Below the pieces are notes generated by a model that was not told where the DNA came from, searched no databases, and was given only the letters and a program-made list of their open reading frames with translations. Below are positions 1 through 64,000 of a DNA stretch of 64,000 bases, piece after piece. The stretch comes from Candidatus Magasanikiibacteriota bacterium (GTDB taxonomy: Bacteria > Patescibacteriota > Patescibacteriia > Magasanikbacterales > GWA2-37-8), in NCBI GenBank assembly GCA_030650025.1, contig JAUSEN010000015.1, positions 13,728 through 77,727 of the forward strand. Reading direction: 5' to 3'. The position numbers and the translations under genes are program-made. How positions within the stretch are numbered: the first letter of the stretch is position 1; the number at the start of each line of letters is the position of its first letter.

Positions 1-4
1 AGCG

Positions 5-598
5 ATGGGGCGGCCGAGCCAGTTGCTAGATTATTTTTTTCAAGCTAATGGCCTCACCATCACCCTTTCCGGCACTGATGTTGATTATGAGTTTTTGGAA
101 GCTGATCCCAAACTGGCCTGTTCCGAAAGCGAAGTGGCCAATATCTTAGCTTTTGTCAGCGGTCAAAATTCTGGCGTTAAAGATTCGAGCGCGTCAACTC
201 CCACTGCTAAGCCGCCAACGCCAAAAACAGAATCTGAAATCAACCCCACGGCCGCGGATTGTTGCGAAATCATTGTAGCTAGTGTGGTTGGCGCTATCGA
301 AACTAAATCCGGCCAGTCTATTGGCGTTGATGATCGCCTCCAAGTTGGAGACAAGCTTTACACGGTTGATGGCGAACTAGTAATCGGCGTCATTTGCGAC
401 GATGATCCAAATAACGTTAAGATTTTTGTAGTTTCAGCGAGCGAACCAACCGAAATATCTATCATAAAAGGAGCGGACGGCAAACCGGCTGTGAAAACTG
501 ATCCTGGTGAGGCCAAAACTTCCATAAAACAATTACCTCAATTCGCCACCGATTTCCAAGTCAGCACCCCGCGTTTGGTGTGCAGTGTGCGCGGCTAA
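5..598 (+). CDS. hypothetical protein (may continue upstream of window edge)
   Basis: 197-aa ORF starting 4 nt from the window edge; acidic, no recognisable catalytic motif; host-like codon usage. Confidence 0.4.
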   Translation: MGRPSQLLDYFFQANGLTITLSGTDVDYEFLEADPKLACSESEVANILAFVSGQNSGVKDSSASTPTAKPPTPKTESEINPTAADCCEIIVASVVGAIETKSGQSIGVDDRLQVGDKLYTVDGELVIGVICDDDPNNVKIFVVSASEPTEISIIKGADGKPAVKTDPGEAKTSIKQLPQFATDFQVSTPRLVCSVRG

Positions 599-1141
599 CT
601 AGCGTTTCATCTTGTTCAGGCTCACGCTCACGACGTATTGGTTAGCGCCTTCTTCGGTATTATCGCCGCAGGTAACCGTCAAACCAGCGTCGGATTTTGT
701 AAAACTCCTAATCATTACTTTTTCCACGTCCATCTCGTAACTATCGGATTTTTCCCAACCGGCTTTGGCCAAAAGTTCTAGTTGGGCCGCGCACACTGCC
801 TTATAATCATTACTCTCGACTTCATAAGAAAACAGGCCACTACCGCTCGAGCCCACCCAAAAAAAGTTTTTCGCGCTCGGGGTGCTGGGCAAATCAGCCG
901 GTGCGGATTCCGGCCGAGAGTTATTGCCGCCAACCGACAAAGAACCATCCTTGCCCTTAATTGTGACATTGCCTTGCCCATCCGTATTAAAATCAACTTT
1001 ATTGCCACTGGCCTTTTCAATGGCTTTTTCCGCGGCCCGCTCGGCCAGATTTTGTGTGGGGTTGCAACCGGCTCCGGTTAGTAAAATCATTATGGGCAGA
1101 GCCACTAACCCCACCCAAGCATTGCGAGAAAACTTGCTCAT
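599..1141 (-). CDS. hypothetical lipoprotein
   Basis: N-terminal signal peptide with lipobox LLTGAGC; Gly/Ser/Asn-rich mature region; no known domain recognised. Confidence 0.55.
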   Translation of the reverse strand: MSKFSRNAWVGLVALPIMILLTGAGCNPTQNLAERAAEKAIEKASGNKVDFNTDGQGNVTIKGKDGSLSVGGNNSRPESAPADLPSTPSAKNFFWVGSSGSGLFSYEVESNDYKAVCAAQLELLAKAGWEKSDSYEMDVEKVMIRSFTKSDAGLTVTCGDNTEEGANQYVVSVSLNKMKR

Positions 1142-1183
1142 AAATTCAACTTAAATAATAAAACAAACTTAGTTAGTAATAAT

Positions 1184-1669
1184 TTATTTGTAGTAAGATT
1201 TAATTTGAAAGAGGAAATAAAGCGAAATGAGCCCGCTTAGCACGGCGCTAATAAGATTACCTCCGATGAGATTACTTACTAGTTGCAATAAGACAGCGTA
1301 AAAAATCAGCCGCCAAGCTTTTAGGCTTCTTTTAAATAAACCGGGGATAGCCACTGCTTCGAGGGCGATAGTCGCGGCCGCGACCACTAAGCCTAAGTAG
1401 TACCAGCTTCCCGTATAGGCCATACCGCCGAATGAATACATAAAACTCCCTAAGCCCAAGAATATCAAGATAACCGGGAGCGCAATAATAATGCCGAGCA
1501 CCGAAAGCCACGGCGCGATTTTAACGAGCAACTCCTTAATATTAGCCGGCAGACTAAACGGAGCCTTAGTTACTAAATATTGTTCCAAGATGCCCTCGAG
1601 CGATTTTACTCCCGAACCAGATAGTGGGGGAGTGGGGGCGCTTGGCGGGGTGTTGGCTACTGGATCCAT
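1184..1669 (-). CDS. hypothetical integral membrane protein
   Basis: Pro/Ser-rich N-terminus followed by about 4 hydrophobic helices; 161 aa. Confidence 0.5.
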   Translation of the reverse strand: MDPVANTPPSAPTPPLSGSGVKSLEGILEQYLVTKAPFSLPANIKELLVKIAPWLSVLGIIIALPVILIFLGLGSFMYSFGGMAYTGSWYYLGLVVAAATIALEAVAIPGLFKRSLKAWRLIFYAVLLQLVSNLIGGNLISAVLSGLISLYFLFQIKSYYK

Positions 1670-1783
1670 ATGATTTTCTTAATGAATTAATAACTTAATT
1701 ATAATAAATTACCACTAAGAGTGCAAGTGGTATTTTATAAAAGAAGGCTTTGTTTAGATCGCGAAGCGTTAGGCCAAGAATTG

Positions 1784-1856
1784 TGGGACGGCTGGGGTTC
1801 GAACCCAGGACCTTATCCTTAAAAGGGATCTGCTCTACCAGCTGAGCTACCGTCCC
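1784..1856 (-). tRNA. tRNA-Lys (anticodon UUU)
   Basis: Cloverleaf read on minus strand: acceptor GGGACGG/CCGTCCC, D-arm GCTCAGCTGGTAGAGC, anticodon loop CUUUUAA, T-arm CTGGG-TTCGAAC-CCCAG; CCA not encoded. Confidence 0.9.
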
Positions 1857-2011
1857 GATAAATTACACTGACGATTAACTTAAACTTACTAAAAAAACTG
1901 TAATTTTCCTATTTAATAAGTAGACTTTTAATGCTCTAGATGATATACTAAAGCCACTAAAAATGCAAGAGCTTATTTAAGGCGCTTGAGTTATTTAATT
2001 ATAGCAAATAT

Positions 2012-2584
2012 ATGTTAAATAAGAAATATTTCACGACTATCCGTCAAGATCTGTTAGCGTACGCCGAAAAAAGGCGCGAAGTGATTAAAGCCGCGGGGGA
2101 TGCCCAGCATGCCGCCAAAAAGACGATTTTTGCCTTGCAAAGAGATGATCTTAAGGCTGGTACTGAATCTTTAGAGTACGCCAGGGAGAAGCTAACTGGT
2201 TTATACAAAAAATACCAATCCGAGCCCGATTTATTTGCCGAAGGGTCTTACCGCGCTGGTCTCGAAGAATTTGTGGAAGCGACGCTGTTTCAGCAATTTC
2301 TCGATAAGAAAAATTTAGACCAAATTAAAGGCTTGCCGATTGACAGTGACTTATTTGTTTCCGGGCTTTGCGATTTACCGGGCGAAATTTTGCGTTATGC
2401 TATTAAATTAGCCACCGCCAGAAAGCACTCTGATGTTAAAAATTGTCTTGGCGCGGTTCAGGAAATTATTAGCGAGTTAGTAGACATGGATTTAACCGGC
2501 TACAATCGCCAAAAGTTTGACCAAGCCAAGCAAGCTCTTAACAAACTAGAACAAGTTGTTTACGAGCTTAGTCTCAAACCGTAA
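2012..2584 (+). CDS. translin-family protein (putative nucleic-acid binding)
   Basis: 190 aa; conserved blocks ALQRDDL, YRAGLEEFVEA, GLCDLPGEILRYA and C-terminal helix pattern typical of archaeal/bacterial translin-like proteins (by recall, not searched). Confidence 0.45.
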   Translation: MLNKKYFTTIRQDLLAYAEKRREVIKAAGDAQHAAKKTIFALQRDDLKAGTESLEYAREKLTGLYKKYQSEPDLFAEGSYRAGLEEFVEATLFQQFLDKKNLDQIKGLPIDSDLFVSGLCDLPGEILRYAIKLATARKHSDVKNCLGAVQEIISELVDMDLTGYNRQKFDQAKQALNKLEQVVYELSLKP

Positions 2585-2597
2585 TATTGCGTTTAGT

Positions 2598-3914
2598 ATG
2601 TTGACCAAACTCAAGCGCCTTGGGCATTGGTTTATTGCCATTGGCGCCTATTGGTTTTATGGCCGCCCTTCGCGCCACCTGGTTGTTATTGGCGTGACTG
2701 GCACTAAAGGCAAGTCTTCCACCTGTAGTTTTATTGCCTCGGTTTTAAAAGCCGGCGGTTTTAAAGTCGGCCTGCTTTCCACCATTGAAATTGAGATCAA
2801 TAATGAAATAATACGAAATAAAAATCAGATGACCATGCTGGGCCGCGGCCAGATTCAAAAATATTTGGCGCGGATGCTTAAGGCCGGTTGCCAATATGCT
2901 GTGATCGAAACTTCGTCCGAGGGCATATTACAGCATCGGCATCTTGGCCTTAATTATGACATCGTTGTGTTTACGAACCTTGGCTCCGAGCATCACGAGC
3001 GCCACGGTGGTTTCCTTAATTTGAAGCGTGACAAGGGCAAAATTTTTGCTGGCCTCGAGCGCTCATTCCCAAAAATTCTGGGCGGTCGCCGGGTTAAAAA
3101 GACCATTATTGCCAATGTGGATAGCTCGGACGCGGAATATTTTCTTAAGTTTTCCGCCGCTGTTAAGCTTGGTTTTTCCATAAAAAATGCCAACCCCGGA
3201 GCCAGCGCCCTGTGTTCTCAAGTATTTACTGCCAAAAATATTAGTAGCCACGACGCGGGCGCTGACTTCGAAGTTTTTGGGAACCGCTATCATCTCGAAA
3301 TGCTTGGCGAATTTAATATTTATAACGCTCTCCCGGCCATTGCGATTGGCGACGCGATAGGGCTCGCTCCTGAACAAATTAAATTGGGGTTAAACAGCGT
3401 CAAACAAATTCTCGGACGCTTACAATTTATTAACGTTGGCCAGCCATTTTCTTTTGTGGTTGATTATGCTCACGAAGTCATAAGTTTAACCGCGCTGTTT
3501 AACGCTCTGCGCCCGCTGGTTAAGCCGCCCGGGAAGCTCATCGGCATAATCGGTTCTGATGGCGGTGGCCGTGATAAATCCAAACGTTTTAACATGGGCG
3601 CTGTCGCGGGAGAGCTTTGTGATTATGTTATCATCACAGATGTCAACCCCTGGGACGAAGATTCAGAGGAAATTGCTCAGATGTTAGCGGCCGGAGTGAG
3701 AAGTTCTGGCCAGGTGGATAATAAAAATTTGCATATAATTATTGATCGGCGTGCGGCAATCAAGGAGTCTTTTAATTTGGCTGGAGTCGGTGGCGTAGTC
3801 GCGCTCACCGCTAAAGGCACTGAAACCGCGATTATTGGTAAAAACGGCCAGCGCCTGGCTTGGGATGATGCTGGTATTGCCACTGAACTCCTGCGTCGTT
3901 TTTTAAACAATTAA
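2598..3914 (+). CDS. Mur ligase family protein (MurE/MurT/CapB-like ATP-dependent amide ligase)
   Basis: P-loop GVTGTKGKSST after an N-terminal hydrophobic segment; central and C-terminal Mur-ligase-like regions; start moved to ATG 2598 to remove overlap with upstream gene. Confidence 0.7.
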   Translation: MLTKLKRLGHWFIAIGAYWFYGRPSRHLVVIGVTGTKGKSSTCSFIASVLKAGGFKVGLLSTIEIEINNEIIRNKNQMTMLGRGQIQKYLARMLKAGCQYAVIETSSEGILQHRHLGLNYDIVVFTNLGSEHHERHGGFLNLKRDKGKIFAGLERSFPKILGGRRVKKTIIANVDSSDAEYFLKFSAAVKLGFSIKNANPGASALCSQVFTAKNISSHDAGADFEVFGNRYHLEMLGEFNIYNALPAIAIGDAIGLAPEQIKLGLNSVKQILGRLQFINVGQPFSFVVDYAHEVISLTALFNALRPLVKPPGKLIGIIGSDGGGRDKSKRFNMGAVAGELCDYVIITDVNPWDEDSEEIAQMLAAGVRSSGQVDNKNLHIIIDRRAAIKESFNLAGVGGVVALTAKGTETAIIGKNGQRLAWDDAGIATELLRRFLNN

Positions 3915-3939
3915 ATTAGCGTTAATGGCATTTTTAGTG

Positions 3940-3945
3940 TATAAT
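3940..3945 (+). promoter_or_regulatory. candidate -10 box (TATAAT) 8 nt before ATG of FtsB-like gene (possible leaderless transcript)
   Basis: gtgTATAATatt immediately upstream of start codon at 3953. Confidence 0.3.
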
Positions 3946-3952
3946 ATTATTT

Positions 3953-4360
3953 ATGCCAATGGGGGAAAAACGACAAACCAAAAATTGGCTGTTAACGCCC
4001 TGGTTTTTAGGCGGGGCGGTTGTGGTTTTTATTTTTTTGGCGATCGGTTTTGGCCGCGCTTGGTATGAACAAAAACAAATTCGCGACGCGATTGCTTCTC
4101 TCGAGCAAGAAGCCGCGCGCCTCGAATCCAAAAAAATTAAAACTCTCGAAGCGCTCAAGTTTTCGGAGTCGGATGATTTTATTGAAGCCAAAGCGCGTCT
4201 CGATCTTGATCTCGTTAAGCCCGGCGAACAAACCGCCATTATTACGCCGCGCGCTGAACCAAGTAACGCCGCGGCGTCTAGACAGAGCGGCCAAAACATG
4301 GTAAACTCTGCTGACCATAAATCCAACCTTTATTTATGGTGGCAGTATTTTTTTAAGTAA
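3953..4360 (+). CDS. septum formation initiator (FtsB/DivIC-like)
   Basis: 135 aa; single N-terminal TM helix followed by coiled-coil (LEQEAARLESKKIKTLEALK), typical architecture and size. Confidence 0.55.
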   Translation: MPMGEKRQTKNWLLTPWFLGGAVVVFIFLAIGFGRAWYEQKQIRDAIASLEQEAARLESKKIKTLEALKFSESDDFIEAKARLDLDLVKPGEQTAIITPRAEPSNAAASRQSGQNMVNSADHKSNLYLWWQYFFK

Positions 4361-4381
4361 TTAATTATTAAAAACAAGAAT

Positions 4382-5374
4382 ATGGATAATCACGTCGTTA
4401 AATCGAATTTAAAAATATTTTTAACTGGTTTTCTTGGCTTTATTGCCGTGGCCGCAGTTTTAGCCGTTGGTTATTTGGCGTTTAGCGCCTACCGTGCCGC
4501 CCCTACTACTGGCGCCGCCGCCTCTGTGGCCAGTTTTCTCAATTTACCGGCTCTAAGCGTCAATGGCCAGTCTGTTTCTTATCGTGATTACATCTCTGAT
4601 ATGAAGGCCATCAGAATGTTTCAAGCCTTTAGCCAAAGCTCCGGCAGCCCCCTTCCGAGTTACACCGATGAGCAATTATCCGACCAAGTTATTAGCCGTT
4701 TAGCGGGCAATGTGGTTATTGAGCAAACCGCGGCTCGGCTCGTGGCTAGTGTCGCCCCCGAGGAAGTAGCCGCTTTAAAAGCCCAGCTTTTGGAAGAATA
4801 CAAAACAGTTGACGCTGTTAACGCCGAACTTATTAAGCGCTATGGTTGGGATTTAAAAACCTACGAACGCAAAGTAATGAATTCTTATCTTTTACAGCAA
4901 AGCGTAGCCGAAAAAATTTCGACTGACCCGGCCGCGCGCTCTAGCTTACTCTCTCAAGCCGAGTCAGTTTTAAAACAAATTAAAGATGGTGCTGATTTTG
5001 CGCTTTTGGCTAAGCAGTATGGCACGGATGCCACTAAAGATCAGGGTGGGGACTTAGGCTGGTTTAAAACCGGGGATATGGTGCCCCAATTCGAAACGGC
5101 GGCCTTTGCCTTGAAACTTAACCAAGTAACCGACCAACCCGTGGAATCGTCTTACGGCTTCCATTTAATAAAATTAACTGGCCGCAAGACTACCACGAGC
5201 AAAGGCGCGGACGGCAAATTAGTCGCGGCCGAAGAGATTCGCGCTAGCCACATCCTGTTTCCGTTTCCGACTTTAGAAAAATATTTAGCCAACGCTCTGA
5301 AGGACGCTAAAATTAAACTTTACATCAAGGTTCACAATCCATTTTTGAGTGTCGCCACTTCCACCCCAGTCTAG
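4382..5374 (+). CDS. membrane-anchored parvulin-type peptidyl-prolyl cis-trans isomerase (SurA/PrsA-like)
   Basis: N-terminal TM helix; PpiC rotamase domain with GGDLGWF and SSYGFHLIKL motifs. Confidence 0.75.
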   Translation: MDNHVVKSNLKIFLTGFLGFIAVAAVLAVGYLAFSAYRAAPTTGAAASVASFLNLPALSVNGQSVSYRDYISDMKAIRMFQAFSQSSGSPLPSYTDEQLSDQVISRLAGNVVIEQTAARLVASVAPEEVAALKAQLLEEYKTVDAVNAELIKRYGWDLKTYERKVMNSYLLQQSVAEKISTDPAARSSLLSQAESVLKQIKDGADFALLAKQYGTDATKDQGGDLGWFKTGDMVPQFETAAFALKLNQVTDQPVESSYGFHLIKLTGRKTTTSKGADGKLVAAEEIRASHILFPFPTLEKYLANALKDAKIKLYIKVHNPFLSVATSTPV

Positions 5375-5382
5375 GGGTGTTT

Positions 5383-5453
5383 GCGGGATTAGTACAGTGG
5401 TAGTATGCTTGCTTCCCAAGCAAGAGAGGCGAGTTCGATTCTCGTATCCCGCT
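5383..5453 (+). tRNA. tRNA-Gly (anticodon CCC)
   Basis: Acceptor GCGGGAT/ATCCCGC, anticodon stem CTTGC/GCAAG with loop TTCCCAA, T-arm GCGAG-TTCGATT-CTCGT. Confidence 0.9.
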
Positions 5454-5454
5454 C

Positions 5455-6054
5455 ATGAAAAATACTAAACCGCTAAAACTTCTTTCCTTTGCGCCGCTCC
5501 CCACCAAGTTCGGCGCTTTTCAAATATACGTCTTTTTAAGTAAAGATAAATTAGAACACGTGGCGTTGGTTCATGGGAAACCTCGTCAAGAGCCGGCAGT
5601 GGTGCGTGTGCATTCGCAGTGCTTAACCGGCGACACTTTTCAGTCGCGTCGGTGTGACTGTGGTTCGCAGTTAACCACCAGTTTAAAAATATTGGGCCAA
5701 TCAAAATACGGCGTCTTATTATATTTAAATCAAGAAGGGCGGGGGATCGGTCTTGCCAATAAAATCAAAACTTACAATTTGCAAGATCAAGGTTTCGACA
5801 CCGCGGACGCTAATATCAAACTTGGTTTTCCGGCCGATGCGCGCCGCTACGATATTGCCGCCGCCATGCTTAACTACCTAAAAATAAATAAAATTCTTCT
5901 CCTCACCAATAATCCGGACAAAGAATGTCAGCTTTTTTCTGCGGGCATTAAGATAGCCGGCACTTTGCCTCTCGAAATAAAACCAAACCGCGTAAACAAA
6001 AAATATCTCCAAACTAAAAAACATCGTTTTGGCCACAAACTTCGTTTGGTTTAG
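5455..6054 (+). CDS. ribA: GTP cyclohydrolase II
   Basis: RVHSQCLTGD and RRCDCGSQL zinc/GTP-binding signature of RibA; 199 aa. Confidence 0.85.
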   Translation: MKNTKPLKLLSFAPLPTKFGAFQIYVFLSKDKLEHVALVHGKPRQEPAVVRVHSQCLTGDTFQSRRCDCGSQLTTSLKILGQSKYGVLLYLNQEGRGIGLANKIKTYNLQDQGFDTADANIKLGFPADARRYDIAAAMLNYLKINKILLLTNNPDKECQLFSAGIKIAGTLPLEIKPNRVNKKYLQTKKHRFGHKLRLV

Positions 6055-6055
6055 T

Positions 6056-7150
6056 ATGTCCAAAATAACCTCAACAGATTTTAAGCTTCTTTTAGAAACC
6101 CTGGAATTGGCCAAACGGGGCCAAGGTTTCGCTAATCCTAACCCCATGGTTGGCGCCGTGGTTGTGAAGCAGGGTAAAATTATTAGCACTGGATATTTTC
6201 ATGGTATTGGCAAACCTCACGCTGAAATAGAGGCTTTAAAAAATTCTAGGCAAAATGTGGCTGGCGCTACTCTCTATGTAAATATGGAGCCGCACTGTTT
6301 TTACGGCCGCACGCCGCCTTGCACTACCGCCATTATTCGTTCAAAAATTAAGCGTGTAGTTTGTATCACCGCTGATCCCAATCCGAGAGTTACTCGCCGT
6401 GGTTTTAAGGAGCTCCGCGCCGCCGGGATTAAGGTTGATATTGGTGGGCCTATTGCCGAGGCTAATAATTTAAATGAAGCTTATTTTAAGTATTTTGCGA
6501 AAAACAGGCCATTTATAGCGCTTAAGTGGGCGCAAAGCCTGGACGGTAAAATTGCCACTCGGACCCACGATTCTAAGTGGATTTCCAACGATCAATCCAG
6601 GCAATACGCGCACGTGCTGCGCGGTCAATATCAAGCCATTTTAGTCGGGAGCAATACTTTGCGTCAAGACAATCCGCATTTGGGAGCTCGCCACAAAAAA
6701 TTTCCCGATCCAGTGCGAATAATTTTAGACAGCCAATTATCTTTATCGCTTCAGGCTAGAGTATTGCGCGACAAAAATGTTATTATCGCGGCTGGAAGTT
6801 CGGCGGATAAAAATAAAGCCAGATTATTATTAAAAAAAGGATTTACACTCTGGAGTTTTTCTTCAAAACATATTCCCCTTAAACAACTTTTTAAAAAACT
6901 GTATCAAGCAAAAATTTTGAGCGTTTTAGTCGAAGGTGGCGGCGAGGTGCTCGGTTCATTCGTAGATCAAAAGTTATTTGATAAAATTCATGTTTTCGTG
7001 GCTCCCAAAATAATTGGCGGCCGGGCCGCCATCGGCAGTATTGGTGGTACAGGAGTCGCGGAGGTGAAGTTGGCTCCACAGATTAAAAATATATCTTTTA
7101 AAAATTTTAGAGATAATTTTTTAATAGAAGGCTATGCTGAAACCATCTAA
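6056..7150 (+). CDS. ribD: bifunctional riboflavin biosynthesis deaminase/reductase
   Basis: CMP/dCMP-type deaminase zinc motif HAEIEAL...HCFYGRTPPC followed by RibD reductase domain (VLVEGGGEV); start moved to ATG 6056. Confidence 0.85.
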   Translation: MSKITSTDFKLLLETLELAKRGQGFANPNPMVGAVVVKQGKIISTGYFHGIGKPHAEIEALKNSRQNVAGATLYVNMEPHCFYGRTPPCTTAIIRSKIKRVVCITADPNPRVTRRGFKELRAAGIKVDIGGPIAEANNLNEAYFKYFAKNRPFIALKWAQSLDGKIATRTHDSKWISNDQSRQYAHVLRGQYQAILVGSNTLRQDNPHLGARHKKFPDPVRIILDSQLSLSLQARVLRDKNVIIAAGSSADKNKARLLLKKGFTLWSFSSKHIPLKQLFKKLYQAKILSVLVEGGGEVLGSFVDQKLFDKIHVFVAPKIIGGRAAIGSIGGTGVAEVKLAPQIKNISFKNFRDNFLIEGYAETI

Positions 7151-7466
7151 ATTTTTTAAAATTCGTTTTTATGTTCCTCTCGCGCATGCCGAGGTCGTGC
7201 GCTCCGCTCTCTTTGCCGCTGGCGCTGGGCAAATAGGTAATTATTCCGGGTGTAGCGCGTCCTGGCGAGCGACCGGGCGCTTTACTCCGGAATCGGGTGC
7301 CACGCCTTTTGTTGGTAAAGTTGGGCGGGAAGAAGTTGTCGAAGAAGAAGTTGTGGAAATGCTTTGCCACGAAGATATTTTGCCCCGTGCCATCAGTGTC
7401 CTAAAAAAAGCCCATCCTTATGAATCTCCGGCCATTGACATTATGCCAAGATTCGAGATAGAATAG
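7134..7466 (+). CDS. small PII-like protein resembling the insert domain of NIF3/YqfO-family proteins
   Basis: 110 aa; blocks KIRFYVPLAHAEVV, AAGAGQIGNYSGCS, HPYESPAIDI match my recollection of the NIF3-family inserted domain. Confidence 0.4.
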   Translation: MLKPSKFFKIRFYVPLAHAEVVRSALFAAGAGQIGNYSGCSASWRATGRFTPESGATPFVGKVGREEVVEEEVVEMLCHEDILPRAISVLKKAHPYESPAIDIMPRFEIE

Positions 7467-7476
7467 CGCTCGCTAC

Positions 7477-7552
7477 GCCGACTTAGCTCAGCTGGTAGAG
7501 CGACGGTATCGTAAACCGTAGGTCCGGGGTTCGATTCCCCGAGTCGGCTCCA
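7477..7552 (+). tRNA. tRNA-Thr (anticodon CGU), CCA encoded
   Basis: Acceptor GCCGACT/AGTCGGC, D-arm GCTCAGCTGGTAGAGC, anticodon stem ACGGT/ACCGT with loop ATCGTAA, T-arm CGGGG-TTCGATT-CCCCG, 3' TCCA. Confidence 0.92.
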
Positions 7553-7561
7553 GTTTATTCA

Positions 7562-7590
7562 CACCCCTCGATATTGCTCGGGGTGTTTTT
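7562..7590 (+). terminator. rho-independent terminator after tRNA-Thr
   Basis: Stem CACCCC / GGGGTG with 12-nt loop followed by TTTTT. Confidence 0.6.
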
Positions 7591-7602
7591 AATTTCCTGA
7601 TG

Positions 7603-7611
7603 TGCTATAAT
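7603..7611 (+). promoter_or_regulatory. extended -10 promoter element for ftsEX
   Basis: TGcTATAAT (TGn + TATAAT) 17 nt upstream of the ftsE ATG. Confidence 0.5.
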
Positions 7612-7628
7612 AAACGCACCAAGATACT

Positions 7629-8312
7629 ATGATAAAATTAGAAGGGCTGAATAAACATTACCTAACCGGCAATAACCCCGCTCTGATTGATATAAATCTC
7701 CAGGTAGAGCCCGGAGAGTTTGTTTGTATTGTGGGTCAAAGCGGCGCCGGCAAAACCACCCTGGTTAAACTTTTAATTGCTGAAGAAAGACCCACGCGTG
7801 GGAAAGTGCAAATTGGTGATTGGGATATCACCAACATCGCTTCTAATGTCGTACCATATTTGCGCCGTCAAATCGGCGTGATTTTCCAAGATTTTAAACT
7901 TTTACCCAAAAAAACCGTTTTTGAAAACGTGGCTTTTGCTTTGGAAGTAGCCGGGGAATCTGGTTCCAGAATTCGATCAGTGGTGCCTCAAGTTCTCGGC
8001 ATCGTTGGGCTCGACAACAAAAAATATCGCTATCCGGGGCAACTTTCGGGCGGCGAACAACAGCGCGTAGTTATCGCTCGTTCTCTGGTTCACCGCCCGA
8101 AGCTTATCATTGCCGATGAACCGACCGGTAACTTGGACTCAATCAACACTGCCGAAATTATTGAAATATTCAAAAAAATTAATGAATTTGGCACCACGGT
8201 TTTGCTCGTCACCCATAACCGCGAAGTTGTTAATGCTCTGCGTCGCCGCGTCGTCACTTTAGCTGATGGCCGTATTATTAACGACGAACATCAAGGCAAG
8301 TATATTATTTAA
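7629..8312 (+). CDS. ftsE: cell division ATP-binding protein FtsE
   Basis: Walker A GQSGAGKTT, ABC signature LSGGEQQRVVIARSL, Walker B LIIADEPTGNLD; paired with downstream FtsX-like permease. Confidence 0.9.
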   Translation: MIKLEGLNKHYLTGNNPALIDINLQVEPGEFVCIVGQSGAGKTTLVKLLIAEERPTRGKVQIGDWDITNIASNVVPYLRRQIGVIFQDFKLLPKKTVFENVAFALEVAGESGSRIRSVVPQVLGIVGLDNKKYRYPGQLSGGEQQRVVIARSLVHRPKLIIADEPTGNLDSINTAEIIEIFKKINEFGTTVLLVTHNREVVNALRRRVVTLADGRIINDEHQGKYII

Positions 8313-8314
8313 TT

Positions 8315-9226
8315 ATGGCTCTTGGCATTCTTCGTATCATCAAATTTTCGCTTCAAGATATTGCCCGCAATATTGGCTTGTCATTCATGACAGTTTTGAT
8401 TTTAATTTTAACGCTTTTGTCGGTAAACGCTTTGTGGTCGCTCGATATTCTGACGCGCCAGGCAGTCCTGCTCACCAAAAAACAGGTTTCTCTTAGCTTA
8501 TACCTCGTGCCGGATGTAACCGACAAGCAAGTTAAGGAACTAGAGGCTTATTTAAAAAATATTAAACCAGTTTTGGCCGTTAACCTCGTGAGCCGGAGCG
8601 ATGTTTTAAAAAGTTTTCAGGATCGCCATCGCCTCACCCCGGAAATCATCGAGGCGCTCTCCGAGCTTGGCACCAACCCGTTTGGCCCTACGATTATCGT
8701 GCAAGCGGCCGAGCCTACGGATTATAAAATGATTATGGATTCTCTCAATGTGCCGGAATACGCCCGCGTCATCGAGAGCAAAAGTTTTGCCGAGCACGAG
8801 GACGCGCTCGAGCGCCTGCAAAATATTACTAACCGCGTGGAACGAGTAGGTTACAGCCTGACGGTTTTGTTTGCGATTATATCATTTCTTATTATCTTCA
8901 ACACCATTCGCGTCGCCATTTACACCCACCGCGTTGAAATTAGCATTAAACGATTAGTAGGGGCGAATAATTGGTTTATCCGGGGGCCCTATATTGTGGA
9001 GTCGTTTATCTTCACCATTATTAGCGTGGCGGCCACAATGGGGCTAGTTTACCTCGCCCTACAGTGGCTTGATCCTTATTTAAGTGTTATTTTTCCGGAC
9101 AATTTCTCCTTGACAAATTACTATTCTTCTCATAAACTCTCTTTGTTTGGCGCCCAGTCTTTGGCTGTCCTCATTCTGACTCTAGTCTCGAGCAGCCTCG
9201 CCATGCGCAAAGAATTAAAGGTGTAA
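8315..9226 (+). CDS. ftsX: cell division permease FtsX
   Basis: N-terminal TM, large periplasmic loop, three C-terminal TM helices; immediately follows ftsE. Confidence 0.8.
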   Translation: MALGILRIIKFSLQDIARNIGLSFMTVLILILTLLSVNALWSLDILTRQAVLLTKKQVSLSLYLVPDVTDKQVKELEAYLKNIKPVLAVNLVSRSDVLKSFQDRHRLTPEIIEALSELGTNPFGPTIIVQAAEPTDYKMIMDSLNVPEYARVIESKSFAEHEDALERLQNITNRVERVGYSLTVLFAIISFLIIFNTIRVAIYTHRVEISIKRLVGANNWFIRGPYIVESFIFTIISVAATMGLVYLALQWLDPYLSVIFPDNFSLTNYYSSHKLSLFGAQSLAVLILTLVSSSLAMRKELKV

Positions 9227-9283
9227 GCTACAATGTTTAGGCCAACCAAACTGCCTTTAAATCAGGTAGCTCGGTTTATTTAT

Positions 9284-9354
9284 TCCGGGGTCGTCTAACG
9301 GTAGGACAGCAGCCTTTGAAGCTGTTTATCTTGGTTCGATTCCAAGCCCCGGAA
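9284..9354 (+). tRNA. tRNA-Gln (anticodon UUG)
   Basis: Acceptor TCCGGGG/CCCCGGA, D-arm GTCT-AACGGTA-GGAC, anticodon stem GCAGC/GCTGT with loop CTTTGAA, T-arm CTTGG-TTCGATT-CCAAG. Confidence 0.85.
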
Positions 9355-9355
9355 C

Positions 9356-10297
9356 ATGAAAAAAACAAATAATTTTAAAATTAAAAAAGACAGTCCTTCA
9401 TACCAGTTAAAATCCGGCTCACCTCGCCTTTGGCTTATCAAGGCGGGCCTCGCCCAAATGCTGAAGGGCGGGGTTATTATGGATGTGGTGAATGTTGAAC
9501 AGGCTAAGATCGCCGAAGCGGCGGGCGCCTGCGCTGTCATGGCCCTGGAAAGAGTGCCAGCGGATATTCGCGCCGCCGGCGGCGTGGCCCGCATGGCCGA
9601 CCCTGGCTTGATTATCGCAATTATGAAGGCAGTTTCTATCCCCGTGATGGCTAAATGCCGGATCGGTCATTTTGTGGAAGCCCAAATTTTAGAAGCCATA
9701 GAAGTGGACTATATCGACGAGTCCGAGGTTTTAACTCCGGCTGACGAAGAAGCGCATATTAATAAAACTAATTTTCAAGTTCCCTTTGTCTGTGGCTGTC
9801 GTAATTTGGGCGAGGCTCTGCGTCGCATCAACGAAGGCGCGGCCATGATTCGCACTAAAGGAGAGGCTGGCACGGGGAACGTGGTGGAAGCAGTGCGGCA
9901 TCAAAAAGCCCTCACGCGCGAAATCAAAAATTTGCAAAAGTTGCCTCTCTTAGCCTGCCAAAAAGTAGCTAAAGCCATGCGCGTTCCGCTTGCTCTAGTA
10001 TTAACCGTAAAAAAATTTGGCCGGCTTCCCGTAGTTAATTTTGCGGCTGGCGGTATTGCCACGCCCGCTGATGCCGCCCTCATGATGCAACTCGGGAGCG
10101 ATGGTGTGTTTGTGGGGTCAGGTATTTTTAAATCCAAGAATCCTGCCAAAACAGCGCGGGCCATTGTCGCGGCGGTCACGCATTATGATAATGCTAAAAT
10201 GCTGTCCAAAGTTTCAGCCAACTTAGGCGAGCCCATGGTAGGGCAAGACGTCCGCGCCATCTCTGAACCAGAAAAGTTGTCAGCTCGCGGTATATAA
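9356..10297 (+). CDS. pdxS: pyridoxal 5'-phosphate synthase lyase subunit PdxS
   Basis: [38 protein letters not shown], highly characteristic PdxS/SNZ sequence; N-terminal about 30-aa extension (start 1 nt after tRNA-Gln, true start may lie downstream). Confidence 0.92.
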
Positions 10298-10312
10298 CAA
10301 GAATCACGGAAT

Positions 10313-10921
10313 TTGATGTTTATGAGTGGAATAAAAAATATTACTATCGGCATACTCGCTCTCCAAGGCGATTTTTTTGAACATGCCCAAGTGCTTCGCA
10401 ATTTAGGCGTTAAAAATAAATATATTAAAACCGCCGATGATTTAAAAAATATTAATGGCCTCATTATCCCGGGAGGGGAGAGCACTGTAATGGCGCGGCT
10501 CTTAAAATTAACTGGTTTAGATAAAAAAATTGTTTTTTTAGCTAAGCGCGGCCTGCCCATTTGGGGCACTTGCGCTGGCTTGATTCTTCTCTCTAACCGC
10601 GTCCGGGGAGGTAATTTTAGACCTTTGCGTCTTCTCCCCATCTCTGTGAATCGCAACTCATATGGCCGGCAAATCAACAGCTTCAGCGAACCCTTGGTAG
10701 TCCCGGTGCTTGGCCAAAAATCAATGTACGCAGTTTATATTCGCGCTCCGCAAATTACTAATACCAACAAGAATGTAATTGTTTTAGCCAGGCGCTTAAA
10801 TAAACAAGCGGTGGCTGTTCAGTACCAAAATATTCTGGGCACGGCCTTTCATCCCGAATTAACCGCGGACAGCCGTTTCCATGGTTATTTCCTAGCTCTT
10901 GTTAGGAAAAACGCGTCCTAA
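10313..10921 (+). CDS. pdxT: pyridoxal 5'-phosphate synthase glutaminase subunit PdxT
   Basis: IGILALQGDFFEH N-terminus, class I glutamine amidotransferase Cys (GTCAG) and HPE triad elements; follows pdxS. Confidence 0.85.
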   Translation: MMFMSGIKNITIGILALQGDFFEHAQVLRNLGVKNKYIKTADDLKNINGLIIPGGESTVMARLLKLTGLDKKIVFLAKRGLPIWGTCAGLILLSNRVRGGNFRPLRLLPISVNRNSYGRQINSFSEPLVVPVLGQKSMYAVYIRAPQITNTNKNVIVLARRLNKQAVAVQYQNILGTAFHPELTADSRFHGYFLALVRKNAS

Positions 10922-10971
10922 GCCCGTTTAACTGGTTTTTTGTGCCTATTTTTGGTATCATATAGGCTGGA

Positions 10972-12396
10972 ATGACATACAGTATTACTCAAAACACCGT
11001 CTATTTAACTGTCGCTTCGGTATTACAAAAAGCGATTTCTTTTGTTTATTTTACCATTGTTGCTCGCATCATTGGAGTAGAAAATACCGGCCAATATTTT
11101 TTCGCCTTGGCTTTTGCCAGCGTTTTTGCCGTGGTCGCGGATTTTGGCATGGGGCCAATTTTAACGCGCGAAATGGCTCGCACTCCCGAGCGTTCCGAGC
11201 GCTATGTAAATAATTTGCTCTTATCCAAATTGCTTTTTGGCGCTGTCGCTTTTATTTTTATTATTGGTTTCGCCAATCTCCTTAACTATGGCAGCGCTCT
11301 CAAGCTTTTGATTTATATGGCCGGGGTGACTATGTTTTTCGATAATTTGCAAACCGTTTTTTATAGCACCTTTCGCGCTCATAAAAATTTAAAGGTGGAA
11401 GCGGTGGGTTTGGTAGTTTCTCAATTTTTGACGCTCTGTTTTGGCACCGTGGCGCTTCTAAGCCGCGCGCCGCTCGTTTATTTGATAGCCTCTTACACTG
11501 CCGCGAGTTTAATAATGGTCTGTTACGGCGCCTATATGGTTAAGACCAGGCTCCACCTCAAGCTTAATTTTGAATTTGACTGGTCCATTCTGCGCTTTTT
11601 TTTAAAATACTCTTGGGCTTTCGCGGCCGCGGCCATTCTTAGCCGTTTGTATGCCTACACTGATTCCATTTTTATTTCTAAGATTTTACCGCCCGCGCAT
11701 TTAGGTTGGTGGAGTGTTCCCTACAAAATTGCTTTTGCCTGGCAATTTATCCCCGTGGCCGTTGCCACCAGCCTTTATCCGGTATTCAGCCGCCACTTTA
11801 AAGATGTTGAGAAGATTAGAGAGACCTTTATCAAAGCTTGGCGTTATCTATTTATGGTGGTTTTCCCTCTCGCCCTAGGTATTATTGCCGTGGCGCGGCC
11901 TTTGGTTCTGAAGCTTTATGGCGCCGAATTTGAGCCATCTATTATTGTCCTGCAAGTCTTGATGTTAAGTCTTATTTTTGGCTTCTTGTCTTTTATATCT
12001 GGAGCCGTCTTGAACGCTTCCAACCGCCAAAACACGCAAACAGTTCTCATGGGTGTGGCCTTGATTGTCAATGTTATTTTAAATCTTCTCCTTTTACCTA
12101 GGTATGGATTAGTTGGCGCGGCTTGGGCCGCTTTGGCCACCAATATCATTCTTACGGTGGCAGGATTTATGATGTGCGATCGTTTCTTAAAATTTTCTTA
12201 CTTGGCGATATTTAAATTAGCCCTGCGTTACTTAATACCCGCGGTTATTATGAGTGTGTCTACCGCTAAACTTATCCCGGTTGTTACTATATTCCCCGCT
12301 ATTTTAATCTCCATATTGTTATATGGCCTTCTTATTTTGATAACGAGAGGCGTTCTTTTCAGCGAACTTAAAGAATTATATCAGCGTTTTACATAA
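10972..12396 (+). CDS. polysaccharide flippase (Wzx/MOP superfamily)
   Basis: 474 aa, about 12-14 TM helices, typical oligosaccharide flippase topology; first gene of glycan module. Confidence 0.7.
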   Translation: MTYSITQNTVYLTVASVLQKAISFVYFTIVARIIGVENTGQYFFALAFASVFAVVADFGMGPILTREMARTPERSERYVNNLLLSKLLFGAVAFIFIIGFANLLNYGSALKLLIYMAGVTMFFDNLQTVFYSTFRAHKNLKVEAVGLVVSQFLTLCFGTVALLSRAPLVYLIASYTAASLIMVCYGAYMVKTRLHLKLNFEFDWSILRFFLKYSWAFAAAAILSRLYAYTDSIFISKILPPAHLGWWSVPYKIAFAWQFIPVAVATSLYPVFSRHFKDVEKIRETFIKAWRYLFMVVFPLALGIIAVARPLVLKLYGAEFEPSIIVLQVLMLSLIFGFLSFISGAVLNASNRQNTQTVLMGVALIVNVILNLLLLPRYGLVGAAWAALATNIILTVAGFMMCDRFLKFSYLAIFKLALRYLIPAVIMSVSTAKLIPVVTIFPAILISILLYGLLILITRGVLFSELKELYQRFT

Positions 12397-12398
12397 AT

Positions 12399-13520
12399 AT
12401 GCCCAAAAGACTCCTCATTACACTGGAATATTTCCCGCAAATTGGAGGTATTGCTTCATATGTGCATAATTTTGCGAAGCATTTAAATAAAGAAGAAACA
12501 GTTCTGTACGCGCCCGCCTCTTCCGGAAGCGCTAAATTTGACGAGGCCTCTGGCCTGACAGTATATCGTCGTAGCCCGTTTTTTTTACTGTGGTGGCCGC
12601 GCTGGTTAAAACTGCTTTTCCAAGTTTGGTGGATTATCGCTAAAGAAACCATTACCGAGATTCATGTTCACCAAGCCTTGCCCGTTGGCTATATTGCTTT
12701 GTTTTTTAAAAAATTTAAAAACATTCCCTATGTTTTATTTTTACATGGGTCGGATTTAGAATATGGCCTGCGTCCGGCCAAGCGTTTTAAATTTAAACAC
12801 ATTTGCACAGAGGCCAATCGCCTCGTTGTTAATAGCGAATTTTTGCGCCACAAGTTAGAGAGTAAGATTGATAACCTGCCTACCATTCAGGTAATTTACC
12901 CCGGGCCGAGTGACGTTTTTTTTAAACCAGTGGAGCCAGTCAAGATTCAAACCTTAAAAAGTCGGCTGGGTCTGTCGGGCAAAAAAATTTTGCTGACTGT
13001 TTCTCGGCTGGTGGATGGCAAAGGTTTGCCGCAAATGCTAACCTGCCTTGCGAAGCTGGTCGCTCTTGATTCGCAAGTGGTTTGGGTGCTAGTCGGAACT
13101 GGCCCCAAAATGAGTATCTTGTCCGCCGCTGTGCAAAAATTAAACCTTCAGAATTCAGTGCGTTTTATTGGCGATGTCGCCAATTCCGAATTGCCTAATT
13201 TTTACCACCTGGCTGATATTTTTAGTTTGCTCACTCACCCCGATCTCGAAGCCGAGGAGGGTTGGGGCACAGTTTTTTTGGAAGCCAGCGCTAGTGGCCT
13301 TCCCATTGTGGCGGGGCGCGTTGGGGGCGTCGATGAATCAGTTATAAATGGTTTGACCGGGTTTGTAGTCGAAGCCAATAATACCACAGAAGTTTTTAAC
13401 GCTTTTACAGAGTTATTGTCCAATTTAGAGTTGCGCCATCAAATGGGAGAGGCTGGTAAACAGCGGGTTTATAACGAATTTCGTTGGGAAATACAAATTA
13501 ATAAATTTTTAGCTACCTAA
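12399..13520 (+). CDS. glycosyltransferase family 4 (GT-B)
   Basis: C-terminal motif EASASGLPIVAGRVGGVDESVINGLTGFVV typical of GT4 retaining glycosyltransferases. Confidence 0.8.
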   Translation: MPKRLLITLEYFPQIGGIASYVHNFAKHLNKEETVLYAPASSGSAKFDEASGLTVYRRSPFFLLWWPRWLKLLFQVWWIIAKETITEIHVHQALPVGYIALFFKKFKNIPYVLFLHGSDLEYGLRPAKRFKFKHICTEANRLVVNSEFLRHKLESKIDNLPTIQVIYPGPSDVFFKPVEPVKIQTLKSRLGLSGKKILLTVSRLVDGKGLPQMLTCLAKLVALDSQVVWVLVGTGPKMSILSAAVQKLNLQNSVRFIGDVANSELPNFYHLADIFSLLTHPDLEAEEGWGTVFLEASASGLPIVAGRVGGVDESVINGLTGFVVEANNTTEVFNAFTELLSNLELRHQMGEAGKQRVYNEFRWEIQINKFLAT

Positions 13521-13522
13521 TT

Positions 13523-14266
13523 TTGACTGTCTCAACCAAAATGCTGCCTTTAATTTCTGTCATAATTCCAGTTTATAATCACGCTAAGGCTTTGCGAAAG
13601 TCTCTGGTTTCTTTAGGCGCGCAAACTTATGATAATTTAGAAATAATTATTATTAACGATGGCAGTAATGACAATATTGATGAGGTAGTGACTAATTTTC
13701 AAAGAGATCATATTGTTAAATATATTGTTCAGCCTAATCAAGGCGCCAGCGCGGCTCGCAACAAAGGCTTTAGTTTGGCCAGAGGCGAATATATTATTTT
13801 TTGGGACGCGGATACTATTGCCCCTAAAATTTTTTTAGAAACATTACTTCATGCGCTGGCCACTTGGCCCAACGCCAGTTATGCCTACTGCTCTTATCGC
13901 TTTGGCCTAAAATTAATGTGTAGTCGCGAGTTTTCCAGTGAGGACTTGCGCCACACCAATTATATTGACACCACCTCTTTAATTCGTCGGTCGGCTTTAG
14001 TGGATTTGAGTGGGCCCTTTGATATCACCCTTAAGAGATTCCAAGATTGGGACTTATGGCTTACATTGCTTGCTAAAAATCGGATCGGAGTTTTTGTGCC
14101 ATCTCTAATTTTTAAAAAAATAACTCATGGCCGCTTGGGCATGAGCCAGTGGTGGCCGCGGATTTTTTTTAATTTGCCCTGGCAAATTCCCGCTGTCAAG
14201 AATTATCTTCTGGCTAAACGCGCGGTTGAGTTAAAACATGATCTTTTGAATAAAGCCAGGCGCTAA
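13523..14266 (+). CDS. glycosyltransferase family 2 (GT-A)
   Basis: VIIPVYNHAKALRKSL...IIINDGSND...DAD motifs of GT2. Confidence 0.8.
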   Translation: MTVSTKMLPLISVIIPVYNHAKALRKSLVSLGAQTYDNLEIIIINDGSNDNIDEVVTNFQRDHIVKYIVQPNQGASAARNKGFSLARGEYIIFWDADTIAPKIFLETLLHALATWPNASYAYCSYRFGLKLMCSREFSSEDLRHTNYIDTTSLIRRSALVDLSGPFDITLKRFQDWDLWLTLLAKNRIGVFVPSLIFKKITHGRLGMSQWWPRIFFNLPWQIPAVKNYLLAKRAVELKHDLLNKARR

Positions 14267-15626
14267 GACTAGTGAGAAGTACTATTCCTAAAACATGAAA
14301 TAAAGCCGGGGATGTTAAATTGACAACTAATAAAGCCGAGAGGATCGCCCACCACAATTTAAGTTCGTCTAACGCTCTTATTTTTTGTAATAATACCAGT
14401 AAATAAAATCCCCACGCGGCTAAGCCGAGTAGCCCCAGTTCGGCCCAAATTTCTAAGTATCCCCAATCAAAATGCGGAGTAGTAATATCTTCTTTAAAAA
14501 TTGGGCTGTACACTGTTACGGTATCGCCGAGGCCAGTGCCGATGAGGGGGTGAATCTTAATTTTATTCAAAATTTTCGGCAAGAGCAGTACGCGGCTCAA
14601 GGCGCTGTCCTCAATTTGTGGAGTGACTACGCTTTGGAGGCGGAGCCCAAACAGCTCGAAGCCGAGCGATCGCCCACGGCTGGCGCCGAGATGCAAAGTG
14701 GTAAAAATTAGCACCAATAACATAATCGTACCAATACTCCCGAACAGCCAGCGTTTAATAAATTGCCGGCTAAATAAAAATATTAACCCGACGCCGAGCG
14801 CTAAAATATAAATGCGCGTTAAATTGGTAGCTAGCACTATGAGGAGCGCGGGCACGGCCAGTTTATAGCGCGTGTCTTTGGATTTTTTTATCAAATTATT
14901 AACGTAATATAAAATTAGCGGCACGAGCAGTAAATGCTCGTTTAAAACTAAGCGGAAATAATTAAACGGCAAGGTGGTGATCTTGCCCAAAGCGACATCA
15001 CGCCACCAGTGGTAGTAGACATCTTGCAAGATAAACAAATTTGCCGAATATAACGCGAATGTCGCTAGCACAAAAAGCGCGTTTGCTAGCGCGGCGGCAA
15101 AACAGGCGTCTAAAACAAATAATTTAAATTTTTCATCGCGCCACCATTCTTGGAGCGGGAAAAAATACAGCAAAAATAAATAAGGGAGGAAGTCTGAAGC
15201 CACTAGGCCCGCGGCGTGCCAATTAAAATAGCCCCTGATAGCTCCAAACAGCCCTGCCAAGAGTAGCCCGCAGAGCGCCAGGCTAACAGGCCAAGCTTGG
15301 AAAAAAGTCTTTTTGAGGTTGGCTGGCAATAGTTTTTTCCCCAAGAAAATGCTAACAGTCAATATCAAAAACCAAGTGCGCAGCGACAGTCCGGCTAAAG
15401 CTAAAAACCCCCCGGCTCCTCCTAGAATAAATTCTCCGGCAATCAAGACAATCGCCGCTTTCTCATTATAACATAACCAGTATACTGCCAAGATTATTAT
15501 TAATAATGTTACCAAGCCATTAACTGGACTCGCTGGCCACAGAGGCGTTTCAGGATTAAAGCTAAAGGAAAACAAACGTAACGCGAAATAAGACAAAAAT
15601 AAATAACCAAATCTTTTGTTAAACAT
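14214..15626 (-). CDS. O-antigen ligase/polymerase-like membrane protein (Wzy/WaaL family)
   Basis: 470 aa polytopic membrane protein with a large external loop HPLIGTGLGDTVTVYS...WGYLEIWAELGLLGL typical of O-antigen ligase domain. Confidence 0.65.
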   Translation of the reverse strand: MFNKRFGYLFLSYFALRLFSFSFNPETPLWPASPVNGLVTLLIIILAVYWLCYNEKAAIVLIAGEFILGGAGGFLALAGLSLRTWFLILTVSIFLGKKLLPANLKKTFFQAWPVSLALCGLLLAGLFGAIRGYFNWHAAGLVASDFLPYLFLLYFFPLQEWWRDEKFKLFVLDACFAAALANALFVLATFALYSANLFILQDVYYHWWRDVALGKITTLPFNYFRLVLNEHLLLVPLILYYVNNLIKKSKDTRYKLAVPALLIVLATNLTRIYILALGVGLIFLFSRQFIKRWLFGSIGTIMLLVLIFTTLHLGASRGRSLGFELFGLRLQSVVTPQIEDSALSRVLLLPKILNKIKIHPLIGTGLGDTVTVYSPIFKEDITTPHFDWGYLEIWAELGLLGLAAWGFYLLVLLQKIRALDELKLWWAILSALLVVNLTSPALFHVLGIVLLTSLSAWLYSKDHVLTQPRV

Positions 15627-15628
15627 AT

Positions 15629-16564
15629 TTATTTAAGTATCGCGCCTGCTAGTTCTCGGTGCCCGGCTAAAAATTGTTCTGTTTTGAGAGGTTTTCCACC
15701 TTCAAGCTGTAGCTCGTGAACAGCGATACTTCCGGAAGCTGTGCCGATCTTTAGCAAATTGTTAATCAGATTTACTTGGGCAGGCTTAAGGACCAGCGTA
15801 GAAGTTTCGTTTTCGTCATAAGAAATTTTTAAAAACTTTAAACGTTTCTGGCCCCAGAAAGTAAATATGCCCGGCCATTTGTGATAGGCGCGATACTGGT
15901 TATAAATCTCTCGGGCCGGTTTTTGCCAATTAACGCGGCCCTGGTCTTTGGCAATTCGCTGGCAAAAAATTGCCACTGTCTCATTTTGCGCGGCCGGAAC
16001 AATTTTGCCATTATAAAAATCCCGGGCTGTAGGTATAAGTAATTTTGCGCCCGCTTCCGTAGCCCGCGCCTCCACCGTTTCGTAGAGCTCATCTTTTTGG
16101 AGCTCTAGCGTAGTTTGCGCTAAAATTGGCCCATGGTCCATTTTGGTATCCATGAGCATTATGCTTATGCCAATAGTTTCGTCGCCTCGTAAAATTGCCT
16201 CATGTAGCGGAGTCGCGCCGCGGTAGCGCGGCAAGGCCGACGGATGCAGATTAATTGCCCCTAATTTAGCTAAAGATAGCGTTGATTCAGGCATTATTAG
16301 CCCATACTGATAAACAATAAAAATATCCGGTCGGGGAATTTCGAGCGGCGGATTATAATCTAGCAAACTCTCTGGCTGTAGTACGCGGATTCCACGTTTT
16401 TCCGCCGCTACCTTAACCGCGCCAGCCTCTTTAATATGGCCTCGGCCGGTGGCTTTGTCCGGCTGTGCCACGACCGCTAAAATTTTAAAATCACCCGCCT
16501 CAAAAATTTGCGTTAAAATTTGCGCCGCGGGCTCGGGCGTGCCAAAAAACCAAACATTAATCAT
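15629..16564 (-). CDS. fmt: methionyl-tRNA formyltransferase
   Basis: N-terminal formyltransferase domain (FFGTPEPAAQIL, HPSALPRYRGATP) plus C-terminal Fmt domain; def-fmt synteny. Confidence 0.9.
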   Translation of the reverse strand: MINVWFFGTPEPAAQILTQIFEAGDFKILAVVAQPDKATGRGHIKEAGAVKVAAEKRGIRVLQPESLLDYNPPLEIPRPDIFIVYQYGLIMPESTLSLAKLGAINLHPSALPRYRGATPLHEAILRGDETIGISIMLMDTKMDHGPILAQTTLELQKDELYETVEARATEAGAKLLIPTARDFYNGKIVPAAQNETVAIFCQRIAKDQGRVNWQKPAREIYNQYRAYHKWPGIFTFWGQKRLKFLKISYDENETSTLVLKPAQVNLINNLLKIGTASGSIAVHELQLEGGKPLKTEQFLAGHRELAGAILK

Positions 16565-17075
16565 ACCGCTTATATTGGGAGTCAGGTTTTTTGGTTACGG
16601 CTTTATGTAAATCCTTGGCATTTTCTATGTATAAATGGCCTTGCAAGTGGTCGCATTCATGCTGGATAATCCGAGCAAAAAAATCTTCAGCCACAAAATT
16701 AATTTTTTCTCCTTTCGAACTTAGCGCCTTGACCCGAATTTTAGTGTAACGCTTAATTTTTCCATACATTCGAGGAACCGACAAGCACCCCTCCTCGTCC
16801 CACTCTTGATGGCGGTCAATCTTTTCCCAAGTAGGGTTTATTAAACATAAATCCTCCCGTGGATTCAGGGCATTGTAAGTTTTGATAATCGTACAAATTT
16901 GCTGGCCGACTCCTACTTGCACGGCCGCGAGCCCGACGCCGTCTTTGACATACATCGTTTCCACCATGTCTTTGATAAATTTTTGGATAGCTCTGGTTTT
17001 TACCTGATCTCCCGGTATCGGGAGAGCTCTGGCATGAAGAATGGGGTTGGGGTCAAATACTATGTCGTATATCAT
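16557..17075 (-). CDS. def: peptide deformylase
   Basis: Motifs GVGLAAVQVG, EGCLSVP, QHECDHLQG. Confidence 0.9.
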   Translation of the reverse strand: MIYDIVFDPNPILHARALPIPGDQVKTRAIQKFIKDMVETMYVKDGVGLAAVQVGVGQQICTIIKTYNALNPREDLCLINPTWEKIDRHQEWDEEGCLSVPRMYGKIKRYTKIRVKALSSKGEKINFVAEDFFARIIQHECDHLQGHLYIENAKDLHKAVTKKPDSQYKRYD

Positions 17076-17081
17076 AGTGGC

Positions 17082-18932
17082 TTAAAAAAATAAATTGTTA
17101 GGGTTAATATCAACTTTCCAGGGTTCGGGAAGAGTCTTTATAAGAATGGTAGCCATCTGCCAATCACTCGGCGGCTGAATTTTTATTATAAAAATAGCGC
17201 GCTGATTCGCTGTCGTGTTGTCTATTGTAATCCTAGAAGCGTCCATCGTCAATTCCCGCAGTTTAGCTTCCAGTTGCTCCGCGGCCGCGGCCGCGCTTAG
17301 AGGGTTTTTAAAATCAGCAAAAAACTTTAGTAAAATAGCAAAAGGCGGCCAGCGAAATTGCTCTCGCTCCGCTAGTTCAGCCTCATAAAATTTTTTAGGG
17401 TTGCCAAAAAATTTAAAAAAATTATGATCCGCGTAGCGCGTTTGGAGTAGAGGCGACAAAGCCAGGCGCAGGCCAGCCTCTCTTAAAGTATGCCAGAGCT
17501 CCATGGCTGCCTGCCAGCCTCCCCCGATGAGCGCTAAATCAGCGTCAAAAAATGCCAGGGCGCCAATTTTCTCCCCCGCGATTTTATTAAGGACAAAAGA
17601 TGTCCCCACCACGATACTGCCAGGCAAACCGGCTTCTAAATTATCCGGAAGCTTTTTAAACTTATCAACCACGAACACCGGGCGTTCAGGAAATCGGCGG
17701 CGGATTTCTCGAGCCACAAAATCTACCCCGAGGCCGGAATAAACCACCGTCAGCCCGCCACAGCGGCGGCAGCTGTTCCCCTGGGCGGGGATTTGGTTGC
17801 ATTTTGGGCAGAATAATTCTTTGCTAGCTGATTGCATTGCCAAATTGGCGCCGCATTTTAAACAGTCATAAGGCAAGGCGCAGTCTTGGCAAAAAATTAA
17901 ATGCGCTTCGCCGCGGCGGGCCACGATAAGTAAATTGAATTTTGTTTTATTATTACTAAATTGAGAAATCAAGCGTTCGGAAAAAATTGTCCGATTCCCG
18001 CCTTTTTTTTCATCACGCATATTCACAATTTCCGGCAAAATAACCGGCAGTTGGTCAAGAGCAGGGGGCGCGGAGCTTTGGATTTCATAATACAATTCCG
18101 CCGATGGGCTATGAGCGTAGTAGATAATTTTTGCCTGATGAGCGGTGGCTAAAAGCCGCGCCGCTTCGCGCGTAGTGTAGCGCGGCGCCATGTCAAAGCT
18201 TTTATAACTGGGGTTACCCTCATCCACCATATGAATTTGGGTAAGATCCTGGAAGGGTAAACTAAGCGCGCGCCGCGTGCCGCCTATTACCAAGTTTTTC
18301 CCGAGGAAAAGATCAAACCAAATATCTTTGTAATCACGAGTGCTGGTTTCTCCTGAAACGAACCGCGTGCGGTGCTTAATTTTTTTAGGCAACAATTTTT
18401 TAATCGCCAATAAATCCTGGGTTTCGGGTAATAAGATCAAGGTTTGACCGCGGCTCTCGAGGTGGTTAAAAATGTCGGTCAATACAACGCCCTCGTCTTT
18501 AAAGCTGGCAAAGTTAAGCCGAGTTTTAGCGCTAGCGGGTATAGCGAGCGGCAGTTGTTGGCTACGCGCCCGAGCGTTAGTGGCCGCTAATTTTTTTAAA
18601 AAACTTTTTGTTAAATTGGGCAAGGCAGATTTAATCAGCCAGCCGAGGGGCGCGCGGTAGCGTTCGGCAATTTGTTTAAACCAAAAAATTTGCGCACAGT
18701 TAATGAGAGCTGTTTCAGTAAGGACGCTTTCTATACTTTTAATTTTTTTACTCTCATCTAGGACGGATTTTTTTGCCAACGCTAAAATTATGGCTGGCTC
18801 CGTTTTTTCGCGGAAGGGGACGGCGACCATTTGGCCAACACACAGTTTGGTTTGGAGACTGTTTGGCGCTAGGTAGTCTAACCTGGCAATACTAAAAGGC
18901 AGCCGCCTTAATAAAGCTACCTCTACAATCAT
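17082..18932 (-). CDS. priA: primosomal protein N' (PriA) homolog lacking recognisable ATPase motifs
   Basis: Conserved priA-def-fmt synteny; C-terminal Cys-rich zinc-binding region (CQDC...CLKC...CPKC...CRRC); helicase motif II region reads MVDEGNPSYKS instead of DEEHD and no GxxGxGKT P-loop is present. Confidence 0.7.
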   Translation of the reverse strand: MIVEVALLRRLPFSIARLDYLAPNSLQTKLCVGQMVAVPFREKTEPAIILALAKKSVLDESKKIKSIESVLTETALINCAQIFWFKQIAERYRAPLGWLIKSALPNLTKSFLKKLAATNARARSQQLPLAIPASAKTRLNFASFKDEGVVLTDIFNHLESRGQTLILLPETQDLLAIKKLLPKKIKHRTRFVSGETSTRDYKDIWFDLFLGKNLVIGGTRRALSLPFQDLTQIHMVDEGNPSYKSFDMAPRYTTREAARLLATAHQAKIIYYAHSPSAELYYEIQSSAPPALDQLPVILPEIVNMRDEKKGGNRTIFSERLISQFSNNKTKFNLLIVARRGEAHLIFCQDCALPYDCLKCGANLAMQSASKELFCPKCNQIPAQGNSCRRCGGLTVVYSGLGVDFVAREIRRRFPERPVFVVDKFKKLPDNLEAGLPGSIVVGTSFVLNKIAGEKIGALAFFDADLALIGGGWQAAMELWHTLREAGLRLALSPLLQTRYADHNFFKFFGNPKKFYEAELAEREQFRWPPFAILLKFFADFKNPLSAAAAAEQLEAKLRELTMDASRITIDNTTANQRAIFIIKIQPPSDWQMATILIKTLPEPWKVDINPNNLFF

Positions 18933-18941
18933 AATCTTAAT

Positions 18942-19733
18942 TTAAAAAACAAAATTAGCGGTCAAATAACCGACGCCAAACGGCGCTTCGTAAGAATACT
19001 CTTGGAAGGAATAATTAATATCGCGCATCACCCCGAGCAAAATTAAAATTGAACGCAGTCCGCACTCGGCTCCAGCTTCGATTAGATTAGCATCTAAATT
19101 CACCACCCCGGCGCTATTACGCGTCTCTAAGAGCTGGCGCAGGGTAGCGTCAAATTCCGCGGCCCGAGGGTTAAAACCAGCTGGAGCATCGGTAGTTAAA
19201 GCATGAGAGAGGTCGCCCGAGGCAATAATGGCCACTCGTAAATTAGTATTAACAATAACCTCTTTTAAATAAGTGCCAAATTCAAAATGAGTTTTGGCGT
19301 CAAAGTCAGAAAACCCAATTGGCAAAATCGGCACCTCTTTCAAGTGGCGCAGTAAATAATAAAGCGGCACCACGCTGCCGTGGTCTAAAGTCGTTTCACT
19401 GATCAGCTTCGTTTTAAAATTAGTATGCCCGGTTCCGTGCCGGACAGCGTTAGCGAGCGTGGACCCACCTCTAAACTTCAGATTAGTCGTTAAATCGCCA
19501 AATTCGCGCAAGTCTGACCGGTACTCTTCGCAAAAATTAATTGTCAAAGCTTCTGGCAAGAAAGTGCCATGGGGCGAAATTATTACGACAGTATCGGGCC
19601 GCCGGGCGTAAAGATCCTCTTCCAGTTTAAGGAGCGCGCGTCTAGTTTTATCTACTTTTTTTATAATTCGTTTGCCAATTGTCGGAATTAAAAGGGGCGG
19701 GTGCGGTGTAATGGCGGCAAATACTAGGGCCAT
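18942..19733 (-). CDS. class III extradiol dioxygenase (LigB/DODA/Memo-like) family protein
   Basis: ITPHPPLL, VVIISPHG, LDHGSVVPL, ASGDLSHAL blocks resembling the LigB-type fold (by recall). Confidence 0.45.
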   Translation of the reverse strand: MALVFAAITPHPPLLIPTIGKRIIKKVDKTRRALLKLEEDLYARRPDTVVIISPHGTFLPEALTINFCEEYRSDLREFGDLTTNLKFRGGSTLANAVRHGTGHTNFKTKLISETTLDHGSVVPLYYLLRHLKEVPILPIGFSDFDAKTHFEFGTYLKEVIVNTNLRVAIIASGDLSHALTTDAPAGFNPRAAEFDATLRQLLETRNSAGVVNLDANLIEAGAECGLRSILILLGVMRDINYSFQEYSYEAPFGVGYLTANFVF

Positions 19734-19738
19734 AGGTT

Positions 19739-22003
19739 TTATTTAAAGTTGGCAATAGTTACTTTATCTTGCGCCGCCAGTTTGGCAATTTTATCAGCGG
19801 CGGCAAAGCGGTTGGTTTTGGCTAAGTTATTCAAAGTTATCACCACGTACTGTTTTTTGGTTTTTTTACTTTCTATTAGCATTACGAGCGTAGCGCCCCC
19901 TTCGTCCGTATAGCCGGTTTTACTGGACTTTACCGTGTAATATTTGTTTTTTAAGCGTAATAGTTGGTTGGTATTCAAAAGGTTCTGTATTCGTACTTTA
20001 CCACCAGTTTGTTTAATTGTCACGCGGTAATTTACCTGGCTCATGGCTTTACGCACCGTGTCATTTTTAGCAGTTTTTATAAAAATTTTTAAGAGATCGC
20101 GAGCCGTAGTTTGGTTATCCGCGCTTAAGCCGGTTGGTTCGACTATCGAGGTATTATCCGCGCCCCAGGACGCTAAGCGGTCATTGATTCTGGCTACAAA
20201 ATCTTGCTCGGTGCCGGCGGATAATCTGGCGATTATCTTCGCCGCCGCGTTTACGGACCCCACATACATGGCATTCCAAAGGTCGCCTCGGCTCATTGAG
20301 TCCCGCGCTGTTAATTTGAGAATATTATTTTCCGCGCTGTCGAGCTTTGTGTTATAAGTGATCATTTTTTTATCAGGCACAAAATCCTGCTCCAGCGCTT
20401 CATAGCCAGTTAAAATTTTAGTTATAGAGGCTAAGGGGTAGCGGATATCCACATTTTTACCAGCCAAAATTCTCCCGCTCGGATATTCCGCCAAGAGATA
20501 GCTGCCCGCGGTCGTGGAAATTGAATTTAAAATCGGGCCGCCCGCGTCCCCCAAATATTTATTTTTCGAAGACAAGAGCGCCGAATTAATGAAAATTCCT
20601 TCTCCAGAGGGGAGCGTCGCCAGCGTTAAATTATCGGTAAAAATTATATTTGAGCGCTTGTATCCGAGCGCCCTAAAAGTTTCATCATCCGCGATCCGCC
20701 GGCGTTTGCCCTTTTCTATCACGTAGACAACATTACTGCCTTTCACTTGCAACATAGTGCCATCGGGGAAGGGGAGGGGGAGAGCCGCGATTTCCAAATC
20801 AGCAATTTCGCTGGCTCGCCTTTTTTCCATGGGCACGCTTTTCAATTTCACTTCAAGCAGTACCTCATTGGTGATCGGATATAAAATATTATCTTTTATA
20901 AAATAATATTTCTTAATGTCAGTCACATTAAGAACTAACCCTTCCGGGGCAGTGGTAGAAACGGTGATAGGGGAGCCAATCATATACCCGGCAATGTCAG
21001 TGTCGCTAATCTCCACAATTTCTTGGGGGTTATAGCCGAGCGCCCGGACCACTGCTTCCGAGGCAAATGGCCGGAGCGTGTCATAATCTAAGAGATAGGT
21101 TGAAGTCGAAGTTTGAAGCAGAGAATAATTGGGGAATAATAAATCCACTCCAGTCGCGTACGCCGACAGGTCAGAGCTCGCGACTTCAATCGCGATCTTG
21201 GGGTTTAGGCGGCTGACTAAAGCGCCCATATTGGCAAATTTTCTTTTCACGCCGTCTTGCACTAGCCAGTAAGTATTATCGTCGAGCGACTTGAGGAGCG
21301 TGCCATTAGGGTAAAACATTTCAAACCAGGTGCTCCAAATACGCCAAAAATTTTGATTCCCATGAATATGTGGCGTGTAGGTGTACAAAAAAGCTGTCGC
21401 CCAACTTTGCGGCGTCACCGCTCGGTTGTCAATGACAATGGGAGCGTCTTTCTTTTTTACAACGGGGTGCGTTTGGTTATCATAATACCAGCGAATAATT
21501 CCCGCCGCGTTGTTCACTTGCCGCCCAAAGCCGCGGTATTTTTGAAGGCGACTTTCGTCCATACTACACGCGTCGCAAATGCCATAGCCCGCGGCCCAAT
21601 CCAATTGTTTTTGGGTAGGGGAATCGTCAGTAATTAAACTTTGTTCTTTTTGGAGCGTTACCAGAATATATTTAGGGTTAACCTGGTAGGTATTGGCGGC
21701 GTCGTAGATTATCTCGGCCGCGGTTTTGACAGCGCCGTTAAAATCAGGGCAAGAGTAACTCGCCAAAAAACTGCCGCGGCGCTCTAAAAAATCCTGAATA
21801 TCGCGCGTTGTCCAGTTAGTGGCATTTTGCATTTCTTGGTCCGAAATAATCAAGTGTGGGTTAAAATCCGCCTGTGCTAGGGACGCTAGAGGAACCAACG
21901 TCAGCGTTATAACGCCAATTACTAAACCAAAAATAGCGATGTTTTTGAAGATCGTTTTCATGAGTCTATTATAACATAGACTAAGCAAACAAAAAATAGA
22001 CAT
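19739..22003 (-). CDS. secreted D-alanyl-D-alanine carboxypeptidase (peptidase S11/PBP5-like) with about 480-aa N-terminal repeat-containing extension
   Basis: Signal/TM at N-terminus; C-terminal S11 motifs SITK (SxxK), SAEN-like region, KTGYT (KTG); N-terminal region with about 3 imperfect 40-50-aa repeats (WLVQDGVKRKF..., YYFIKDNILYPI..., VVYVIEKGKRRRI...). Confidence 0.7.
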   Translation of the reverse strand: MSIFCLLSLCYNRLMKTIFKNIAIFGLVIGVITLTLVPLASLAQADFNPHLIISDQEMQNATNWTTRDIQDFLERRGSFLASYSCPDFNGAVKTAAEIIYDAANTYQVNPKYILVTLQKEQSLITDDSPTQKQLDWAAGYGICDACSMDESRLQKYRGFGRQVNNAAGIIRWYYDNQTHPVVKKKDAPIVIDNRAVTPQSWATAFLYTYTPHIHGNQNFWRIWSTWFEMFYPNGTLLKSLDDNTYWLVQDGVKRKFANMGALVSRLNPKIAIEVASSDLSAYATGVDLLFPNYSLLQTSTSTYLLDYDTLRPFASEAVVRALGYNPQEIVEISDTDIAGYMIGSPITVSTTAPEGLVLNVTDIKKYYFIKDNILYPITNEVLLEVKLKSVPMEKRRASEIADLEIAALPLPFPDGTMLQVKGSNVVYVIEKGKRRRIADDETFRALGYKRSNIIFTDNLTLATLPSGEGIFINSALLSSKNKYLGDAGGPILNSISTTAGSYLLAEYPSGRILAGKNVDIRYPLASITKILTGYEALEQDFVPDKKMITYNTKLDSAENNILKLTARDSMSRGDLWNAMYVGSVNAAAKIIARLSAGTEQDFVARINDRLASWGADNTSIVEPTGLSADNQTTARDLLKIFIKTAKNDTVRKAMSQVNYRVTIKQTGGKVRIQNLLNTNQLLRLKNKYYTVKSSKTGYTDEGGATLVMLIESKKTKKQYVVITLNNLAKTNRFAAADKIAKLAAQDKVTIANFK

Positions 22004-22015
22004 AATAAGTTAAAA

Positions 22016-22033
22016 ATGCTAAAATTTTAGCAT
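22016..22033. promoter_or_regulatory. perfect 18-bp palindrome ATGCTAAAATTTTAGCAT overlapping arfB start codon (candidate operator)
   Basis: Read directly; located in divergent intergenic region between the S11 peptidase gene and arfB. Confidence 0.35.
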
Positions 22034-22424
22034 GATCAAAGAGAGCGAACTCAAAATTAATTTTGTCCGTTCCCCTGGCCCGGGCGGGCAGAATGTTAAC
22101 AAAACCTCAACCAAAGCTATGGTGCGCTGGGGAGTTGGCGCTTCGCGTTTTTTTAATAATGCCGAGAAAGCCAGAATCCGTCTTAAACTCGCTAATCGCC
22201 TTAATAGCGCCGACGAAATTATAGTTACTAGTTCTGCCGAGCGTTCCCAACTGCAAAATAAAAATAAAGCGATTTTGCGTTTAAATTTTTTAATAAGTAA
22301 TGCTTTAATCATACCCAAAACCCGCCGTGCCACCAAACCCACCCGCGCCTCGCGGCTTAAACGCCTAGAGCGCAAAACCAAGCGCTCGCTGGTTAAGCGC
22401 GCGCGGCGAATCATTCTCGATTGA
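22032..22424 (+). CDS. arfB: peptidyl-tRNA hydrolase ArfB (alternative ribosome rescue factor, RF-1 domain)
   Basis: GGQ motif SPGPGGQNVNKT plus basic C-terminal tail; about 130 aa as in ArfB/YaeJ. Confidence 0.75.
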   Translation: MIKESELKINFVRSPGPGGQNVNKTSTKAMVRWGVGASRFFNNAEKARIRLKLANRLNSADEIIVTSSAERSQLQNKNKAILRLNFLISNALIIPKTRRATKPTRASRLKRLERKTKRSLVKRARRIILD

Positions 22425-22430
22425 TTATTT

Positions 22431-25064
22431 TTATTTTATCACCACCTTGCCTTTTTCAGCCGAAATTAGAGCGGTGTCTCCGGGGTTAATACTGCCGCTG
22501 ATAATTTTTAAAGCCAGCGGGTCTAACATGTCGGTCTGAATCAAGCGCTTCAAGGGCCGCGCGCCATAATCAACATTAAAACCAGCCTTGGTTAAATATT
22601 TTTTGATAGCGGCGTCAAAGTTCAAAGTAATTTTTTGTTCTCCTAAACGCTTAGCGACTTCCGCGAGGCGCAGGTCCACAATTTGTTCAATGTCTTTTTC
22701 GCTCAAGGATTCAAAGACAATCGTCTCGTCCACGCGGTTAAGAAATTCCGGTTTAAAGGTTTCTTTAAGCACCTCCATAATTTGCGAGTTTATCAACTCG
22801 CGTTCTCTCTTACTTGATTTTGATTGGCCGTCCGCGAAACCAAATTCGCCTTTCTTGTGCCGGTCAAGAATTAAGTGGCTCCCCAAATTACTGGTCATAA
22901 TAATAATAGTATTTTTGAAATTTACTTTGCGACCCTTAGCGTCAGTTACATGGCCGTCGTCCAAAATTTGGAGTAGCACGTTAAATACATCCGGGTGCGC
23001 TTTTTCAATTTCGTCAAATAAAATAACCGCGTAAGGCCGGCGCCGCACAATCTCCGTCAGTTGGCCGCCTTCTTCATAGCCCACATACCCCGGGGGCGAG
23101 CCAATAATTTTGGAAACCGCGTGCTTTTCCATATACTCGCTCATATCCACCCGAACCAGAGCGTCTTCCGTGTCAAACATAAATTCCGCCAGTGTTTTCG
23201 CCAGTTCTGTTTTACCAACACCCGTTGGCCCGAGGAAAATAAACGAACCAATCGGGCGCTTCTCTTCGCCAATGCCCGCGCGCGAGCGGCGAATGGCGTT
23301 GGCTACTGCTCGGATCGCTTCCGTTTGCCCCACGACTCGTTTACTTAAAATATCTTCTAACTCTGTTAATTTTTGAGTTTCGGTTTTGAGCATTTTTTGC
23401 ACGGGTATGTGCGTCCAGCGCGCGACCACTCCGGCCACATCCTCATCCGTTACCTCTTCTTTTAAAATTCCATGGCTCTTTTGCATCTGGGTAAGCTTCA
23501 ATTCCGTGTCTTTGAGGTCTCGTAAAATATCGGGAATGCGGCCATAGCGGATCTCGGCCACTTTTTGCAAATCGCCTTTGCGCTCTTCAATCTCGGCCTG
23601 TTGTTTTAATTTGTCAACGTCTTTTTTAAAGGCATGAATTTTTGTGATTAACTCTTTCTCATTCTTCCACTTGGCTTCTAAGCCCAAACTGTTCTCCTGC
23701 AAATTAGCTAGTTCACTTTCGACTTTGGCTAAACGCTCTTTAGAATCCGGGTCAGTTTCTTTGGCCAGGGCGCGTTTTTCGATCTCGAGTTTAGTAGTGG
23801 CGCGCTTCATGCGGTCGAGGTCCTCGGGCATGGAATCAATCTGGAGGCGTAGCGCCGCCGCCGCTTCATCAATTAAATCAATGGCTTTATCCGGTAAAAA
23901 GCGGTCCGTGATATAGCGCTCCGAGAGTTTAACCGCCGCTAATATGGCCGCGTCCGTAATGCGGACGCCGTGGTGAACTTCGTACTTATCTTTAATCCCG
24001 CGTAAAATTGCCACGGTATCGTCGCTTGAGGGCTCGTTGACCATCACGGGCTGGAAGCGGCGCTCGAGCGCGGCGTCTTTTTCAATATGTTTCTGGTATT
24101 CTTTAAGAGTCGTGGCGCCAATCGTATGGAGTTCGCCGCGTGCCAGCATGGGTTTCAGCATGTTCGAGGCGTCAATCGCGCCTTCCGACGCTCCGGCTCC
24201 GACAATCGTATGAAGTTCGTCAATAAATAAAATAATCTTCCCGGCCGAATTATTAATTTCTTTTAAAACCGCCTTCAGGCGTTCTTCAAATTCGCCGCGA
24301 AATTTTGTGCCCGCCACCAAAGCGCCAACATCTAAGGTGATGACGTCTTTATTTTTGAGAGATTCCGGCACATCGCCATTAACAATCCGCTGGGCTAAAC
24401 CTTCCACGATCGCGGTTTTGCCTGTGCCCGGCTCACCAATTAAAACCGGATTATTCTTGGTGCGCCGCGAAAGAATTTGCATGACGCGGCGAATTTCTTC
24501 ATCGCGCCCAATGACCGGATCAATTTTTTCTTTGCGCGCCAGGTCTGTTAAATTTTTGCCATATTTTTCTAAAGCATTGTACTTGGCTTCGGGCTCTGGC
24601 GAATCGACTTTCTGTGACCCTCGGATCGTGGCTAAAATTTTTAGCGCCGCTTCATAATTTACCGCGTAAGTTTGGAGAATCTCGCTGATCGGATTTTTGC
24701 CAGTTAAAAATGCCAAGAGTAAATGTTCGACGCTAATATATTCGTCGCCCATTTTTTTAGCTTCCGCGGCCGCGGTTTGAAATACGTGTACCATTGGCTG
24801 CCCGAGCATTACTTGCCCCATGGCGCTTTGCGACCAACCTTGTTGTTTGGGGAGTTGATTAACGAGATTAGCCACCTGGCTTTCCAAAACTGGCAGGGGA
24901 GTGTTTAATTTTTGTAATAGCGACACCACCACGCTATCCTGATCCTTCAACAGCGCCAAAAATAAATGTGGCGGTTCAACTTGCTGTTGGCCGTTAGTAT
25001 TGGCAATACTGGCCGCGGTCTGAATCGCTTCTTGGGATTTATGCGTAAAATTTTGGGGGATCAT
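22431..25064 (-). CDS. clpB: ATP-dependent chaperone ClpB
   Basis: 877 aa; two AAA+ modules ([29 protein letters not shown]), coiled-coil middle domain, Clp N domain. Confidence 0.95.
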
Positions 25065-25079
25065 ACTTGTTTGTCACTT

Positions 25080-25106
25080 TAGCACTCACATAACTAGAGT
25101 GATAAT
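25080..25106. promoter_or_regulatory. CIRCE-like inverted repeat (putative HrcA operator) upstream of clpB
   Basis: TTAGCACTC-N9-GAGTGATAA, one mismatch from consensus TTAGCACTC-N9-GAGTGCTAA, 16 nt upstream of clpB start. Confidence 0.5.
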
Positions 25107-25141
25107 TTAGTATAGCAATACTTGTTTTTCTTGTCAAATAG

Positions 25142-25150
25142 TGCTAAAAT
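25142..25150 (+). promoter_or_regulatory. candidate extended -10 (TGcTAAAAT) for HAD-GT26 gene
   Basis: TGcTAAAAT about 34 nt upstream of ATG 25184. Confidence 0.3.
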
Positions 25151-25183
25151 AGCTTAAAATAAAAGATAAAATAAGGTAAAATT

Positions 25184-26632
25184 ATGATCAAAAACATCAT
25201 TTTCGACTGGTCTGGAGTCGTCAATAATAACTTCGCACAATCATGTGAAGCGGTTAATTATGTGTTGCGGCATTTTAACGTCCCTGCCATGACTCTCGAG
25301 GAAATCAAGGCCGACTGGATTCAGCCTTATATGCTGTTTTATTCGGCTCGCATTCCGCATTTAGATATCGAAAAAGAAAAAGAATTATTTTATCTTTCTT
25401 ACAACGAAGCTATTAAAACCACTCCCAATACGGCTTTTGCGGGCATGCCCGAGATGTTAAAACTTTTTCAAGCCGCCGGACTAAATATGATAATTATTTC
25501 GAGCGACCATCCGGGGACGCTGGCGGACGATCTCGACAAATTTGGCCTCAACGGGGTTTTTAACGAAGTATTTGCCGATGTTCATGATAAGCGCGTCGGG
25601 CTCCAAGATATAATGACCAAACACAATTTTAAAAATTCTGAAACTGTTTTTATCGGCGACTCGACGCACGAAGTTGAATCCGGCCAAAGCGCCAACATGT
25701 TAACTTGCGCCGTCACCTGGGGGTTCCAAAATAAAGATAAACTACTCGCCGCGCGCCCGGATTTTTTAGCTGAATCAGTCGCGGAATTAAAAAATATTAT
25801 TCTTCACCGCCACGCCCCGGCCACCAATGTTTTGGGTGTTCGCGTCAGCTTGCTCGATCAAACCACTGCTTTGCGGATAGCCAGCAATTATTTAAAATCT
25901 AACTACCAGTATCATATTTTTACCCCGAACCCTGAAATGCTCGTCAAAGCCGCCTCTGATCATTATTTTCGTGACATTCTCAACACCGGCAACCTGAATT
26001 TATGCGATGGCTTCGGCTTGTGGCTGGCGCTCAAGCTATCCTCGTTCAAATTGTCATTTCGACCGGAGTCCGGACAAAGTCCGGACGGAGTGGAGAAATC
26101 TAGTGCGCGTATCACCGGCGTCGATTTCATGTTCGACTTATGCGCTCTCGCCGCGCGCGAGAATAAAAAAATATTTTTACTTGGCTCTGGTAATAGGGAA
26201 GTGGCTAGTAAAACAAAAGACGCTCTGCAATCAAAATTCCCTAAACTTAATATTATTGGTGTTCATCCTTGGCTGACTATCACAGAAGATGTGGTAACTG
26301 GCAAATTGATCTTAAACGAACTCGAAAATACGCGCCTTCTTGAAGAAATCAAATCCGCCAGCCCGGACATTTTATTTGTCGCCTTTGGCATGGGCAAGCA
26401 AGAAAAATGGATTCACGAATATGCCACGCAAATACCAAGCCTTAAAATTGCCATGGGTGTGGGCGGGGCGTTTGATTATATCTCTGGCAAAATTCCCCGC
26501 GCGCCTAGACTAATGCGCAAAGTTGGGCTAGAATGGCTGTATCGTTTAATCCGCGAACCTCGCCGGGCAGGACGGATTTTTAACGCAACTATTAAATTTT
26601 TATACTATGTTGGAAAGGGATCCGGTAAATGA
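25184..26632 (+). CDS. fusion protein: HAD-superfamily hydrolase domain + WecG/TagA/CpsF (GT26) glycosyltransferase domain
   Basis: N-terminus IIFDWSGVV (HAD motif I with DxS), ...FIGDS motif; C-terminal GT26 region (VLGVRVSLLDQTTALRIA, NLCDGFGLWLALKL, IFLLGSGN, MGKQEKWI); contains a 20-aa insert encoded by palindromic element D. Confidence 0.7.
   Translation: MIKNIIFDWSGVVNNNFAQSCEAVNYVLRHFNVPAMTLEEIKADWIQPYMLFYSARIPHLDIEKEKELFYLSYNEAIKTTPNTAFAGMPEMLKLFQAAGLNMIIISSDHPGTLADDLDKFGLNGVFNEVFADVHDKRVGLQDIMTKHNFKNSETVFIGDSTHEVESGQSANMLTCAVTWGFQNKDKLLAARPDFLAESVAELKNIILHRHAPATNVLGVRVSLLDQTTALRIASNYLKSNYQYHIFTPNPEMLVKAASDHYFRDILNTGNLNLCDGFGLWLALKLSSFKLSFRPESGQSPDGVEKSSARITGVDFMFDLCALAARENKKIFLLGSGNREVASKTKDALQSKFPKLNIIGVHPWLTITEDVVTGKLILNELENTRLLEEIKSASPDILFVAFGMGKQEKWIHEYATQIPSLKIAMGVGGAFDYISGKIPRAPRLMRKVGLEWLYRLIREPRRAGRIFNATIKFLYYVGKGSGK
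26048..26103. repeat. palindromic element D (short member of TTGTCATT-terminated family) inserted in-frame in GT26 domain
   Basis: AAATTGTCATTTCGACC + GGAGTCCGGACAAAGTCCGGAC palindromes + GAGAAATCT; shares left terminus and AATCT motif with element A at 49268. Confidence 0.45.
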
Positions 26633-27173
26633 ACAACCAAAAAGACTCATTGTTGAAGTTGGGTCAGGAGGTGTCTCGGCGTTGAGTTTAGGAACACGGG
26701 GTAAAAAAGATGACGAAGTATTTGTTAGTCTTGATTTAGATCCAAATCAGGTTAGAGATGAAAAAGATGCCCATGTAATTGTAGCTGATGGGACAAACTT
26801 ACCGTTTGCCGATAAGTGTGTCGATGAATTAATTTATACTAATGTTTTTGGAGACCACCATCTTCAAAAGCCGGAGAAAATGTTAACAGAGGCGCAACGC
26901 GTGCTTAAACCAGAAGGATTTGTTTTTATTACTGAAACTTATACCCCGAAAAAAATGGCTCAAACACTCGGGGTCTCTTTACGGAGATCTGAATTGGAAA
27001 AACAAGGTCATATGAAATGGGAGTTAATAAAAGTAGACGATAGCGGTTTATTAGATTCTTCCGGATTCATTATTGATAGTTGGTCAGGCGCCCCAGACGA
27101 CGTGGCTCAATTTGAAAGATATTTCGGTAAACCATGGGGCGGTATTGCGATAAAACTAAAGAAAAAAAGTTAA
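26607..27173 (+). CDS. class I SAM-dependent methyltransferase (compositionally atypical)
   Basis: Motif I VEVGSGG, acidic loop, VADGTNLPFADKCVDELI (motif II/III region); lower GC and frequent AGA/GGA codons unlike neighbours; overlaps upstream gene by 26 nt. Confidence 0.6.
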   Translation: MLERDPVNEQPKRLIVEVGSGGVSALSLGTRGKKDDEVFVSLDLDPNQVRDEKDAHVIVADGTNLPFADKCVDELIYTNVFGDHHLQKPEKMLTEAQRVLKPEGFVFITETYTPKKMAQTLGVSLRRSELEKQGHMKWELIKVDDSGLLDSSGFIIDSWSGAPDDVAQFERYFGKPWGGIAIKLKKKS

Positions 27174-27189
27174 TGTATTGTAGTTGTGT

Positions 27190-27210
27190 ATGACCCGTAC
27201 CCGTTTTGCC
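27190..27210 (+). repeat. direct repeat copy 1: duplicated gltX 5' end (ATGACCCGTACCCGTTTTGCC)
   Basis: 19/21 identical to gltX start at 27661-27681; would encode MTRTRFA then diverges. Confidence 0.6.
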
Positions 27211-27213
27211 CTT

Positions 27214-27241
27214 AACCCCCATGGTCAAACCCCCATGGTCA
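27214..27241 (+). repeat. perfect 2 x 14-bp tandem repeat AACCCCCATGGTCA
   Basis: Read directly. Confidence 0.7.
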
Positions 27242-27307
27242 TCTGTACAAAATTTTTTAAGTTTGGTATACTTAAATTGCTGAAATAAGCCAAATAAAAT
27301 TATACAC

Positions 27308-27523
27308 ATGAACTATATTACCATCCCAAAAACCGAGTATCGACAGCTTAAACGGCATGCGAGCGCGTTTCGAAATTTATCGGCGCAAATTTTTAAATCT
27401 GCTCTACGCGACCCCATTGCGGACGTCGTGGAAGATTTTAAAAAGACTGAAAGTTACACGAAAGGGTTTTTACGAGACTTAGAAAGTGGTCTGCGCAAGT
27501 CTTCCTACGCCAAGCGCGTATGA
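27308..27523 (+). CDS. small hypothetical protein (possibly Phd/YefM-like antitoxin fold; weak)
   Basis: 71-aa ORF between the duplicated gltX 5' ends; basic C-terminus; no strong motif. Confidence 0.35.
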   Translation: MNYITIPKTEYRQLKRHASAFRNLSAQIFKSALRDPIADVVEDFKKTESYTKGFLRDLESGLRKSSYAKRV

Positions 27524-27565
27524 TTATTAAGCCGTTGCGCGCAGATTTAAAGGACGTTCTATCTC

Positions 27566-27602
27566 GACGCCAGTTAGAATCGAAATCGGGCGTTATTTTT
27601 TA
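27566..27602 (+). terminator. weak candidate terminator after small ORF
   Basis: GACGCC...GGCGT stem followed by TATTTTTTATT. Confidence 0.3.
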
Positions 27603-27660
27603 TTGATAATGGCATGGCTGAAGTTTTTCAAATCACGAATCACTATAAGCGTTAATAATT

Positions 27661-27681
27661 ATGATCCGTACCCGTTTTGCT
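27661..27681 (+). repeat. direct repeat copy 2 (authentic gltX 5' end ATGATCCGTACCCGTTTTGCT)
   Basis: See copy 1. Confidence 0.6.
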
Positions 27682-29151
27682 CCGAGCCCGACTGGTTGGT
27701 TGCATGTGGGAGGCCTCCGTACCGCCCTCTATGCTTATTTAATTGCCAAAAAACAGGGCGGGCAGTTTTTGGTGCGTATCGAGGACACAGACCGCGAACG
27801 ATTTGTAGAAACCGGCACGCTCAATATTTTAAAATCTCTCTCTTGGGCAGGGGTAGTTCCGGACGAAGGCGTAGTGCTTGATGCTGGCGGAAAAATCACT
27901 CAAAAAGGCGATTTAGGGCCGTATATACAGTCCGAACGTCTAGCCATATACAAAAAATACGCCGCCGAGCTCCTCGATAAAAAATCGGCTTATTATTGTT
28001 TTTGTACGAGCGAACGACTCGAAGAATTACGTAAGCAGCAAGAATTAAATAAATTGCCTGGCGGCTATGATGGCGAATGCTTAAAAAATTCTACTCCAGA
28101 AGACGCCAAGAAAAGGGTGGCGGCGGGTGAGAAGCATGTAGTGCGTCTCAAGATGCCTAAAGACGGAGAAACAGTGTGGCATGATTTAGTTCGCGGCGAA
28201 GTCAGTTTTAAGAATGCTCTAGTGGACGACCAAGTTTTAATTAAATCCGATGGTTTCCCCACGTATCACTTGGCGGTGGTTGTTGATGATCATGAGATGC
28301 GAATTACCCACGTTATTCGCGGTGAAGAATGGGTTTCGAGCACGCCCAAGCATATTCAGCTGTATAAATATTTTGGTTGGGAAATGCCGGAATTTGCCCA
28401 TTTGCCGCTTCTTCTTAACCCCGATAAATCCAAGTTAAGCAAGCGCCAGGGCGATGTCGCGGTGGAGGATTATAACAATAAAGGATACTTGCCCGAAGCC
28501 CTTATAAATTTCGTCGCCTTTTTAGGCTGGAACCCGGGTACGAATAAAGAAATATACTCACTATCAGAGTTAGTACAGGATTTTAGTTTAGAAAAAGTTA
28601 GTAAATCCGGGGCGGTGTTTAATCTGGAGAAATTAAATTGGTTTAATAAAGAGTATTTAAAAAATTATTCTGGAGAAAAATTAGCTGAATTAGTTCCAGA
28701 ATTTTTTGTTAACAACGATTTTTATCATGATTTTACAGAAAAGTTAGCTGATAAAAATTTTTTTGGCAAAATTCTTGATCTTGAAAAAGAACGAGTTACG
28801 ACGCTCGCGGAATTGCCCGCAGCCGTCAAGTTTATTTTTAAAATTCCGGAATATTTGCCAGAAATTTTAGTGTGGCGTAAAGGCACTCTGGACGAAGTAA
28901 AAATAATTTTACCAGAATTAAAAAATTACTTAGAGAATTTTGAAGTCGGGGAGTGGAATGAAAAAAATTTAGAAGCAAAAATAAAAATTTGGCTTGAATC
29001 CAAAAAATACTCTACCGGATCGGTTTTGTGGCCTCTGCGCGTAGCGCTTAGTGGCCAGCAGAACAGTCCCGGGCCATTTGAGATTGCCGCGGTATTAGGC
29101 AAGGCAGAATCACTGGCGCGTCTAGATTTAGCTATCAGAAAACTGAAATAA
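27661..29151 (+). CDS. gltX: glutamyl-tRNA synthetase
   Basis: Class I HIGH region RFAPSPTGWLHVGG, KMSKS equivalent KLSKRQG, anticodon-binding C-terminal domain. Confidence 0.92.
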   Translation: MIRTRFAPSPTGWLHVGGLRTALYAYLIAKKQGGQFLVRIEDTDRERFVETGTLNILKSLSWAGVVPDEGVVLDAGGKITQKGDLGPYIQSERLAIYKKYAAELLDKKSAYYCFCTSERLEELRKQQELNKLPGGYDGECLKNSTPEDAKKRVAAGEKHVVRLKMPKDGETVWHDLVRGEVSFKNALVDDQVLIKSDGFPTYHLAVVVDDHEMRITHVIRGEEWVSSTPKHIQLYKYFGWEMPEFAHLPLLLNPDKSKLSKRQGDVAVEDYNNKGYLPEALINFVAFLGWNPGTNKEIYSLSELVQDFSLEKVSKSGAVFNLEKLNWFNKEYLKNYSGEKLAELVPEFFVNNDFYHDFTEKLADKNFFGKILDLEKERVTTLAELPAAVKFIFKIPEYLPEILVWRKGTLDEVKIILPELKNYLENFEVGEWNEKNLEAKIKIWLESKKYSTGSVLWPLRVALSGQQNSPGPFEIAAVLGKAESLARLDLAIRKLK

Positions 29152-29170
29152 ACCTGATATTTTTAGTAGT

Positions 29171-29194
29171 AGGGGCATGATATATCATGCCCCT
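29171..29194. repeat. perfect 24-bp palindrome AGGGGCATGATATATCATGCCCCT downstream of gltX
   Basis: Read directly; preceded by ATATTTTTA; no clear U-tract on either side. Confidence 0.5.
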
Positions 29195-29238
29195 ACGGTA
29201 CGCTTTCAAGCCATAAAATATTATGCTATAATACCGCC

Positions 29239-30456
29239 ATGAATAAGCGGTATTTTTTTAGCATAATTGCGATACTCGCCGGTATTTTTTGTATACCGTT
29301 TTTTGCGTTGGCCGAACCCAGTGCTGGGCAACCGGAAATTGAAGTTTTAAATAAAGCCATTTCCGCTCGGCAGGACAAAATTAAGCAACTGGAAGATACT
29401 ATTTCTAAATACAAAAAAAATATTGCGGAAAAACAAAGCGAGGCGGTGTCACTCAAAAATCAGATGAGTATTCTCGATAATCATATCGCGCAAGCCCAAA
29501 CTGATATTGACCTAATAATAGAAAAAATTAAACAAGCGGCCCTCGAAATTGAAGCTTTGCAGATCGATATCAACGATAAACTAAATACTATCGCGCGGCA
29601 AAAACAAATTGTGGCAACTCTTGTTAAAAATATTCACGCTTCGGACCAAAAAAATTATTTAGAAATCATGTTGAGTTACCAATCGTTCGCGCAATTTTAC
29701 GACGAACTCAAGCAAACCGAAAATGTTTATACGGACGTTGGCCGCGCTTTAAAAAATGTGCGGCTCGCTAAAGAACAGCTGGAACGCAAGCGCGAACAAG
29801 TAGGGGCCAAACAAAACATGTATCAGGCGCTTCAAGATGAATTGCAAAATAAAAAAGATAATTTAACAAGCGAGAACACTTATAAACAAAAACTTTTAGC
29901 CGATACTAAAAATAAAGAAAGCATCTACCGCACCTTGCTCGAAAGCCAAAAACGCGAATATCAGGTAGTCGAGAGGGAGATTCGGACATTTGAGGACCAA
30001 GTGCGTAAAAAGTTAGCCGAGCAGGACAAAATTGCCGCCTCTGGGTTGGTGAGCATGATTTGGCCAACCCCGAGCCACATCATTAACGCGACTTTTCACG
30101 ACCCAGAATACCCGTTTCGGCGCGTTTTTGAGCATAGTGGTCTAGATCTAAAAGCCCCTCAAGGCACGCCCATTCGCGCGGCCGCGCCTGGGTTTATTGC
30201 TAAAGCTAGGCGTTGTTCCGTTGCCTCCTGCTACAGCTATATTTTACTAGTGCATACTGGCAACTTATCAACCCTGTACGGCCATTTAAGCAAAATTACA
30301 ATTAGCGACGACGAATTTATTAATCAAGGCGATGTGATTGGTTATTCTGGTGGCACCCCGGGGACAGTCGGCGCCGGTCCGTTTGTGACCGGCCCACATC
30401 TCCATTTTGAAGTGAGGTTAAATGGTATTCCGGTTGATCCGCTCGGTTATTTGTAA
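29239..30456 (+). CDS. secreted coiled-coil M23 family metallopeptidase (EnvC/LytM-like murein endopeptidase)
   Basis: Signal peptide, long coiled-coil, C-terminal LytM domain with HxxxD (HSGLD) and HLHFE (HxH) metal ligands intact. Confidence 0.8.
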   Translation: MNKRYFFSIIAILAGIFCIPFFALAEPSAGQPEIEVLNKAISARQDKIKQLEDTISKYKKNIAEKQSEAVSLKNQMSILDNHIAQAQTDIDLIIEKIKQAALEIEALQIDINDKLNTIARQKQIVATLVKNIHASDQKNYLEIMLSYQSFAQFYDELKQTENVYTDVGRALKNVRLAKEQLERKREQVGAKQNMYQALQDELQNKKDNLTSENTYKQKLLADTKNKESIYRTLLESQKREYQVVEREIRTFEDQVRKKLAEQDKIAASGLVSMIWPTPSHIINATFHDPEYPFRRVFEHSGLDLKAPQGTPIRAAAPGFIAKARRCSVASCYSYILLVHTGNLSTLYGHLSKITISDDEFINQGDVIGYSGGTPGTVGAGPFVTGPHLHFEVRLNGIPVDPLGYL

Positions 30457-30461
30457 TTTTT

Positions 30462-31241
30462 ATGACTGATTTTAATAATATTAGATCAGAACAAATTGTA
30501 ATTGACGGTCTCTTAACCAGTTTTATCGCTTCTAATAAAACTAGCACTAAGCCGCCCATTCTTTTTTTACACGGCTGGGGTTCTTCAAAAGAAGTGTGGA
30601 ATTTAGCCATGCAAACACTCGAATCTAAAGGCGTTGTTTCTTATGCTCTTGATTTGCCGGGGTTTGGCAAAACCGAAAAACCGCGTGAAGTTTGGAACGT
30701 TCATACTTATGTGGCTTTTATTTTGGAATTTCTTCGCAAGCTCGATATTAAAAAAGTTATCGTTGTCGGCCATTCATTTGGCGGGCGCCTGGCCCTGGTC
30801 TTGGCGGCGGAGAACCCGGCGCTAGTCTCAAAATTAGTCCTGGTCGATAGTGCCGGGGTTAGGACCAAGCCGGGGTTTAAAAAATTTCTGGCATCTGTCT
30901 CTAAACTCGCGCGCCCGCTCTTTCGCCTGCGCTGGACAAATCCGCTTCGCAAAAAAATTTATCGCTTGATTGACGCCGAGGATTATGTAGCCACTCCCGA
31001 GCTTAACAAAACTTTTGTGCAGGTAATTGGCGAAGATTTACAAAGTTATGCTCCGCGTATTTTGCAGCCCACGCTTATCGTGTGGGGCAAAAATGACATG
31101 GTAACGCCTATTTTTTTTGCCACTGAATTTAAGAATAAAATTCCGCGCTCTCGCCTGGTGGTGCTCTCGGGCGCCGGACATTATAGTTTTTTAGACCAAC
31201 CCGCGGAATTCATCGAGGCGCTCCAAAAATTTCTTAACTAA
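30462..31241 (+). CDS. alpha/beta-hydrolase fold protein
   Basis: LFLHGWGSS, nucleophile elbow GHSFGG, C-terminal His region. Confidence 0.7.
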   Translation: MTDFNNIRSEQIVIDGLLTSFIASNKTSTKPPILFLHGWGSSKEVWNLAMQTLESKGVVSYALDLPGFGKTEKPREVWNVHTYVAFILEFLRKLDIKKVIVVGHSFGGRLALVLAAENPALVSKLVLVDSAGVRTKPGFKKFLASVSKLARPLFRLRWTNPLRKKIYRLIDAEDYVATPELNKTFVQVIGEDLQSYAPRILQPTLIVWGKNDMVTPIFFATEFKNKIPRSRLVVLSGAGHYSFLDQPAEFIEALQKFLN

Positions 31242-31243
31242 GT

Positions 31244-32737
31244 ATGACCCATTTTAGTAATACCAATAAACCGAACAGAATACAAATATTTAAAGAAAGA
31301 CTGCGTAGCCTTTATCTTACGATTGGTTTTCACATTTATTTATTACAATTAGAAAATTACGAGTTAGGACGCTACTGGCGGGTGCTTTGGACGGCCCGCT
31401 ATTTTCCTCGCTCATACCCGTGGCGTAAATCAATTGTCTGGACGCCAAAATTATTTTTAATAGTTTTTCTCGCTGTCGCTGTCCATATCGCCTCGAGCAT
31501 CCTTTTTGCCTATTATGTTCCGTTTTTTAATGTGCCCTATGTCGGCTTAGTGATTTTTTGTATTGCTTACCCATTTTTTTTGAGTTTAGCCGTCGTACTA
31601 ATTTGGCCGCTTGATTGTATCGTGAAACAACGGCTCATTGGGCGCGCCGCCAGAAAAATTAACCGATTTAAAAACTTAAAAATTATTGCCATTGCCGGGA
31701 GTTTTGGCAAAACCACTGTCAAAGAAGTGGTGGCCGCGGTGCTCTCTCAAAATTACAAAATTTTAGTAACACCGGACAATATTAATACGCCCCTTGGCAT
31801 TGCCCGCTTAGTTTTAAAAGATCTAACCGCCAGCACCGAAATTTTGATAGTGGAAATGGGGGAGTATTATCGGGGTGACATTAAGAAAATTTGCGCCTTA
31901 ACGCCACCCGATATTAGCGTTGTCACCGGCATTAACGAAGCGCATCTAGAGCGCCTCAAAACCATTGAGAATACCGCGGCCACAATTTTTGAAGTAGTTC
32001 GCTTTGCCAAAACTGACGCTGTTTGTGTTTTAAACGCCGACGATCCTAATGTTTTACGTTACGCTCCGCTTTATGCCCGGAAGCACAAGGTGGCATGGTA
32101 TGGCAATCGCAATCAAAATAATAACGCTGTAAAAATTTCGGAAGTTAAATTCGATCAAAATTTGCTTCAGCAAACGGCCTTTGCCAGGTTAGACGCCGAG
32201 TCAGTCCAAATCGAAACTAAATTACTTGGTTCTTACGCTATTGGCAGTTGCGTGGCCGCTTTAACGGTGGGGAATATTTTGGGTTTAAAACTTAACGCCA
32301 TGGCCGCGCGCCTTTCTCAAGTAAAACCTGTTAAACATCGTTTAGAACCAATTAAAAGCGCTAGCAATGTCTTGGTTATCGACGACAGTTACAATGGCAA
32401 TCCCGCGGGCGTCTCTGAAGCCGTACATTTGCTAAACCAATTCGATCGCACCCGCCGCCGCATATTTTTAACCCCCGGGCTTGTGGAAATGGGGAACCAA
32501 ACGCGCTCTGTCCATAATCAAATTGGTCAGGATTTAGCCTCGGCGGTGGACCTCGCTATTCTTATCAAAAACAGCGCTACCCCCTTTATTGCCGAGGGTC
32601 TGCTAAAAGCCGGCTTTGCCAAAGACAAAATTATATGGTTTAATACTGCCCTCGAAGCTCACGCCGCTCTTAAAAACATTCTTAAACCGCATGATGTGAT
32701 ATTATTCCAGAACGACTGGGGCGATAATTATATATAA
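31244..32737 (+). CDS. murF: UDP-MurNAc-tripeptide--D-Ala-D-Ala ligase (MurF-like) with N-terminal membrane domain
   Basis: P-loop IAIAGSFGKTTVKE, Mur ligase central and C-terminal domains; murF-ddl synteny; first about 125 aa are 3-4 hydrophobic helices replacing the usual soluble N-domain. Confidence 0.75.
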   Translation: MTHFSNTNKPNRIQIFKERLRSLYLTIGFHIYLLQLENYELGRYWRVLWTARYFPRSYPWRKSIVWTPKLFLIVFLAVAVHIASSILFAYYVPFFNVPYVGLVIFCIAYPFFLSLAVVLIWPLDCIVKQRLIGRAARKINRFKNLKIIAIAGSFGKTTVKEVVAAVLSQNYKILVTPDNINTPLGIARLVLKDLTASTEILIVEMGEYYRGDIKKICALTPPDISVVTGINEAHLERLKTIENTAATIFEVVRFAKTDAVCVLNADDPNVLRYAPLYARKHKVAWYGNRNQNNNAVKISEVKFDQNLLQQTAFARLDAESVQIETKLLGSYAIGSCVAALTVGNILGLKLNAMAARLSQVKPVKHRLEPIKSASNVLVIDDSYNGNPAGVSEAVHLLNQFDRTRRRIFLTPGLVEMGNQTRSVHNQIGQDLASAVDLAILIKNSATPFIAEGLLKAGFAKDKIIWFNTALEAHAALKNILKPHDVILFQNDWGDNYI

Positions 32738-32746
32738 ATCATTAGT

Positions 32747-32842
32747 TGCTCAATTGGTTTGGTTTTGAGCGGGTTATTGAGCCGCAGCGAAATCCCCGAG
32801 GCCTCGCGGCCGAGGAAAGCGAAAAGCCAAACCAATTGAGCA
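32747..32842 (+). promoter_or_regulatory. long inverted repeat / structured RNA candidate in murF-ddl spacer
   Basis: TGCTCAATTGGTTTGGTTTT ... AAAAGCCAAACCAATTGAGCA (20-bp stem, one bulge) enclosing a 55-nt GC-rich loop with internal palindrome CGAGGCCTCG; 3' arm ends 12 nt before ddl ATG. Confidence 0.45.
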
Positions 32843-32854
32843 TGCCAGTTATCT

Positions 32855-34042
32855 ATGCAGACTATCGGCGTATTTTTTGGGAGCCGCTCTCCGGAGCACG
32901 ACATTTCCGTTATCACGGGAGTATTTATTATCGCGGAATTAAAAAAGTTAGGTTATTCAGTGGTGCCAGTGTATATCGGCAAAACAGGGGAGTGGTATAT
33001 TTCCGATACGGTCGGCTCTCTTAAATTTTTTACGCAGAAAAATTACGAGGCCGAGCTCGCTAAAAATAACTTTCAAAAATATTTTTTAGATCTCGAATCC
33101 TCGCGCGGAAAAATTGTTTTTAAGCGCAAGGGTTTGGCCGGCCGCGAGATAACTATTGATGTAGCTTTCCCAGCACTCCACGGTTCTTTTGGCGAGGACG
33201 GCACTATCCAGGGCCTTTTCGAAATGCTCGGTGTGCCCTATGTTGGTTGTGACGTAACCGCTTCGGCCGTTACTATGGACAAAGTATTAACAAAACTTTT
33301 GTACCAAAGCCTAGAGATCCCCACCACAAAATTTGTACACTTTACCAAAAACGACTGGGAGAACGATAAAAACAGCATTCTCAAAAGCATTAATCAAACC
33401 TTAACGTATCCCGTATTTGTTAAGCCCGCGCGCCTGGGCTCTTCTATTGGCATTGCTAAAGTTAGTAAGCCAGCTGTAATCAGTGATTTAGAGACCAAAA
33501 TCGAGGTGGCCCTCCACTATGATACTAAGGCTCTGGTTGAAGAAGGCGTGGATCCGGTTGTAGATTTAACCTGCGCGCTTATTGGTAATGAGTCTGTTAC
33601 CCCCTCGCTCCTTCAGGAGTCAGTTTTTGCTAGCGATTTATTTAATTTTGAAGAAAAGTACCTTACCGATGGCGGTACCCAGCTTGGGGCGTCCAAGCGG
33701 GGGATAGTGACCCCGGCTCGGCTCGAGAGCGATATTTCCGAGTCTATTCAGAACCTGGCTGTAAAGATTTATCGCGATTTTGGCTGCGCGGGAATCGCGC
33801 GCGTGGATTTTTTGTATAACCGTACCACGAAGCAGTTTTTTGCTAACGAAATTAATACTTTGCCCGGCACCCTCTACCACCACTTATGGAAGGCGAGCGG
33901 TAAAGAAATTAGCGTTGTTTTACAAGAACTTATTGCCCTGGCGCTTGAGCGCCAGGCCCAAGCCAAAACTCGAACCTTTACTTTTGCCTCCAGTGTTCTT
34001 GAACAAGCCGGCTCGCTTAAGATACCGGGCAATAAATTGTAA
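32855..34042 (+). CDS. ddl: D-alanine--D-alanine ligase
   Basis: IGVFFGSRSPEHDISVITG N-terminus, ATP-grasp motifs (ALHGSFGEDGTIQG, ...NEINTLPG). Confidence 0.9.
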   Translation: MQTIGVFFGSRSPEHDISVITGVFIIAELKKLGYSVVPVYIGKTGEWYISDTVGSLKFFTQKNYEAELAKNNFQKYFLDLESSRGKIVFKRKGLAGREITIDVAFPALHGSFGEDGTIQGLFEMLGVPYVGCDVTASAVTMDKVLTKLLYQSLEIPTTKFVHFTKNDWENDKNSILKSINQTLTYPVFVKPARLGSSIGIAKVSKPAVISDLETKIEVALHYDTKALVEEGVDPVVDLTCALIGNESVTPSLLQESVFASDLFNFEEKYLTDGGTQLGASKRGIVTPARLESDISESIQNLAVKIYRDFGCAGIARVDFLYNRTTKQFFANEINTLPGTLYHHLWKASGKEISVVLQELIALALERQAQAKTRTFTFASSVLEQAGSLKIPGNKL

Positions 34043-34086
34043 ATGGACGGCAACAGCTCTGAATAGCCTAAAAAATAACCTCCGCT

Positions 34087-35055
34087 TTATTTTCCGCCGC
34101 GATGAAATTTTTTGTGAATATCACGCAGTTTTTTATTGGTAACGTGAGTGTAAATTTGGGTAGTGGCAATGTTTTTGTGGCCGAGCAGTTCTTGCACCGA
34201 GCGCATGTCCGCGCCCTGATCTAATAAATCGGTAGCAAAACTGTGGCGGAGAGTGTGGGGGGTGGCATCCACTGGCAAGCCGGCCATCGTCGCATATTTA
34301 CGTACTAAACGTTCCACCGAACGAGGTGTTAAGCGATGTTCTTTATCTTCGGTGTTATTTTTTTGGTAATTAATAAAAAGCGGGGGATATAAATCATTTT
34401 TTCGTGTTTCTAGATATTTAGCCAACCAACCCAGGGCACGCTCGGAGAAATAAACTGTGCGGGTACTGCCGCCTTTACCGTTAATTGCGATTTCTAGATC
34501 TTTAATTTTTTTATTTATAATATTTTTTATGTCAAACGACCTTATATTAAGCGACGTTAATTCCGACACGCGCATGCCAGTAGAAAAGAGGGTTTCGAGT
34601 ATAGTTCGGTCTCGGAGACCGTCGGGAGTGGCCGTATCCGGCATATGCACAAGCTTTTCTACTTGATCAAAGCTCAAAAATTTGATAGTTTTGTCTTTGT
34701 CAGTTAGCTTCGGGAGCTTAATTTTGTCACTGGGAAGGCACTGGATATCGCGTTCTGTAAAGTATGCTAACAGGTTGCGCAGGGCTATCAAGTAGTAGTT
34801 CTGAGTCGTTTTTTTAATATAACGGCCTTTAGAGTCTTTTTTGCGAGAAAGATATAGGCGGTAGTTCCAAATCTGCTCCTGGGTCAATTCCTGGGGTTTT
34901 AGGCTCTCTAGGCGGTTATTTTTAAGCCAACCAGTAAACATCTTGAGAAAATTATCATAATTCCTGGAAGTTACCGGGCTTAAACCCTTCTCAACCTCGC
35001 AATAATCAAGAAAGTCCCGTATATGCTTAATGATTGTGGTATTGGAGCGTTTCAT
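34087..35055 (-). CDS. xerD: tyrosine site-specific recombinase XerC/XerD family
   Basis: Catalytic box HTLRHSFATDLLDQGADMRSVQELLGHKNIATTQIYTHV, R...K...HxxR...Y residues. Confidence 0.85.
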   Translation of the reverse strand: MKRSNTTIIKHIRDFLDYCEVEKGLSPVTSRNYDNFLKMFTGWLKNNRLESLKPQELTQEQIWNYRLYLSRKKDSKGRYIKKTTQNYYLIALRNLLAYFTERDIQCLPSDKIKLPKLTDKDKTIKFLSFDQVEKLVHMPDTATPDGLRDRTILETLFSTGMRVSELTSLNIRSFDIKNIINKKIKDLEIAINGKGGSTRTVYFSERALGWLAKYLETRKNDLYPPLFINYQKNNTEDKEHRLTPRSVERLVRKYATMAGLPVDATPHTLRHSFATDLLDQGADMRSVQELLGHKNIATTQIYTHVTNKKLRDIHKKFHRGGK

Positions 35056-35135
35056 AGTATTGCGTCGTTTAATCTATGTTATACGACGTTATTATTATAT
35101 TATAATATAGGGCGCTTTGTCCACCGCACTCTCGC

Positions 35136-36125
35136 CTATTTCCAATAAACCCTGTCTCCAAAACGCAGATCTATGTAGCTAGTAATTTTAGGATTTTGGG
35201 CTAGTAAAGTTAGTAAATGGTCAGCCTGTGTTTTTAAATCTTTTTTAAGATCCATGATTACAAACCAGCCCCGCGCCGTATTTAGCCTCACCACTCCCCC
35301 GTTCGACTCATCCCATTCTAAACTGCTGGCTTTGAGTCCTTCCGATTGGTTTACTAAATCAAAAGAATTTAATAAGTTGGAAAATTTAACAGAATCAATT
35401 GGATATTCAAACATTTTAAGTTCGGAACTTAAGGATATTATAACTGGGTAAGCCCCCCAGCGCTTGCGAAGCATTGTTGGGTCAGTCTTAATTTCATTCC
35501 CCCGCTCTCCGTTTAAAAGGGGCGGACTAGAGCTTGTGCTAGTAGAAAGTAATAAGACTTCTGACACTGTCTCCAAAATTTTTAAAATTTGGCCATTTTT
35601 ATCCGCGTACGCAGTATGCGCTTGACCCGCCACTATAGCCGCGGGGATTTTTTGAGTCGCCGTCAAAGCCAGAGAATTAGGAAATTTTTTTTGCACATCA
35701 ACGGCACTCAAAAATTGAAAATCTCGAGCCAGATTATCGGCAATTTTTTTGGTGTCAACAAAAAAATAATTATTTTTAGGAATTACCAGCCAGCCTTTAA
35801 TTTGATCTTTCACCGCTCCGACCAGTTCTTCTTTTTTAAAGAACTCTTCGCTGGTTTCTACTAAAATAGTAGTGATGCGGAAAAAAGGCAGGTATACCAT
35901 TAAAGTGACCCACAAAAAAAAGCAAGCGGCCAGGATATAGAAATATTTTTTCAAACCGATAACTTTGCTAGGAGTGCTGGTTAATTGCCGCCGACCATGC
36001 TGGCCAGCCAAAGTCTGGTGCAGTGACGCGATCTCTTGAGCCCGTTTTTTTCTAGCGCGGCGCTCTCGCCAGCCAAGTTTTGGTTTGTGTTTTTCGGCGG
36101 CGCGAGGAGAATAATCTCGAAGCAT
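35136..36125 (-). CDS. ftsQ: cell division protein FtsQ/DivIB-like (POTRA domain)
   Basis: Basic cytoplasmic N-terminus, single TM, POTRA-like region; neighbour of dcw genes. Confidence 0.6.
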   Translation of the reverse strand: MLRDYSPRAAEKHKPKLGWRERRARKKRAQEIASLHQTLAGQHGRRQLTSTPSKVIGLKKYFYILAACFFLWVTLMVYLPFFRITTILVETSEEFFKKEELVGAVKDQIKGWLVIPKNNYFFVDTKKIADNLARDFQFLSAVDVQKKFPNSLALTATQKIPAAIVAGQAHTAYADKNGQILKILETVSEVLLLSTSTSSSPPLLNGERGNEIKTDPTMLRKRWGAYPVIISLSSELKMFEYPIDSVKFSNLLNSFDLVNQSEGLKASSLEWDESNGGVVRLNTARGWFVIMDLKKDLKTQADHLLTLLAQNPKITSYIDLRFGDRVYWK

Positions 36126-36129
36126 GTTA

Positions 36130-37266
36130 TTAAAAAATAATTTCCCGGCGCAGGTGCCCTGGTATATGAACTAAAATTTCATAACTAATAGTGTCGCATT
36201 GCTTCGCCAAATTAGCCACGGAATTGAGGTCGTTTAGGTCGCGGCTGATAACTGTGGCTATTTGCCCTGGTTTTGCTTCCTTTACGCCGCTGACATCAAT
36301 AGACGTAATATTCATGCTTACGCGGCCAATTATCGGGCAAAATGCCGACCCCACTTTGACTATGCCCCGATTCGATAAACGTAAGTCCACGCCTTCAAAA
36401 TACCCTACTGGCAGGGTGGCAATAATCGCGTCAGACTGTGCTTCAAAAGTAAAATTATAACCAACATGCTCTGTCTTTTTGAGACTGCGCACTGACATAA
36501 TCTCCGCTTGCAGCTCTAAAGCTGGTTTTAAACCTGGCACAAAATGAGCCAGACCATAAAACCCTACCCCGACCCGAGCCACATTATCACCTAAATCGCC
36601 CTTCAGGCAAAAACCACTCGTGGCTCTGATGTGAATATATTTAATCGTGGAAAATTCCGCAGTTAGTCGCGTGCGCGCTTCCTGCCAACGAGGAATCTGA
36701 ATATCACTGGTTTCCCGAGGGCGATTAAGAGGATCAGCTAAATGCGAAAAAATCCCTATTACATTTAAATTACGATTTTTTTTGAGAAGTCTGGTGGCCT
36801 CTGGCAATTCTGCCAATTGTATCCCCTGCCGGTTCATGCCGGTGTCGACTTTAATATGAACATCAACTGGGCGAGTACACAAAATAGATAATTCTTTCAA
36901 CTGCGCGAGGTCAACCACCGCAAACATTATATTTTTTAACTTATTCTCCGCGATCACCCTGGGCTTAACGTAATTTAAAACCAAAATTTTTAGCTTAAAA
37001 TTATCGCGTCGTAACGCTTTGGCTTCAAAAACTGAATCCACGCATATAAATGGAACATTTGTGTGGTTTAAAATTTCAGCCACTTCTAACAAACCATGGC
37101 CATAGGCATTACTTTTTAAAACCGGCGCAATTTCTATCCCTGGTTTTAAAGAGCGAAAAATTTCTAAATTATTCAGCAAATTATCGCGGTATATTAAAAC
37201 CTTGACCAGCGGCTCTGGGCTAAAATGTTCTCGGTGCCACTGGCGCCAAGTACGCAAAAAACGCAT
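36130..37266 (-). CDS. alr: alanine racemase
   Basis: PLP-lysine motif APVLKSNAYGHG, typical length. Confidence 0.85.
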   Translation of the reverse strand: MRFLRTWRQWHREHFSPEPLVKVLIYRDNLLNNLEIFRSLKPGIEIAPVLKSNAYGHGLLEVAEILNHTNVPFICVDSVFEAKALRRDNFKLKILVLNYVKPRVIAENKLKNIMFAVVDLAQLKELSILCTRPVDVHIKVDTGMNRQGIQLAELPEATRLLKKNRNLNVIGIFSHLADPLNRPRETSDIQIPRWQEARTRLTAEFSTIKYIHIRATSGFCLKGDLGDNVARVGVGFYGLAHFVPGLKPALELQAEIMSVRSLKKTEHVGYNFTFEAQSDAIIATLPVGYFEGVDLRLSNRGIVKVGSAFCPIIGRVSMNITSIDVSGVKEAKPGQIATVISRDLNDLNSVANLAKQCDTISYEILVHIPGHLRREIIF

Positions 37267-37308
37267 AACCGCAAATGTTACTATTTGTAATTATTATATC
37301 AAAAAAAT

Positions 37309-38592
37309 CTAAATCAACTCAAAACCACAGTATTTAACTAGCGCTTCCGGAACCTTAATATGCCCATCTTGAGTCTGCCCATTTTCCATAATTGCAATTA
37401 AAGTCCGGCCGATGGCATAAGCCGTGGCGTCGTTCATATGCGCGTATTCAACTTCTCCAGTAGCGCGTTTAACTCTTGTTCCAAGTCTACGAGCTTGAAA
37501 ATCGGTCATATAATCAGCCGTATGCGTTTCGCGATATTTACCTTGGCCCGGCAGCCAGGATTCGATATCAAATTCTCGGTAGTCTGGCTGGCCCATATCG
37601 CCGGTGCATTTTAAAACCACTTGATAGGGCACGCCGAGAGACGCCATTAAATATTCTTGAATAGCCACAAAAAAATCCTGCTCGGCTTCGGAAATCTCCG
37701 GGGTAGTAAAAGACTCCATTTCGAGCTTATCAAACTGATGGACACGAAAAATACCTTTAGTATCTTTGCCGTAACTCCCGGCTTCGCGCCGGAAAGCCGT
37801 AGAAAAACCTAGTAAACGAATCGGCAGTTCCGATTCTTTAAGCGTTTTATTCATATAAATCGGTCCGAGGGTATGCTCGGCGCTCCCCACCAAGTAAACA
37901 TCATCGCTCGGGATATGGTAGCGTTCTTCTTTGGGTTCGAGGCGCCCCATTTTCTGCATCACGTCCGGCCTAATCATGACCGGGGGAATTATTAAAGTAA
38001 AAGGCTTGGCCGTCACCTTTAAATCGCGTTCCTTAATAATTTCTTGGAGTTTAGTCTCGTTTGTTAAAATAGAAATCGCGTGGTTAAGAAGCGCGAATTC
38101 TAATTGGGCTAACTTTCCTTTGATATAGGCGAATCTCGAACCACTGACTTCGGCGGCTGTTACTAAATCAATTATTTTTAAAGACTCACCGAGCTCAAAG
38201 TGCTCTTTAGGTTGCCAATTAAAAACTGGCGCTTCCCCAACCTTTTTCACAACTATGTTACCAGACTCGTCTTTTCCAACCGGCACGCTGCTATGCGTCC
38301 GGTTAGGCAGACGCAACAAAATTTCCGTGATGTCTTCATCTTTTTCTGCTAAAATATCTTCTAATTCCGCGATTTCCTCGCCCAGCTTACGCATTAAAGC
38401 AATTTCTTCCTCGGTTGGTTTGGTTTTAGAGCGTTTATTACGTTCGGCCCGGAGGCCCTCTACTTTGTGTTTAAATTCATTTCGTTCTTCGTCTAATTTG
38501 AATAATAATTCCAAATCAATTACCACCCCGCGGTTTTTATTGTTAGCCAACGTCTCGGTTTTATGTTCTTTTAGATATTTAATATCGAGCAT
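37309..38592 (-). CDS. serS: seryl-tRNA synthetase
   Basis: N-terminal coiled-coil arm, class II motifs (FRREAGS, GLGVPYQVV-like region). Confidence 0.92.
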   Translation of the reverse strand: MLDIKYLKEHKTETLANNKNRGVVIDLELLFKLDEERNEFKHKVEGLRAERNKRSKTKPTEEEIALMRKLGEEIAELEDILAEKDEDITEILLRLPNRTHSSVPVGKDESGNIVVKKVGEAPVFNWQPKEHFELGESLKIIDLVTAAEVSGSRFAYIKGKLAQLEFALLNHAISILTNETKLQEIIKERDLKVTAKPFTLIIPPVMIRPDVMQKMGRLEPKEERYHIPSDDVYLVGSAEHTLGPIYMNKTLKESELPIRLLGFSTAFRREAGSYGKDTKGIFRVHQFDKLEMESFTTPEISEAEQDFFVAIQEYLMASLGVPYQVVLKCTGDMGQPDYREFDIESWLPGQGKYRETHTADYMTDFQARRLGTRVKRATGEVEYAHMNDATAYAIGRTLIAIMENGQTQDGHIKVPEALVKYCGFELI

Positions 38593-38602
38593 AGCGCCTC
38601 AT

Positions 38603-39442
38603 TTAAAATTTCGCCAAAAGCTTGGTGATTAATATCCGATTATTTTTGAGAATTTTGGTAACCAAAGGGAAAGCTTGTTTCTCTTGGATCGCTTGGTTTA
38701 GCGACCGCCAGGCCATTTTTATCACTTCTTTGTTGTCGAGCTTGACCCTGCCGCTAACTATAGCACAAGCATAAATTTTAATAAAGATCTCATATGATCC
38801 CGGTTTTCTATAATTTCTGCGCTGTTCCTGATACCAACCAGGGCAAGGTTTAATGACTTTAATTTGGAGGCCGGTTTCCTCTTTAATTTCTCTGCTTAAG
38901 CATTCCTCCTCGCTCTCCCCCATTGCTAAACCACCGCCGGGCAATTCCCATAAATTGTTAAACTGCGGGCGGTAGTCGCGCCGGAGTTGCAGGTAGATTT
39001 TATTTTTGTTTAGTATGATTCCAAAAATCGCCACGAACCGGCGTTTTATTTTATTTTTTAATTTAGAACCTTTAAAAATGTTTGGATAATACGGTTTTAA
39101 TCTAATAATTTTAATTTTTCCGCCAAAGCGTTGTTTCAGGCCATTAACAAAAAATCTCTGGTCATAGCCGAGCGCGATAATATCCGGTTTAACCCGCTCA
39201 ATGATTTTAAATTTATCTCCCAAATTCCCCAAGCGCACCGCATCAGCTATTTTTAATTTGCGCACCCGCCGCGCTCGCGTTTGCTCTGTGTATTTAGCCC
39301 GTGTTTTTTTGTATTTAAGCACGGTTCGGTCGCGGCTGATGATCACTGTCAAATGTGATCCTAATTTTTTGGCGGCTTTTAAAGCGGCAATATGGCCGGC
39401 ATGTAAATAGTCAAAGGTACCAAATGCGATGACTCGGGTCAT
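38603..39442 (-). CDS. fusion: RibL-like (archaeal-type) FAD synthetase / cytidylyltransferase domain + NUDIX hydrolase domain
   Basis: N-terminus AFGTFDYLHAGH, VIISRDRTV, PDIIALGYDQ closely resembles RibL; C-terminus has canonical Nudix box GGGLAMGESEEECLSREIKEETGL. Confidence 0.7.
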   Translation of the reverse strand: MTRVIAFGTFDYLHAGHIAALKAAKKLGSHLTVIISRDRTVLKYKKTRAKYTEQTRARRVRKLKIADAVRLGNLGDKFKIIERVKPDIIALGYDQRFFVNGLKQRFGGKIKIIRLKPYYPNIFKGSKLKNKIKRRFVAIFGIILNKNKIYLQLRRDYRPQFNNLWELPGGGLAMGESEEECLSREIKEETGLQIKVIKPCPGWYQEQRRNYRKPGSYEIFIKIYACAIVSGRVKLDNKEVIKMAWRSLNQAIQEKQAFPLVTKILKNNRILITKLLAKF

Positions 39443-39456
39443 ATTAAATTTAAAGC

Positions 39457-41646
39457 TTACGGCGCTAATTCCACCTCGGTGGCAATGGATTTTATAGCAT
39501 CGATGGCGAGCTGTAAGAATTCTTCCAGACTCAAACCCAGATGCTCACATTCTTTAATAACTGAACGGTTAACCGTAGCCGCGAAACTTGAGTCTTTAAA
39601 TTTTTTGAGTAGCGATTTAACTTCGAGTGAAGCAATTTTATCAGGCCGGAGCCTGGCCGCGGCGTGCACGAGCCCGGTAACGGTTTCGCCAGCGGCAAGC
39701 GCAAATTCGATGTCCCTTGTTCGGACTTGATCTATTAAGCCAGCGCATTCACAGCCATAGCCATGCGAGAGCATTACCTCGATAAAATAATCAGGAAAGC
39801 CCGCGTCTTTCAAGAGTTTAGGAGCCAGTGTTAAGTGGTTTTTTGGTGTCTCATACGTTAAGTCCCAATCAATGTCATGAAGCAACCCGGCTGTCCCCCA
39901 CCAATCTTCATCTTTCCCCAGGCGCTTGGCCAGCGCGCGCATAACCGCTTCGGACTCTAAATAGTGATTAAAACTAGCGGGCCGATGGTTATATTTTTTC
40001 AAAAGCTCTAACGCGCCCGCGCGGTCCATTGGTAGCAGTGGTAAATTATCATGTGCAGGCTTTGTTATTGCGGTATTGTGAGTAGCGTTAGAAGTCGGAC
40101 TGATCGTTTTTTGATACTCTGGCCGGAGGGTCGGAAATAAAATAACCTCTTTTAAATTTTCTGCGTTTGCTAAAAGCTTAACCAGGCGGTCTATCCCCAT
40201 GCCAAACCCAGCGGTTGGTGGCATACCATGTTTCAAGGCAGTCACAAAATCCTCATCAAACGGCATGCTCTCTTCATTGCCGCGCGCTTCGTTCTCTGCC
40301 TGCTCTCTAAAGCGCGCTTCTTGGTCCAGCGGATCGTTAAGCTCGGTAAAGGCATTACAGAGCTCGTTGCCGCCAATACACAGCAGTTGGAAACGCTCTA
40401 CATACGAAGGGTCGGCCGCCTTTTTTTTAGCGAGTGGAGACAATTCCACCGGGTGATCAATCATAAAAATCGGGTTCACAATGTGTGGCCGCACGTATTT
40501 TTTATAAATATCGTCGATTAGTTTACCGCGATCAGCGGTGGTATCTACCTCATTGCCGAGTAATTTTTTGGCCGCGCCAAGCATCGCGTCGCGGCTTGGG
40601 AAGTCTTCAATATCAAGCTTAGCATGTTTTTTTATCAGATCACGCATTGAAATACGTGGGTATGGCGGCGTAAAATCCACTGCCACATCACCAGTTTTAA
40701 ATTTAAGTGGGAGCCCAGCAGATTTAATAATCTTCGGCAAAAGATCCTCGGTCAAATTCATGAGGTCATTGTAGTCTGCATATGCAGAGTAAAATTCAAT
40801 TTGGGTAAATTCTGGGTTATGGTTATAATCAATGCCCTCGTTACGAAAACATTTGGCGATTTCATATACTTTCTCAAACCCCCCCACGATTAAGCGCTTT
40901 AAATATAACTCTGGAGCAATTCGTAAGTACAGCGGAATATCAAGAGCATTATGATGCGTAACAAAAGGCTTGGCGAGCGCGCCGCCGTATAATGTTTGGA
41001 GTATTGGCGTTTCCACCTCATAAAAACCGTGCGCGTCAAAATAATTACGCATCTCCCTCACGAGCAAACTGCGCATTTTGGCAATACGCATTGACTCGTT
41101 ATTCGCGATTAAATCAAGATACCGGCGGCGATAACGCTGTTCAATATCAGTTAAGCCATGCCATTTTTCTGGCAATGGCAAAAGCGCTTTAGCAAGCACT
41201 GTGTACTCCCCTACTAATAAACTGGTTTCCCCCGTGCGCGTGGCAAACAAAAATCCCGTGCTTTGCAGAAAATCACCAACATCAATATACTTAGCTACAA
41301 ATTTAAACTTATCCTCTCCGAGGTGCGCTTCGGTAAAAACCAGTTGCAGTTCTCCGGAGCCGTCTCGTAATTTACAAAAAATAAGCTTGCCGATATCACG
41401 CTTCGCGACAATTCGCCCCACCACCTCGATACTGCTTTTAACTGCCGACTTAGGCACGGGTTTTGTTAAGTCGAGCTCCTGAACCGGCGTAATTACAGCG
41501 GTAGCCAAATCAACCCGTCCGGTTTTAAACACTACGCGTGCCGGGAATGGGTCAATATTATTTTTACGCAACTCGTCTAGATGCTCTAAACGGATAACGT
41601 CTTCTTTAAGAAGTTTAGGGTCAATTTTTGGCTCTGGTTTCTCCAT
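39457..41646 (-). CDS. lysS: lysyl-tRNA synthetase (class II) with C-terminal HD-domain phosphohydrolase extension
   Basis: OB-fold anticodon domain, class II motifs; about 230 extra C-terminal residues after a low-complexity linker containing H...HD...H...D pattern (GLLHDIDWDL). Confidence 0.85.
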   Translation of the reverse strand: MEKPEPKIDPKLLKEDVIRLEHLDELRKNNIDPFPARVVFKTGRVDLATAVITPVQELDLTKPVPKSAVKSSIEVVGRIVAKRDIGKLIFCKLRDGSGELQLVFTEAHLGEDKFKFVAKYIDVGDFLQSTGFLFATRTGETSLLVGEYTVLAKALLPLPEKWHGLTDIEQRYRRRYLDLIANNESMRIAKMRSLLVREMRNYFDAHGFYEVETPILQTLYGGALAKPFVTHHNALDIPLYLRIAPELYLKRLIVGGFEKVYEIAKCFRNEGIDYNHNPEFTQIEFYSAYADYNDLMNLTEDLLPKIIKSAGLPLKFKTGDVAVDFTPPYPRISMRDLIKKHAKLDIEDFPSRDAMLGAAKKLLGNEVDTTADRGKLIDDIYKKYVRPHIVNPIFMIDHPVELSPLAKKKAADPSYVERFQLLCIGGNELCNAFTELNDPLDQEARFREQAENEARGNEESMPFDEDFVTALKHGMPPTAGFGMGIDRLVKLLANAENLKEVILFPTLRPEYQKTISPTSNATHNTAITKPAHDNLPLLPMDRAGALELLKKYNHRPASFNHYLESEAVMRALAKRLGKDEDWWGTAGLLHDIDWDLTYETPKNHLTLAPKLLKDAGFPDYFIEVMLSHGYGCECAGLIDQVRTRDIEFALAAGETVTGLVHAAARLRPDKIASLEVKSLLKKFKDSSFAATVNRSVIKECEHLGLSLEEFLQLAIDAIKSIATEVELAP

Positions 41647-41682
41647 AGATAGGGTTTATTATAGCGCACTTTTAATTAAGCG

Positions 41683-41715
41683 TCAAAAATAAAAACTGGC
41701 CGCCTCTGCAGCCAG
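41683..41715 (-). terminator. rho-independent terminator after greA
   Basis: Minus-strand hairpin CTGGCTGCAGAGGCGGCCAG followed by TTTTTATTTTT. Confidence 0.55.
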
Positions 41716-41730
41716 TTGGTCGCAAGTTAC

Positions 41731-42192
41731 TTAACTAATCTCTAGAATCTGGTAAACAGCCTCTCCGGACGGCACCTTGACTGTGACTTGGTCGCCCTTT
41801 TTATGCCCTAAAAAGGCCTCGCCGAGAGGCGATTCATTGGAAATAAGCCCTTTACTAGGGTTTATCTCTTGCGGGCCTACAATCGTATATGACTTTTTTT
41901 GCCCGTTTACTTTAACCAGTAGTTGGCTGCCAATCCCGACTAAACCAGCCACTGTTCGGGTTATCACTTGAGCCGTGTTAATGATTTGTTCGAGTTCTCG
42001 CATTCTCCCCTGCGCCCAGGACATATCCTCGCGCGCCTGGTGGTATTCGGCATTCTCTGACAAATCACCCTGCTGTTTAGCTTCGTCAATGCGTTTGGCA
42101 ATTTCGGGAATCTTGGCATCCTTTAAATTCCCGAGCTCTTGCTTGAGAGCGGCCAAACTCTCGGCCGAAAGATATTGAATTGGTTCATCCAT
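41731..42192 (-). CDS. greA: transcription elongation factor GreA
   Basis: N-terminal coiled-coil with acidic tip (DLSENAEY), C-terminal FKBP-like domain. Confidence 0.85.
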   Translation of the reverse strand: MDEPIQYLSAESLAALKQELGNLKDAKIPEIAKRIDEAKQQGDLSENAEYHQAREDMSWAQGRMRELEQIINTAQVITRTVAGLVGIGSQLLVKVNGQKKSYTIVGPQEINPSKGLISNESPLGEAFLGHKKGDQVTVKVPSGEAVYQILEIS

Positions 42193-42239
42193 AAAATTTA
42201 ATTTTCTATATTATAACAGGACACCTAAAATTGTGTCAA

Positions 42240-44222
42240 CTAATTTTCACCCTGTTTAAACCACCAACTTAAAAAATCTCTGGCTATTGGCATGGCAATG
42301 GCCGCGCCCTCCCCGCCCTCTTCCGCCAAAACAGTCACCACAATTTTAGGGTTTTCAAACGGAGCGAAAGCCGTGAACCAGGCGTGGGTTGGTTTCGTGG
42401 CGCTCCACTGGGCTGTTCCGGTCTTTCCGGCCGAGGCCAAGGGCAGGGTTTTAAGCAATTGGCAACTCCCACTTACCACGCACGCCCGCATCCCCCGCCT
42501 GACAATTGCCATGGTAGCAGGCGAAATATCTTTAATTTTTTCCGTAGCAAATGTCAAAGGCTGTTCTAATTTTGAAGTGGGGTCGATAATCTTTTCTGCC
42601 AAATGCGGCGTTACTAGTAAGCCACCGTTAGCTACCGCCGCTGTGTAGCGCGCCACTTGAAGCGGCGTCACTAATAAATCCCCCTGGCCAATAGAAATAT
42701 TATAAGTGTCACCCACAAACCAGCGTTCGCCTTTATTGGCTAATTTCCACTCGGGCGTAGGAATAAAACCGGTCGCTTCGGCCGGCAAATCTATCCCGGT
42801 TGGTTGGTTAATCTTGAAAGCCGCCAAATACTTGTAAAGCCGGGTTAAGCCTAAGCCAGCAAAATTCTTGTAACCGCCCCCGACATAGTAAAAATAAGTA
42901 TTTACCGACCAAGCTAAAGCGCGCGTGATGTTCGTAAAACCATGGCCGCCCGCTTTCCAATCCTTAAAAAACCAACGACCTACTTCTAGCCCCCCCGTAC
43001 TGTTAAAACCAGTCGTTTCATTCACGACGCCCTCTTCTAAAGCCGCCGCCGCCACCATGAGCTTCGCCGTGGAACCAGGGGGGTATAAACCGGTAATAGC
43101 TCGATTAAACAAGGGATTGTTTGGGTCTGATCTGTAACGATCGAATTGTTGCGTAGAAATTCCCCCGGAAAAATCATTGTTGTCATAAGCTGGCCAGCTC
43201 ACCAAGGCTATAATTTTACCAGTATTTGGTTCCAGCGCAATCGCGCCAAATTTTTTTTTGCCTGTTCTTTTGGCTGTGGTGGCGACCAATTTTTCTAAAT
43301 AACGCTGGGCCGGTAAATCCAAGGTTAGATACAAATCAGACCCCGGAGCGGGCGGATCCACGGCTAAAACCGCGCGTTCTTTGCCAATGGCGTCCACCTC
43401 AATTTTGTTTCTGCCGACTGTGCCTCGGAGAATATTTTCGTATTGCTTTTCTAATCCCGCTTTCCCAATTTCGTCTGGTAAATTATAACTATTCGATAAT
43501 TTGGCATATTCCTCGGCGGTTAATTTACCTAAATATCCTAAAATGTGCGACAGGCTATCCGTGCTCGTAACAGCGCTCGCGCCATCTGTAAATTTTTGAG
43601 CGTACCAGCGTTTCATGCCGCTCTCTACGGCCACGCCCGCTAAATCAGTATGTTGGATATAAAGTCGCAGCGCTGTCTTATAGTCAAGGTTATCTTTAAT
43701 AACGAGCCGGTCGATTTTAAATGAACGATAATGATTGATGGCGTCTTCAATCGCGGGTACGTCTAAACCGCTTTCCTTAGCTACAATTTCCAGTGTTTCT
43801 AGGCGGGCATTTTCCGCGCGCGGCAAATCTTGCAGGGACAGCACCAAACTAAAAGCCGGGACGTTTAAGACCAACTGCTCCCCACTTCGGTCATAAATAA
43901 TTCCTCTTTCGGCTATAATCGGCTTAATACGAATTCGATTACCCTCGGCGGTGGCGCGATAAGTCGATCCCTGCCAAAGCTGTAAACGAATTAGCTGGAC
44001 AATAATTAAGCTAAGCGCCAAAGTAATAATAAAAAACAAACGATTAGCTTTAAATTGATATATGGCCGTTCCTAAAAAACGCTCCGCCCCTTCGGAAGAT
44101 GCTGGCGGGTCCTTAATCTGGACGCTTTCTTCAATCCAGGAATGACGAAATTTTCCCTTGAGCTTCAATCGATTCGTGTCCGACTCTGGCCAGAATTTAA
44201 ATTGGCGGTCTTCAGGGGACAT
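42240..44222 (-). CDS. mrdA: penicillin-binding protein 2 (elongasome transpeptidase)
   Basis: TM anchor, dimerisation domain, transpeptidase motifs STAK (SxxK), SWN/SVN (SxN), KTGTA; follows mreBCD. Confidence 0.85.
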   Translation of the reverse strand: MSPEDRQFKFWPESDTNRLKLKGKFRHSWIEESVQIKDPPASSEGAERFLGTAIYQFKANRLFFIITLALSLIIVQLIRLQLWQGSTYRATAEGNRIRIKPIIAERGIIYDRSGEQLVLNVPAFSLVLSLQDLPRAENARLETLEIVAKESGLDVPAIEDAINHYRSFKIDRLVIKDNLDYKTALRLYIQHTDLAGVAVESGMKRWYAQKFTDGASAVTSTDSLSHILGYLGKLTAEEYAKLSNSYNLPDEIGKAGLEKQYENILRGTVGRNKIEVDAIGKERAVLAVDPPAPGSDLYLTLDLPAQRYLEKLVATTAKRTGKKKFGAIALEPNTGKIIALVSWPAYDNNDFSGGISTQQFDRYRSDPNNPLFNRAITGLYPPGSTAKLMVAAAALEEGVVNETTGFNSTGGLEVGRWFFKDWKAGGHGFTNITRALAWSVNTYFYYVGGGYKNFAGLGLTRLYKYLAAFKINQPTGIDLPAEATGFIPTPEWKLANKGERWFVGDTYNISIGQGDLLVTPLQVARYTAAVANGGLLVTPHLAEKIIDPTSKLEQPLTFATEKIKDISPATMAIVRRGMRACVVSGSCQLLKTLPLASAGKTGTAQWSATKPTHAWFTAFAPFENPKIVVTVLAEEGGEGAAIAMPIARDFLSWWFKQGEN

Positions 44223-44225
44223 AAA

Positions 44226-44768
44226 CTATTGTTTCACATCCAAAATATACGCCGGGTTTACTCTCCTAATAAAAATTGCAATCACAAAATAAATAATAAT
44301 GCCTGCCCCTAGGGAGACGGACGCGCTGGTGATAATAAACCACGCTTGATTAATTATCACTAGATCACTTGAAGGGAAAAATAATGATGCCACTACCACA
44401 TAGACGGTTCGTGCCAGGTGGAAACAAAGGATTGCCACACTCAGCAAAAAAATTACTGCCGGAGTTGAACGGTTCGTAATAACTCGACTTATTAAAACCG
44501 CTACTAAAAAATATTCCGCCAAGAGCGCGATTAAAATTGATCCGGGCAAACTACTACTGATTAGTTCCGCAAAAATTCCGGTTCCCAAAATCAGCCCAAA
44601 AACACTTAGTTTGTCAGTGAGGTAAATTTGTAACCAAACCGGAAAAATAACAATTAACAAGATTGCTTTAAACGGCGCGGGCGCGAGCAATACCAGCCAT
44701 TCTTGAATAAAGACCAGCCCATAAGCCGCCAGCAAAACCACCAAAAATTTTATTAGCCCTTTCAGCAT
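44226..44768 (-). CDS. mreD: rod shape-determining protein MreD
   Basis: 180-aa polytopic membrane protein in the mreB-mreC-mreD-mrdA position. Confidence 0.55.
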   Translation of the reverse strand: MLKGLIKFLVVLLAAYGLVFIQEWLVLLAPAPFKAILLIVIFPVWLQIYLTDKLSVFGLILGTGIFAELISSSLPGSILIALLAEYFLVAVLISRVITNRSTPAVIFLLSVAILCFHLARTVYVVVASLFFPSSDLVIINQAWFIITSASVSLGAGIIIYFVIAIFIRRVNPAYILDVKQ

Positions 44769-45541
44769 TAGTAATCAACAATTATATTTAACTGTTTAAC
44801 TTGAGCCAAAGGCGCCGGGGGAATCAAAACAGCTTGTTGAAAAGGCTGATACGCTTCATTCTCAATAATCGCCACCGTGCCAATTAATAAACCAGCTGGC
44901 AAACCATCTTCTAACCCCGAGGATATTACTCTTTGCCCCACCGATACTATATCATTGCGCGGTATGAATTTCATCCGGAGGCTAAGTCCAAAACCGCCGT
45001 CTACCACCCCTTCACTGTTGGTTTCGTTTTGGATTCTGGCGCCGACGCTACTCCTAGTGTCGGACATTAATCTCACCCAAGCGACGGTACGGCTTGTTTT
45101 GATTACTTTCCCGATCAATACCCCTTCATGAGAGATGGCGGCGTTGCCAACCTTAACACCGTCATCTTGCCCGCGATTAACTAAAAGAACTTCGGCCGCC
45201 GCGTCTAAATCCCTCCCCACAACATCAACGCCGATAGTAGTTAATTGACGTTTTATTTTAAAATTAAGTTGCTTGCGGAGTTCGGTATTTTCATTTTTGA
45301 GGCTGCTCAATTCTGTTTCCGTTACTTGACCAATTAGTAATTTTGATCGGCATTCCAACAAATTGGCGGTTAGTTCATCGGCAGAATTAAAATTTTTAAA
45401 AATATAACGAATCGGAGCGGTAAAATTAGTTCGTAAAAAGGTTACTATAGCGCTAAACCAAGACAATTGAAACAAAATCAAAACCAGCACCGCTCCGGTG
45501 CCAGCCAAAATAAAATTTTTGGTTGTTTTAAATTTCGCCAT
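44768..45541 (-). CDS. mreC: rod shape-determining protein MreC
   Basis: TM + coiled-coil + beta-rich C-terminal domain; follows mreB. Confidence 0.75.
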   Translation of the reverse strand: MAKFKTTKNFILAGTGAVLVLILFQLSWFSAIVTFLRTNFTAPIRYIFKNFNSADELTANLLECRSKLLIGQVTETELSSLKNENTELRKQLNFKIKRQLTTIGVDVVGRDLDAAAEVLLVNRGQDDGVKVGNAAISHEGVLIGKVIKTSRTVAWVRLMSDTRSSVGARIQNETNSEGVVDGGFGLSLRMKFIPRNDIVSVGQRVISSGLEDGLPAGLLIGTVAIIENEAYQPFQQAVLIPPAPLAQVKQLNIIVDY

Positions 45542-45548
45542 AAAGAGG

Positions 45549-46592
45549 CTACATATTATTAGGCCCGTTAACCGCCACTTCTTTCAAGAGATCCTCTTCA
45601 TCTAAAAGCACTCCCGTACCGCGCACTACGGCTGTCAGGGGGTCGTCGGCAATTCTCACGGGAATTTCTAAAGCGCGCTGAATAAGTTGATCAATGCCTC
45701 GGAGTAGCGAACCTCCGCCGGAAATAAGCAACCCCCGTTCGTGAATGTCGGCCACCAATTCGGGAGGCGTAATTTCTAAAATTGATTTTATACTATCCAC
45801 CATCGTCCGCAAAGACTTGATAATCGCTTCGCGCACCTGGGAGTCATTAATCATTACTTCCCTCGGCAGACCGGTTAATAAATCGCGCCCGCGCATGGGA
45901 AACTGGATAGTGTCCGTAAGTTCCACCGCCGAACCAACGCGAATTTTAATCTCCTCGGCCTGGCGTTCCCCGAGCAGCAAATTAAACACGTCGCGCGCGT
46001 ACTGAATAATATTCCGGTTTAATTCATCGCCCGCCACTGTTATTGACTTGCTTGTGGTAATGCCGCTTAAGGATATTACGGCGATTTCACAAGTGCCTCC
46101 ACCCATTTCCACAATTAAATTGCCGATTGGTTCTCGGACCGGCAGGCGGAGCCCAATCGCCGCGGCCATTGGTTCTTCCACAATCCAAACTTCGTGGGCG
46201 CCGGCATTTAACACGGCATCACCAATCGCGCGCCTTTCTACTTCCGTAATGTTTACGGGCGCGCCAATTACCACGCGCGGACGAGACAAAAACGCTCGCC
46301 CCGAATTTTCCTTGACTTTATCTATAAAATAGCGCAGCATTTTTTCGGCCACTTCAAAATCCGATATGATGCCGCTGGTGAGTGGCTTGGTGGTAATGAT
46401 ATGAGGAGGAGTTTTCCCGAGCATTTCCTTAGCTTCGTGGCCAACCGCTAAAATTTGCTCGGTGCGCGTATTTACCGCGACCACGCTTGGTTCGTTTATG
46501 ACTACTCCCCGGCCTTTAACATAAACTAAAGTATTGGCCGTTCCAAGGTCAATACCAAGCTCCGTTCTAAATTTATTCAACCATTTAAACAT
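45549..46592 (-). CDS. mreB: rod shape-determining protein MreB
   Basis: Actin-like ATPase motifs (IDLGTANTLVYV, GGGTCEIAVISL, LISGGGSLLRGI). Confidence 0.92.
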   Translation of the reverse strand: MFKWLNKFRTELGIDLGTANTLVYVKGRGVVINEPSVVAVNTRTEQILAVGHEAKEMLGKTPPHIITTKPLTSGIISDFEVAEKMLRYFIDKVKENSGRAFLSRPRVVIGAPVNITEVERRAIGDAVLNAGAHEVWIVEEPMAAAIGLRLPVREPIGNLIVEMGGGTCEIAVISLSGITTSKSITVAGDELNRNIIQYARDVFNLLLGERQAEEIKIRVGSAVELTDTIQFPMRGRDLLTGLPREVMINDSQVREAIIKSLRTMVDSIKSILEITPPELVADIHERGLLISGGGSLLRGIDQLIQRALEIPVRIADDPLTAVVRGTGVLLDEEDLLKEVAVNGPNNM

Positions 46593-46983
46593 AAGGAGAA
46601 TTGCGGAATTTTCGTTTTGTAAAAAATGTCGCTTCTAAAAAAATTAAAAATAGAATATAAAGGGGGGCGTTCCACCAAGTTAGGAGGGACTGCCCCAGCA
46701 AAATAAAAATTCCTACCAAACCGACCCCTATTAGCACGGATTGCCGAAAAGCATTTTTAACGTGGCGAAAGACCAGCTCGTCATTGCGAATAAAATACCG
46801 CCGCACTATGATCCCCAAAACAGAACCAGAGCCAATCAACGCTAAAAATAAACTGATATAGAAAAAAGACATCTCCAGAGCCGAAGCGGCTAAGGGATTA
46901 ACTAAAAAAAGAGTAAAACCCCAGCCCAGCCAACAAATCGCTGTTCCGAGTACCATCAGTAAGAGATATTGTTTAAGAGTCAT
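46585..46983 (-). CDS. hypothetical small membrane protein
   Basis: 132 aa, 4 predicted TM helices. Confidence 0.4.
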   Translation of the reverse strand: MTLKQYLLLMVLGTAICWLGWGFTLFLVNPLAASALEMSFFYISLFLALIGSGSVLGIIVRRYFIRNDELVFRHVKNAFRQSVLIGVGLVGIFILLGQSLLTWWNAPLYILFLIFLEATFFTKRKFRNSPYV

Positions 46984-47035
46984 AACTTCGTTATGTTAGC
47001 CTATTATTAGACGAAAAGCAAGCTTAAACCAGAGT

Positions 47036-47359
47036 TTAAAAAATTGGCTGCAGTGGAGCAAATTTTATATCTAAAACAATTCTCGTACCGAGGGCCTGTT
47101 CCAACTCGTTTAAAATTTGCTTTTTCTTGAGACGAATTTCCGCTGCCACCGCCGGTGAGGCCACACCCACTAATAGGACGCTGTTTTTAAAACAGATAAT
47201 ATTTAAATAATCTGGAATCAACTTGGGAAAATAATTTTCCAAAATTTGGTTAGCCTTCTCTACTACTAAGGCCGCTGTTACCTGGCGCGCCAAGGGTCTT
47301 TGGCCTTGCGAGCGGTCTTCTAAAATTTTTCTAATAGTCAAAAAACTCATACGCGCCAT
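47036..47359 (-). CDS. DUF721/DciA-like small protein
   Basis: 107 aa; pattern ...AALVVEKANQIL...NSVLLVGVASPAVAAEI... resembles DUF721 (by recall); overlaps start of helicase gene by 13 nt. Confidence 0.45.
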   Translation of the reverse strand: MARMSFLTIRKILEDRSQGQRPLARQVTAALVVEKANQILENYFPKLIPDYLNIICFKNSVLLVGVASPAVAAEIRLKKKQILNELEQALGTRIVLDIKFAPLQPIF

Positions 47360-50300
47360 TCACAAATATCCCGCCAATCGCAACGCGCGCAAACAAACTG
47401 GCTCGGCGTGGCCGTAAAATCACCCGTCATAATCTGGCTAATAGTCCCGGCTAATTTGGCTTTTAATTTCTCTAAATCTTTTGACTCGCCAATAAACGAC
47501 TGCTTAATTTCGTCATTTAAATAATAAAATGTTAATTTGCTCGGCTTACCAATATTTTTAAATTCAGAAATTTCGCCGACCGCAATTTGGTAGAGCAAAA
47601 GTTGTTCTTTGTCATCGCTCGTTAATTTGTCCTTGCTCTGGCCGGTTTTGTAATCAATAATTTCAATAGTGCCATCCGGCAGCTGGTCCAGCCGGTCGAT
47701 ACGACCATTCATCACATACTCCCCCACTTTAATTTTGAACCAGCTTTCAAGACCAATTGGGATGTTCCAATTGCCTTCCTCTGCACTATAAAAAACTTTA
47801 AGAATATCTTTGCCTTTTTTATACATATCTTCACGTTGGCGCTTGTTTTGGTACCAATCACTAATCCATTTGGCATCGTAGATTTTGAGAAGTTCGGCAA
47901 ATTCTGGGGCCTTAATAAGGCCATCTTTTTTGGCCACCGCTCGAGGCGGGGTATCAAATAAAGACACTTGTGAAGCGCTATTAAGCTCTTTTATTCGCTC
48001 ATAAAACGCCTGAAGAGTACTGTGCAGGCTAAGGCCAAAACTAAAACTGGCACTTCCCTTCATGGGAATACGGAGGATATGCGCGAGTTTATATTGATAC
48101 GGGCAGGTTTCGTAAGAGCGGAGCTGTGAGAAAGAAAAAGTTTTTGGCATTTCGTATTCGCCCGGCGCGGCCGGTTTAGCGCGTTCGGTTTTTTTAGGCA
48201 GTTCTATTTTTTTCTTGGCTTTATTTTCTGGCGCCACCAAACCAATCTCATCTAAAAAACGGCTGATTTTTTTAGCCCGAACGCCGCCGTAGTCAAAAGC
48301 ACTCGTAAAATAAAGGCGTTCTTTGGCGCGGGTCATGGCAACATAAAATAAACGTCGTTCTTCTTGCAGATGGCTGTCGCCCTCGGGGAGCTGTTCTTTT
48401 ACCAGGGGGTCGGGAATTTGCAAAGCTTCCGAGCGGCTCCGGGCCGGGAAACGGTCCTCGACTAGGTTTACCACAAATACATAGCGCCATTCTAGGCCTT
48501 TAGCCGCGTGCACCGTTAAAATATTAATCGACTCCGGTGTGTCGCTCGGCTGGTACAGACTACCTTTGTCGCCGGCTGCGACCACCATTAAAAAGTGCTC
48601 GATAAAATTATTAACGTGCGCGTCGGGCGTTATTGCCTCGTACTCCGCAATATAGTCAAAAAATTGTTTTAAATAGCGAATTTGGCGAATAACAGCGCCC
48701 ACCCCTTTGTTTTCTTGGTGCGTTAAGTATGTGAGATAGCCGCTATTTTCTAGGAAGTTATAGAGCACCACCGAAGGCTTGTCCGCGCGCGTAGCCTGAA
48801 GACCGGCGTGGATAATATCGATAAGTTTATTGCCAACCGCAACACCCGCTGGCGAAACGCCAAATTCGGCCGCGCGCTTAAGCGCCTCGTAGTAGGAAAT
48901 ACTTTTACGTTTTGCGCCACTAGTGATTTTTTGTAAATCATTTTCTTTAAATTCCAAAAATGGCAGGCAAAGCAGGCGGTATATGGCGCTCGACTCGTGG
49001 AAATTACTAAGCACTTTAAAAAAATTGACGCAATCAAGAATAATCGCCTGGCGATACAAGCCCGACGACGCCAAAAACTCGTAGGGAATGCCGCGGCTTT
49101 CAAAACCGTTAATAAACGCGTCCGCGTGGCTATTGGCGCGCACCAGAATCGCAAAATCGTCCCAGGTTATGTCTTCATTGGCATCTTTCAAACGCACGAT
49201 TTCTGTGAGCACGGCCGTGACTTCTTCTTCGGCAGTGGCTTTGTGTATGTGTGTTACCGTTCCCAAATTGTCATTCCGACCCGCCCTGGGCGGGGAGGAA
49301 TCTCTGTCCGTTCGCGGTCGCGAACGAGATTTCTCCCCGCCCGCCTGACTTGCATCAGCGTGTCGGGCAGGCTTCGTCGTCGAAATGACAGTTTTTTTAG
49401 CTATCAGTTTTTTATCGATTTTAAGTTTAACCTCCAGGCGGTCCGGGTTATTATTTTGAATGGACTTGTATGCAACATCAAGAATAGCTTGACCCGAGCG
49501 AAAGTTTTCCGAGAGCACCACTTCTTTAGCGTCTTGGTAATCGTCTTTAAAGCGCAGAATATTACTGACGCTGGCGCCGCGGAACGCGTAAATACTCTGG
49601 TCATCGTCCCCGACTACGGTGAGCTGCGATTTTTCGTCAGCCAGAAGCTTGATCAGCTCGTATTGCGCGTAGTTCACATCCTGGAACTCATCAACCAAAA
49701 TATATTTATACTTATTTTGGAATAGTTTTAAAATATTTGGCCGTTCGCGAAAAAGTTTAACCGTGTAAGAAAGCAAATCGCCAAAATCCATAAGCGCGCT
49801 ATCTCGGAGGAGCTGATTGTAAGTGTGGTACGCTAGAGCGAGCTCGGTCAGGCGATTCTTTTCTTCCCCGCCCAGGGCGCCGTTCTGATCTTTTTTGGTT
49901 CCCTCGGCATATTCCAGATATTCCTCGGGCGTAATCAGTTCGTCTTTGCACTTAGAGAAGTGCTTTAAAAATTCATGGATGTGTTTAGTAGGGTTACCGA
50001 GCGGGCGGTAATAATTTAAGTTAAATTTATCGAGGTTCTTCTGGATTAATATCCAACCGGCTGTGTCGGTTAAAAGCTTAAACGAATTGCTCAAACCAAT
50101 ATCAATGGCGTGATGCTCAAGAATTTTTTGGCAAAACGCGTGAAAAGTGGAGATGTGCAAATCCGCGTAGCCAACATTCGTAATTTCGTCCACCCGGGTC
50201 TGCATTTCCTCGGCGGCTTGGTCGGTAAATGTTAGAGCCAAAACTTCTTCGGGCTTGGCCAATTTCTCTTCAAGCAAACGGCAAATTTTGCTGGTGATAA

Positions 50301-50427
50301 CCGTCGTCTTCCCCGTGCCCGCGCCTGCCACAATCAAAAGCGGGCCGGCGACATATTCCACGGCTTCGCGCTGCGCTTTGTTTAATTTAAAATCCGGCAT
50401 ATATTTATCTCCCTTAATTTTTACCAT
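47347..50427 (-). CDS. UvrD/PcrA-type SF1 helicase with C-terminal PD-(D/E)xK (RecB-family) nuclease and Cys cluster
   Basis: Walker A AGAGTGKTTVI, UvrD motifs; C-terminal RIDRLDQLPDGTIEIIDYKTG nuclease motif and CARCDWRDIC; contains in-frame insert encoded by element A. Confidence 0.8.
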   Translation of the reverse strand: MVKIKGDKYMPDFKLNKAQREAVEYVAGPLLIVAGAGTGKTTVITSKICRLLEEKLAKPEEVLALTFTDQAAEEMQTRVDEITNVGYADLHISTFHAFCQKILEHHAIDIGLSNSFKLLTDTAGWILIQKNLDKFNLNYYRPLGNPTKHIHEFLKHFSKCKDELITPEEYLEYAEGTKKDQNGALGGEEKNRLTELALAYHTYNQLLRDSALMDFGDLLSYTVKLFRERPNILKLFQNKYKYILVDEFQDVNYAQYELIKLLADEKSQLTVVGDDDQSIYAFRGASVSNILRFKDDYQDAKEVVLSENFRSGQAILDVAYKSIQNNNPDRLEVKLKIDKKLIAKKTVISTTKPARHADASQAGGEKSRSRPRTDRDSSPPRAGRNDNLGTVTHIHKATAEEEVTAVLTEIVRLKDANEDITWDDFAILVRANSHADAFINGFESRGIPYEFLASSGLYRQAIILDCVNFFKVLSNFHESSAIYRLLCLPFLEFKENDLQKITSGAKRKSISYYEALKRAAEFGVSPAGVAVGNKLIDIIHAGLQATRADKPSVVLYNFLENSGYLTYLTHQENKGVGAVIRQIRYLKQFFDYIAEYEAITPDAHVNNFIEHFLMVVAAGDKGSLYQPSDTPESINILTVHAAKGLEWRYVFVVNLVEDRFPARSRSEALQIPDPLVKEQLPEGDSHLQEERRLFYVAMTRAKERLYFTSAFDYGGVRAKKISRFLDEIGLVAPENKAKKKIELPKKTERAKPAAPGEYEMPKTFSFSQLRSYETCPYQYKLAHILRIPMKGSASFSFGLSLHSTLQAFYERIKELNSASQVSLFDTPPRAVAKKDGLIKAPEFAELLKIYDAKWISDWYQNKRQREDMYKKGKDILKVFYSAEEGNWNIPIGLESWFKIKVGEYVMNGRIDRLDQLPDGTIEIIDYKTGQSKDKLTSDDKEQLLLYQIAVGEISEFKNIGKPSKLTFYYLNDEIKQSFIGESKDLEKLKAKLAGTISQIMTGDFTATPSQFVCARCDWRDICEWRV
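49268..49391. repeat. GC-rich nested-palindrome element A (MITE/RPE-like) inserted in-frame in helicase-nuclease gene
   Basis: Termini AATTGTCATTCCGAC / GTCGAAATGACAG (imperfect TIR); internal IRs CCCGCCC-tgg-GGGCGGG, GGCGGGGAGGAATCTC/GAGATTTCTCCCCGCC, GTTCGCGgtCGCGAAC; encodes low-complexity RHADASQAGGEKSRSRPRTDRDSSPPRAGRND. Confidence 0.5.
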
Positions 50428-50452
50428 ATTTTGCGCGCTCTGTCTAATAGCA

Positions 50453-50488
50453 AAAACCGCCGAGAGGTTAAACTATCCCAGCGGTTTT
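50453..50488 (-). terminator. candidate terminator after ABC exporter gene
   Basis: AAAACCGC ... GCGGTTTT stem (20-nt loop) with flanking A/T runs. Confidence 0.4.
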
Positions 50489-50505
50489 AAAGCTAAACTT
50501 TTATT

Positions 50506-52314
50506 TTACGGCGTCGCTCCATCAACCAGAAAACCTCCGGCTTGGCGCCGCCACAAATCACCGTATAAAGATTTTTCTTTCTTCAGGAGCTCGGCGTGAG
50601 TCCCCTCTTCGATTACAATGCCGTTGTTTACTACGATGATTCGATCCATTTTCATGATTGTAGACAACCGATGGGCAACCACAAGCACGGTCTTGTTCTT
50701 CATTAGCGTATTCAGAGCGTCCTGAATCAGGCTCTCGGACTCCGAATCCAAGCTAGAAGTGGCTTCATCCAAAATTAAAATTGGCGTATTACGTAAGATC
50801 GCTCGGGCAATCGCGACGCGCTGGCGTTCGCCGCCGGAAAGCTTCACCCCGCGTTCGCCCACAAATGTCTTATAGCCCTCGGGGAAACCCGAGATAAATT
50901 CGTCGCAGTGCGCGAGTTTTGCCGCCACCACCACCTCTTCGTCGCTCGCCTCTGATTTACCATAGCGAATATTTTCCAGGAGTGATCGGTGAAACAAAAT
51001 TGGGTCTTGCGGGACCAAGCTGACGCTCAACCACAAACTCTCTTGGGTCACTTGGTCTATTCTTTGCCCATCAATAGTAATGGTTCCGCCGGCAATATCA
51101 TGCTGGCGCAGAAGCAATTTAACGACGGTGGATTTCCCAGCGCCGCTCGGGCCGACCAAAGCAATTTTTTCGTGCGGCTTAACGCTTAAATTAAAGCGCG
51201 AAAAAATTTTACGCGTCTCGTGATAATAAAAATCCACCTCTTTAAATTTAATTTCGCCCTTATTAACCTCCAATTTTTTAGCCATGGCACTGTCAACAAT
51301 TTCATGCGGCGTGTCGAGAATCTGGGTCATTTCCGCGGCATCGGCCAAATCCGTGTAAACATGGCGAATTAAACGCCCAAAACTCCACACCCGGCCAACG
51401 ATTATCATCACATAAGACTGAATCAAAACAAAGTCACCAATCGTCACCAGCCCCTTTTGCCATAAGCGAATCGCTATGTAGAGGAGCAGGATATCAATCG
51501 TCGCGGACAAGGCCGCTTGAATGCTTTCAAATATGTTATCCAGATTCCAGGTAAATTTGCGTAATTTTCTTACGATATCAATCAATTCGGAAAAAGCACT
51601 AACTTCTCGACGATAACCCACAAACAATTTAACGTTGCTGTTGTTTGTTATGGTATCGGCCAAATGTGCCGTGGATTTAGTCTCGGCCGCGCTGCGCTTA
51701 AGGTCAAATTTAATTTTATAAGTGGAGAATATCCAATTAAACGAGATAAACACCACCACCCACACGGCCGCGGCTAACCCCAAATAAAAATTTAAACGCC
51801 ACAGCACCACCATCACAAACAGCATTTCCACGAGGAGTGGCACCAGATCCCAAGTAACGCGGTCGCAGATATTTTCGAACGCTCTGGTAAAATAATTCAC
51901 CCGTTTAACCAAGGATCCGACAAAATTATTATTAAAAAACTTAAAGGAGTGCCGGTGCAAGTAGCGATAGCAAGTATTCGTTAAGTTGGCCATCGAGCGG
52001 CTAAAAAATTCATTGGCACAAAAAAAAGCTAAACGCCAAAAAACCCAGCGCCCGGCCTCAAACAAGGCCAAAATAACCAGGATATAAAATAATTTTTGGA
52101 CTATAATGCTTTCTGATTCCGGAGAGGCTAAAATATCAAAAAACTGCTTATAATAAAGCGGCATGATAACGCCCATGAGCGTTGCCAAAATTGAGCCAAG
52201 CAGCATAAAACTACCCGCCTTTTTATTGCGGCGAGCTTCTTGCCAATATTTGGCTAGGGTCGATAAAATGTGAGTTTTTGGATTGGACATAACAAAATAC
52301 TGCATTTTAAGCAC
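50506..52314 (-). CDS. ABC exporter, fused permease/ATP-binding (MsbA/LmrA-like)
   Basis: 6 TM helices then NBD with GPSGAGKSTV, LSGGERQRVAIARAIL, ILILDEATS. Confidence 0.85.
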   Translation of the reverse strand: MLKMQYFVMSNPKTHILSTLAKYWQEARRNKKAGSFMLLGSILATLMGVIMPLYYKQFFDILASPESESIIVQKLFYILVILALFEAGRWVFWRLAFFCANEFFSRSMANLTNTCYRYLHRHSFKFFNNNFVGSLVKRVNYFTRAFENICDRVTWDLVPLLVEMLFVMVVLWRLNFYLGLAAAVWVVVFISFNWIFSTYKIKFDLKRSAAETKSTAHLADTITNNSNVKLFVGYRREVSAFSELIDIVRKLRKFTWNLDNIFESIQAALSATIDILLLYIAIRLWQKGLVTIGDFVLIQSYVMIIVGRVWSFGRLIRHVYTDLADAAEMTQILDTPHEIVDSAMAKKLEVNKGEIKFKEVDFYYHETRKIFSRFNLSVKPHEKIALVGPSGAGKSTVVKLLLRQHDIAGGTITIDGQRIDQVTQESLWLSVSLVPQDPILFHRSLLENIRYGKSEASDEEVVVAAKLAHCDEFISGFPEGYKTFVGERGVKLSGGERQRVAIARAILRNTPILILDEATSSLDSESESLIQDALNTLMKNKTVLVVAHRLSTIMKMDRIIVVNNGIVIEEGTHAELLKKEKSLYGDLWRRQAGGFLVDGATP

Positions 52315-52396
52315 AAAAACAGCCTGCCCTTATGCAGTTCTACAATAGAAGACGTAAAAATCTCTGATTTATTACATCACCAGAAAAACCCCATTA

Positions 52397-52831
52397 TTAT
52401 TTAGAAGAAGATATTTTTCGATATTTATTGCCAACCCGTAATCTCGACAACGCTTTTTCCATACTGGCTTGCAAAGTTACGTATTCCACGTCGTCTTTAA
52501 AACGGGCTGAAGACATTAAACTGGCGGCTTTCGCTCTCGCCTCTTCCGCGCGCGCCAAATCAATCTCGGTGGCGTGTTCAGCCGTATCCGCTAAAATAAC
52601 CACTTCACTTTTCGGTTTCACTTCAATAAACCCAGTGGAAACCGCGATCAGCTTCTCCTCTCCATTTTTAACATAGCGCAACTCACCAGGCTGCATTAAG
52701 CTCACCAGCGGAATATGATGAGGCAAAATTGTGATTTCGCCGGTTTTAGTCATAACTGTAATCTGGGAGACTTCATCGCTAAAAACCACGCGCTCGGGAG
52801 TAATAATTTTAAATTTGATTAAATCAGCCAT
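52397..52831 (-). CDS. atpC: F1 ATP synthase epsilon subunit
   Basis: N-terminal beta-sandwich KFKIITPERVVF...GEITILPHHIPL, C-terminal helices; last gene of atp operon. Confidence 0.85.
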   Translation of the reverse strand: MADLIKFKIITPERVVFSDEVSQITVMTKTGEITILPHHIPLVSLMQPGELRYVKNGEEKLIAVSTGFIEVKPKSEVVILADTAEHATEIDLARAEEARAKAASLMSSARFKDDVEYVTLQASMEKALSRLRVGNKYRKISSSK

Positions 52832-52840
52832 AAAAACAAA

Positions 52841-53089
52841 TTATTGATATTTAACCGTCTCATCAAAATCTATTATGTGTTCTCCGGTCTCCAAATCAAA
52901 ACTTAACCTGCAGTGCCACTGCTGGTTCCTTTCATCAAATTTATTTCCAATATAAACACAAGTTTTTCCAGCATCCTGCATTTCATCTTTTAGATAAGTA
53001 AAACCTCGTTCAGATAAAATAGATTTTGCTTTTATTCTGCAACTTTCTCTATTAAGTTCTCTCGTTTTCTCAATAGTTAATTCCGACAT
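52841..53089 (-). CDS. hypothetical small protein, AT-rich, inserted between atpD and atpC
   Basis: 82-aa ORF with markedly lower GC and AGA/ATA-rich codon usage than flanking atp genes; three Cys and several His; no recognised domain. Confidence 0.45.
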   Translation of the reverse strand: MSELTIEKTRELNRESCRIKAKSILSERGFTYLKDEMQDAGKTCVYIGNKFDERNQQWHCRLSFDLETGEHIIDFDETVKYQ

Positions 53090-53095
53090 AAAAAA

Positions 53096-55398
<2,303 letters not shown>

Positions 55399-55404
55399 AT
55401 AAAA

Positions 55405-58140
55405 TTAAGCCCGCGCCTGGCGCCGAGACAATAATCTGCTAATTAATACTTTGGCAATTTCCAAAACAATTACTACCGTCAATGCCACCGGTAAAATAAT
55501 AAAATAATCATTAAGCGCTAAGGAAAAAGTGTTAAAAGGTTTGTGGAGAATTGGCCAATACACCACCGCCCCAAGTAAAAGCAACTCCCACAAGACGGCG
55601 CGATTGAGCCACTTATTACTAAAGAAATTACGGAACATTGTAATTGATTCCGAACGAAACGCGTACGCTTTAATAAATTCAACCAACACCAAATTGACAA
55701 ATATTATTGTCATGACCTCACTCTCTGGCCTACCTTGGCCAAGCAAAAATATAAATAAAGCGATATTGATTACCATGGACCAAACGCCCCCGGTTAACAT
55801 TAAAGCCACAACCGGCTTCGTAAAAATGCCGGTTTTAAGATTGCGGGGCTTTTCGGACATCAAATTCTTGCGCGGCGGGTCTACGGCCAAAGCCAAAGCC
55901 GGGAGCCCATCGGTCGCGAGGTTAACATACAAAATCTGCACCGCCGTGAGCGGCAACGGGAGGCCTATTACCGTCGCGCCGACCATGATGCCAATTTCAC
56001 CGATATTGCTAGACAAAAGATAAGTTAAATATTTTTTAATGTTTCCAAAAATAATTCTCCCTTCTTCAATCGCGGCCACGATGGAAGCAAAATTGTCATC
56101 AAGGAGAAGCATATCCGCGGCTTCTTTAGCCACGTCCGTGCCGGTAATACCCATGGCAATGCCAATGTCGGCTTTTTTAAGAGCCGGAGCGTCATTAACG
56201 CCATCTCCTGTCATCGCGACCACGTGCCCGCGCGCTTGCAGGGCCGTTACCACGCGTAATTTATGCTCGGGAGAAACGCGCGCGCAAACATCGACCGACT
56301 CAATTTTATTCTCCAATTCTAACGCTGACATTTTTTCTAGTTCCGGGCCTGTTACTACTACGCCCGTCGCATTAATTAAACCCAGTTCGCGCGCAATGGC
56401 TTCGGCTGTAATGGGGTGGTCGCCGGTAATCATCATCACTTTGATTCCGGCGGCGCGACTGGTGGCAATAGCCTCGGCCGCTTCTAAGCGCGGCGGGTCA
56501 ATCATGGCCGCTAGTCCCAAAAACACCAATTCACTAGGCTTAGTGCCAAGCGCCCCGCTCTCTTTGGAAGCTATCGCGATTACCCGGAGCGCTAATTTGG
56601 AAAAATCTTCGACTTGGTTTTGTATCATACGCCGGTAGTCGTCTGTTAAGGGCGAGAAACCGCTGCCAGTCGCGATCTGGGTGCAAAAACCGAGCACGAT
56701 CTCGGCCGCGCCTTTAGCATACTGAATCTCGTAGTCAGAAGTTTTGTGAGCCGTGGCCATAAACTTATCTTCGCTACTAAAAGGAATTTCTGCGACTCGC
56801 GAGTATTCGCTGTCCAGCTCGGTTTTAATCAAACCGGCCTTAGCCGCCGCGACTACCAAGGCCCCTTCAGTGGGGTCGCCTTTAATATCCCACTGTTTGG
56901 CTTCATTCTCAATTAAATGCGCGTCCGAGCAAAGCGCGCCGGCCTTCAAAAACTCCAAAAAGCCGCCCTCGACCAAAACCGGTTTATCGCTAGCCAAAAA
57001 ATCACCCTCTGGTTCATACCCCGCGCCAGTTACATCAATAATCGGTCGCCCCGGCAAATAGATCTTGCGCACCGTCATTTCATCTTTTGTGAGAGTGCCG
57101 GTTTTATCCGTGCAAATTACGGTGGTCGCGCCGAGAGTCTCTACGGCCGGCAACCGCCGAACCAAGGCGTTTCTCTTAACCATTCTTTGTACGCCAATAG
57201 ACAAGGAAATTGTCACCACGGCCGGCAGCGCCTCTGGTACCACGGCCACGGCTAAAGCCACGCCAAACAATAATATTTCCACGAGTGGCGAGCCCCGAAA
57301 CAGACCAACCCCAACAATCACCGCTACGATTACAAACGCCGCCTGCGCCAAGCGCTTACCTACCACTGCCAAATTCTTTTGCAAAGGCGTGACCATGGAA
57401 ACGACCTCCTGAAGCATTCCGGCGATCTTACCAATTTCTGTATTCATTCCCGTCGCGACCACGACCGCGAGGCCTCGGCCATAACTGATATTAGTAGAGG
57501 CAAATACCATATTTTTGCGATCGCCCAAGGCCGCGTCTCTCGCCGCGATTGCTTCGGAGTGCTTTTCCACGGGTACAGATTCACCTGTCAAAGACGCTTC
57601 CTCGGCCTTCATATTAACCGACTCGATAATTCTGGCATCCGCCGCGATTCTATCGCCAGCCCCTAAAACTAAAATATCGCCGGGCACAATCTCTTCGGCC
57701 AAAATTTCGACCTCTTGCCCGCCGCGTAAAATGGTGGCGATTGGCGCCGCCATTTTTTTCAAAGCTTCCATGGCCTTTTCCGCCCGAAATTCTTGAACAA
57801 AACCCAAAATAACGGCAAACAAAACAATTACGCCAATCGCAATAGCTTCTACCGCGTGGCCAAGAAACCCGGACAACGCCACGCCCAAAAGCAAAATAAT
57901 AACTAAAATATTTTTAAACTGGCCTAAAAATACAGCGAAGGGAGAGATGCTTTTAGTCACAGCTAACCGGTTCAACCCAAATTGCGCCAGGCTGTGCTGG
58001 GCTTGTTCCACAGTTAATCCGCGGGTGCTCTCTGACCCGAGACTTTTTAGCACTGCCTCGCTGGTTTTAGAGTGCCATGGCTCTTGGCTAGAATCTGTCA
58101 TGATAAAAACTCTGTTAAATGGATTTTTTAAATTGCTCAA
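55405..58140 (-). CDS. P-type cation-transporting ATPase (type IIA/IIB Ca2+/Mg2+-like) embedded in atp operon
   Basis: Phosphorylation motif [13 protein letters not shown]-like actuator (TGESVPVEK), [30 protein letters not shown], 10 TM helices; an alternative ATG at 58101 would remove the 26-nt overlap with atpA. Confidence 0.9.
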
Positions 58141-59644
58141 TCGCGTCTTGCAAATCTTTGGCCACTGACTCGTCCCAAATACCAGAAGCGATTTTAGTTA
58201 ACAGCCCGCTCTGGCTCTGGTTTAAATAAGCCTGCAATTTATCCTCCCAATCTCTGATATTTTTTACGTCCACGTTATTAGCCAAACCATTCGTAATCGC
58301 GTAAATAATCGCCACTTGGTTAGCTACTGGCATCGGCTGATACTGCGGTTGTTTTAGAACTTCTACCAAACGCTGGCCCAAATCAATTTGTTTCTTGGTC
58401 TCCGGGTCAAGATCACTAGAAAATTGGGCGAAAGCTTCGAGCTCACGAAATTGCGCTAACTGTAATTTGATTTTTCCGGCCACTTTTTTCATGGGTTTAA
58501 TTTGGGCGTTAGAGCCGACCCGCGAAACCGAAATGCCCACGTTCACCGCCGGGCGAATACCGCGGTAAAATAAATCTGCTTCCAAAAATATCTGCCCATC
58601 GGTAATGGAAATTACGTTAGTTGGAATATAAGCCGTTACGTCTCCAGCTTGCGTCTCAATAATGGGCAGAGCCGTAATTGAGCCTCCCCCGGCTTCTTTA
58701 TTCCGCCGGCAGGCGCGCTCTAATAATCGTGAGTGTAGGTAAAAAACGTCTCCCGGGTAAGCTTCGCGGCCCGGCGGACGACGGAGCAAGAGCGACACTT
58801 CGCGGTAAGCCCAAGCCTGCTTGCTTAAATCATCATAAATCACCAGGACATCTTTGCCCTGGTCCATAAAATATTCAGCGATAGAAACACCGGCGTAAGG
58901 CGCGATAAACAAGAGCGCGGCCGAGTCCGAAGCGCCTGCGGAAACTACGACTGTGTAGTCCATCGCTCCGGCTTCTTTTAATTTAGCAACCAAACGGGCA
59001 ACTTTGGATTCTTTTTGGCCAATCGCTACATACACGCAAATCATATTCTGATCCTTCTGATTGATGATAGTGTCGATGGCGAGAGACGTTTTACCAGTTT
59101 GCCTGTCGCCAATAATAAGCTCGCGCTGGCCGCGCCCGATTGGAATCATAGCATCGATTGCTTTGATTCCGGTTTGCACCGGCTCCGAGACTGGCTCGCG
59201 AGTCATAACCCCGGGAGCGATTCTTTCAATCGGGTAAAACTTCTTAGTGGTAAAAGCGCGGCCGCCATCAATTGGGCTACCGAGCGGGTTCACTACCCGG
59301 CCAATCAATTCTTCGCCGACCGGCACGGACAGAATGCGACCGGTGCGCTTGGCAGTATCGCCCTCTTTAATATGTTTAAATTCGCCCAAAATTACCACCC
59401 CCACGGTTTCTTCTTCTAAATTTAAGGCTACTCCGTAAGTGACCTGACTGGCCCCGTCATTCGACGGGGTTTTCATTTCACTCAAAAATTCAATCATCTC
59501 GTTAGCTTGGCATTTAGTTAAGCCACTCAATCGAGCGATGCCATCCCCAATCTCTTCCACTTTCCCGATTTCGGCGACGGCTACTTGCTGTTCAAAATCA
59601 GCAATGTGTTTTTTTAACTCGGCAATAATCGAATTAGTAGACAT
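58115..59644 (-). CDS. atpA: F1 ATP synthase alpha subunit
   Basis: P-loop [18 protein letters not shown]. Confidence 0.95.
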
Positions 59645-59650
59645 ATTGAT

Positions 59651-60040
59651 TTAATTTACAAGCTTAATTTTTAAATTTTTTAACTGCGTTTTTACGGTCG
59701 CGTCAAAAATCAAATCCCCGCTCGCCACCAAAAATCCTCCGAGTATCTCGGCGTTCACCAAAACTTTAGATTCAATTTTCTTGCCAAAAGCTTTGGTAAT
59801 ATTATGGAGCGCTTTCTCATCAAGCTCCCGAGCCGTGGTCACTGTAACCTCTTTAATTCCGGCTTGAGCCTTGCTGATGCGTTCAAACTGCTCCAAAATT
59901 TGCGGCGCTTTCTTTAGCAATCTTTTATTTGCCAAATAACCCACAAATTTTTTGGCGATGCCGGAGACCGCGCTCGCGGGCGCGGTGCTGATCACTTCAT
60001 AAAACGCCTGGGCTAATTTTTGTGGGCTATTAACGGCCAT
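59651..60040 (-). CDS. atpH: ATP synthase delta (OSCP) subunit, short form
   Basis: 129 aa; C-terminal GGFLVASGDLIFDATVKTQLKNL matches the OSCP C-terminal signature; N-terminal helical bundle shortened. Confidence 0.65.
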   Translation of the reverse strand: MAVNSPQKLAQAFYEVISTAPASAVSGIAKKFVGYLANKRLLKKAPQILEQFERISKAQAGIKEVTVTTARELDEKALHNITKAFGKKIESKVLVNAEILGGFLVASGDLIFDATVKTQLKNLKIKLVN

Positions 60041-60042
60041 AA

Positions 60043-60606
60043 TTATTTGTTAACGTCAATCTTTTTAGCTAAATCACTAATCAAAACTTTGTCTTTTTCG
60101 CTGGTTAATTTTTCTTTAATAATTTTTTCGGTTATCATCGTAACTAATTCAACCGTCTGCAATTTTAATTCGGCCATCATACTGCTTCGCTCTTCAGCTA
60201 GGCCGCGCTTGGCCTGAAGAGCAAGAGCTTCAATTTCTGCTTTGGCTTTGGCGCGCACTTGGTTGGCTGCCACCACTGCTTCTCCGGTTGATTTTTCGAT
60301 AATTTTTGAGGCTTCGGCTTTGGCCTCATCAATTTTAGCTTGATATTTCTGTTCGCTGTGTCGCAAATTTTCGTCTATCTTCTTGGCATTCTCTAAACTG
60401 TCATCAATCAAATTCTGCCGTTCTGTCATTTTTTTAGTGAGCGGTTTCAAAATCAGCCACCAAATCACGGCCGCTATTATGGCAAAGTTAATAAATTGAG
60501 AAATAAGCATGCCCCCGTTAATTCCGAGGTCCCCGAGCACCCCACCAGAGGATTCGGCCGCCCCCGCCCCAATTTCGGACGCGTAGGCAATATCAATAAA
60601 GTTCAT
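60043..60606 (-). CDS. atpF: ATP synthase Fo subunit b
   Basis: N-terminal TM helix then long charged coiled-coil; operon position. Confidence 0.7.
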   Translation of the reverse strand: MNFIDIAYASEIGAGAAESSGGVLGDLGINGGMLISQFINFAIIAAVIWWLILKPLTKKMTERQNLIDDSLENAKKIDENLRHSEQKYQAKIDEAKAEASKIIEKSTGEAVVAANQVRAKAKAEIEALALQAKRGLAEERSSMMAELKLQTVELVTMITEKIIKEKLTSEKDKVLISDLAKKIDVNK

Positions 60607-60642
60607 ATTTATTTTTGTAAAAATTTTCTAAATAATTTTGGC

Positions 60643-60671
60643 TAGAAGAAGAGCTGGAGACTCTTCTTCTA
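60643..60671 (-). promoter_or_regulatory. intercistronic stem-loop between atpE and atpF
   Basis: TAGAAGAAGAG-ctggaga-CTCTTCTTCTA perfect 11-bp stem. Confidence 0.4.
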
Positions 60672-60677
60672 AACAAA

Positions 60678-60980
<303 letters not shown>

Positions 60981-61041
60981 TCAGGGCCTAACTCCAGAAT
61001 TAAGAATAAAAAAGAAATTATTTAAAACTTCTTTCTTGCCC

Positions 61042-61824
61042 CTAATGCTCGGCACCGTGCGGTTCACTGCTCGCGATCGTCATATAAACAATAGTTAACA
61101 TCGCGAACACACTGGCCTGAATAATGCCCACCAGTAATTCTAAAAGCATGAATGGCGTTGGCACTAAAACTGAAACTAAACTAAGCATCACCATCATCAA
61201 GACTTCACCCGCGAAAATATTGCCAAATAAACGTAGCGACAGCGATAAAACCTTGGCTAATTCACTGACAATCTCGAGTAACCCCACCGCGAATTCCACC
61301 AAAGCCGTCAAAACAGCAACCGGCCCCTTTTTTAAGCTCTTGATTACCGAACCGATTTGCACAAACTTATTAAGATGAGTAAAAATTCCCACACTTAAAA
61401 AACCAAACACATGCGAAGAGACCACGGCCACGAGCGCCATAGCTACTGTTAAGTTTAGATCCGTATTGGCCGGCCGAAGAATCGGTTCCCCCTGCCAAGT
61501 CAGGCTACCCGTACCAGGAATTAAACCCAGCCAGTTCGAAAATAATATAAAGAAAAATACCGACCCTACTATTGGCAAAAATTTAAGAGTGGTTTGCCGG
61601 CTTTGAGTGACTTGGTCAAAATATCCAAGCAAAATTTCTAAAAAATATTCGCACCAATTTTGCAATCTACCAGGGCGGAGAGCGGCTTTTTTAGAGATGA
61701 AGTACCCCAAAATTAAAAACCCTACCAGAGCCAGCCAAGTATTAATCATGGTATTAGAAACCGCCACGGGCCCAACGTGGAAGAGAGTTTCGGCGGCTAG
61801 TGGTGGAATGTGAGGCGCGGCCAT
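61042..61824 (-). CDS. atpB: ATP synthase Fo subunit a
   Basis: Signature LSLRLFGNIFAGEVLM with essential Arg. Confidence 0.85.
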   Translation of the reverse strand: MAAPHIPPLAAETLFHVGPVAVSNTMINTWLALVGFLILGYFISKKAALRPGRLQNWCEYFLEILLGYFDQVTQSRQTTLKFLPIVGSVFFFILFSNWLGLIPGTGSLTWQGEPILRPANTDLNLTVAMALVAVVSSHVFGFLSVGIFTHLNKFVQIGSVIKSLKKGPVAVLTALVEFAVGLLEIVSELAKVLSLSLRLFGNIFAGEVLMMVMLSLVSVLVPTPFMLLELLVGIIQASVFAMLTIVYMTIASSEPHGAEH

Positions 61825-61842
61825 GCGGAAAGTTTAAAAAAA

Positions 61843-62139
61843 TTATTTTTTGCCAGCACTTTTACTATCAGACATTTTTTGATATTCCTGCCCGTATATT
61901 TTAGCCTTGCGATAAATTAATTTAGCCGAAAGTATCGCCGCCAGCACAAAGCCTATGATCAAATACCGTGGCTCGGTACCCTGCCGATTATCCAACCACT
62001 GCCCCAAAAGCGCCAATATTACAATCGGGACTGCAATCGAAGCGCCAAAGTCCCCTACAATCCGAAGCGCGAACATATAATACGCTCTGTCCCCTCCTGT
62101 TCGCGGCGGCAAGGAATTTTTTTGGCTTAAATCAGGCAT
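61843..62139 (-). CDS. AtpZ/AtpI-like small membrane protein of atp operon
   Basis: 98 aa, two TM helices, position immediately upstream of atpB. Confidence 0.5.
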   Translation of the reverse strand: MPDLSQKNSLPPRTGGDRAYYMFALRIVGDFGASIAVPIVILALLGQWLDNRQGTEPRYLIIGFVLAAILSAKLIYRKAKIYGQEYQKMSDSKSAGKK

Positions 62140-62213
62140 AAAACAACGCGCATAGTATATCGGTTTTGCTCGATAAGGTCAAGCATTTTTTTATTTAAAC
62201 TGTGAATAAACAT

Positions 62214-62414
62214 TTAATCAAATAATACGGCTTGGTATAAAGAAAAACCAGTAATTACTACCAACCCCAAAAACACCATTGTTGGTAGCCATCGCGAACG
62301 CTTCCTAAAACGATGCATTATATCGTCAATAAGCAAAAAAATAAAGAACCACAATCCGGCAAACTGGAAAAAAAATAATAAAAATATGCCCATTATTTCC
62401 AACAATCTAGTCAT
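62214..62414 (-). CDS. hypothetical small membrane protein
   Basis: 66 aa, two hydrophobic helices; overlaps tatD start by 8 nt. Confidence 0.35.
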   Translation of the reverse strand: MTRLLEIMGIFLLFFFQFAGLWFFIFLLIDDIMHRFRKRSRWLPTMVFLGLVVITGFSLYQAVLFD

Positions 62415-63345
62415 TTAACTTAATTTTATTGAATAAATATAGGGCATTTTGCGTAGTGGCCTTAACAACTTCATCATAAGAAACACCGCGAATCTCCGCA
62501 ATTTTTCTGGCGGTAAACTCTACCATCCACGGCTCGCCTCGCTTTCCGCGATGAGGCACGGGTGACAGATACGGGCAATCAGTCTCAAGCAAGATTCTCT
62601 CGAGCGGCATTTTCGCCACCACTTCTAGTAAATCTGCTTGCGCTTGTGGATTTTTTTTAAGCGGCGGAAAGGTGATCACGCCAGTAAAACCAATATAAAA
62701 CCCCATCGCTAAATACTTTTGCGCGTTTTCCCAATTGCTCGTATAGCAGTGAATCGTGCCGGTAAGCGGTGAGACCCCACCCTCGCCCTCCCCTTTGCGA
62801 AGGGGAGGGGAATCGTCGTCCCCCCTCCTTTGCAAAGGAGGGGGGAGGGGGAGGTCTCGCGTCGCATCTTGTAAAATTTCGATCAACTCCTCATGCGCCT
62901 CGCGGCAATGTATCACCATTGGTAAGTTTGTTTCTTTGGCAAGCCTAATATGCTCTAAAAAAACCTGCCTTTGCTTGGGTAGCATTTGCTCTTTACTTAG
63001 GCCCTCGGGAATTCGATAAAAATCCAAGCCGCATTCCCCTATCCCGATTACTTTCTCGCTCGCGCAAAGTTTTTTATAATATTCAAAATTAAATTCTTCT
63101 TCTCTTGATAAAAATGAAGTTTCTTCTTCATCCACAAACTTGCTAAACAAATGCTCGGGGTGGAGCCCAACGCTCGCAAAGACATTTTTAAAGCGCTCGG
63201 CCACTTCCACGGCCCTCTTACTAGTATCACTCTGGGTGCCGACCAAATTTATCACCACATTTTTGGATAAACTGCGTTTAATAACCTCGTCTGAATCAGC
63301 CTGATAGGCATTAAAATGCGCGTGGGCATGAGTGTCAAAAAGCAT
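62407..63345 (-). CDS. tatD: TatD-family metal-dependent hydrolase/DNase with in-frame low-complexity insert
   Basis: MLFDTHAHAHF N-terminus, GECGLDF, VIHCREAHE, IHCYTSNW, ETDCPYL motifs; about 30-aa Pro/Gly-rich insert encoded by element B. Confidence 0.85.
   Translation of the reverse strand: MLFDTHAHAHFNAYQADSDEVIKRSLSKNVVINLVGTQSDTSKRAVEVAERFKNVFASVGLHPEHLFSKFVDEEETSFLSREEEFNFEYYKKLCASEKVIGIGECGLDFYRIPEGLSKEQMLPKQRQVFLEHIRLAKETNLPMVIHCREAHEELIEILQDATRDLPLPPPLQRRGDDDSPPLRKGEGEGGVSPLTGTIHCYTSNWENAQKYLAMGFYIGFTGVITFPPLKKNPQAQADLLEVVAKMPLERILLETDCPYLSPVPHRGKRGEPWMVEFTARKIAEIRGVSYDEVVKATTQNALYLFNKIKLND
62771..62858. repeat. GC-rich nested-palindrome element B inserted in-frame in tatD
   Basis: Hairpins CCCTCCCCTT-tgcg-AAGGGGAGGG and CCCCCCTCCTTT-gc-AAAGGAGGGGGG flanked by GAGACC...GGTCTC; encodes DLPLPPPLQRRGDDDSPPLRKGEGEGGVSP. 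Confidence 0.45.
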
Positions 63346-63352
63346 AATTATT

Positions 63353-63427
63353 CTGTCATCTTGAGCGTAGCGAAAGATCTAAGCGAAACGCTTGCCTTAG
63401 ATTCTTCGCTCCGCTCAGAATGACAAT
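63353..63427. repeat. intergenic palindromic element C (TTGTCAT...ATGACAA family member)
   Basis: CTGTCATCTTGAGCGTAGCGAAAGATCTAAG ... CTTAGATTCTTCGCTCCGCTCAGAATGACAATT imperfect 30-bp inverted repeat between cvpA-like gene and tatD. Confidence 0.45.
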
Positions 63428-63433
63428 TAAAAA

Positions 63434-63961
63434 TCAAGGCAAAACTTTATTAAAATTGTCACGGAGCATCTGTAATGCCTGAGGCACGAGCGGCCACAGC
63501 ACGGCCGCCACCCCCATAGTAAGAGGCGCGAGCGCAGAATTTGCCAAATAACCCATGAATCTAGGGCTAAGCGGATATATTTGCATAAAATTAAAGATTA
63601 TCCCTAAAACCAACACCCCCTCCAATAATCCAAAAACTAAACCCAAAATTTTATTCAATCCATTTAAAAAAGGTAAACGCGTCACTACGGAAAGCAACCG
63701 ATCCACCACCCAAAACAACAGCCCCACCAAGCGGTTTATAATTATAAACGCCAATATAAACATTATGACTTTAGGAAAATTTCCGGCCCAACCAGTAATG
63801 CCAGTAAGCCAATTGGCCAGCGGCTCATAAAAGCGGCTCGCCAAGAAAACCCCCAGCACCGTCCCCACCAATGAACCAAGCGTATGAATTAAACCAAACC
63901 ACAGGCCAAACAACCCAAACCCACCAATAATTATAGCCAAAATTAAGTCAAAAAAAGACAT
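63434..63961 (-). CDS. cvpA: CvpA-family membrane protein
   Basis: 175 aa, 4 TM helices, N-terminal MSFFDLILAIIIGGFGLFG pattern typical of CvpA. Confidence 0.6.
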   Translation of the reverse strand: MSFFDLILAIIIGGFGLFGLWFGLIHTLGSLVGTVLGVFLASRFYEPLANWLTGITGWAGNFPKVIMFILAFIIINRLVGLLFWVVDRLLSVVTRLPFLNGLNKILGLVFGLLEGVLVLGIIFNFMQIYPLSPRFMGYLANSALAPLTMGVAAVLWPLVPQALQMLRDNFNKVLP

Positions 63962-64000
63962 ATGATTTATTCGAAATCATGCCGCGCGACGTCCATTGAA

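Follow-up and report, generated by a model that had tools for sequence, protein, structure and literature searches.

We describe a priA-like gene of a Candidatus Magasanikbacteria genome whose product, at a probability that we put at roughly 70%, is a PriA ortholog turned pseudohelicase, that is, a fork-recognition platform that would recruit the replicative helicase without unwinding DNA itself.

A priA-like gene in a conserved gene block

The gene lies in a 64-kb window, by which we mean the whole stretch of DNA that was analysed, and has the following neighbors:

17082..18932, minus strand: priA-like ORF (the putative PriA pseudohelicase), 616 aa, ATG start (ORF list)
16557..17075, minus strand: def, peptide deformylase, 6 nt downstream of the priA-like gene (Pfam PF01327, Pep_deformylase, E 2.3e-46)
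15629..16564, minus strand: fmt, methionyl-tRNA formyltransferase, overlapping def by 8 nt (Pfam Formyl_trans_N/C)
18942..19733, minus strand: LigB/Memo-like gene, directly upstream of the priA-like gene with a 9-nt gap (Pfam PF02900, E 7e-36)

The 616-aa ORF is intact, shows no frameshift and, according to the ORF list, sits within tight operon spacing. Its product is 100% identical to an NCBI entry from a MAG, 'hypothetical protein Q7K39_02715 [Ca. Magasanikbacteria bacterium]'.

The gene order priA-def-fmt is common to many bacteria. We found 49 related, syntenic loci in Magasanikbacteria/Patescibacteria genomes, a set that was obtained with a 12-sequence subfamily alignment and is hence biased to the 'DEGNP' subclade; in 44 of these 49 loci the priA-like gene is followed by def, and fmt is syntenic in 44/49 as well. 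The LigB/Memo-like gene, located upstream of the priA-like gene in 48/49 loci and also at the locus of a distant family member (L053), forms part of the conserved block. Within this block, the priA-like gene is the most divergent one, with 28 to 33% identity to its relatives as compared to 36 to 75% for the neighboring genes, which indicates looser constraint than that on a typical core replication protein.

A second priA-like gene was seen at none of the 49 related loci. A substitute SF2 helicase was sought in the 64-kb window and not found there, nor does the window contain DnaB, DciA, SSB or RecG; the only intact helicase that it holds is an SF1 UvrD/AddA-type helicase-nuclease.

Domains and predicted fold of PriA

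The following parts of PriA are recognizable in the protein outside the helicase motifs:

18618..18932, minus strand: 3'-DNA-binding domain (3'BD), aa 1-105 (Pfam PF17764, PriA_3primeBD, E 1.5e-13 over aa 18-105, above the gathering score)
17760..17891, minus strand: cysteine-rich region (CRR), 4 x CxxC, with C348, C351, C357, C360, C375, C378, C388 and C391
17085..17432, minus strand: PriA C-terminal domain (CTD), aa 501-616 (alignment to the E. coli CTD; covered by the fold match)

In the 3'BD, residues D19, Y20 and K65 align with D17, Y18 and K61 of E. coli PriA, and across the family Y20 is kept in 140/142 and K65 in 127/142 members. The eight CRR cysteines (two Zn sites) align to C436...C479 of the E. 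coli protein and are 99 to 100% conserved in the family; in Pfam, zinc-ribbon matches to this region are weak. The Cys4-Cys4 module recognized in the initial annotation is present, but its placement at the C terminus was wrong, as C348...C391 are inserted in helicase lobe 2. The CTD itself shares F515, R523, P529, P530, W605, D608 and P611 with E. coli (F617, R625, P631, P632, W723, D726 and P729), all of them conserved in the family, while Pfam PriA_C gave no match on the protein. According to the alignment, no winged-helix domain separates the 3'BD from the helicase core. This domain is not universal, being absent or short also in the intact Moranbacteria-type PriA.

Among NCBIfam models, the protein significantly matches priA models only, all of them below cutoff (152.3 bits for TIGR00595 versus 230.35; 194.5 for the best PRK05580 sub-model versus 813), and a sequence search of the PDB likewise matched PriA as the only family (E 7e-24). 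An AF2 model of the protein (pLDDT 80, pTM 0.82) was searched with Foldseek; its top 9 matches came from PriA without exception, with E between 2e-35 and 3e-24 and a TM of up to 0.78 (E 1e-30 to 1e-35 for the matches at TM 0.78), and the next family, Mfd, followed at 1e-8. The fold is thus predicted to be that of PriA, with a bilobed SF2 core, an inserted CRR and a CTD. Identity as a PriA homolog, originally claimed from the priA-def-fmt synteny plus the zinc module, is now supported by the 3'BD, the NCBIfam and PDB matches and the AF2/Foldseek result in addition to the conserved synteny.

A homolog of PriA might still do a different job. As a neofunctionalized paralog or ex-PriA, the protein could have kept a PriA-like fold and DNA binding to serve, for example, as a regulator or nucleoid-associated factor, with restart being carried out by another protein or by an intact PriA elsewhere in the genome, of which the 64-kb window is the only part covered. 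Its faster evolution relative to every block neighbor and its score under the curated PriA cutoff would both be compatible with such a change of function, as would the unrelated contexts of some distant family members (P0174). Yet the gene occupies the ancestral priA-def-fmt slot, as does the intact Moranbacteria-type PriA, and it has retained all PriA-specific domains along with most PriA-specific conserved residues. Given further that the 49 loci yielded no second priA-like gene, and that those relatives of the intact CPR PriA that carry a name belong to Moranbacteria or Parcubacteria rather than Magasanikbacteria, we consider a change of function unlikely.

Loss of the helicase motifs

The helicase motifs, compared by gapped alignment with those of PriA from E. 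coli and of further canonical PriAs, are listed here together with the aromatic-rich loop:

18489..18617, minus strand: linker plus former P-loop region, aa 106-148, no Walker A and no winged helix (alignments)
18420..18440, minus strand: retained motif Ia, LILLPET, aa 165-171 (E. coli LVMVPEI)
18261..18287, minus strand: retained motif Ib, IGGTRRALS, aa 216-224 (E. coli VIGTRSALF)
18213..18236, minus strand: degenerate motif II, IHMVDEGN, aa 233-240 (E. coli IVIDEEHD)
18162..18206, minus strand: equivalent of the aromatic-rich loop (motif IIa), YKSFDMAPRYTTREA, aa 243-257
18102..18119, minus strand: degenerate motif III, YAHSPS, aa 272-277 (E. coli GSATPA)
17583..17606, minus strand: degenerate motif V, GTSFVLNK, aa 443-450 (E. 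coli GTQMLAKG)
17457..17480, minus strand: degenerate motif VI, EAGLRLAL, aa 485-492 (E. coli QVAGRAGR)

The initial annotation had quoted two strings in support of a lost ATPase, which we locate to residues 153-172 (DIFNHLESRGQTLILLPETQ) and 235-245 (MVDEGNPSYKS). The gapped multiple alignments bear out the loss of Walker A: the P-loop position falls at approximately N140-G148 (NFASFKDEG), where a short acidic turn is found instead of the glycine-rich loop, and residues 123-145 are predicted to be disordered (AF2 pLDDT < 50). The pattern [AG]xxxxGK[ST], sought through the whole protein, was not found. At the level of the family, Walker A is present in 0/150 representatives, as opposed to 119/119 Moranbacteria-type and 13/13 other canonical PriAs; judged by these counts, the motif loss far exceeds chance.

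For motif II the picture is mixed. DEEH has become VDEG, with D320, E321, E322 and H323 of E. coli replaced by V236, D237, E238 and G239; the claimed loss of this motif holds for the first Asp and the His, but a D-E pair survives. In motif III, the SAT sequence is replaced by A273-H274-S275 with loss of the Thr. Motif V has kept G443 and T444 only, the Gln and the Lys-Gly being lost, and in motif VI neither the Gln nor the arginine finger is left, GRxGR being kept in no family member. The retained motifs Ia and Ib are well conserved in the family, L165 at 92% and P169 at 98% in the former, G218 and T219 at 97% and R220 at 88% in the latter.

Conservation and selection

Full-length relatives of the protein fall into at least 150 clusters (50% identity; E <= 1e-69), all of which share the motif loss. 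The dN/dS of the priA-like gene has a median of 0.097 (range 0.035 to 0.161; 14 selected pairs), as compared to 0.108 for fmt and 0.058 for def, which means that the gene is under purifying selection as strong as that on its neighbor fmt.

Among 15-aa windows, conservation within the family peaks at the aromatic-rich-loop equivalent (aa 243-257; information 2.83), in which K244 is found in 136/142, P250 in 142/142 and R251 in 136/142 members; second comes the window of motif Ib (aa 216-230). At the other end of the scale are aa 120-134 and 138-152, with a mean information of 0.95 and no position at >=80% in the former P-loop region. As read from these profiles, the DNA-contacting segments (aromatic-rich loop, motif Ib, motif Ia and 3'BD) are conserved best, and the ATP site has been freed from constraint. 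We also considered that the ATP cleft might have been repurposed and have acquired conserved residues of its own, and rejected this, as the conserved residues near motif II are PriA-generic ones of the aromatic-rich loop (K328, R334 etc.).

Could the protein nevertheless hydrolyze ATP, be it through non-canonical residues such as D237/E238 together with a basic residue close to the former P-loop, at a second nucleotide site, or at a site supplied by a partner? E238 is conserved in 127/142 family members, the position aligned to E. coli K230 holds K, R or H in 102/142 relatives, and a review mentions unresolved reports according to which E. coli PriA has a second nucleotide site, a weaker one (PMC5778457). 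However, the K230-aligned residue of the protein at hand is Val/Gly, a shorter acidic turn stands in for the glycine-rich loop in what is the least conserved and a predicted disordered region, and no member retains the motif VI arginines or the motif V/III contacts. Since the single K230R change suffices to kill the E. coli enzyme (PMC5778457), we regard a cryptic ATPase as very improbable.

The initial annotation had left two options for an ATPase-dead PriA, a structure-specific scaffold or a relic in a reduced genome. A decaying relic or pseudogene without function could account for the degradation of every ATPase motif in a reduced CPR genome and for the 'hypothetical' label in NCBI, but it is hard to reconcile with the invariance of the eight cysteines and the conservation of 3'BD, aromatic-rich-loop and CTD residues. 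We reject this option because the 616-aa ORF is intact and free of frameshifts, the family is large (>150 full-length homolog clusters) and dN/dS, at ~0.10, is comparable to that of fmt, leaving the relic next to no probability. The scaffold is the option we favor, on account of the best-conserved DNA-contacting elements and of experimental precedents in Deinococcus radiodurans (PMC4504706) and in the E. coli priA300 mutant (PMC5778457).

Lastly, a mere artefact, with an intact P-loop and DEEH mis-registered by eye, is excluded for practical purposes by the gapped multiple alignments: AIPASAKT (130-137), which came to lie under GVTGSGKT in one MAFFT run, is a chance resemblance, as out of 48 close relatives this protein alone has the string, its Lys falls on a 'KP' that the other 47 conserve ahead of strand beta1, [AG]xxxxGK[ST] occurs nowhere in the protein, and the TIGR00595 alignment begins at model position 13, past the P-loop. 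In AIPASAKT, both Gly are replaced by Ala, and there is a Pro in addition.

Comparison with other PriA proteins

With canonical PriA (E. coli, K. pneumoniae; TIGR00595; PDB 4NL4, 6DGD and 8FAK), the priA-like protein shares the 3'BD, the bilobed SF2 core, the CRR and the CTD, as well as motifs Ia and Ib, the aromatic-rich loop, many identical conserved residues, a fold match with a TM of 0.78 and the priA-def-fmt synteny. It differs by its length (616 aa versus 732 aa), by lacking motif I, the winged helix and motifs III, V and VI, and by reading VDEG in motif II; judging from these differences, ATPase and helicase activity are presumably absent.

By profile score, the canonical PriA closest to the protein (464 bits) is the intact short one of the Ca. 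Moranbacteria/Parcubacteria group (P0020 and relatives), which is likewise a CPR protein of similar length (~670 aa) without a long winged helix and, in the case of P0020, is also followed by def. In contrast to the P-loop-less family, Moranbacteria-type PriAs keep Walker A (119/119), DE[EQ][HQ] (118/119) and GRxxR (119/119) and carry Pfam DEAD and Helicase_C domains; they also share ~63% identity among each other, as opposed to ~29% within the P-loop-less family. The comparison with PriA of related genomes, suggested along with the initial annotation, reveals a Moranbacteria lineage that keeps an intact short PriA and family relatives that share the loss. A single clean loss within CPR is unsupported, as the intact Moranbacteria PriAs nest inside a P-loop-less grade in a neighbor-joining (NJ) tree, which is a rough distance tree with no support values and too crude for counting losses.

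PriA pseudohelicases have already been described in Deinococcus-Thermus. The D. radiodurans PriA has no ATPase or unwinding activity, but it does bind ssDNA and forks as well as the cognate DnaB (Lopper et al. 2015; PMC4504706). Like the priA-like protein, it is PriA-derived, with degenerate Walker A/B and a retained DNA-binding scaffold and CRR. The priA-like gene is maintained by selection (median dN/dS 0.097 and at least 150 full-length clusters), as a functional pseudoenzyme and not a pseudogene. The Deinococcus-Thermus proteins, however, keep a recognizable P-loop in which GKT is changed to GRT, whereas the priA-like protein has a short acidic turn and has additionally lost motifs III, V and VI; they are also long and carry an N-terminal extension or a winged helix, the latter missing from the priA-like protein. 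Furthermore, D. radiodurans PriA has been characterized biochemically, whereas the CPR family is described here by sequence and predicted structure. In the rough NJ tree, the two P-loop-less proteins of Deinococcus-Thermus type fall with non-CPR PriAs, canonical PriAs separating them from the CPR family, and a common origin is unsupported by this tree. While the Deinococcus-Thermus precedent lowers the novelty of the CPR case, the CPR family is apparently undescribed and would be of independent origin.

Laboratory variants of E. coli PriA offer a further parallel. The priA300 mutant (K230R), although dead as an ATPase and helicase, comes close to the wild type, being restart-active in vivo and in vitro, and illustrates that restart can be supported without ATPase, helicase or translocase activity (PMC5778457). 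A winged-helix-deletion variant (PDB 6DCR) is among the best structural matches of the priA-like protein (TM 0.78/0.75). Both were made in the laboratory, by point mutation or deletion, in a bacterium that uses PriB, DnaT and DnaC, whereas the priA-like protein is natural and long-evolved, in bacteria where these partners are not expected. Helicase-dead E. coli PriA works through the PriA-PriB pathway only (PMC5778457).

Proposed role and significance

In the scaffold model that we favor, the protein would have lost ATP binding and hydrolysis, unwinding and translocation altogether and would still recognize abandoned replication forks. The nascent leading-strand 3' end would be bound by the 3'BD and the lagging-strand template at the junction by the aromatic-rich loop and the lobe surfaces; in E. 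coli, this loop has been crosslinked, at the junction of the fork, to the template of the lagging strand (PMC5175346). DnaB would then be recruited by this static platform, probably via the CRR and CTD and perhaps with a DciA-type loader and SSB, to allow restart, and fork remodeling, if any, would be left to other enzymes or not be needed. PriB and DnaT homologs are not to be expected in CPR. A few observations count against the scaffold view, namely, the dependence of helicase-dead E. coli PriA on the PriB pathway, the score below the NCBIfam priA cutoff, the faster evolution relative to the block neighbors, and the persistence of D237-E238 and, in many relatives, of a basic residue at the K230 position.

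A 2017 review on replication restart considers Deinococcus the sole exception to the conserved helicase activity of PriA (PMC5778457). The CPR family adds a second, apparently independent and much larger natural case in which the loss is more radical, the P-loop being erased and the arginine finger gone; our literature search on PriA in Patescibacteria, CPR, Parcubacteria or Saccharibacteria found nothing relevant. Because these proteins score sub-threshold and are annotated as 'hypothetical', automated surveys will mis-score Magasanikbacteria-type genomes as devoid of PriA or restart. In addition, the conservation pattern provides a natural map of the PriA surfaces that matter apart from enzymatic activity, with motif Ib, 3'BD, CRR and CTD kept alongside the DNA-contacting loop.

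More tentatively, and with odds somewhat below even, a large part of CPR/Patescibacteria (Magasanikbacteria plus further lineages of the Parcubacteria type, with at least 150 clusters at 50% identity) may have made PriA an ATP-independent fork-recognition adaptor, possibly several times and independently of Deinococcus-Thermus, while the sister Moranbacteria kept the motor. If true, CPR would constitute a natural experiment according to which the universal, selected function of PriA is fork recognition and helicase-loader recruitment rather than unwinding, and an undescribed PriA-to-DnaB hand-off without PriB, DnaT or DnaD would be implied in these tiny-genome symbionts.

Identity and genomic context of the priA-like gene

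The priA-like ORF is intact (616 aa; minus strand, 17082 to 18932), and its product matches hypothetical protein Q7K39_02715 of a Candidatus Magasanikbacteria bacterium with 100% identity. The NCBI label is hypothetical, and a few relatives are named primosomal protein N' (JGI, NCBI). The sole Pfam match is the PriA 3'-DNA-binding domain (3'BD; E 1.5e-13), and the significant NCBIfam matches are exclusively to PriA models, every one under its cutoff. With TIGR00595 (152 bits; cutoff 230), the alignment begins at model position 13, directly past the P-loop. In the PDB, sequence matches are restricted to PriA of K. pneumoniae and E. coli (E 7e-24). The AlphaFold2 model (pLDDT 80, pTM 0.82), of low confidence at residues 123 to 145 and 563 to 575 only, has PriA structures as all of its best Foldseek matches (E 2e-35 to 3e-24, TM ≤0.78), including 6DCR, an engineered winged-helix-deletion PriA; Mfd follows as the next family at 1e-8.

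The gene is part of a tightly packed cluster transcribed in one direction:

19739-22003, minus strand, D-Ala-D-Ala carboxypeptidase-like gene
18942-19733, minus strand, LigB/Memo-like gene, 9-nt gap to the priA-like gene
17082-18932, minus strand, priA-like gene
16557-17075, minus strand, def (Pep_deformylase, E 2e-46), 6-nt gap to the priA-like gene
15629-16564, minus strand, fmt, overlapping def by 8 nt
After fmt, Wzy_C membrane protein gene

A scan of GTDB species genomes, with search patterns that bias the set toward the window protein's own "DEGNP" subclade, yielded 49 loci from species-level genomes (L002 to L050). In essentially all of them, the order of the block around 13000 to 25100 is kept (clpB, S11 peptidase, LigB/Memo-like, priA-like, def, fmt, Wzy_C). 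Judged from sparse record titles, the informative ones name Ca. Magasanikbacteria/Magasanikiibacteriota, Patescibacteria group or Parcubacteria group. Many block-bearing records (L003, L007, L008, L010, L012 to L014, L016, L022, L025 and others) go by the title "uncultured Gammaproteobacteria bacterium", one by "Candidatus Udaeobacter sp."; these look like placeholder or mis-assigned taxonomy of bulk MAG submissions. A more distant P-loop-less PriA-like gene, that of P0174 (locus L052, labelled Parcubacteria), lies away from def and fmt, flanked by a restriction-modification pair (R-HinP1I and a DNA methylase), an OLD-family AAA/TOPRIM gene and an NYN-domain gene.

Several other genes of the window deserve mention. 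Two nearly coextensive ORFs occupy opposite strands at 22019-22414 (minus) and 22032-22424 (plus); since the latter encodes an RF-1 domain with a GGQ motif (ArfB/peptidyl-tRNA hydrolase-like; PF00472, E 4e-17), the 131-aa minus-strand ORF is probably spurious. Translin is a nucleic-acid-binding protein found mainly in eukaryotes and archaea, so a 190-aa ORF with a Translin family match (2012-2584, plus strand; PF01997, E 1.2e-19) is unusual for a bacterial (CPR) genome. A 911-aa P-type cation ATPase (55405-58140, minus strand; E1-E2_ATPase, Cation_ATPase_N/C) sits inside an apparent F-type ATP synthase operon, whose subunits were assigned from motifs only, between putative gamma (54475-55398) and alpha (58115-59644; Walker A GDRQTGKT) genes, overlapping the latter by about 26 nt. 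A class II lysyl/aspartyl-type tRNA synthetase (39457-41646, minus strand; tRNA-synt_2 plus OB anticodon-binding domain) is extended at its C-terminus by an HD domain (PF01966, E 1.3e-6). Finally, a 329-aa ORF (35136-36125, minus strand) without a Pfam match at E≤1e-5 adjoins a XerC/D-type tyrosine recombinase (34087-35055) and an alanine racemase.

Loss of the helicase motifs

The motif map below comes from gapped MAFFT alignments of the window protein against E. coli PriA and further canonical PriAs.

Helicase motifs of E. coli PriA and their counterparts in the window protein
Motif I: GVTGSGKT; none; absent
Motif Ia: LVMVPEI; LILLPET; retained
Motif Ib: VIGTRSALF; IGGTRRALS; retained
Motif II: DEEH; V236-D237-E238-G239; degenerate
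Motif III: SAT; AHS; lost
Motif V: GTQMLAKG; GTSFVLNK; lost
Motif VI: QVAGRAGR; EAGLRLAL; lost, Gln and arginine finger both gone

The winged-helix domain is missing as well. All eight cysteines of the cysteine-rich region (CRR) are kept, and the C-terminal domain (CTD) can be aligned, with W605, D608 and P611 matching E. coli W723, D726 and P729.

The initial annotation had described a PriA homolog without Walker A and DExH motifs, quoting two peptides, both of which are indeed present (residues 153 to 172 and 235 to 245). One alignment offered AIPASAKT (130 to 137) as Walker A, yet across 47 syntenic relatives its lysine belongs to a "KP" conserved before strand beta1, the expected 8-residue glycine-rich loop is a short acidic turn (consensus Y-x-x-x-E-E-K), and no relative has a Walker A, even a relaxed one, at the P-loop position. 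The register read by eye was therefore correct, and mis-alignment of the motifs is effectively refuted.

Extent and relationships of the P-loop-less family

An exhaustive HMMER search returned 15,100 PriA-like matches, of which we inspected the best 150 representatives (50%-identity clusters with E≤1e-69, mostly 600 to 660 aa, matched over full length). Walker A was found in 0/150 of these, as compared to 119/119 PriAs of the Moranbacteria type and 13/13 further canonical ones, and motifs I and VI are lost throughout the inspected family. Motif II ranges from near-canonical (e.g., IDEEHSADHKQ) to the VDEGNPSYKS of the window protein, a spectrum that places the DEGNP subclade at the decayed end.

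The closest canonical relative is P0020, whose gene is followed by def, in a group of proteins with the labels Ca. Moranbacteria or Parcubacteria group. Members of this group (~670 aa) likewise have no long winged helix but, unlike the window protein, retain intact DEAD and Helicase_C domains with all motifs, so the short architecture is shared within CPR, whereas loss of the motor is specific to certain lineages. In a rough NJ tree without support values, CPR sequences stand apart from non-CPR PriAs; the intact Moranbacteria PriAs are nested among P-loop-less CPR sequences, which may reflect either several losses or poorly separated deep nodes. Two high-GC PriA-like proteins without helicase Pfam domains or Walker A, P0024 (593 aa) and P0036 (718 aa), cluster with non-CPR PriAs in this tree, indicating that the CPR loss was probably independent of theirs. 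P0024 has the entire P-loop region deleted and keeps SATPS and IDEH; P0036 reads HGGRF in place of GSGKT, resembling the K-to-R (GKT to GR) pattern reported for Deinococcus-Thermus.

Selective constraint

Although divergence within the block is highest for the priA-like gene (28 to 33% identity to the window, versus 36 to 75% for its neighbours), this gene is under strong purifying selection: dN/dS is 0.035 to 0.161 (median 0.097; Nei-Gojobori, 14 closely related pairs), the same as for fmt (0.108) and not far off def (0.058). Together with the intact ORF and the 150 full-length representatives, this effectively refutes a relic.

Mean information is alike over 3'BD, both lobes, CRR and CTD (1.7 to 1.9 bits) and collapses to 0.95 at residues 106 to 148, where 0 positions reach 80%; the lowest windows, 120 to 134 and 138 to 152, are the one-time P-loop region. 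The top-conserved 15-residue window is 243 to 257 (YKSFDMAPRYTTREA; K244 136/142, P250 142/142, R251 136/142), followed by motif Ib (216 to 230). The former is equivalent to the E. coli aromatic-rich loop/motif IIa (Y327 to R338), a loop that forms crosslinks with lagging-strand template DNA at the fork junction (PMC5175346). The majority of conserved family positions carry the same residue as E. coli PriA. The elements of PriA that contact nucleic acid or serve its structure have thus been kept, while the nucleotide-binding site was freed from constraint.

A putative PriA pseudohelicase

With P-loop, Mg-binding Asp, DExH His and arginine finger gone, the window protein is expected to be incapable of ATP binding and hydrolysis, and hence of translocation and unwinding; in E. 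coli PriA, K230R alone abolishes all three activities (ATPase, translocation, unwinding; PMC5778457). We infer a static role as a platform that binds forks in a structure-specific manner and brings in the replicative helicase; what the protein keeps (3'BD, aromatic-rich loop, motifs Ia and Ib, CRR, CTD) fits such a role, for which two precedents exist. D. radiodurans PriA is without ATPase/helicase activity and binds ssDNA, fork DNA and DnaB (PMC4504706), and in E. coli, priA300 comes close to wild type and works in restart assays via the PriA-PriB route (PMC5778457). The candidate partners DnaB, DciA and SSB are not encoded within the 64-kb window. That the protein is a neofunctionalised ex-PriA, with replication restart handled elsewhere, seems unlikely, and a cryptic ATPase considerably more so.

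The 64-kb window contains no SF2 helicase that could stand in for PriA; its only intact helicase is an SF1 UvrD/AddA-type protein fused to a PD-(D/E)XK nuclease (47347-50427, minus strand, 1026 aa), with Walker A (AGAGTGKT) and DEFQ intact. Rep, an SF1 helicase, is thought to compensate for the missing PriA helicase activity in priA300 cells (PMC5778457).

The concept of a PriA pseudohelicase is already described, in the searched literature for Deinococcus-Thermus only, and a 2017 review called Deinococcus the exception (PMC5778457). Our literature search on PriA in Patescibacteria, CPR, Parcubacteria and Saccharibacteria found nothing relevant, which makes the CPR family a new instance of this concept. 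Judging by its sequences, it would be an independent and apparently large group of PriA pseudohelicases, in which the ATP site appears more completely erased than in Deinococcus-Thermus.

Follow-up and report, generated by a model that had tools for sequence, protein, structure and literature searches.

A GT26 glycosyltransferase gene in the window, by which we mean the whole 64,000-nt stretch of DNA analysed here, carries in frame a 54-nt half module that is probably an immobile relic of a palindromic element resembling the RPE of Rickettsia, one that has lost an arm and is tolerated in a permissive loop of the enzyme. This segment, hereafter the GT26 copy, is a truncated, one-armed member of a palindromic family delimited by TGTCAT...ATGACA, and the loop it occupies, a hot spot for insertions, varies more among 113 homologs than any other site of the domain. 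The phenomenon itself is known; what is new here is that CPR proteins have been colonized in RPE-like fashion, with recurrent hits on one hot spot beside the TagA active site.

The window letters at 26048-26103 read AAATTGTCATTTCGACCGGAGTCCGGACAAAGTCCGGACGGAGTGGAGAAATCTAG. The half module within them runs in the order terminus, 8-bp hairpin cassette and core (Table 1), and the core continues directly into AGT GCG CGT (S-A-R309). Three hallmarks of the family are present, namely the left terminus (AAA)TTGTCATTYCGACC, the core GGAGRAATCT pairing with ATTYC, and the cassette, an optional part of the layout. Another, a second inverted arm ending ...GTCGRAATGACA, is missing, and the right terminus ATGACA is absent from the loop and its flank. 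The original prediction described a second, shorter copy of an element, containing two palindromes. Its family membership stands, but what is present is half of an element, left by truncation, and not a complete element of small size. Of the two supposed palindromes, GTCCGGAC-AAA-GTCCGGAC does form a hairpin, perfect over 8 bp, but GAGAAATCT is no palindrome, its GAAAT pairing instead with the ATTTC of the terminus. Folded as RNA, the half module reaches -19.8 kcal/mol (z -3.0). A reading of the segment as an intein or intron was rejected, as it is too short, its motifs do not match and the reading frame is uninterrupted.

Table 1. Features of the GT26 copy, its host gene and its relatives in the window and at other loci
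Feature	Position in window	Strand	Basis or remark
Host gene, 482-aa fusion of HAD phosphatase-like (residues 5-177) and GT26 WecG/TagA/CpsF (residues 271-465) domains	25184..26632	+	ORF, Pfam
Alignment-defined insert L285-S306, 22 aa, H4-H5 loop	26036..26101	+	113-sequence alignment; gap relative to TagA residues 73-82
Element-derived half module, left arm only	26048..26101	+	Peptide read KLSFRPESGQSPDGVEKS; layout shared with metagenome copies
Left terminal repeat TTGTCATTTCGACC	26051..26064	+	Exact in element A termini and in orthologous loop elements L001, L002, L211
Variable hairpin cassette GTCCGGAC-AAA-GTCCGGAC	26068..26086	+	Perfect 8-bp stem, loop AAA, offset 3
Core motif GGAGAAATCT	26092..26101	+	GAAAT pairs with terminus ATTTC, closing the half module
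Element A, two-armed full copy, in frame in UvrD-like helicase (ORF 47347..50427, minus)	49265..49394		RNA fold -75.9 kcal/mol, z -8.0
Element C, 75-nt full copy, related subfamily (TGTCATYYTGAGCG...), intergenic, TatD-like/CvpA-like genes	63353..63427		RNA fold -37.9 kcal/mol, z -7.5
L002, L211: full SFRP-type element in loop, subtype as in window			TTGTCATTTCGACC...GTCGGGATGACAA; syntenic orthologs
L001, L007: loop with left half only, like the window			
L085: loop with full element, frame b			
L086, L209: loop with full elements, frame c			
L087: terminus remnant (AAATTGTCATCTCGAC...) in loop, then second complete element			

Two full elements in the window, A and C, are built in the order terminus, core, central loop, core', terminus'; in element A the two arms are asymmetric. 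The 17-mer AAATTGTCATTYCGACC has two exact occurrences, 26048-26064 and 49265-49281, and one with two mismatches on the minus strand at 49378-49394, which is the right end of element A. At up to three mismatches it has 6 matches in the window against 0.54 expected, a number attained in none of 100 shuffles, and GGAGRAATCT has three matches, all within the GT26 copy and element A, where 0.21 would be expected. Aligned with MAFFT, the check put forward with the original prediction, the GT26 copy matches a single arm of element A and shows a looser, more distant match to element C. The shared 17-nt terminus and core, far beyond chance, together with the arm alignment, thus bear out the grouping of the GT26 copy and element A in one family. 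Two unrelated enzymes, the GT26 protein and the UvrD-like helicase, each have such an element in frame. A scan of the window with 6-nt stems for further half modules returned none besides A, C and the GT26 copy.

The host open reading frame and its Pfam matches (PF03808, 1.8e-48, 165 bits against a gathering cut-off of 27.4; PF13419, 2e-19) place the element in frame inside the GT26 domain, as had been proposed. An identical protein is on record at NCBI from a Candidatus Magasanikbacteria MAG, and the next relative is only 59% identical. The gene order ClpB(-)/GT26(+)/gltX(+) is kept in other Magasanikbacteria contigs and, because this neighborhood is conserved, their GT26 genes are orthologs. 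The closest solved structure is that of Thermoanaerobacter TagA (7mpk, E 7.5e-36), whose alignment with the host protein breaks exactly where the segment lies, leaving a gap from TagA residue 73 to 82. TagA residues T37, N39, D65, R83, Q167 and R214/R221/R224 correspond to T247, N249, D275, R309, Q406 and R454/R461/R464 of the host; all are invariant in the 113 sequences with the exception of R309, which is nearly invariant (at least 90%). D65 and the tail arginines are catalytic in TagA, and TagA residues 74-82 form the mobile H4-H5 loop, on which the tail helix H10' packs in the closed, substrate-bound state (PMC8784642). As the C-terminal helix H10' contacts this loop in closed TagA, the neutrality of an insert there is not assured.

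The insert is flanked by catalytic D275 (26006-26008) and conserved R309 (26108-26110). It had been put at 20 residues (S287-S306), which is close; by alignment it has 22, of which K289-S306 (26048-26101) are encoded by the element and L285-F288 are four residues preceding it, whose origin the element leaves unaccounted for. In an AlphaFold2 model built on the 113-sequence alignment, the GT26 domain has a pLDDT above 90 except at residues 291-300, where it falls to 58, and residues 277-291 form a helix, 292-311 a coil and 312-325 a helix. Foldseek superposes this model on TagA 5wb4 with a TM score of 0.94 and an rmsd of 2.0 Å. On this model and superposition, the insert, for which a structure prediction had originally been suggested, is predicted to be a helix extension followed by a low-confidence, disordered coil in an otherwise intact enzyme fold. 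The host protein resembles TagA/TarA of Thermoanaerobacter italicus (5wb4, 7mpk; PMC6493773, PMC8784642) in this fold, in its catalytic residues and in its tail arginines, and differs from it in having an N-terminal HAD domain, the 22-aa H4-H5 insert and a second loop that is 11 residues longer. With catalytic residues, synteny and predicted fold all retained, the enzyme is probably still functional.

The length of this loop varies widely. The segment aligned to query residues 281-311 (31 residues in the query) has at most 11 residues in 50 of the 113 homologs and at least 25 in 37 of them. The earlier view of the loop as short and conserved in WecG/TagA proteins must therefore be given up, because the loop, though short in roughly one homolog out of two, is hypervariable; that the insert is not a general feature of GT26 proteins is upheld, as most homologs, and the solved TagA, lack it. 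Among the 113 homologs, inserts of at least 6 aa are nearly all at two sites of the domain, one after residue 285 (52 sequences) and one after residue 373 (54 inserted segments in 53 sequences). About 29 of the inserts at the first site have peptides translated from the TGTCAT terminus, in three frames that read LSFRP/LSSRAK (SSRAK), VIPSEA/VIQSEAKNL and CHSERSEES/CHPER; they often have a ...(G/R)MT right end, at a varying distance from ERI(T)GVD. All three frames were confirmed on DNA (Table 1). The GT26 loci obtained by scanning genome contigs are mostly short-loop homologs. In-frame copies are common elsewhere in these genomes as well, in a helicase (element A) and in PriA; at L085, three of five full copies are in frame, two in PriA and one in GT26.

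Comparisons of close relatives show how readily the occupant changes. Outside the two variable loops P0071 and P0100 share 86% identity, yet the elements they carry differ, as do the frames. P0030, with a filled loop, and P0059, with an empty one, are 85% identical outside the variable loops, their flanks aligning around some 105 extra bases. In P0032, P0049 and P0064 the same loop is filled by an unrelated CCTCC/GGAGG hairpin family, and their nearest relatives are short-looped. Orthologs with differing elements and frames, filled and empty states and a second hairpin family together indicate that occupancy of the loop was gained many times; it was probably lost many times too. Taken with the many copies elsewhere, the filled and empty loops of close orthologs support the original view of the family as mobile, in that it behaves as mobile or repeatedly acquired DNA. 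For the lineage of the window itself, we found no near-identical genome with an empty site, and because the nearest homolog is only 59% identical, its insertion event is neither observed nor datable.

It could be argued that the filled loops go back to a single invasion, in the ancestor of a 'GLWLA' subgroup of Magasanikbacteria GT26 proteins, after which all present inserts diverged, acquired indels and were altered by gene conversion from copies elsewhere in the genome. Occupied loops are nearly all in homologs with the GFGLWLA motif, the window sequence clusters near P0004 and P0036, both with an SFRP-type left end, and L004 keeps ATTATGACC (IMT), a possible remnant of a right end. We nevertheless consider such a history unlikely, given the three frames, the differing left and right junctions, the subfamily differences in both arms, the filled and empty loops at 85% identity outside the variable loops, and the unrelated CCTCC-hairpin family in the same loop of other relatives. 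A neighbor-joining tree, with weak support, also interleaves occupied and short-loop sequences.

Beyond the window, the pattern TGTCATTTCGACC-N4-34-GGAGAAATC is present in at least 120 metagenome contigs, with GC contents from 0.33 to 0.68, and in 27 IMG/VR viral contigs. Among the matches listed are 134 metagenome copies, 70 of them with a minimal 26-nt half and the others with halves of 27-55 nt. A layout recurs in these copies: terminus, G[GA]AG, variable hairpin, NNAG and GGAGAAATC. Of the 54 long halves listed, 19 contain, at a constant offset, a hairpin perfectly paired over 5 bp or more; these hairpins have 17 distinct stems and loops of 3-6 nt, mostly 3-4, and a near twin of the GT26 copy, TGTCATTTCGACCGGAGTCCCGACTTGTCGGGACGAAGCGGAGAAATCT, is found at L145. 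The fixed offset and the diversity of stems indicate that the internal palindrome is a regular module of the family, hypervariable yet always paired. Family copies are mainly intergenic among the metagenome copies listed: open frames of at least 300 codons hold 4 of 63 full copies and 12 of 71 half copies, as against 49% of random segments, both counts being upper bounds, since long open frames in high-GC contigs are mostly spurious.

The abundance of one-armed copies raises the possibility that the half module is itself the mobile or templated unit, that two-armed elements are head-to-head dimers and that the GT26 copy never suffered a deletion. No right terminus was recognizable in 71 of the 134 listed metagenome copies, although the sorting into half and full is approximate and this number is inflated by many copies with a diverged right arm (...AGATCCCTC...). 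The window, L001 and L007 independently retain the left half and nothing past its core; the GT26 half folds on its own (z -3.0); and the asymmetric arms of element A look as though built from different halves. However, the orthologs L002 and L211 have the same terminus at the same place with a full palindrome, and asymmetric deletion of long palindromes is, as a matter of general knowledge, a familiar form of instability. Loss of an arm is the reading that we prefer, and we hold a free-standing half to be unlikely.

Co-option of the insert was also considered, its peptide modulating how the C-terminal tail docks or how the enzyme associates with the membrane, or its mRNA or DNA hairpin regulating expression. 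The H4-H5 loop of TagA does offer a packing surface for the tail helix H10' in the substrate-bound state (PMC8784642), and the hairpin stem is perfect. Such a role is improbable, however, given the low pLDDT of the insert and the freedom with which the sequence, length and frame of the occupant vary among close orthologs, many of them insert-free, as is expected of a neutral passenger. A chance or low-complexity resemblance, or an assembly chimera, to which the shortness of the GT26 copy and the presence of only two strong relatives in the window might point, can hardly be entertained in view of the terminus and core match statistics, the modular match to many external copies, the preserved frame and the independent assemblies with the same kind of insert at orthologous loci.

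We propose a model for the relic where a copy was inserted into, or inherited in, the DNA for the H4-H5 loop of a TagA-like GT26 enzyme. Long palindromes are unstable, and asymmetric deletion is a familiar outcome. The right arm may later have been lost in this way, removing the long palindrome, and the order of these events is our reconstruction. The residual 54-nt module would then be translated within the 22-residue loop extension, and the copy would now be immobile and the enzyme tolerant of an insert that is presumably near neutral. In related Magasanikbacteria the same loop has been occupied repeatedly, by different subfamilies and in different frames. In three orthologs (window, L001, L007) the left half ends right against the conserved ERI/ARI motif, to which R309 belongs, from which we infer that deletions extending further would be lethal. 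Insertions elsewhere in the protein are probably removed by selection almost everywhere. As two permissive loops gather nearly all surviving inserts, unrelated families included, the hot spot would most simply reflect a selective filter rather than targeting.

How these elements move is a matter for conjecture. We examined 61 non-redundant full copies at nine boundary offsets, and no direct repeat of 2-5 nt stood well above expectation as a target-site duplication. The lack of target duplications, together with stems that vary while staying paired, leads us to conjecture that the family is mobilized by structure-recognizing enzymes like those of REP/RAYT or HUH systems and not by DDE transposases. 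In a search for an autonomous partner between termini 0.5-4 kb apart, covering 2.5 Mb of loci, only phage or housekeeping genes lay between them, such as a tape-measure-like ORF at L228; a recurring 2741-bp terminus pair in two viral contigs encloses a tape-measure-like ORF, not a transposase. No credible family emerged from Rfam, whether the window was scanned at gathering thresholds or element A and the GT26 copy were scanned permissively. NCBIfam, which we take to include models of RPE domains, returned no model at E<=10 for five insert peptides. In the literature, covered incompletely, we found no published description of this family or of such elements in CPR bacteria.

It is tempting to speculate further that CPR/Patescibacteria harbor an undescribed RPE-like modular hairpin system, with conserved TGTCAT ends and a hypervariable, always paired cassette, that lands repeatedly in the DNA of the same essential-gene loop by target preference or by homing to earlier copies (cf. 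the serial copies at L087), although we think this unlikely. Were it true, an RPE-like system would create lineage-specific peptide loops beside the active site of TagA-like enzymes, and the scaffold with its covarying stem would mark new structure-recognizing mobilization machinery or a functional RNA.

Among known systems, the RPE (Ogata et al. 2000, as summarized in PMC10969869) offer the nearest parallel, being palindromic repeats found in frame in proteins, compatible with the host fold and with no transposase known. The TGTCAT elements are likewise small palindromic repeats, both intergenic and in frame in unrelated housekeeping genes of a reduced-genome bacterium, and are translated as extra peptides compatible with the host fold, here a predicted one. 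Unlike RPE, their hosts include Patescibacteria, they are shorter (26 nt to about 130 nt) and modular, with a hypervariable hairpin cassette, and the family extends across many phyla and GC contents, with one loop struck repeatedly and in three frames; their insert peptides are without any NCBIfam match, so that no sequence relationship to RPE is seen. Bacterial MITEs such as Correia, ERIC and Nezha are non-coding, 50-300 nt long, with terminal inverted repeats, many copies and an occasional in-frame intragenic one (PMC10969869). Small size, terminal inverted repeats, high copy number and some in-frame copies within genes are shared with the TGTCAT family, which, unlike MITEs, lacks target-site duplications (61 full copies), and in which the whole element is a hairpin, as opposed to two short inverted repeats around unrelated DNA; no cognate insertion sequence was found between distant termini in 2.5 Mb of loci.

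REP/BIME elements, mobilized by IS200/IS605-like RAYT enzymes, have a GTAG or CGTC head and are typically single hairpins of 20-40 nt (PMC3733652). They resemble the TGTCAT family in being short, imperfect hairpin palindromes whose stems vary with pairing kept, in lacking target duplication and in being mostly extragenic, whereas the conserved head of our family is TGTCAT, not GTAG or CGTC, and the GT26 copy is intragenic. Inverted repeats inside translated coding sequence are also described for Nematomorpha mitochondria (PMC6649704); those palindromes are organellar, much longer and perfect, with no evidence of membership in a dispersed multi-genome family.

Translated palindromic repeats in housekeeping proteins are best known from Rickettsia, and the CPR Magasanikbacteria now provide a second reduced-genome lineage, with a family that differs from RPE and is far more widespread. 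The GT26 copy alone is of modest consequence, on our reading an immobile relic in an enzyme that probably still works. More is offered by the loop, one site in one enzyme that has been colonized many times, with all three frames used and two or more unrelated hairpin families involved. It amounts to a natural experiment on where proteins can absorb random peptide insertions and on how selfish DNA can add protein sequence in minimal genomes. In practical terms, such inserts inflate or fragment alignments of CPR proteins and create spurious 'hypothetical' ORFs.

The two arms of element A (49265-49394), the two-armed TGTCAT-family copy lying in frame in the UvrD-like helicase ORF, are unequal: about 34 nt of extra cassette, GCCTGCCCGACACGCTGATGCAAGTCAGGCGGGC on the minus strand, is present on one arm only, at a position equal to that of the hairpin cassette in the GT26 copy. 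A single element can thus have different cassettes on its two arms.

The H4-H5 loop of GT26 is also occupied by CCCCTCC...GGAGGGG-type hairpins in other Magasanikbacteria, as exemplified by CCCCCTCTGCCCGAGAGGGGG and CCTCCTCTTGGTAAGAGGAGG in the GT26 homolog P0032 (locus L208). In the window, a palindromic insert of this second kind is found in a TatD-like ORF on the minus strand, where the reading frame is kept and the hairpin pair translates to PLPPPLQRRGDDDSPPLRKGEGEGG. In P0003, the closest homolog of the window GT26 protein, the loop (L004 10850-10900) is A-rich, encodes KKKKEKRK and terminates in ATTATGACC (IMT). Possibly this last stretch is what survives of a right terminus (...ATGACA), a hint that the P0003 loop once contained an element and later lost it.

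Another insertion hot spot of GT26 homologs follows residue 373 of the query (roughly 26300-26310 in the window), with 54 segments of at least 6 aa in the homolog alignment of 113 sequences. Peptides of palindrome type, among them YRGGSDAATSVVNVSPPIRGR, FAQCKLR... and ...DPRLHGDDS, are present in some of these inserts; at this site the window protein is extended only modestly.

Features in the window and in L085, a locus of a different Magasanikbacteria MAG (GCA_009694865.1)
Feature	Position	Strand	Context
Complete TGTCAT-family element	L085 564-676		in frame in PriA gene
Complete TGTCAT-family element	L085 1642-1729		in frame in PriA gene
Two CCCCTCC...GGAGGGG hairpins	62790-62850	minus	within TatD-like ORF 62407..63345
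Perfect 28-nt palindrome GTAGGGGCATGATA/TATCATGCCCCTAC	29169-29196		18 nt past gltX stop codon
ORF, 188 aa, no family assigned	26607..27173		next after GT26 gene

Beyond the two elements in PriA, the same 15-kb stretch of L085 holds two further TGTCAT-family elements, both intergenic. The family is also carried by 27 predicted viral contigs (IMG/VR, L212-L238), some with 4-5 copies, and phages may have aided its spread. On two of these contigs (L228 5767-8507 and L224 11487-14227), copies are spaced 2741 bp apart with a tape-measure-like gene between them.

The palindrome past gltX may be a terminator or a different repeat type. The ORF following GT26 overlaps its 3' end by 26 nt (26607-26632); at other loci, the syntenic ORF matches Methyltransf_11 weakly at best, with no such match in L004 and L085. 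HAD and GT26 form a single fused protein in the window (25184-25820 being the HAD part compared) and in the homologs P0002 and P0003, whereas at locus L087 (2084-2713) HAD is its own gene directly upstream of GT26. This difference suggests that the two genes became fused recently, within Magasanikbacteria.

Follow-up and report, generated by a model that had tools for sequence, protein, structure and literature searches.

The start of gltX in an uncultured Magasanikbacterium carries the probable scar of an inserted, partly decayed toxin-antitoxin cassette

Organization of the locus

The locus described here lies within a 64 kb window (the whole stretch of DNA that was analysed) and comprises two resident genes, two copies of the gltX 5' end with a small toxin-antitoxin (TA) cassette between them, and the intact gltX gene itself. 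Its features are as follows:

25184..26632, + strand: HAD phosphatase fused to a WecG/TagA/CpsF glycosyltransferase, 482 aa, resident (Pfam PF13419, 2e-19; PF03808, 1.8e-48)
26607..27173, + strand: small class I SAM methyltransferase of the Methyltransf_11 type, 188 aa, resident (Pfam PF08241, 5e-12)
27189..27241, + strand: dead left copy of the gltX 5' end, with a pseudo-start ATG at 27190; now reads MTRTRFALNPHG...
27214..27241, + strand: perfect 2 x 14-bp tandem duplication (AACCCCCATGGTCA) within the dead copy
27242..27307, + strand: left end of the inserted cassette, with a sigma-70-like promoter (promoter scan)
27308..27523, + strand: intact antitoxin-like gene, 71 aa, of an unannotated family (homologues at 54-87% identity)
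27520..27656, + strand: toxin pseudogene, YoeB/RelE/HigB-superfamily-like (alignment to intact cassettes, tblastn)
27660..27696, + strand: right (live) copy of the duplicated segment, the start of functional gltX
27661..29151, + strand: intact glutamate--tRNA ligase gene gltX, 496 aa, full length (Pfam PF00749, 7e-103; PF19269, 3e-30)

The GltX protein is 62-70% identical to other Magasanikbacteria GluRS, and its association with WecG is kept in several relatives (L001, L002 and L053-L057), one of which (L057) also carries the HAD-WecG fusion upstream of a methyltransferase gene and gltX. The Logan assembly of run SRR13727527, made independently, matches window positions 24051-29195 without a difference, and thus the arrangement is not one assembler's peculiarity. 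No mobile-element gene was found near the insertion, where the neighbours are cell-wall enzymes and a syntenic Xer-type recombinase; the nearest tyrosine recombinase lies at 34090-35055 and is syntenic in relatives. A scan of the genome collection together with a search of 5.8 billion proteins returned no GltX relative above 70% identity, and with this as the best match in public data a true empty-site allele is not available. A first-pass annotation of this DNA had noted the methyltransferase gene, the repeated gltX start, the tandem repeat and the 71-aa ORF, and every one of these elements is present where it had placed them, but its interpretation was only half right. We conclude that the locus is probably the scar of a TA cassette inserted into the first codons of the essential gltX gene, an ordinary evolutionary scar in which the cassette has partly decayed.

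The methyltransferase is probably a resident gene outside the insertion

The methyltransferase gene overlaps the 482-aa HAD-WecG gene by 26 nt, and the unusual composition first ascribed to it is real: its GC is 0.395 and its GC3 of 0.298 is the lowest among 58 gene-like ORFs in the window (mean 0.461, sd 0.043; z = -3.8), while AGA accounts for 4/8 Arg codons (10% window-wide) and GGA for 5/16 Gly codons (13%). However, its syntenic homologues are also AT-rich (GC3 0.271 and 0.302, with neighbours at 0.39-0.48), and because low GC3 is common to the whole family, syntenic copies included, composition does not discriminate between a foreign and a resident origin. In L057 the gene order is HAD-WecG, a 199-aa gene that overlaps WecG by 41 nt, gltX and M23, and in L054 it is WecG, a 177-aa gene that overlaps WecG by 14 nt, gltX and M23. 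The window methyltransferase matches these same-slot homologues at 41% identity over 111 aa (L054, E 8e-24) and 36% over 128 aa (L057, E 4e-19), and a further homologue, P0016, reads through into gltX in another frame; the gene is missing at the same site in L001, L002, L053 and L055. Pairwise identities in all three comparisons are 68-72% for GltX and 36-41% for the methyltransferase, distances that fit vertical descent. In a rough NJ tree the window protein groups with the non-syntenic P0002 (49% identity, L089) and not with the syntenic clade. Taken together, these data place the methyltransferase outside the insertion, as a resident gene that evolves fast and is AT-rich at every site where it occurs. 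The earlier suggestion of an imported accessory gene was not borne out, given the homologues in the same slot with the same WecG overlap and the same low GC3, and neither does the gene sit in the inserted piece, as the repeats flank the 71-aa ORF region and both copies are downstream of the methyltransferase.

The AlphaFold model of the enzyme (pLDDT 90) has its best fold matches in Trm9, type-11 methyltransferases, CypM and Bud23, its PDB profile matches are to type-11 methyltransferases and TrmB, and at the family level it matches only Methyltransf_11/25/31 and UbiE-type models. Pfam, NCBIfam, PDB profile and Foldseek searches with the 26607-27173 product gave no DNA methyltransferase family or fold, and neither a restriction endonuclease nor a specificity gene lies beside it, the neighbours being WecG, the TA remnant and gltX. 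With Methyltransf_11 enzymes (the Trm112-partnered Trm9/Bud23, TrmB-like) it shares the Rossmann fold, motif I (VEVGSGG) and the acidic loop, but identity to solved structures is only 12-18% with TM-scores of about 0.55, and its C-terminal half is family-specific. It is a generic Methyltransf_11 class I SAM enzyme that is probably not DNA-modifying. A PADLOC match to mad2 (5.9e-6) was weak and we put it down to the shared Rossmann fold. The notion of a modification methyltransferase with a small partner is therefore supported in neither half, since DNA-methyltransferase matches are absent and the small ORF is the antitoxin-like half of a TA pair with a toxin gene, at 27520-27656, that the first-pass annotation had missed.

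A second, dead copy of the gltX start

As first described, the start of gltX is present twice, with ATGACCCGTACCCGTTTTGCC at 27190-27210 matching the true start at 27661-27681 at 19/21 positions. This 21-mer is not a common motif, as the 64 kb hold only two matches at <=3 mismatches, where shuffled sequences give an expectation of 0. In fact the similarity extends further than was noted, to 37 nt (27189-27225 against 27660-27696, 29/37 identical, z = 7.6 relative to shuffles). The pseudo-start lies 16 nt past the methyltransferase stop, gltX itself begins at -4 nt from this stop in L057 and at +10 nt in L054, and from these spacings the pseudo-start appears to occupy the ancestral gltX start position. 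Moreover, a second copy of the gltX start occurs in 0/9 relatives, and in several relatives the upstream gene directly adjoins gltX; this upholds the idea of an insertion or recombination scar that left a pseudo-start behind. The dead copy has lost the invariant GluRS residues P8, S9 and T11 to substitution. The mismatches are unevenly spread, 2/21 and then 6/16 (Fisher p = 0.055), a pattern that would fit a hybrid origin.

The tandem repeat AACCCCCATGGTCA at 27214-27241 is indeed perfect, but it had been placed between the two gltX copies and in fact sits inside the left one, where it derives from sequence matching AGCCCGACTGGT in live gltX and represents a slippage duplication. The 14-mer is absent from about 90 related loci, which rules it out as a dispersed motif, and no other cassette copy has it upstream. 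A search of 26400-27900 against Rfam (E <= 1) for structured RNA gave only a spurious snoRNA match, and folding of 27174-27310 (z = -1.2) revealed no riboswitch, T-box or leader structure. We also considered a longer remnant of ~45 nt, in which CATCTGTAC would encode His-Leu-Tyr, and dropped this extension because TGTACAAAATTT aligns with the upstream region of the L059 cassette.

The inserted cassette and its decayed toxin

The inserted piece, ~0.43 kb between the two gltX 5' copies, is predicted to be a type II TA cassette with its own promoter, an antitoxin-like gene and a toxin pseudogene. The promoter scan predicts TGTACA-17-TATACT, TG-extended, at 27244-27272; homologous cassettes all have TTGACN-N17-TATAAT 35-70 nt upstream of the antitoxin ATG, and the left end of the window cassette is similar to the upstream regions of L058 and L059. 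The 71-aa ORF at 27308-27523 exists as reported, but it is not the orphan that it was taken for, having homologues in 8 proteins, 24 metagenome loci and further Logan contigs (about 30 loci). Its dN/dS of 0.03 relative to L058 suggests that the antitoxin gene is under purifying selection. Pfam, NCBIfam, PHROG and PDB sequence searches gave no family match for it, its model is helical (pLDDT 84), and a Foldseek search returned no significant fold match (best E 5.4).

The toxin pseudogene overlaps the antitoxin stop through an ATGA (27520-27523). DNA alignment to intact cassettes shows that it has lost codons ~23-52 (~112 nt) and carries a frameshift, and by tblastn residues 1-19/22 are found in one frame and 53-82 in another, with the C-terminal part, RALFFIDNGMAEVFQITNHYKR*, still readable in that other frame and ending 4 nt before the gltX ATG. 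The window locus is therefore predicted to lack a functional toxin. Three intact toxin homologues match HigB-like, YoeB and ParE models at E 1.7e-4 to 0.08 and TIGR02116 at E 9e-5 to 3e-4, all below curated cut-offs, and the toxin profile aligns with PDB YoeB 7v5y (E 0.0026, residues 7-77). For the small ORFs, PHROGs and PADLOC yielded no useful match. The window holds no second cassette copy, the 471-nt interval contains TA genes only and no integrase or recombinase, and no inverted repeat, terminal or other, was found in 27100-27800.

Related cassettes at other sites

Wherever the contig reaches far enough, the antitoxin homologues are followed by an 82-aa YoeB/RelE-like toxin gene. The pair is kept in about 30 loci, and the contexts are unrelated, among them a sugar operon, the region upstream of smpB and the grpE-dnaK interval, which suggests that the antitoxin-toxin pair is a mobile cassette. 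Toxin decay has also occurred elsewhere, with a similar deletion in L072 and a frameshift in L078. In L066, from another metagenome, the cassette occupies the space between grpE and dnaK. A direct repeat of 48 nt (47/48 identical) brackets it, the left copy holding the grpE stop and the right copy the dnaK ATG; the right junction shows microhomology (AAAAGTTAA), which points to illegitimate recombination. Clean target duplications are seen at only 2 of roughly 20 independent cassette sites, and our searches identified no enzyme that produces duplications of 38-48 bp. A sister clade (L085, L086 and L078) has terminal inverted repeats of 17-28 nt about 530 nt apart, whereas the window and L066 copies lack them. 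Two further repeats were considered as target duplications: that of L063-65 was rejected as an inter-cassette array repeat occurring 4-5 times per locus, and the direct repeat of L078 consists of REP-like GC-rich elements and is ambiguous.

Proposed course of events and alternatives

From the demonstrated anatomy and synteny of the locus, the identity of the cassette, its presence in many contexts and the decay of its toxin, we infer the order of the events and the way in which the duplication arose. The ancestral operon would have consisted of HAD-WecG, the small SAM methyltransferase, gltX and the M23 peptidase, with gltX starting a few bases past the methyltransferase stop. Into this operon, about 38 nt inside gltX, a self-contained cassette of about 0.5 kb (promoter, 71-aa antitoxin, 82-aa toxin) would then have inserted, possibly in a staggered or microhomology-mediated manner producing a long target duplication. 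The same event would have copied the first ~38 nt of gltX, or supplied them anew, to the right of the cassette, with the result that the intact gene now starts 4 nt past the toxin stop. What had been the gltX start, now a dead fragment upstream, would have gained substitutions at invariant GluRS positions and the 14-bp slippage duplication, while the toxin gene would later have lost ~112 nt and become a pseudogene, leaving the antitoxin intact and under purifying selection. We consider this sequence of cassette insertion into gltX, start duplication and later toxin decay, next to a resident methyltransferase, to be the probable history of the locus.

The order could also have been the reverse. 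An L058-like ancestor with WecG, cassette and gltX, which would go back to an older insertion of the cassette, may later have imported the methyltransferase with the first ~20-40 nt of gltX from a donor with the order WecG-methyltransferase-gltX, by crossovers in WecG and in an old, decayed gltX remnant, making the methyltransferase and the pseudo-start newcomers as the first-pass annotation had supposed. In L058 a 118-nt spacer, and no methyltransferase, separates WecG from the antitoxin gene most similar to that of the window (87% amino-acid identity), and this spacer includes a gltX-5'-like stretch of marginal significance, equally far from the antitoxin ATG (p about 0.03); the compositional bias of the window methyltransferase, its non-syntenic nearest homologue, which looks foreign in its own contig, and the uneven divergence of the repeat point the same way. 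We nevertheless regard this history as unlikely, in that the low GC3 is family-wide even in syntenic copies, the methyltransferase overlaps WecG and is spaced from the ancestral gltX start just as in L054 and L057, L058 is no close relative (its WecG is 52% identical) and its contig ends before any gltX would show, the gltX remnant in it is barely significant, and two events are needed where our main explanation needs one. Distinctly improbable in our view is a homology-facilitated illegitimate recombination that brought in the cassette together with gltX of a related donor, through a homologous crossover within gltX and an illegitimate join about 38 nt into the recipient gene, such that the two copies represent donor and recipient alleles. 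It would accommodate the third-codon-position differences that the copies show besides the decayed positions, the junction microhomology in L066, and a GC3 that is normal (about 0.46) in the 5' two-thirds of gltX and falls to 0.20-0.30 in codons ~300-450. Yet the dip in the C-terminal domain is also seen, more weakly, in relatives, the 47/48 repeat of L066 includes a non-coding spacer and looks like a true duplication and not like alleles, and no outlier GluRS donor emerges for residues 1-300 (maximum 79%). A chimeric gltX was likewise discarded after comparing residues 1-300 and 301-496 with 119 homologues.

The original proposal of a foreign islet, in which a DNA-modification methyltransferase and a small partner were inserted at the gltX start, drew on the atypical composition and codon usage and could cite the weak mad2 match, but it is hardly credible in light of the syntenic homologues in relatives, a methyltransferase that no repeats flank and that matches no DNA-methyltransferase family or fold, and a small ORF that belongs to a separate, widely dispersed TA pair. 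We also think it very unlikely that the upstream copy is functional, as a translated leader/uORF or an operator for the cassette promoter, or that the whole arrangement is an assembly artefact. A 32-codon ORF does run from 27190, conservation is better over the first 21 nt than over the following 16, and tandem repeats containing CCATGG are found a short way upstream of the -35 box. Against a function stand the Rfam and folding results, the missing 14-mer at all other cassette copies, and the non-conservative changes and frame-shifting duplication in the remnant; against an artefact stands the identical independent assembly.

Relation to known systems

Similar to type II TA modules (RelE/YoeB/HigB/ParE; YefM-YoeB, Axe-Txe), the cassette consists of two small genes with the antitoxin first and an ATGA overlap, has its own sigma-70-like promoter, encodes a basic toxin of 82 aa with a profile that aligns to YoeB (PDB 7v5y), HigB-like and ParE models, and shows a scattered, context-independent distribution with frequent toxin decay leaving a lone antitoxin. 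It differs in that all toxin matches are under curated thresholds, the antitoxin has no match to a known antitoxin or DNA-binding family (Phd/YefM, RHH, HTH, AbrB), and the window copy has no functional toxin. Some integrative elements insert at one end of a protein gene, which is made whole again while part of it remains as a second copy; examples are e14 and phage 21 in icd and the dusA-specific elements at the dusA 5' end. The direct repeat of the target-gene end, the intact gene and the truncated pseudo-copy at the other junction are shared with these elements, but the window insert is only ~0.43 kb and has no integrase, and since the repeat is a different sequence at each site (gltX in the window, the grpE-dnaK spacer in L066), it is target-derived and not an element-borne att site. 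Unusually long and variable target duplications are a property of the IS1634/IS1549 group, and cargo-carrying MITE-like elements also exist. Direct repeats of tens of bp around a small mobile unit are common to these and our cassette, and the sister clade L085, L086 and L078, bracketed by its terminal inverted repeats, resembles MITE-like elements, but the window and L066 copies have neither such repeats nor a linked transposase. Our literature search on TA cassettes with target-site duplications found only generic mobile-element papers.

The long target duplications at gltX and in L066, together with the inverted repeats of the sister copies, offer a testable lead on how small TA cassettes move in CPR genomes, where recognisable mobile elements are few. 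A bolder reading, which we think quite unlikely, would make the antitoxin and YoeB-like toxin pair an autonomous ~0.5-kb mobile unit in CPR that inserts by or in essential genes with 38-48 bp target duplications regenerating the gene end, its sister clade behaving like a cargo-carrying MITE. If true, this would be a previously undescribed route of TA cassette mobility, and one that places essential genes (gltX, dnaK) under a TA promoter. For annotation, the 71-aa 'hypothetical protein' should be read as the antitoxin-like half of a widespread, unnamed TA pair and 27520-27656 as a toxin pseudogene, and labelling the methyltransferase 'foreign' or 'DNA-modifying' is unwarranted. Here an essential aminoacyl-tRNA synthetase gene appears to have withstood an insertion into the start of its coding sequence through the duplication of its 5' end, and gltX now lies directly behind a TA promoter and a lone antitoxin.

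Anatomy of the locus

The feature at the start of gltX is a decayed chromosomal toxin-antitoxin cassette together with the scar of its insertion, in an uncultured Candidatus Magasanikbacteria (CPR/Patescibacteria) genome whose proteins are so named by NCBI. Its parts are:

26607-27173, methyltransferase ORF of 188 aa, overlapping the upstream 482-aa gene by 26 nt
27190, left copy of the gltX start, ATGACCCGTACCCGTTTTGCC, equal at 19/21 positions to the gltX start at 27661
27214-27241, perfect tandem repeat, two units of AACCCCCATGGTCA, inside the left gltX copy
27308-27523, ORF of 71 aa

The first-pass annotation had reported the 26-nt overlap, the 19/21 duplicate, the perfect 14-bp tandem and the 71-aa ORF, and all are present as described, except that the tandem had been placed between the gltX copies and in fact sits within the left one. 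An independent Logan assembly of SRR13727527 matches 24051-29195 base for base. The 21-nt match occurs at two sites only in the 64 kb, where chance would give none, and the similarity extends over 37 nt (27189-27225 against 27660-27696, 29/37 identical; z = 7.6 relative to shuffles).

The cassette

The 71-aa protein, previously called an orphan, proved to have homologues at 54-87% identity, along with 24 further metagenome loci. Wherever the contig is long enough an 82-83-aa gene lies directly 3' of the homologue, usually with an ATGA overlap, and this partner is strongly conserved (74% mean column identity, alignment A3). Its matches are to TIGR02116 (Txe/YoeB) and to models of HigB-like, YoeB and ParE proteins, with E values of 1e-4 to 1e-2 that stay under curated cut-offs; residues 7-77 of its profile align with YoeB 7v5y (E 0.0026). 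The antitoxin-like protein has no match in sequence searches (Pfam, NCBIfam, PDB) or in a fold search, and is modelled as helical (pLDDT 84). Judging from these sequence relationships, we read the pair as a putative type II toxin-antitoxin module, with the toxin in the RelE superfamily and the antitoxin in a family not described before. Every copy has a TTGACN-N17-TATAAT promoter of its own, which in the window is TGTACA-17-TATACT (27244-27272). Here the toxin gene has the usual ATGA overlap at its start (27520), reads MIIKPLRADLKDVLSRRQLE and then stops; its C-terminal part, RALFFIDNGMAEVFQITNHYKR followed by a stop, lies in another frame and ends at 27654-27656, 4 nt ahead of the gltX ATG, and alignment with intact cassettes places an internal deletion of ~112 nt between the two. 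The antitoxin is intact and strongly constrained by purifying selection, with dN/dS of 0.03 against its counterpart in L058, the locus with the closest cassette, at saturated synonymous sites (pS 0.72). The toxin is also independently broken at two other cassette loci, by a similar internal deletion, of codons ~28-58, in L072 (568-718) and by a frameshift in L078 (893-1136), the antitoxin being intact in both.

The stranded gltX start

The left gltX copy begins 16 nt past the methyltransferase stop, which is the position of the gltX start in two syntenic loci, L054 and L057. At its codons 8, 9 and 11, Leu, Asn and His stand in place of Pro, Ser and Thr, which are invariant in the GluRS motif RFAPSPTG, and it carries the 14-bp duplication. 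We regard it as a dead relic of the original start, with the inserted unit (promoter, antitoxin and toxin) spanning ~27242-27659. None of nine relatives (0/9) has a second copy of the gltX start. Neighbouring genes code for enzymes of the cell wall and for a syntenic Xer-type recombinase, and none of them is a mobile-element gene. In the simplest history, the toxin-antitoxin cassette would have landed ~38 nt inside gltX, those 38 nt would have been duplicated or re-supplied such that gltX stayed intact, the stranded copy would then have decayed, and the toxin would finally have been lost; the way in which the duplication arose is the step that we infer. The suggestion that an islet was inserted at the gltX start thus holds with respect to the scar, and fails as to what was inserted and as to the nature of the methyltransferase.

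Target duplication in other cassette copies

The best analogue for the gltX duplication is L066 (Ga0180009_10003731, 3422-4002), where grpE and dnaK are separated by a cassette of the same family. On either side of this cassette stands a copy of a 48-nt direct repeat (3422-3469 and 3955-4002, 47/48 identical) comprising grpE stop, spacer and dnaK ATGA. The left copy retains the grpE stop, its dnaK ATGA having become TTGA, part of the cassette -35 box, while the right copy, which holds the dnaK start, begins in the final codons of the toxin gene (microhomology AAAAGTTAA). Two independent insertions have therefore duplicated tens of target bases, and in both cases the flanking essential genes were kept. 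Two readings fit: insertion by a long staggered cut or by template switching, and illegitimate events that are rare and have been filtered by selection. In most of the remaining cassette copies there is no flanking target repeat. In a sister clade (L085, L086, L078, and partly L080 and L084) we found terminal inverted repeats of 17-28 nt, ~530 nt apart, which are absent from the window and L066 copies:

L085, 235-807, inverted-repeat unit bounded by AAATTTTGGCCTTTTCC / GGAAAAGGCCAAAAYTT
L086, 2749-3316, the same
L078, 598-1161, the same; in L080 the repeats are ~28 nt

These resemble a cargo-bearing MITE, being inverted-repeat-bounded units with toxin-antitoxin cargo, and no transposase was identified. 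Together, the long target duplications and the inverted-repeat sister copies are a lead that deserves a systematic survey. In L078, GC-rich REP-like repeats (CCTACCGGCAGGCAGG and variants; 508-549 and 1189-1272) lie on both sides of the element in an otherwise AT-rich contig. Three further loci (L063-L065, ~2800-5000) hold an array of small toxin-antitoxin-like cassettes that includes the window family, the other ORFs being possible HicA/HicB pairs, which they resemble by sequence. Between the cassettes of the array lies a conserved 36-39-nt element, GTTTTTTTATTRAAAAATAGAGTTGACCCCATT, at 4-5 copies per locus. L063 and L064 diverge just past one of these copies, which points to shuffling of cassettes at the element.

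The methyltransferase gene

The methyltransferase was said to be atypical in composition, and so it is, with GC of 0.395 and GC3 of 0.298, the lowest among 58 gene-like ORFs (GC3 z = -3.8), and an excess of AGA and GGA codons; its codon-usage log-likelihood is ordinary (z = -0.95). No close relative of the organism is in public data, the top GluRS identity being 70%. Magasanikbacteria share the gene order ClpB (minus strand), WecG, gltX, M23 peptidase, and differ between WecG and gltX:

L001, L002, L055/56: gap empty, WecG abutting or overlapping gltX
L057 (HAD-WecG fusion as in the window): 199-aa gene, overlapping WecG by 41 nt and gltX by 4 nt
L054: 177-aa gene, overlapping WecG by 14 nt and stopping 10 nt ahead of gltX
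L053: 184-aa gene lacking any Pfam match, plus a NUDIX-domain gene

The middle genes of L057 (36% identity over 128 aa, E 4e-19) and L054 (41% over 111 aa, E 8e-24) are homologous to the window methyltransferase, and a third family member, P0016, also abuts gltX and has a C-terminal extension that is gltX in another frame. The three lineages are near-equidistant in both proteins (GluRS 68-72%, methyltransferase 36-41%), which fits a gene that evolves fast and is inherited vertically. The homologues are equally AT-rich in the same slot, with GC3 of 0.271 against 0.42-0.48 for neighbours in L054 and 0.302 against 0.39 in L057, so that low GC characterises the whole gene family and is no sign of recent arrival. 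The nearest homologue, P0002 (49% identity, full length), is non-syntenic (L089, 1295-2238; Logan SRR32573210), where its gene follows an RHH-like 71-aa gene, both with GC3 of 0.28-0.32 beside an adjoining gene at 0.66. The window protein and P0002 pair in a rough NJ tree, outside the syntenic clade, and given this pairing and context the family may move occasionally. We note that the family is AT-rich in every host seen. Among the loci examined, the HAD phosphatase-WecG fusion (window 25184-26632) is common only to L057 (1970-3445). Elsewhere, a 747-aa protein, P0172, has been annotated as a fusion of WecG and GluRS, an annotation that we attribute to the tight WecG-gltX abutment in the clade.

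As to function, Pfam assigns the protein to Methyltransf_11 (5e-12) and matches it less well to types 25/31 and UbiE, and its NCBIfam matches, all sub-threshold, are to small-molecule methyltransferases only. A profile of 34 family members finds type-11 methyltransferases and TrmB in the PDB, and the AlphaFold model (pLDDT 90) is nearest to Trm9, CypM, Hvo_0019, Bud23 and uncharacterised type-11 methyltransferases at TM ~0.55. Neither Pfam, NCBIfam, the PDB profile nor the fold search gave any likeness to DNA methyltransferases, and no restriction partner gene lies beside it, so that the proposed modification enzyme is not borne out. With regard to substrate, its conserved position beside gltX is no more than a lead.

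Alternative histories

The restriction-modification-like islet first envisaged is contradicted by both the synteny and the family assignment of the methyltransferase. Nothing was found to support the idea that the left remnant works as a leader or an operator. The events could have run in reverse, with methyltransferase and gltX' brought by recombination into an ancestor with the cassette next to WecG: in L058 the cassette lies directly past WecG without a methyltransferase, its spacer contains a marginal gltX-like stretch (p ~0.03), and divergence along the window repeat is uneven (2/21 versus 6/16, p = 0.055). We nonetheless consider this order unlikely. More improbable still is that homology-facilitated illegitimate recombination imported the cassette along with a gltX 5' end, the two copies being alleles. 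No donor signal is visible when the window gltX is compared with its homologues.

Composition and 3' end of gltX

Over gltX codons ~300-450 (28560-29010) GC3 falls to 0.20-0.30 and GC to 0.27-0.36, compared with GC3 of ~0.46 in the 5' two-thirds; a weaker dip occurs in the same domain in relatives, and relaxed constraint or an old recombination breakpoint could account for it. A perfect 14+14-nt palindrome (GTAGGGGCATGATA/TATCATGCCCCTAC, 29169-29196) lies 18 nt past the gltX stop, ahead of the M23 peptidase gene, and probably forms a terminator-like hairpin.

Follow-up and report, generated by a model that had tools for sequence, protein, structure and literature searches.

A palindromic segment located in frame inside a UvrD-type helicase gene of a Candidatus Magasanikbacteria MAG is very probably a dimer of two palindromic REP-type units in inverted orientation, built like a REPIN/BIME, and a member of a TGTC-tagged family of the CGTC superfamily, to which the Rickettsia elements RPE-4 and RPE-6 also belong. 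Rickettsia and other bacteria have long been known to show the phenomenon as such; the helicase case is a new example of it and leaves the view of this kind of element unchanged. The finding is less unusual since in-frame REPs inside UvrD/REP helicase, recB, addB and uvrA/B/C (and also dnaE and polA) were tabulated in 2013 in the description of the CGTC-tagged REP superfamily (Di Nocera, De Gregorio & Rocco 2013, BMC Genomics 14:522; PMC3733652).

The helicase gene and the encoded loop

The gene lies within the window (the whole 64-kb stretch of DNA that was analysed) and its identity as a helicase is supported by Pfam matches, homologues and solved UvrD/PcrA structures.

47347-50427, minus strand: host gene, UvrD/PcrA-type SF1 helicase with a C-terminal PD-(D/E)XK nuclease fusion, 1026 aa; Pfam PF00580, PF13361 and PF12705
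49269-49390, unstranded: REP dimer, two inverted arms with the TGTC tags outward ("HH" dimer), 63% GC

The open reading frame runs unbroken across the element, as the first-pass annotation of this DNA had proposed; the element corresponds to residues 347-387 (VISTTKPARHADASQAGGEKSRSRPRTDRDSSPPRAGRNDN, 41 aa, VISTTK...GRNDN), contains no stop codon in the frame of the gene and has a net length that keeps the frame. The true start of the helicase is likely Met10 at 50400, as in P0001, a protein from an independent Logan assembly that is identical over the full 1017 aa; because of this identity, an assembly artefact as the origin of the element was ruled out.

Modelling with AlphaFold2 gave a mean pLDDT of 84.5 and a pTM of 0.80 for the helicase, while residues 348-387 were assigned a pLDDT below 50 and no secondary structure, with a confident strand (residues 391-398) just downstream. 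At the place where the query helicase has 65 residues, UvrD of D. radiodurans has 19. The insertion site of the dimer is a permissive loop of helicase domain 2A, and the 41-residue segment is predicted by the model to be a disordered surface loop.

Anatomy and folding of the element

The first-pass annotation had placed a 124-bp element at 49268-49391; the element is real but its length was slightly overestimated, as the complete dimer with the core TGTCAT...ATGACA comprises 122 bp (49269-49390). Its parts are as follows.

49269-49301, plus strand: arm A, consisting of TGTC tag, ATTCC, GA, a CCCGCCC-T-GGGCGGG mini-hairpin, GA and GGAAT
49302-49306, plus strand: tail of arm A, CTCTG
49302-49328, unstranded: spacer between arms A and B, holding its own 8-bp palindrome CGTTCGCG/CGCGAACG at 49309-49326
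49329-49390, minus (coding) strand: arm B, consisting of TGTC tag, ATTTC, GA, CGACGAAG, a 36-nt nested insert, GA and GAAAT
49336-49371, unstranded: nested 36-nt secondary palindrome in the loop of arm B, CCCGCCCGCCTGACTTGCATCAGCGTGTCGGGCAGG on the plus strand, encoding PARHADASQAGG
Flanks of the element: left ...GCTAAAAAAAC, right ATTTGGGAACGG..., which an empty site would join

Imperfect terminal inverted repeats and nested internal palindromes had both been noted from the sequence and both were recovered. The terminal repeats, AAATTGTCATTCCGAC at 49265-49280 and GTCGAAATGACAGTTT at 49379-49394, are 16 nt long and 88% complementary, and inside them a further palindrome pairs 49288-49304 with 49326-49342 (17 nt, 94% complementary), the hairpin of arm A pairs 49273-49286 with 49288-49301, and an additional hairpin is found within 49336-49371 besides the one of the spacer. 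Arms A and B are opposed with the tags outside, and pairing of one arm with the other into a single long hairpin is also possible. The ends of the spacer (CTCTGTCCG... and ...CGAACGGACAGAG on the coding strand) are similar to those of dimer spacers from related genomes. When the nested insert is left out, arm B matches the arm TGTCATTTCGACGACGAAGGAGAAAT of L083 and L084, and direct sequence comparison revealed a piece related to the 36-nt palindrome, in the opposite orientation, in an arm of the orthologue P0010 (L088 8931-8994, encoding PARHDLPSGMSG).

The GC content of the element is 0.631, compared with 0.454 for the remainder of the gene, which bears out the earlier description of a GC-rich segment; only 0.24% of the 122-bp stretches in the 64 kb are equally GC-rich. 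Folding, proposed together with that description as a check, went far beyond that of shuffled sequence both for single-stranded DNA (-40.4 kcal/mol, z = -7.1) and for RNA of the mRNA strand (-70.4 kcal/mol, z = -6.8), with none of 200 shuffles equal in either case. The sequence AATTGTCATTYCGAC, allowing up to 2 mismatches, has 5 matches in the window against 0.29 expected (0 of 100 shuffles reached 5), and TGTCATYYYGA has 5 exact matches against 0.16 expected. A search of the 64-kb window with Rfam at gathering thresholds returned tRNAs as the sole matches and no family for the helicase element, and at permissive E-values the element showed only sub-threshold matches resembling miRNA-precursor hairpins.

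The arm as a structural unit

The arms share a common plan: an AAT-TGTC tag, a 5-bp stem starting from AT, tandem G.A, a variable mini-hairpin, G.A, the closing stem and a C(T/C)C tail, with the consensus TGTCATTCTGAGCGAAGCGAAGAATC. This was examined in 65 arms picked solely by paired TGTCAT/ATGACA heads, so that the TGTC tag is present by construction. A perfect ATNNN/NNNAT complement was found in 54 of the 65 arms, while a mismatched-stem control gave 7.9 on average and 16 at most, and these 54 represent seven stem types, all ATNNN/NNNAT. Among 16 canonical arms 98.2% of cells pair, the two AT...AT pairs being present in 15 and 16 of the 16 arms, and changes on both sides were seen for five of the seven pairs, including two inner pairs that lie outside the selection. 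In the window TGTC precedes the stem in both helicase arms, in a solo arm at 26052 and in both arms of a further dimer at 63354-63425.

The stem of the canonical arm has nine positions, namely five Watson-Crick pairs, two tandem G.A and two inner pairs, and the loop is 3 nt (GAA, GGA or GTA), or 5 nt when the closing pair is not counted. In many arms, including both arms of the helicase element, the loop is replaced by hairpins of 15-50 nt. The tail follows the pattern C(T/C)C(T/C)(G/T), as in CTCTG or CCCTG.

In 8 Magasanikbacteria loci, 25 HH dimers were found against few credible solo arms. Dimer sizes in the family range from 72 to 141 bp, the spacers are about 17-60 nt long with complementary CTCTG...CAGAG ends, and most dimers are heterodimers of unlike stem types. 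No target-site duplication of 2-9 bp was present in 23 of the 25 dimers.

Other copies in the window and the wider family

Two additional copies, reported by the first-pass annotation at 26048 (in frame in another gene) and 63353 (intergenic), were confirmed with slightly shifted borders.

26052-26099, plus strand: solo REP arm of the same family, TGTC-ATTTC-GA-CCGGA-GTCCGGAC-AAA-GTCCGGAC-GGAGTG-GA-GAAAT
63354-63425, unstranded: canonical HH dimer of 72 bp with arms ATCTT/AAGAT and ATTCT/AGAAT, folding z = -5.9

The solo arm is located in frame in an ORF for a HAD domain and a WecG/TagA glycosyltransferase (25184-26632) and encodes about KLSFRPESGQSPDGVEKSS; the TagA loop that holds it is filled in many orthologues and empty in others. 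The 72-bp dimer lies between a TatD ORF (62407-63345) and a CvpA-like ORF (63434-63961). With these copies and those in related genomes, the element is part of a repeat family, as had been suggested, and not a one-off.

In the 8 Magasanikbacteria loci, which were picked for carrying inserts and hence give no measure of enrichment in DNA-repair genes, 17 of the 25 dimers are in frame inside long ORFs, all of them uninterrupted and without a stop codon in the frame of the gene. Measured from TGTCAT to ATGACA, the in-frame copies have lengths of every class modulo 3, and frame keeping must therefore involve flanking bases or secondary indels.

Outside this lineage the canonical arm motif was also found in plasmids of Cyanobacteria and Acidobacteria and in contigs of viruses, the viral occurrences amounting to at least 120 contig stretches. 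Solo arms are present in Calothrix and in Granulicella, where the tag of the copy is CGTC, and inserts were seen in TagA, ATP synthase gamma and radical-SAM genes and in phage structural proteins. A blastn search of the helicase element against phage records gave chance-level matches only. When full texts of the literature were searched for the motif and for peptides encoded by it (GTCATTCTGAG, CATTCCGAGCG, VILSEAK, CHSERSE, among others), nothing but primers and unrelated sequences came up, and a search for literature on MITEs together with the candidate phyla radiation returned nothing relevant.

Occurrence among helicase orthologues

The contigs encoding the helicase orthologues were used as orthologue DNA. 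P0002, one of the two closest orthologues (78% identity over aligned columns), has an empty site, and about 100 of 116 orthologues are without a REP-type insert at this loop; both the lineage specificity of the 41-aa segment and the existence of an empty site, the latter raised as a check by the earlier annotation, are thereby borne out. A neighbour-joining tree of the 116 orthologues implies at least 10 gains or losses at the loop, and filled orthologues have empty neighbours at 86-89% identity. The inserts at this loop are read in two frames, VIxS in 7 orthologues and CHSE in 6. In related genomes this helicase gene holds up to four such dimers; in L083 one helicase gene has, at the two sites 10923-10993 and 11301-11371, copies of a complex arm that are identical over their 71 nt and over 4 further nt of the tail, and in L084 the arm that corresponds to arm B is found in two different loops. 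The recurrent filling of one loop could partly reflect an ancient insertion followed by many precise losses instead of repeated insertion. When genome contigs were scanned with the helicase alignment, nearly all of the 80 loci obtained were distant UvrD homologues, the peptide patterns being too generic.

Relation to known palindromic repeats

The Rickettsia palindromic elements RPE-1 to RPE-8 were reportedly described by Ogata et al. in 2000 and 2002. They are palindromes of about 100-150 bp that lie in frame in many protein genes of a small-genome host and encode hydrophilic surface segments. The helicase element shares with them the in-frame palindrome in a coding gene, the hydrophilic segment and the small-genome host, and it is likewise in frame, absent from P0002 and most orthologues and modelled as a disordered loop. 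It differs from them in sequence family and host lineage, the link to named RPEs being via the CGTC classification, and in that the modularity of dimer and arm and the nested secondary palindromes are explicit.

In the published CGTC superfamily the CGTC tag is "changed to TGTC" in many repeats, with CCTC as another stated variant, the stem almost always opens with complementary A-T at positions 1 and 2, and the families have stems of 8-9 bp, loops of 4-5 nt and a short tail that is mostly CCA (PMC3733652). The repeats occur mostly as HH dimers (tags outside), frequently as heterodimers, with spacers (20-100 bp) whose sequence is often conserved or whose ends are often complementary, and the dimers can fold as one large hairpin; RPE-4 of Rickettsia is classed as CGTC-4 and RPE-6 as CGTC-1, and a dedicated transposase is not known for the superfamily (PMC3733652). 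The unpaired 4-nt tag, the AT-initiated stem, the short tail, the HH dimers with spacers of this kind, the possible folding into one large hairpin and the heterodimers are all shared by the Magasanikbacteria family, as are in-frame copies inside genes, including a UvrD-type helicase. The encoded peptides run in parallel as well (VIPAKAGI, CHSRESGNP and SFPRKRES ... DSRFRGND in the published repeats; VILSEAKNP, CHSERSEES and SFRP ... GRNDN here), although no peptide listed in Additional file 3 of PMC3733652 matches arms of the VILSEAK/CHSERSE type.

The inner stem, however, is unlike that of the superfamily and consists of tandem G.A with GC-GNA-GC (GAGCGAAGCGA) or of larger nested hairpins, the canonical loop, when the closing pair is counted, is a 3-nt GNA in place of 4-5 nt, and the tail is C(T/C)C in place of CCA. 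The tail sets the family apart yet keeps the superfamily open, because only "most" tails are said to fit CCA; the loop and the tail together, compared with the published descriptions, suggest a probable new family and not one of CGTC-1 to CGTC-4. Five phyla are listed for CGTC repeats in PMC3733652, and Patescibacteria/CPR, Cyanobacteria and Acidobacteria are not among these. The first-pass annotation had spoken of selfish DNA of the Rickettsia palindromic element type, which agrees with the TGTC tag and AT-initiated stem, both characteristic of the superfamily of RPE-4 and RPE-6; the Rickettsia link is more than analogy.

REPINs and BIMEs, as relayed in PMC3733652 from Bertels & Rainey, Nunvar and Ton-Hoang, consist of two inverted REP stem-loops and a short spacer, carry a GTAG tag, have a cognate RAYT (TnpA-REP; IS200/IS605-type Y1 HUH) gene between repeats and are, according to the same secondary account, mostly extragenic. 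Common to them and the helicase element are the inverted pair of stem-loops, the short spacer, the lack of a target-site duplication and a presumed biology of single-stranded DNA hairpins. The differences are the TGTC tag instead of GTAG, the lack of a RAYT match near any copy in the window, the 8 related loci and the viral loci, and the location of two thirds of the present dimers in frame inside genes.

Origin and maintenance of the element

The most probable course of events would be that the dimer was inserted into a tolerant loop of domain 2A and that the insert is translated as a hydrophilic, disordered surface loop of 41 residues, which may neither aid nor wreck the helicase and would persist as neutral or selfish DNA. 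Spread may proceed via single-stranded DNA hairpins without target-site duplication, by analogy with GTAG REPs and RAYT transposases, and purifying selection would then retain solely in-frame copies in tolerant loops, from which it would follow that the same loops are hit repeatedly across lineages.

A REP dimer is a better description of the segment than a MITE or a classical transposon with terminal inverted repeats. A classical MITE, that is a deletion derivative of an IS moved by cut-and-paste through a DDE transposase acting in trans on the 15-16 nt terminal repeats, would account for the imperfect terminal repeats, the size of 72-141 bp and the multiple copies, but is improbable given that target-site duplications are absent in 23 of the 25 dimers, both ends form stem-loops of their own that show compensatory changes, arms stand alone at 26052, in Calothrix and in Granulicella, the dimers are mostly heterodimers of unlike stem types, and about 215 kb of related loci and 1.08 Mb of viral loci contained no parent IS, no long element with these ends and no transposase beside arms. 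For the same reasons (independent stem-loops, solo arms and missing duplications) only the second half of the initial label "MITE/RPE-like" is retained. A point against the REP-dimer reading is that the searches for a mobilising enzyme were negative: five RAYT/TIRYT sequences taken from the 2013 paper gave no tblastn match in the window or the 8 related loci, and in 120 viral loci the ORFs lying up to 1.5 kb from an arm, when clustered, proved to be phage structural families or unannotated, with no recognisable transposase. Two RAYT-like genes are present in the viral loci L118 and L132, flanked by another repeat.

It is very improbable that the segment is instead native to the helicase and under selection, as a linker, a regulatory loop or a cis-acting mRNA structure, and palindromic by coincidence. 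Extra residues at the same loop in several orthologues would fit such a role, as would the frequent occurrence of REPs inside DNA repair genes that is reported in PMC3733652, but most orthologues, including one of the two closest, do without the insert, the model shows the segment as disordered, members of the same DNA family also lie between genes and in unrelated genes, and between lineages the frames differ and the peptides are unrelated, so that it is the DNA hairpin and not the protein that is conserved. Hardly credible is a removal or bypass of the element during expression, by processing of the hairpin RNA or by ribosomal hopping, which would leave the mature protein without the 41 residues. 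The very stable mRNA hairpin (-70 kcal/mol) and the in-frame copy lengths that are not uniformly a multiple of 3 speak for it; against it, all 17 genic dimers lie in stop-free ORFs, a constraint that skipping of the segment would make needless, expression is reported for Rickettsia proteins with an RPE-1 insert (PMC3733652), and neither a known splicing or bypass signal nor an Rfam match was seen.

Implications

As a REP dimer, the element adds the Candidate Phyla Radiation to the hosts of protein-coding palindromic repeats, of which those of Rickettsia are the best known. In the 8 sampled loci two thirds of the dimers are genic and in frame, and single loops turn over repeatedly between close relatives. 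Many low-complexity "insertions" in CPR proteins would thus derive from repeats and should be masked before sequences are aligned, trees built or structures predicted, and the filled and empty sites are potential strain markers.

A wider proposal, which we regard as possible but rather unlikely, is that the TGTC arm is a currently active, phylum-crossing and phage-riding hairpin element (CPR, Cyanobacteria, Acidobacteria and at least 120 viral stretches), moved by a non-RAYT enzyme and a major source of in-frame insertions in CPR proteins. If true, the arm would repeatedly seed new surface loops, for example up to four per helicase-nuclease gene and others in TagA, ATP synthase gamma, radical-SAM and phage structural proteins, and an excess in DNA-repair helicases and nucleases might mean a functional interaction with hairpin-processing enzymes and not mere tolerance.

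The conserved tag, the G.A-flanked GNA hairpin and the lack of target duplication make the family a defined substrate for finding the machinery that moves REPs of the CGTC type. In one related genome, L090, both CGTC-1-like and CGTC-3-like arms were found (10590-10612 and 20274-20298).

The insert in the helicase gene

The factual statements of the first-pass annotation about a palindromic, GC-rich segment in frame in the helicase gene were borne out by repeat finding, folding, GC content and the uninterrupted reading frame, with its size adjusted from 124 bp to a core of 122 bp. The following features were recognised, the last four by a repeat finder.

49269–49390, + strand reads TGTCATTCCGA...TCGAAATGACA: helicase element, 122 bp core
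49265–49280 with 49379–49394: terminal arms, 16 nt, 88% complementary
49288–49304 with 49326–49342: internal pair, 17 nt, 94% complementary
49273–49286 with 49288–49301: left-arm hairpin
CGTTCGCG/CGCGAACG: central palindrome, 8 bp

The anticipated hairpin potential was strong both for the element as DNA (-40.4 kcal/mol, z = -7.1) and for the coding-strand RNA (-70.4 kcal/mol, z = -6.8). Its GC content is 0.631 vs 0.454 in the remaining gene, only 0.24% of the windows of this length across the 64 kb being as GC-rich. The terminus motif occurs five times in the window (0.29 expected; 0 of 100 shuffles reach five), as does the shorter core motif TGTCATYYYGA (0.16 expected).

The host ORF (47347–50427, - strand) encodes 1026 aa, and Pfam identified UvrD-helicase (E = 1.9e-80), UvrD_C and a C-terminal PD-(D/E)XK nuclease. 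The nearest homologs are annotated as Candidatus Magasanikbacteria or Patescibacteria (CPR). An assembly artefact as the source of the insert was ruled out, since an independent assembly yielded the ortholog P0001, whose full 1017 aa match the window helicase without a difference. The window WecG/TagA protein is likewise 100% identical to a protein of an NCBI Magasanikbacteria MAG.

Usual orthologs are 975–985 aa long. The element encodes residues 347–387, VISTTKPARHADASQAGGEKSRSRPRTDRDSSPPRAGRNDN, and in ortholog alignments these 41 residues are flanked by two conserved blocks, NNNPDRLEVKLKIDKKL and V.H.H..TL.EEV. The proposal that this segment is lineage-specific was upheld: in P0002, which has 78% identity over aligned columns and belongs to the two nearest orthologs, the site holds just the short native loop NKTKAD, and REP-type inserts were found at this loop in only 15 of 116 orthologs. 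The corresponding stretch comprises 19 residues in D. radiodurans UvrD (4c2t) vs 65 in the window helicase. In an AlphaFold2 model built on the 116 sequences (mean pLDDT 84.5, pTM 0.80) residues 348–387 have pLDDT below 50 and lack secondary structure, with a confident strand (391–398) just downstream. The insert was thus modelled as a disordered loop in a region aligning to what we take, from PcrA/UvrD structures, to be domain 2A. The element is accordingly an insertion that keeps the reading frame and occupies a predicted disordered loop.

The order of genes is ATP synthase epsilon, ABC transporter, helicase, DciA, a small ORF and MreB; it is the same in relatives but with one or two extra genes, radical-SAM in most, between ABC transporter and helicase. 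Small 23S_rRNA_IVP/bAvd four-helix-bundle genes lie between the ATP synthase genes in two related loci (L083, 3409–3795; L090, 2954–3325) and are missing there in the other loci. The ortholog P0027 (1344 aa) contains the Hint/intein domains PF01079 and PF14890, so that in some lineages this gene family is host to an intein as well. A 242-aa antisense ORF (48997–49725, + strand) overlaps the helicase gene across the element; as both strands of the palindrome can be read through in several frames, gene callers may yield spurious ORFs there.

Anatomy of the arms

A scan of the window together with seven syntenic loci of Magasanikbacteria showed each 'terminal inverted repeat' to be the head of a stem-loop unit in its own right, here called an arm, with the layout (A)(A/T)(T/C)-TGTC, AT-YYY, GA, variable inner hairpin, GA, RRR-AT, C(T/C)C(T/C)(G/T). 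Arms were picked by paired TGTCAT/ATGACA heads alone, stem complementarity not being a criterion, and a perfect ATNNN/NNNAT complement was found in 54 of 65 arms; when another arm's stem served as control, the count averaged 7.9 and never exceeded 16. Seven compensating stem types occur (ATTCC, ATTCT, ATCCT, ATCCC, ATTGC, ATTTC and ATCTT). Among 16 canonical 30-nt arms 98.2% of the cells are paired, to which no shuffle or slid register comes close, with both-side changes at five of seven pairs; two inner pairs, which had no role in arm selection, covary too (GC to AU, CG to UA).

The simplest inner hairpin, GAGC-GAA-GCGA, contains GCGAAGC, a very stable DNA mini-hairpin. In the helicase element arm A (49269–49301, + strand) has the inner hairpin CCCGCCC-T-GGGCGGG, and arm B (49329–49390, - strand) corresponds to the arm TGTCATTTCGACGACGAAG-GAGAAAT of L083 and L084 plus a nested 36-nt palindrome (49336–49371) encoding PARHADASQAGG. 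A related piece was found in opposite orientation in an arm of the ortholog P0010. Nested GC-rich CCTGCC...GGCAGG palindromes (e.g. GCCTGCCGGCAGGCAGGC) occur in arm loops in either orientation, suggesting a second tier of very small insertions inside the repeats:

Window: 49336–49371
L088: 8950–8990
L083: 10950–10985 and 11328–11363
L090: 10540–10560 and 20315–20345

Most elements are dimers with the tags outward, and solo arms were found in the window (26052) and in Calothrix and Granulicella plasmids. An IS-derived MITE, the other half of the earlier label 'MITE/RPE-like', is disfavoured, given the autonomous stem-loop ends, the solo arms and the absence of a target-site duplication of 2–9 bp in 23 of 25 dimers; the anatomy is that of a REP dimer (REPIN/BIME-like).

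Turnover between close relatives

Further copies had been predicted and were found: besides the solo arm at 26052, the eight loci hold 25 dimers, 17 in frame inside long ORFs and eight intergenic; these loci were partly picked for long helicases and no enrichment in helicases is claimed. Measured from TGTCAT to ATGACA, the in-frame copies have lengths of every residue class modulo 3, so that the inserted unit may take in flanking bases, or later indels may have adjusted the frame. At the loop of the helicase element seven filled orthologs use the VIxS frame and six the CHSE frame, which implies at least two independent events, and Fitch parsimony on a neighbour-joining tree gave at least 10 gains or losses there. 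Filled and empty neighbours share 86–89% identity (P0009 vs P0015, P0052 vs P0062).

About six hot loops were seen in the helicase family, after query residues 177, 262, 347, 413, 732–751 and 825–834. The ortholog P0003 (L083) carries four dimers in the helicase gene, and one 71-nt complex arm, together with 4 nt of its tail, recurs unchanged in two of these at separate sites. The TagA-like loop holding the window solo arm contains REP-derived peptides in many orthologs and is empty in others. The TGTC-tagged family thus turns over between close relatives. In three related genomes the radical-SAM gene that lies upstream of the helicase holds an in-frame dimer of a subfamily of this REP type with an ATTGC stem (TGTCATTGCGAG...GCAATC), apparently at the same position:

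L083: 8107–8214
L084: 8405–8518
L088: 6036–6119

Relationship to known REPs

Di Nocera, De Gregorio and Rocco (2013) divided REPs into two superfamilies by their unpaired tag, GTAG or CGTC; among CGTC repeats heterodimers are common, and these repeats 'apparently lack a dedicated transposase' (PMC3733652). Many CGTC repeats bear TGTC instead; their stems of 8–9 bp nearly always open with AT, their loops measure 4–5 nt, the unpaired tail is mostly CCA, and dimers mainly have the tags outside, with spacers of 20–100 bp that are often conserved (PMC3733652). Two R. conorii repeats were assigned to this superfamily, RPE-6 to CGTC-1 and RPE-4 to CGTC-4 (PMC3733652). Many of the tabulated in-frame intragenic REPs lie in replication and repair genes, including uvrA/B/C, dnaE, polA, the nuclease B subunit of C. 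burnetii and, in R. palustris and K. olearia, UvrD/REP helicase, with a recB REP at the same site in two Xanthomonas species (PMC3733652). CGTC/TGTC-tagged REPs, protein-coding Rickettsia RPEs included, are therefore a known kind of element with earlier examples in UvrD/RecB-type genes.

The family described here shares the tag, the AT-stem and the dimers with tags outside, but differs in its tail, C(T/C)C vs the mostly CCA tails published, and apparently in its loops, which are complex or 3-nt GNA (5 nt if the closing pair is left uncounted). Its peptides VILSEAKNP, CHSERSEES and SFRP ... GRNDN parallel VIPAKAGI, CHSRESGNP and SFPRKRES ... DSRFRGND, and no match to the peptides listed in PMC3733652 was found. 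Based on these loop, tail and peptide comparisons with the published descriptions, the TGTC-tagged arms were filed as a putative new family within the known CGTC superfamily. In L090 CGTC-1-like (TGTCATTCCCGTGAAAACGGGAATCC) and CGTC-3-like (TGTCATCCCGGGCTTGACCCGGGATC) arms occur alongside them. The RPE part of the earlier label is supported and the earlier interpretation is essentially right; the classification, which puts RPE-6 and RPE-4 in this superfamily, suggests actual relatedness to RPEs rather than mere resemblance. What is added here is a CPR host, a high in-frame fraction, recurrent use of the same loops, nested secondary palindromes and the occurrence of arms across phyla and in viral contigs.

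The helicase insert would be translated as a neutral loop, as has been reported for Rickettsia proteins that bear RPEs (PMC3733652). By analogy with GTAG REPs and RAYT, spread may proceed via single-stranded DNA hairpin intermediates, selection presumably keeping just the in-frame copies in tolerant loops. No mobilising enzyme was found: RAYT/TIRYT searches gave no hit in the window or the related loci, and the sole RAYT-like genes, in viral loci, are flanked by a repeat other than TGTC arms. These RAYT/TIRYT-like Y1 transposase genes (IMG/VR contigs L118, ~1000–1900, and L132, ~1200–1900) have the palindromic repeat GTGGCGCAGGCTTC(A/C)GCCTGTGG on both sides and so resemble REPtrons, seemingly of no relation to the TGTC family; in both contigs TGTC arms lie within a few kb of them.

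Occurrence outside CPR

The canonical arm was found in plasmids of Calothrix, Planktothrix and Nostoc, and in Granulicella (Acidobacteria); it is without repeat annotation in the two Calothrix records and the one from Granulicella that were inspected. An exact 26-nt degenerate arm pattern matched at least 120 IMG/VR contig stretches (median GC 0.59 among the matches listed), and at least one phage protein family there has in-frame REP-like peptides. Carriage by phages is tentative, since some 'viral' contigs may be misassigned cellular DNA.

Other palindromes in the window

A second, unrelated palindrome family lies in frame in the TatD ORF 62407–63345 (insert at 62775–62850, - strand). The insert consists of TCCCCCCTCCTTTGCAAAGGAGGGGGGA, a perfect 28-nt palindrome (62819–62846), followed by CCCCTCCCCTTCGCAAAGGGGAGGG, with the joint peptide LPLPPPLQRRGDDDSPPLRKGEGEGGVSPL; the TatD protein spans the 253-position Pfam profile with 304 residues. 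Several hot loops in helicase orthologs hold similar 'PPLxKGG / PLERGG' peptides. Another perfect 28-nt palindrome, GTAGGGGCATGATATATCATGCCCCTAC (29169–29196), begins with GTAG and is located 18 nt past the stop of ORF 27661–29151 and ~40 nt ahead of the next ORF; a GTAG-tagged REP is one possible reading, a plain terminator hairpin the other.
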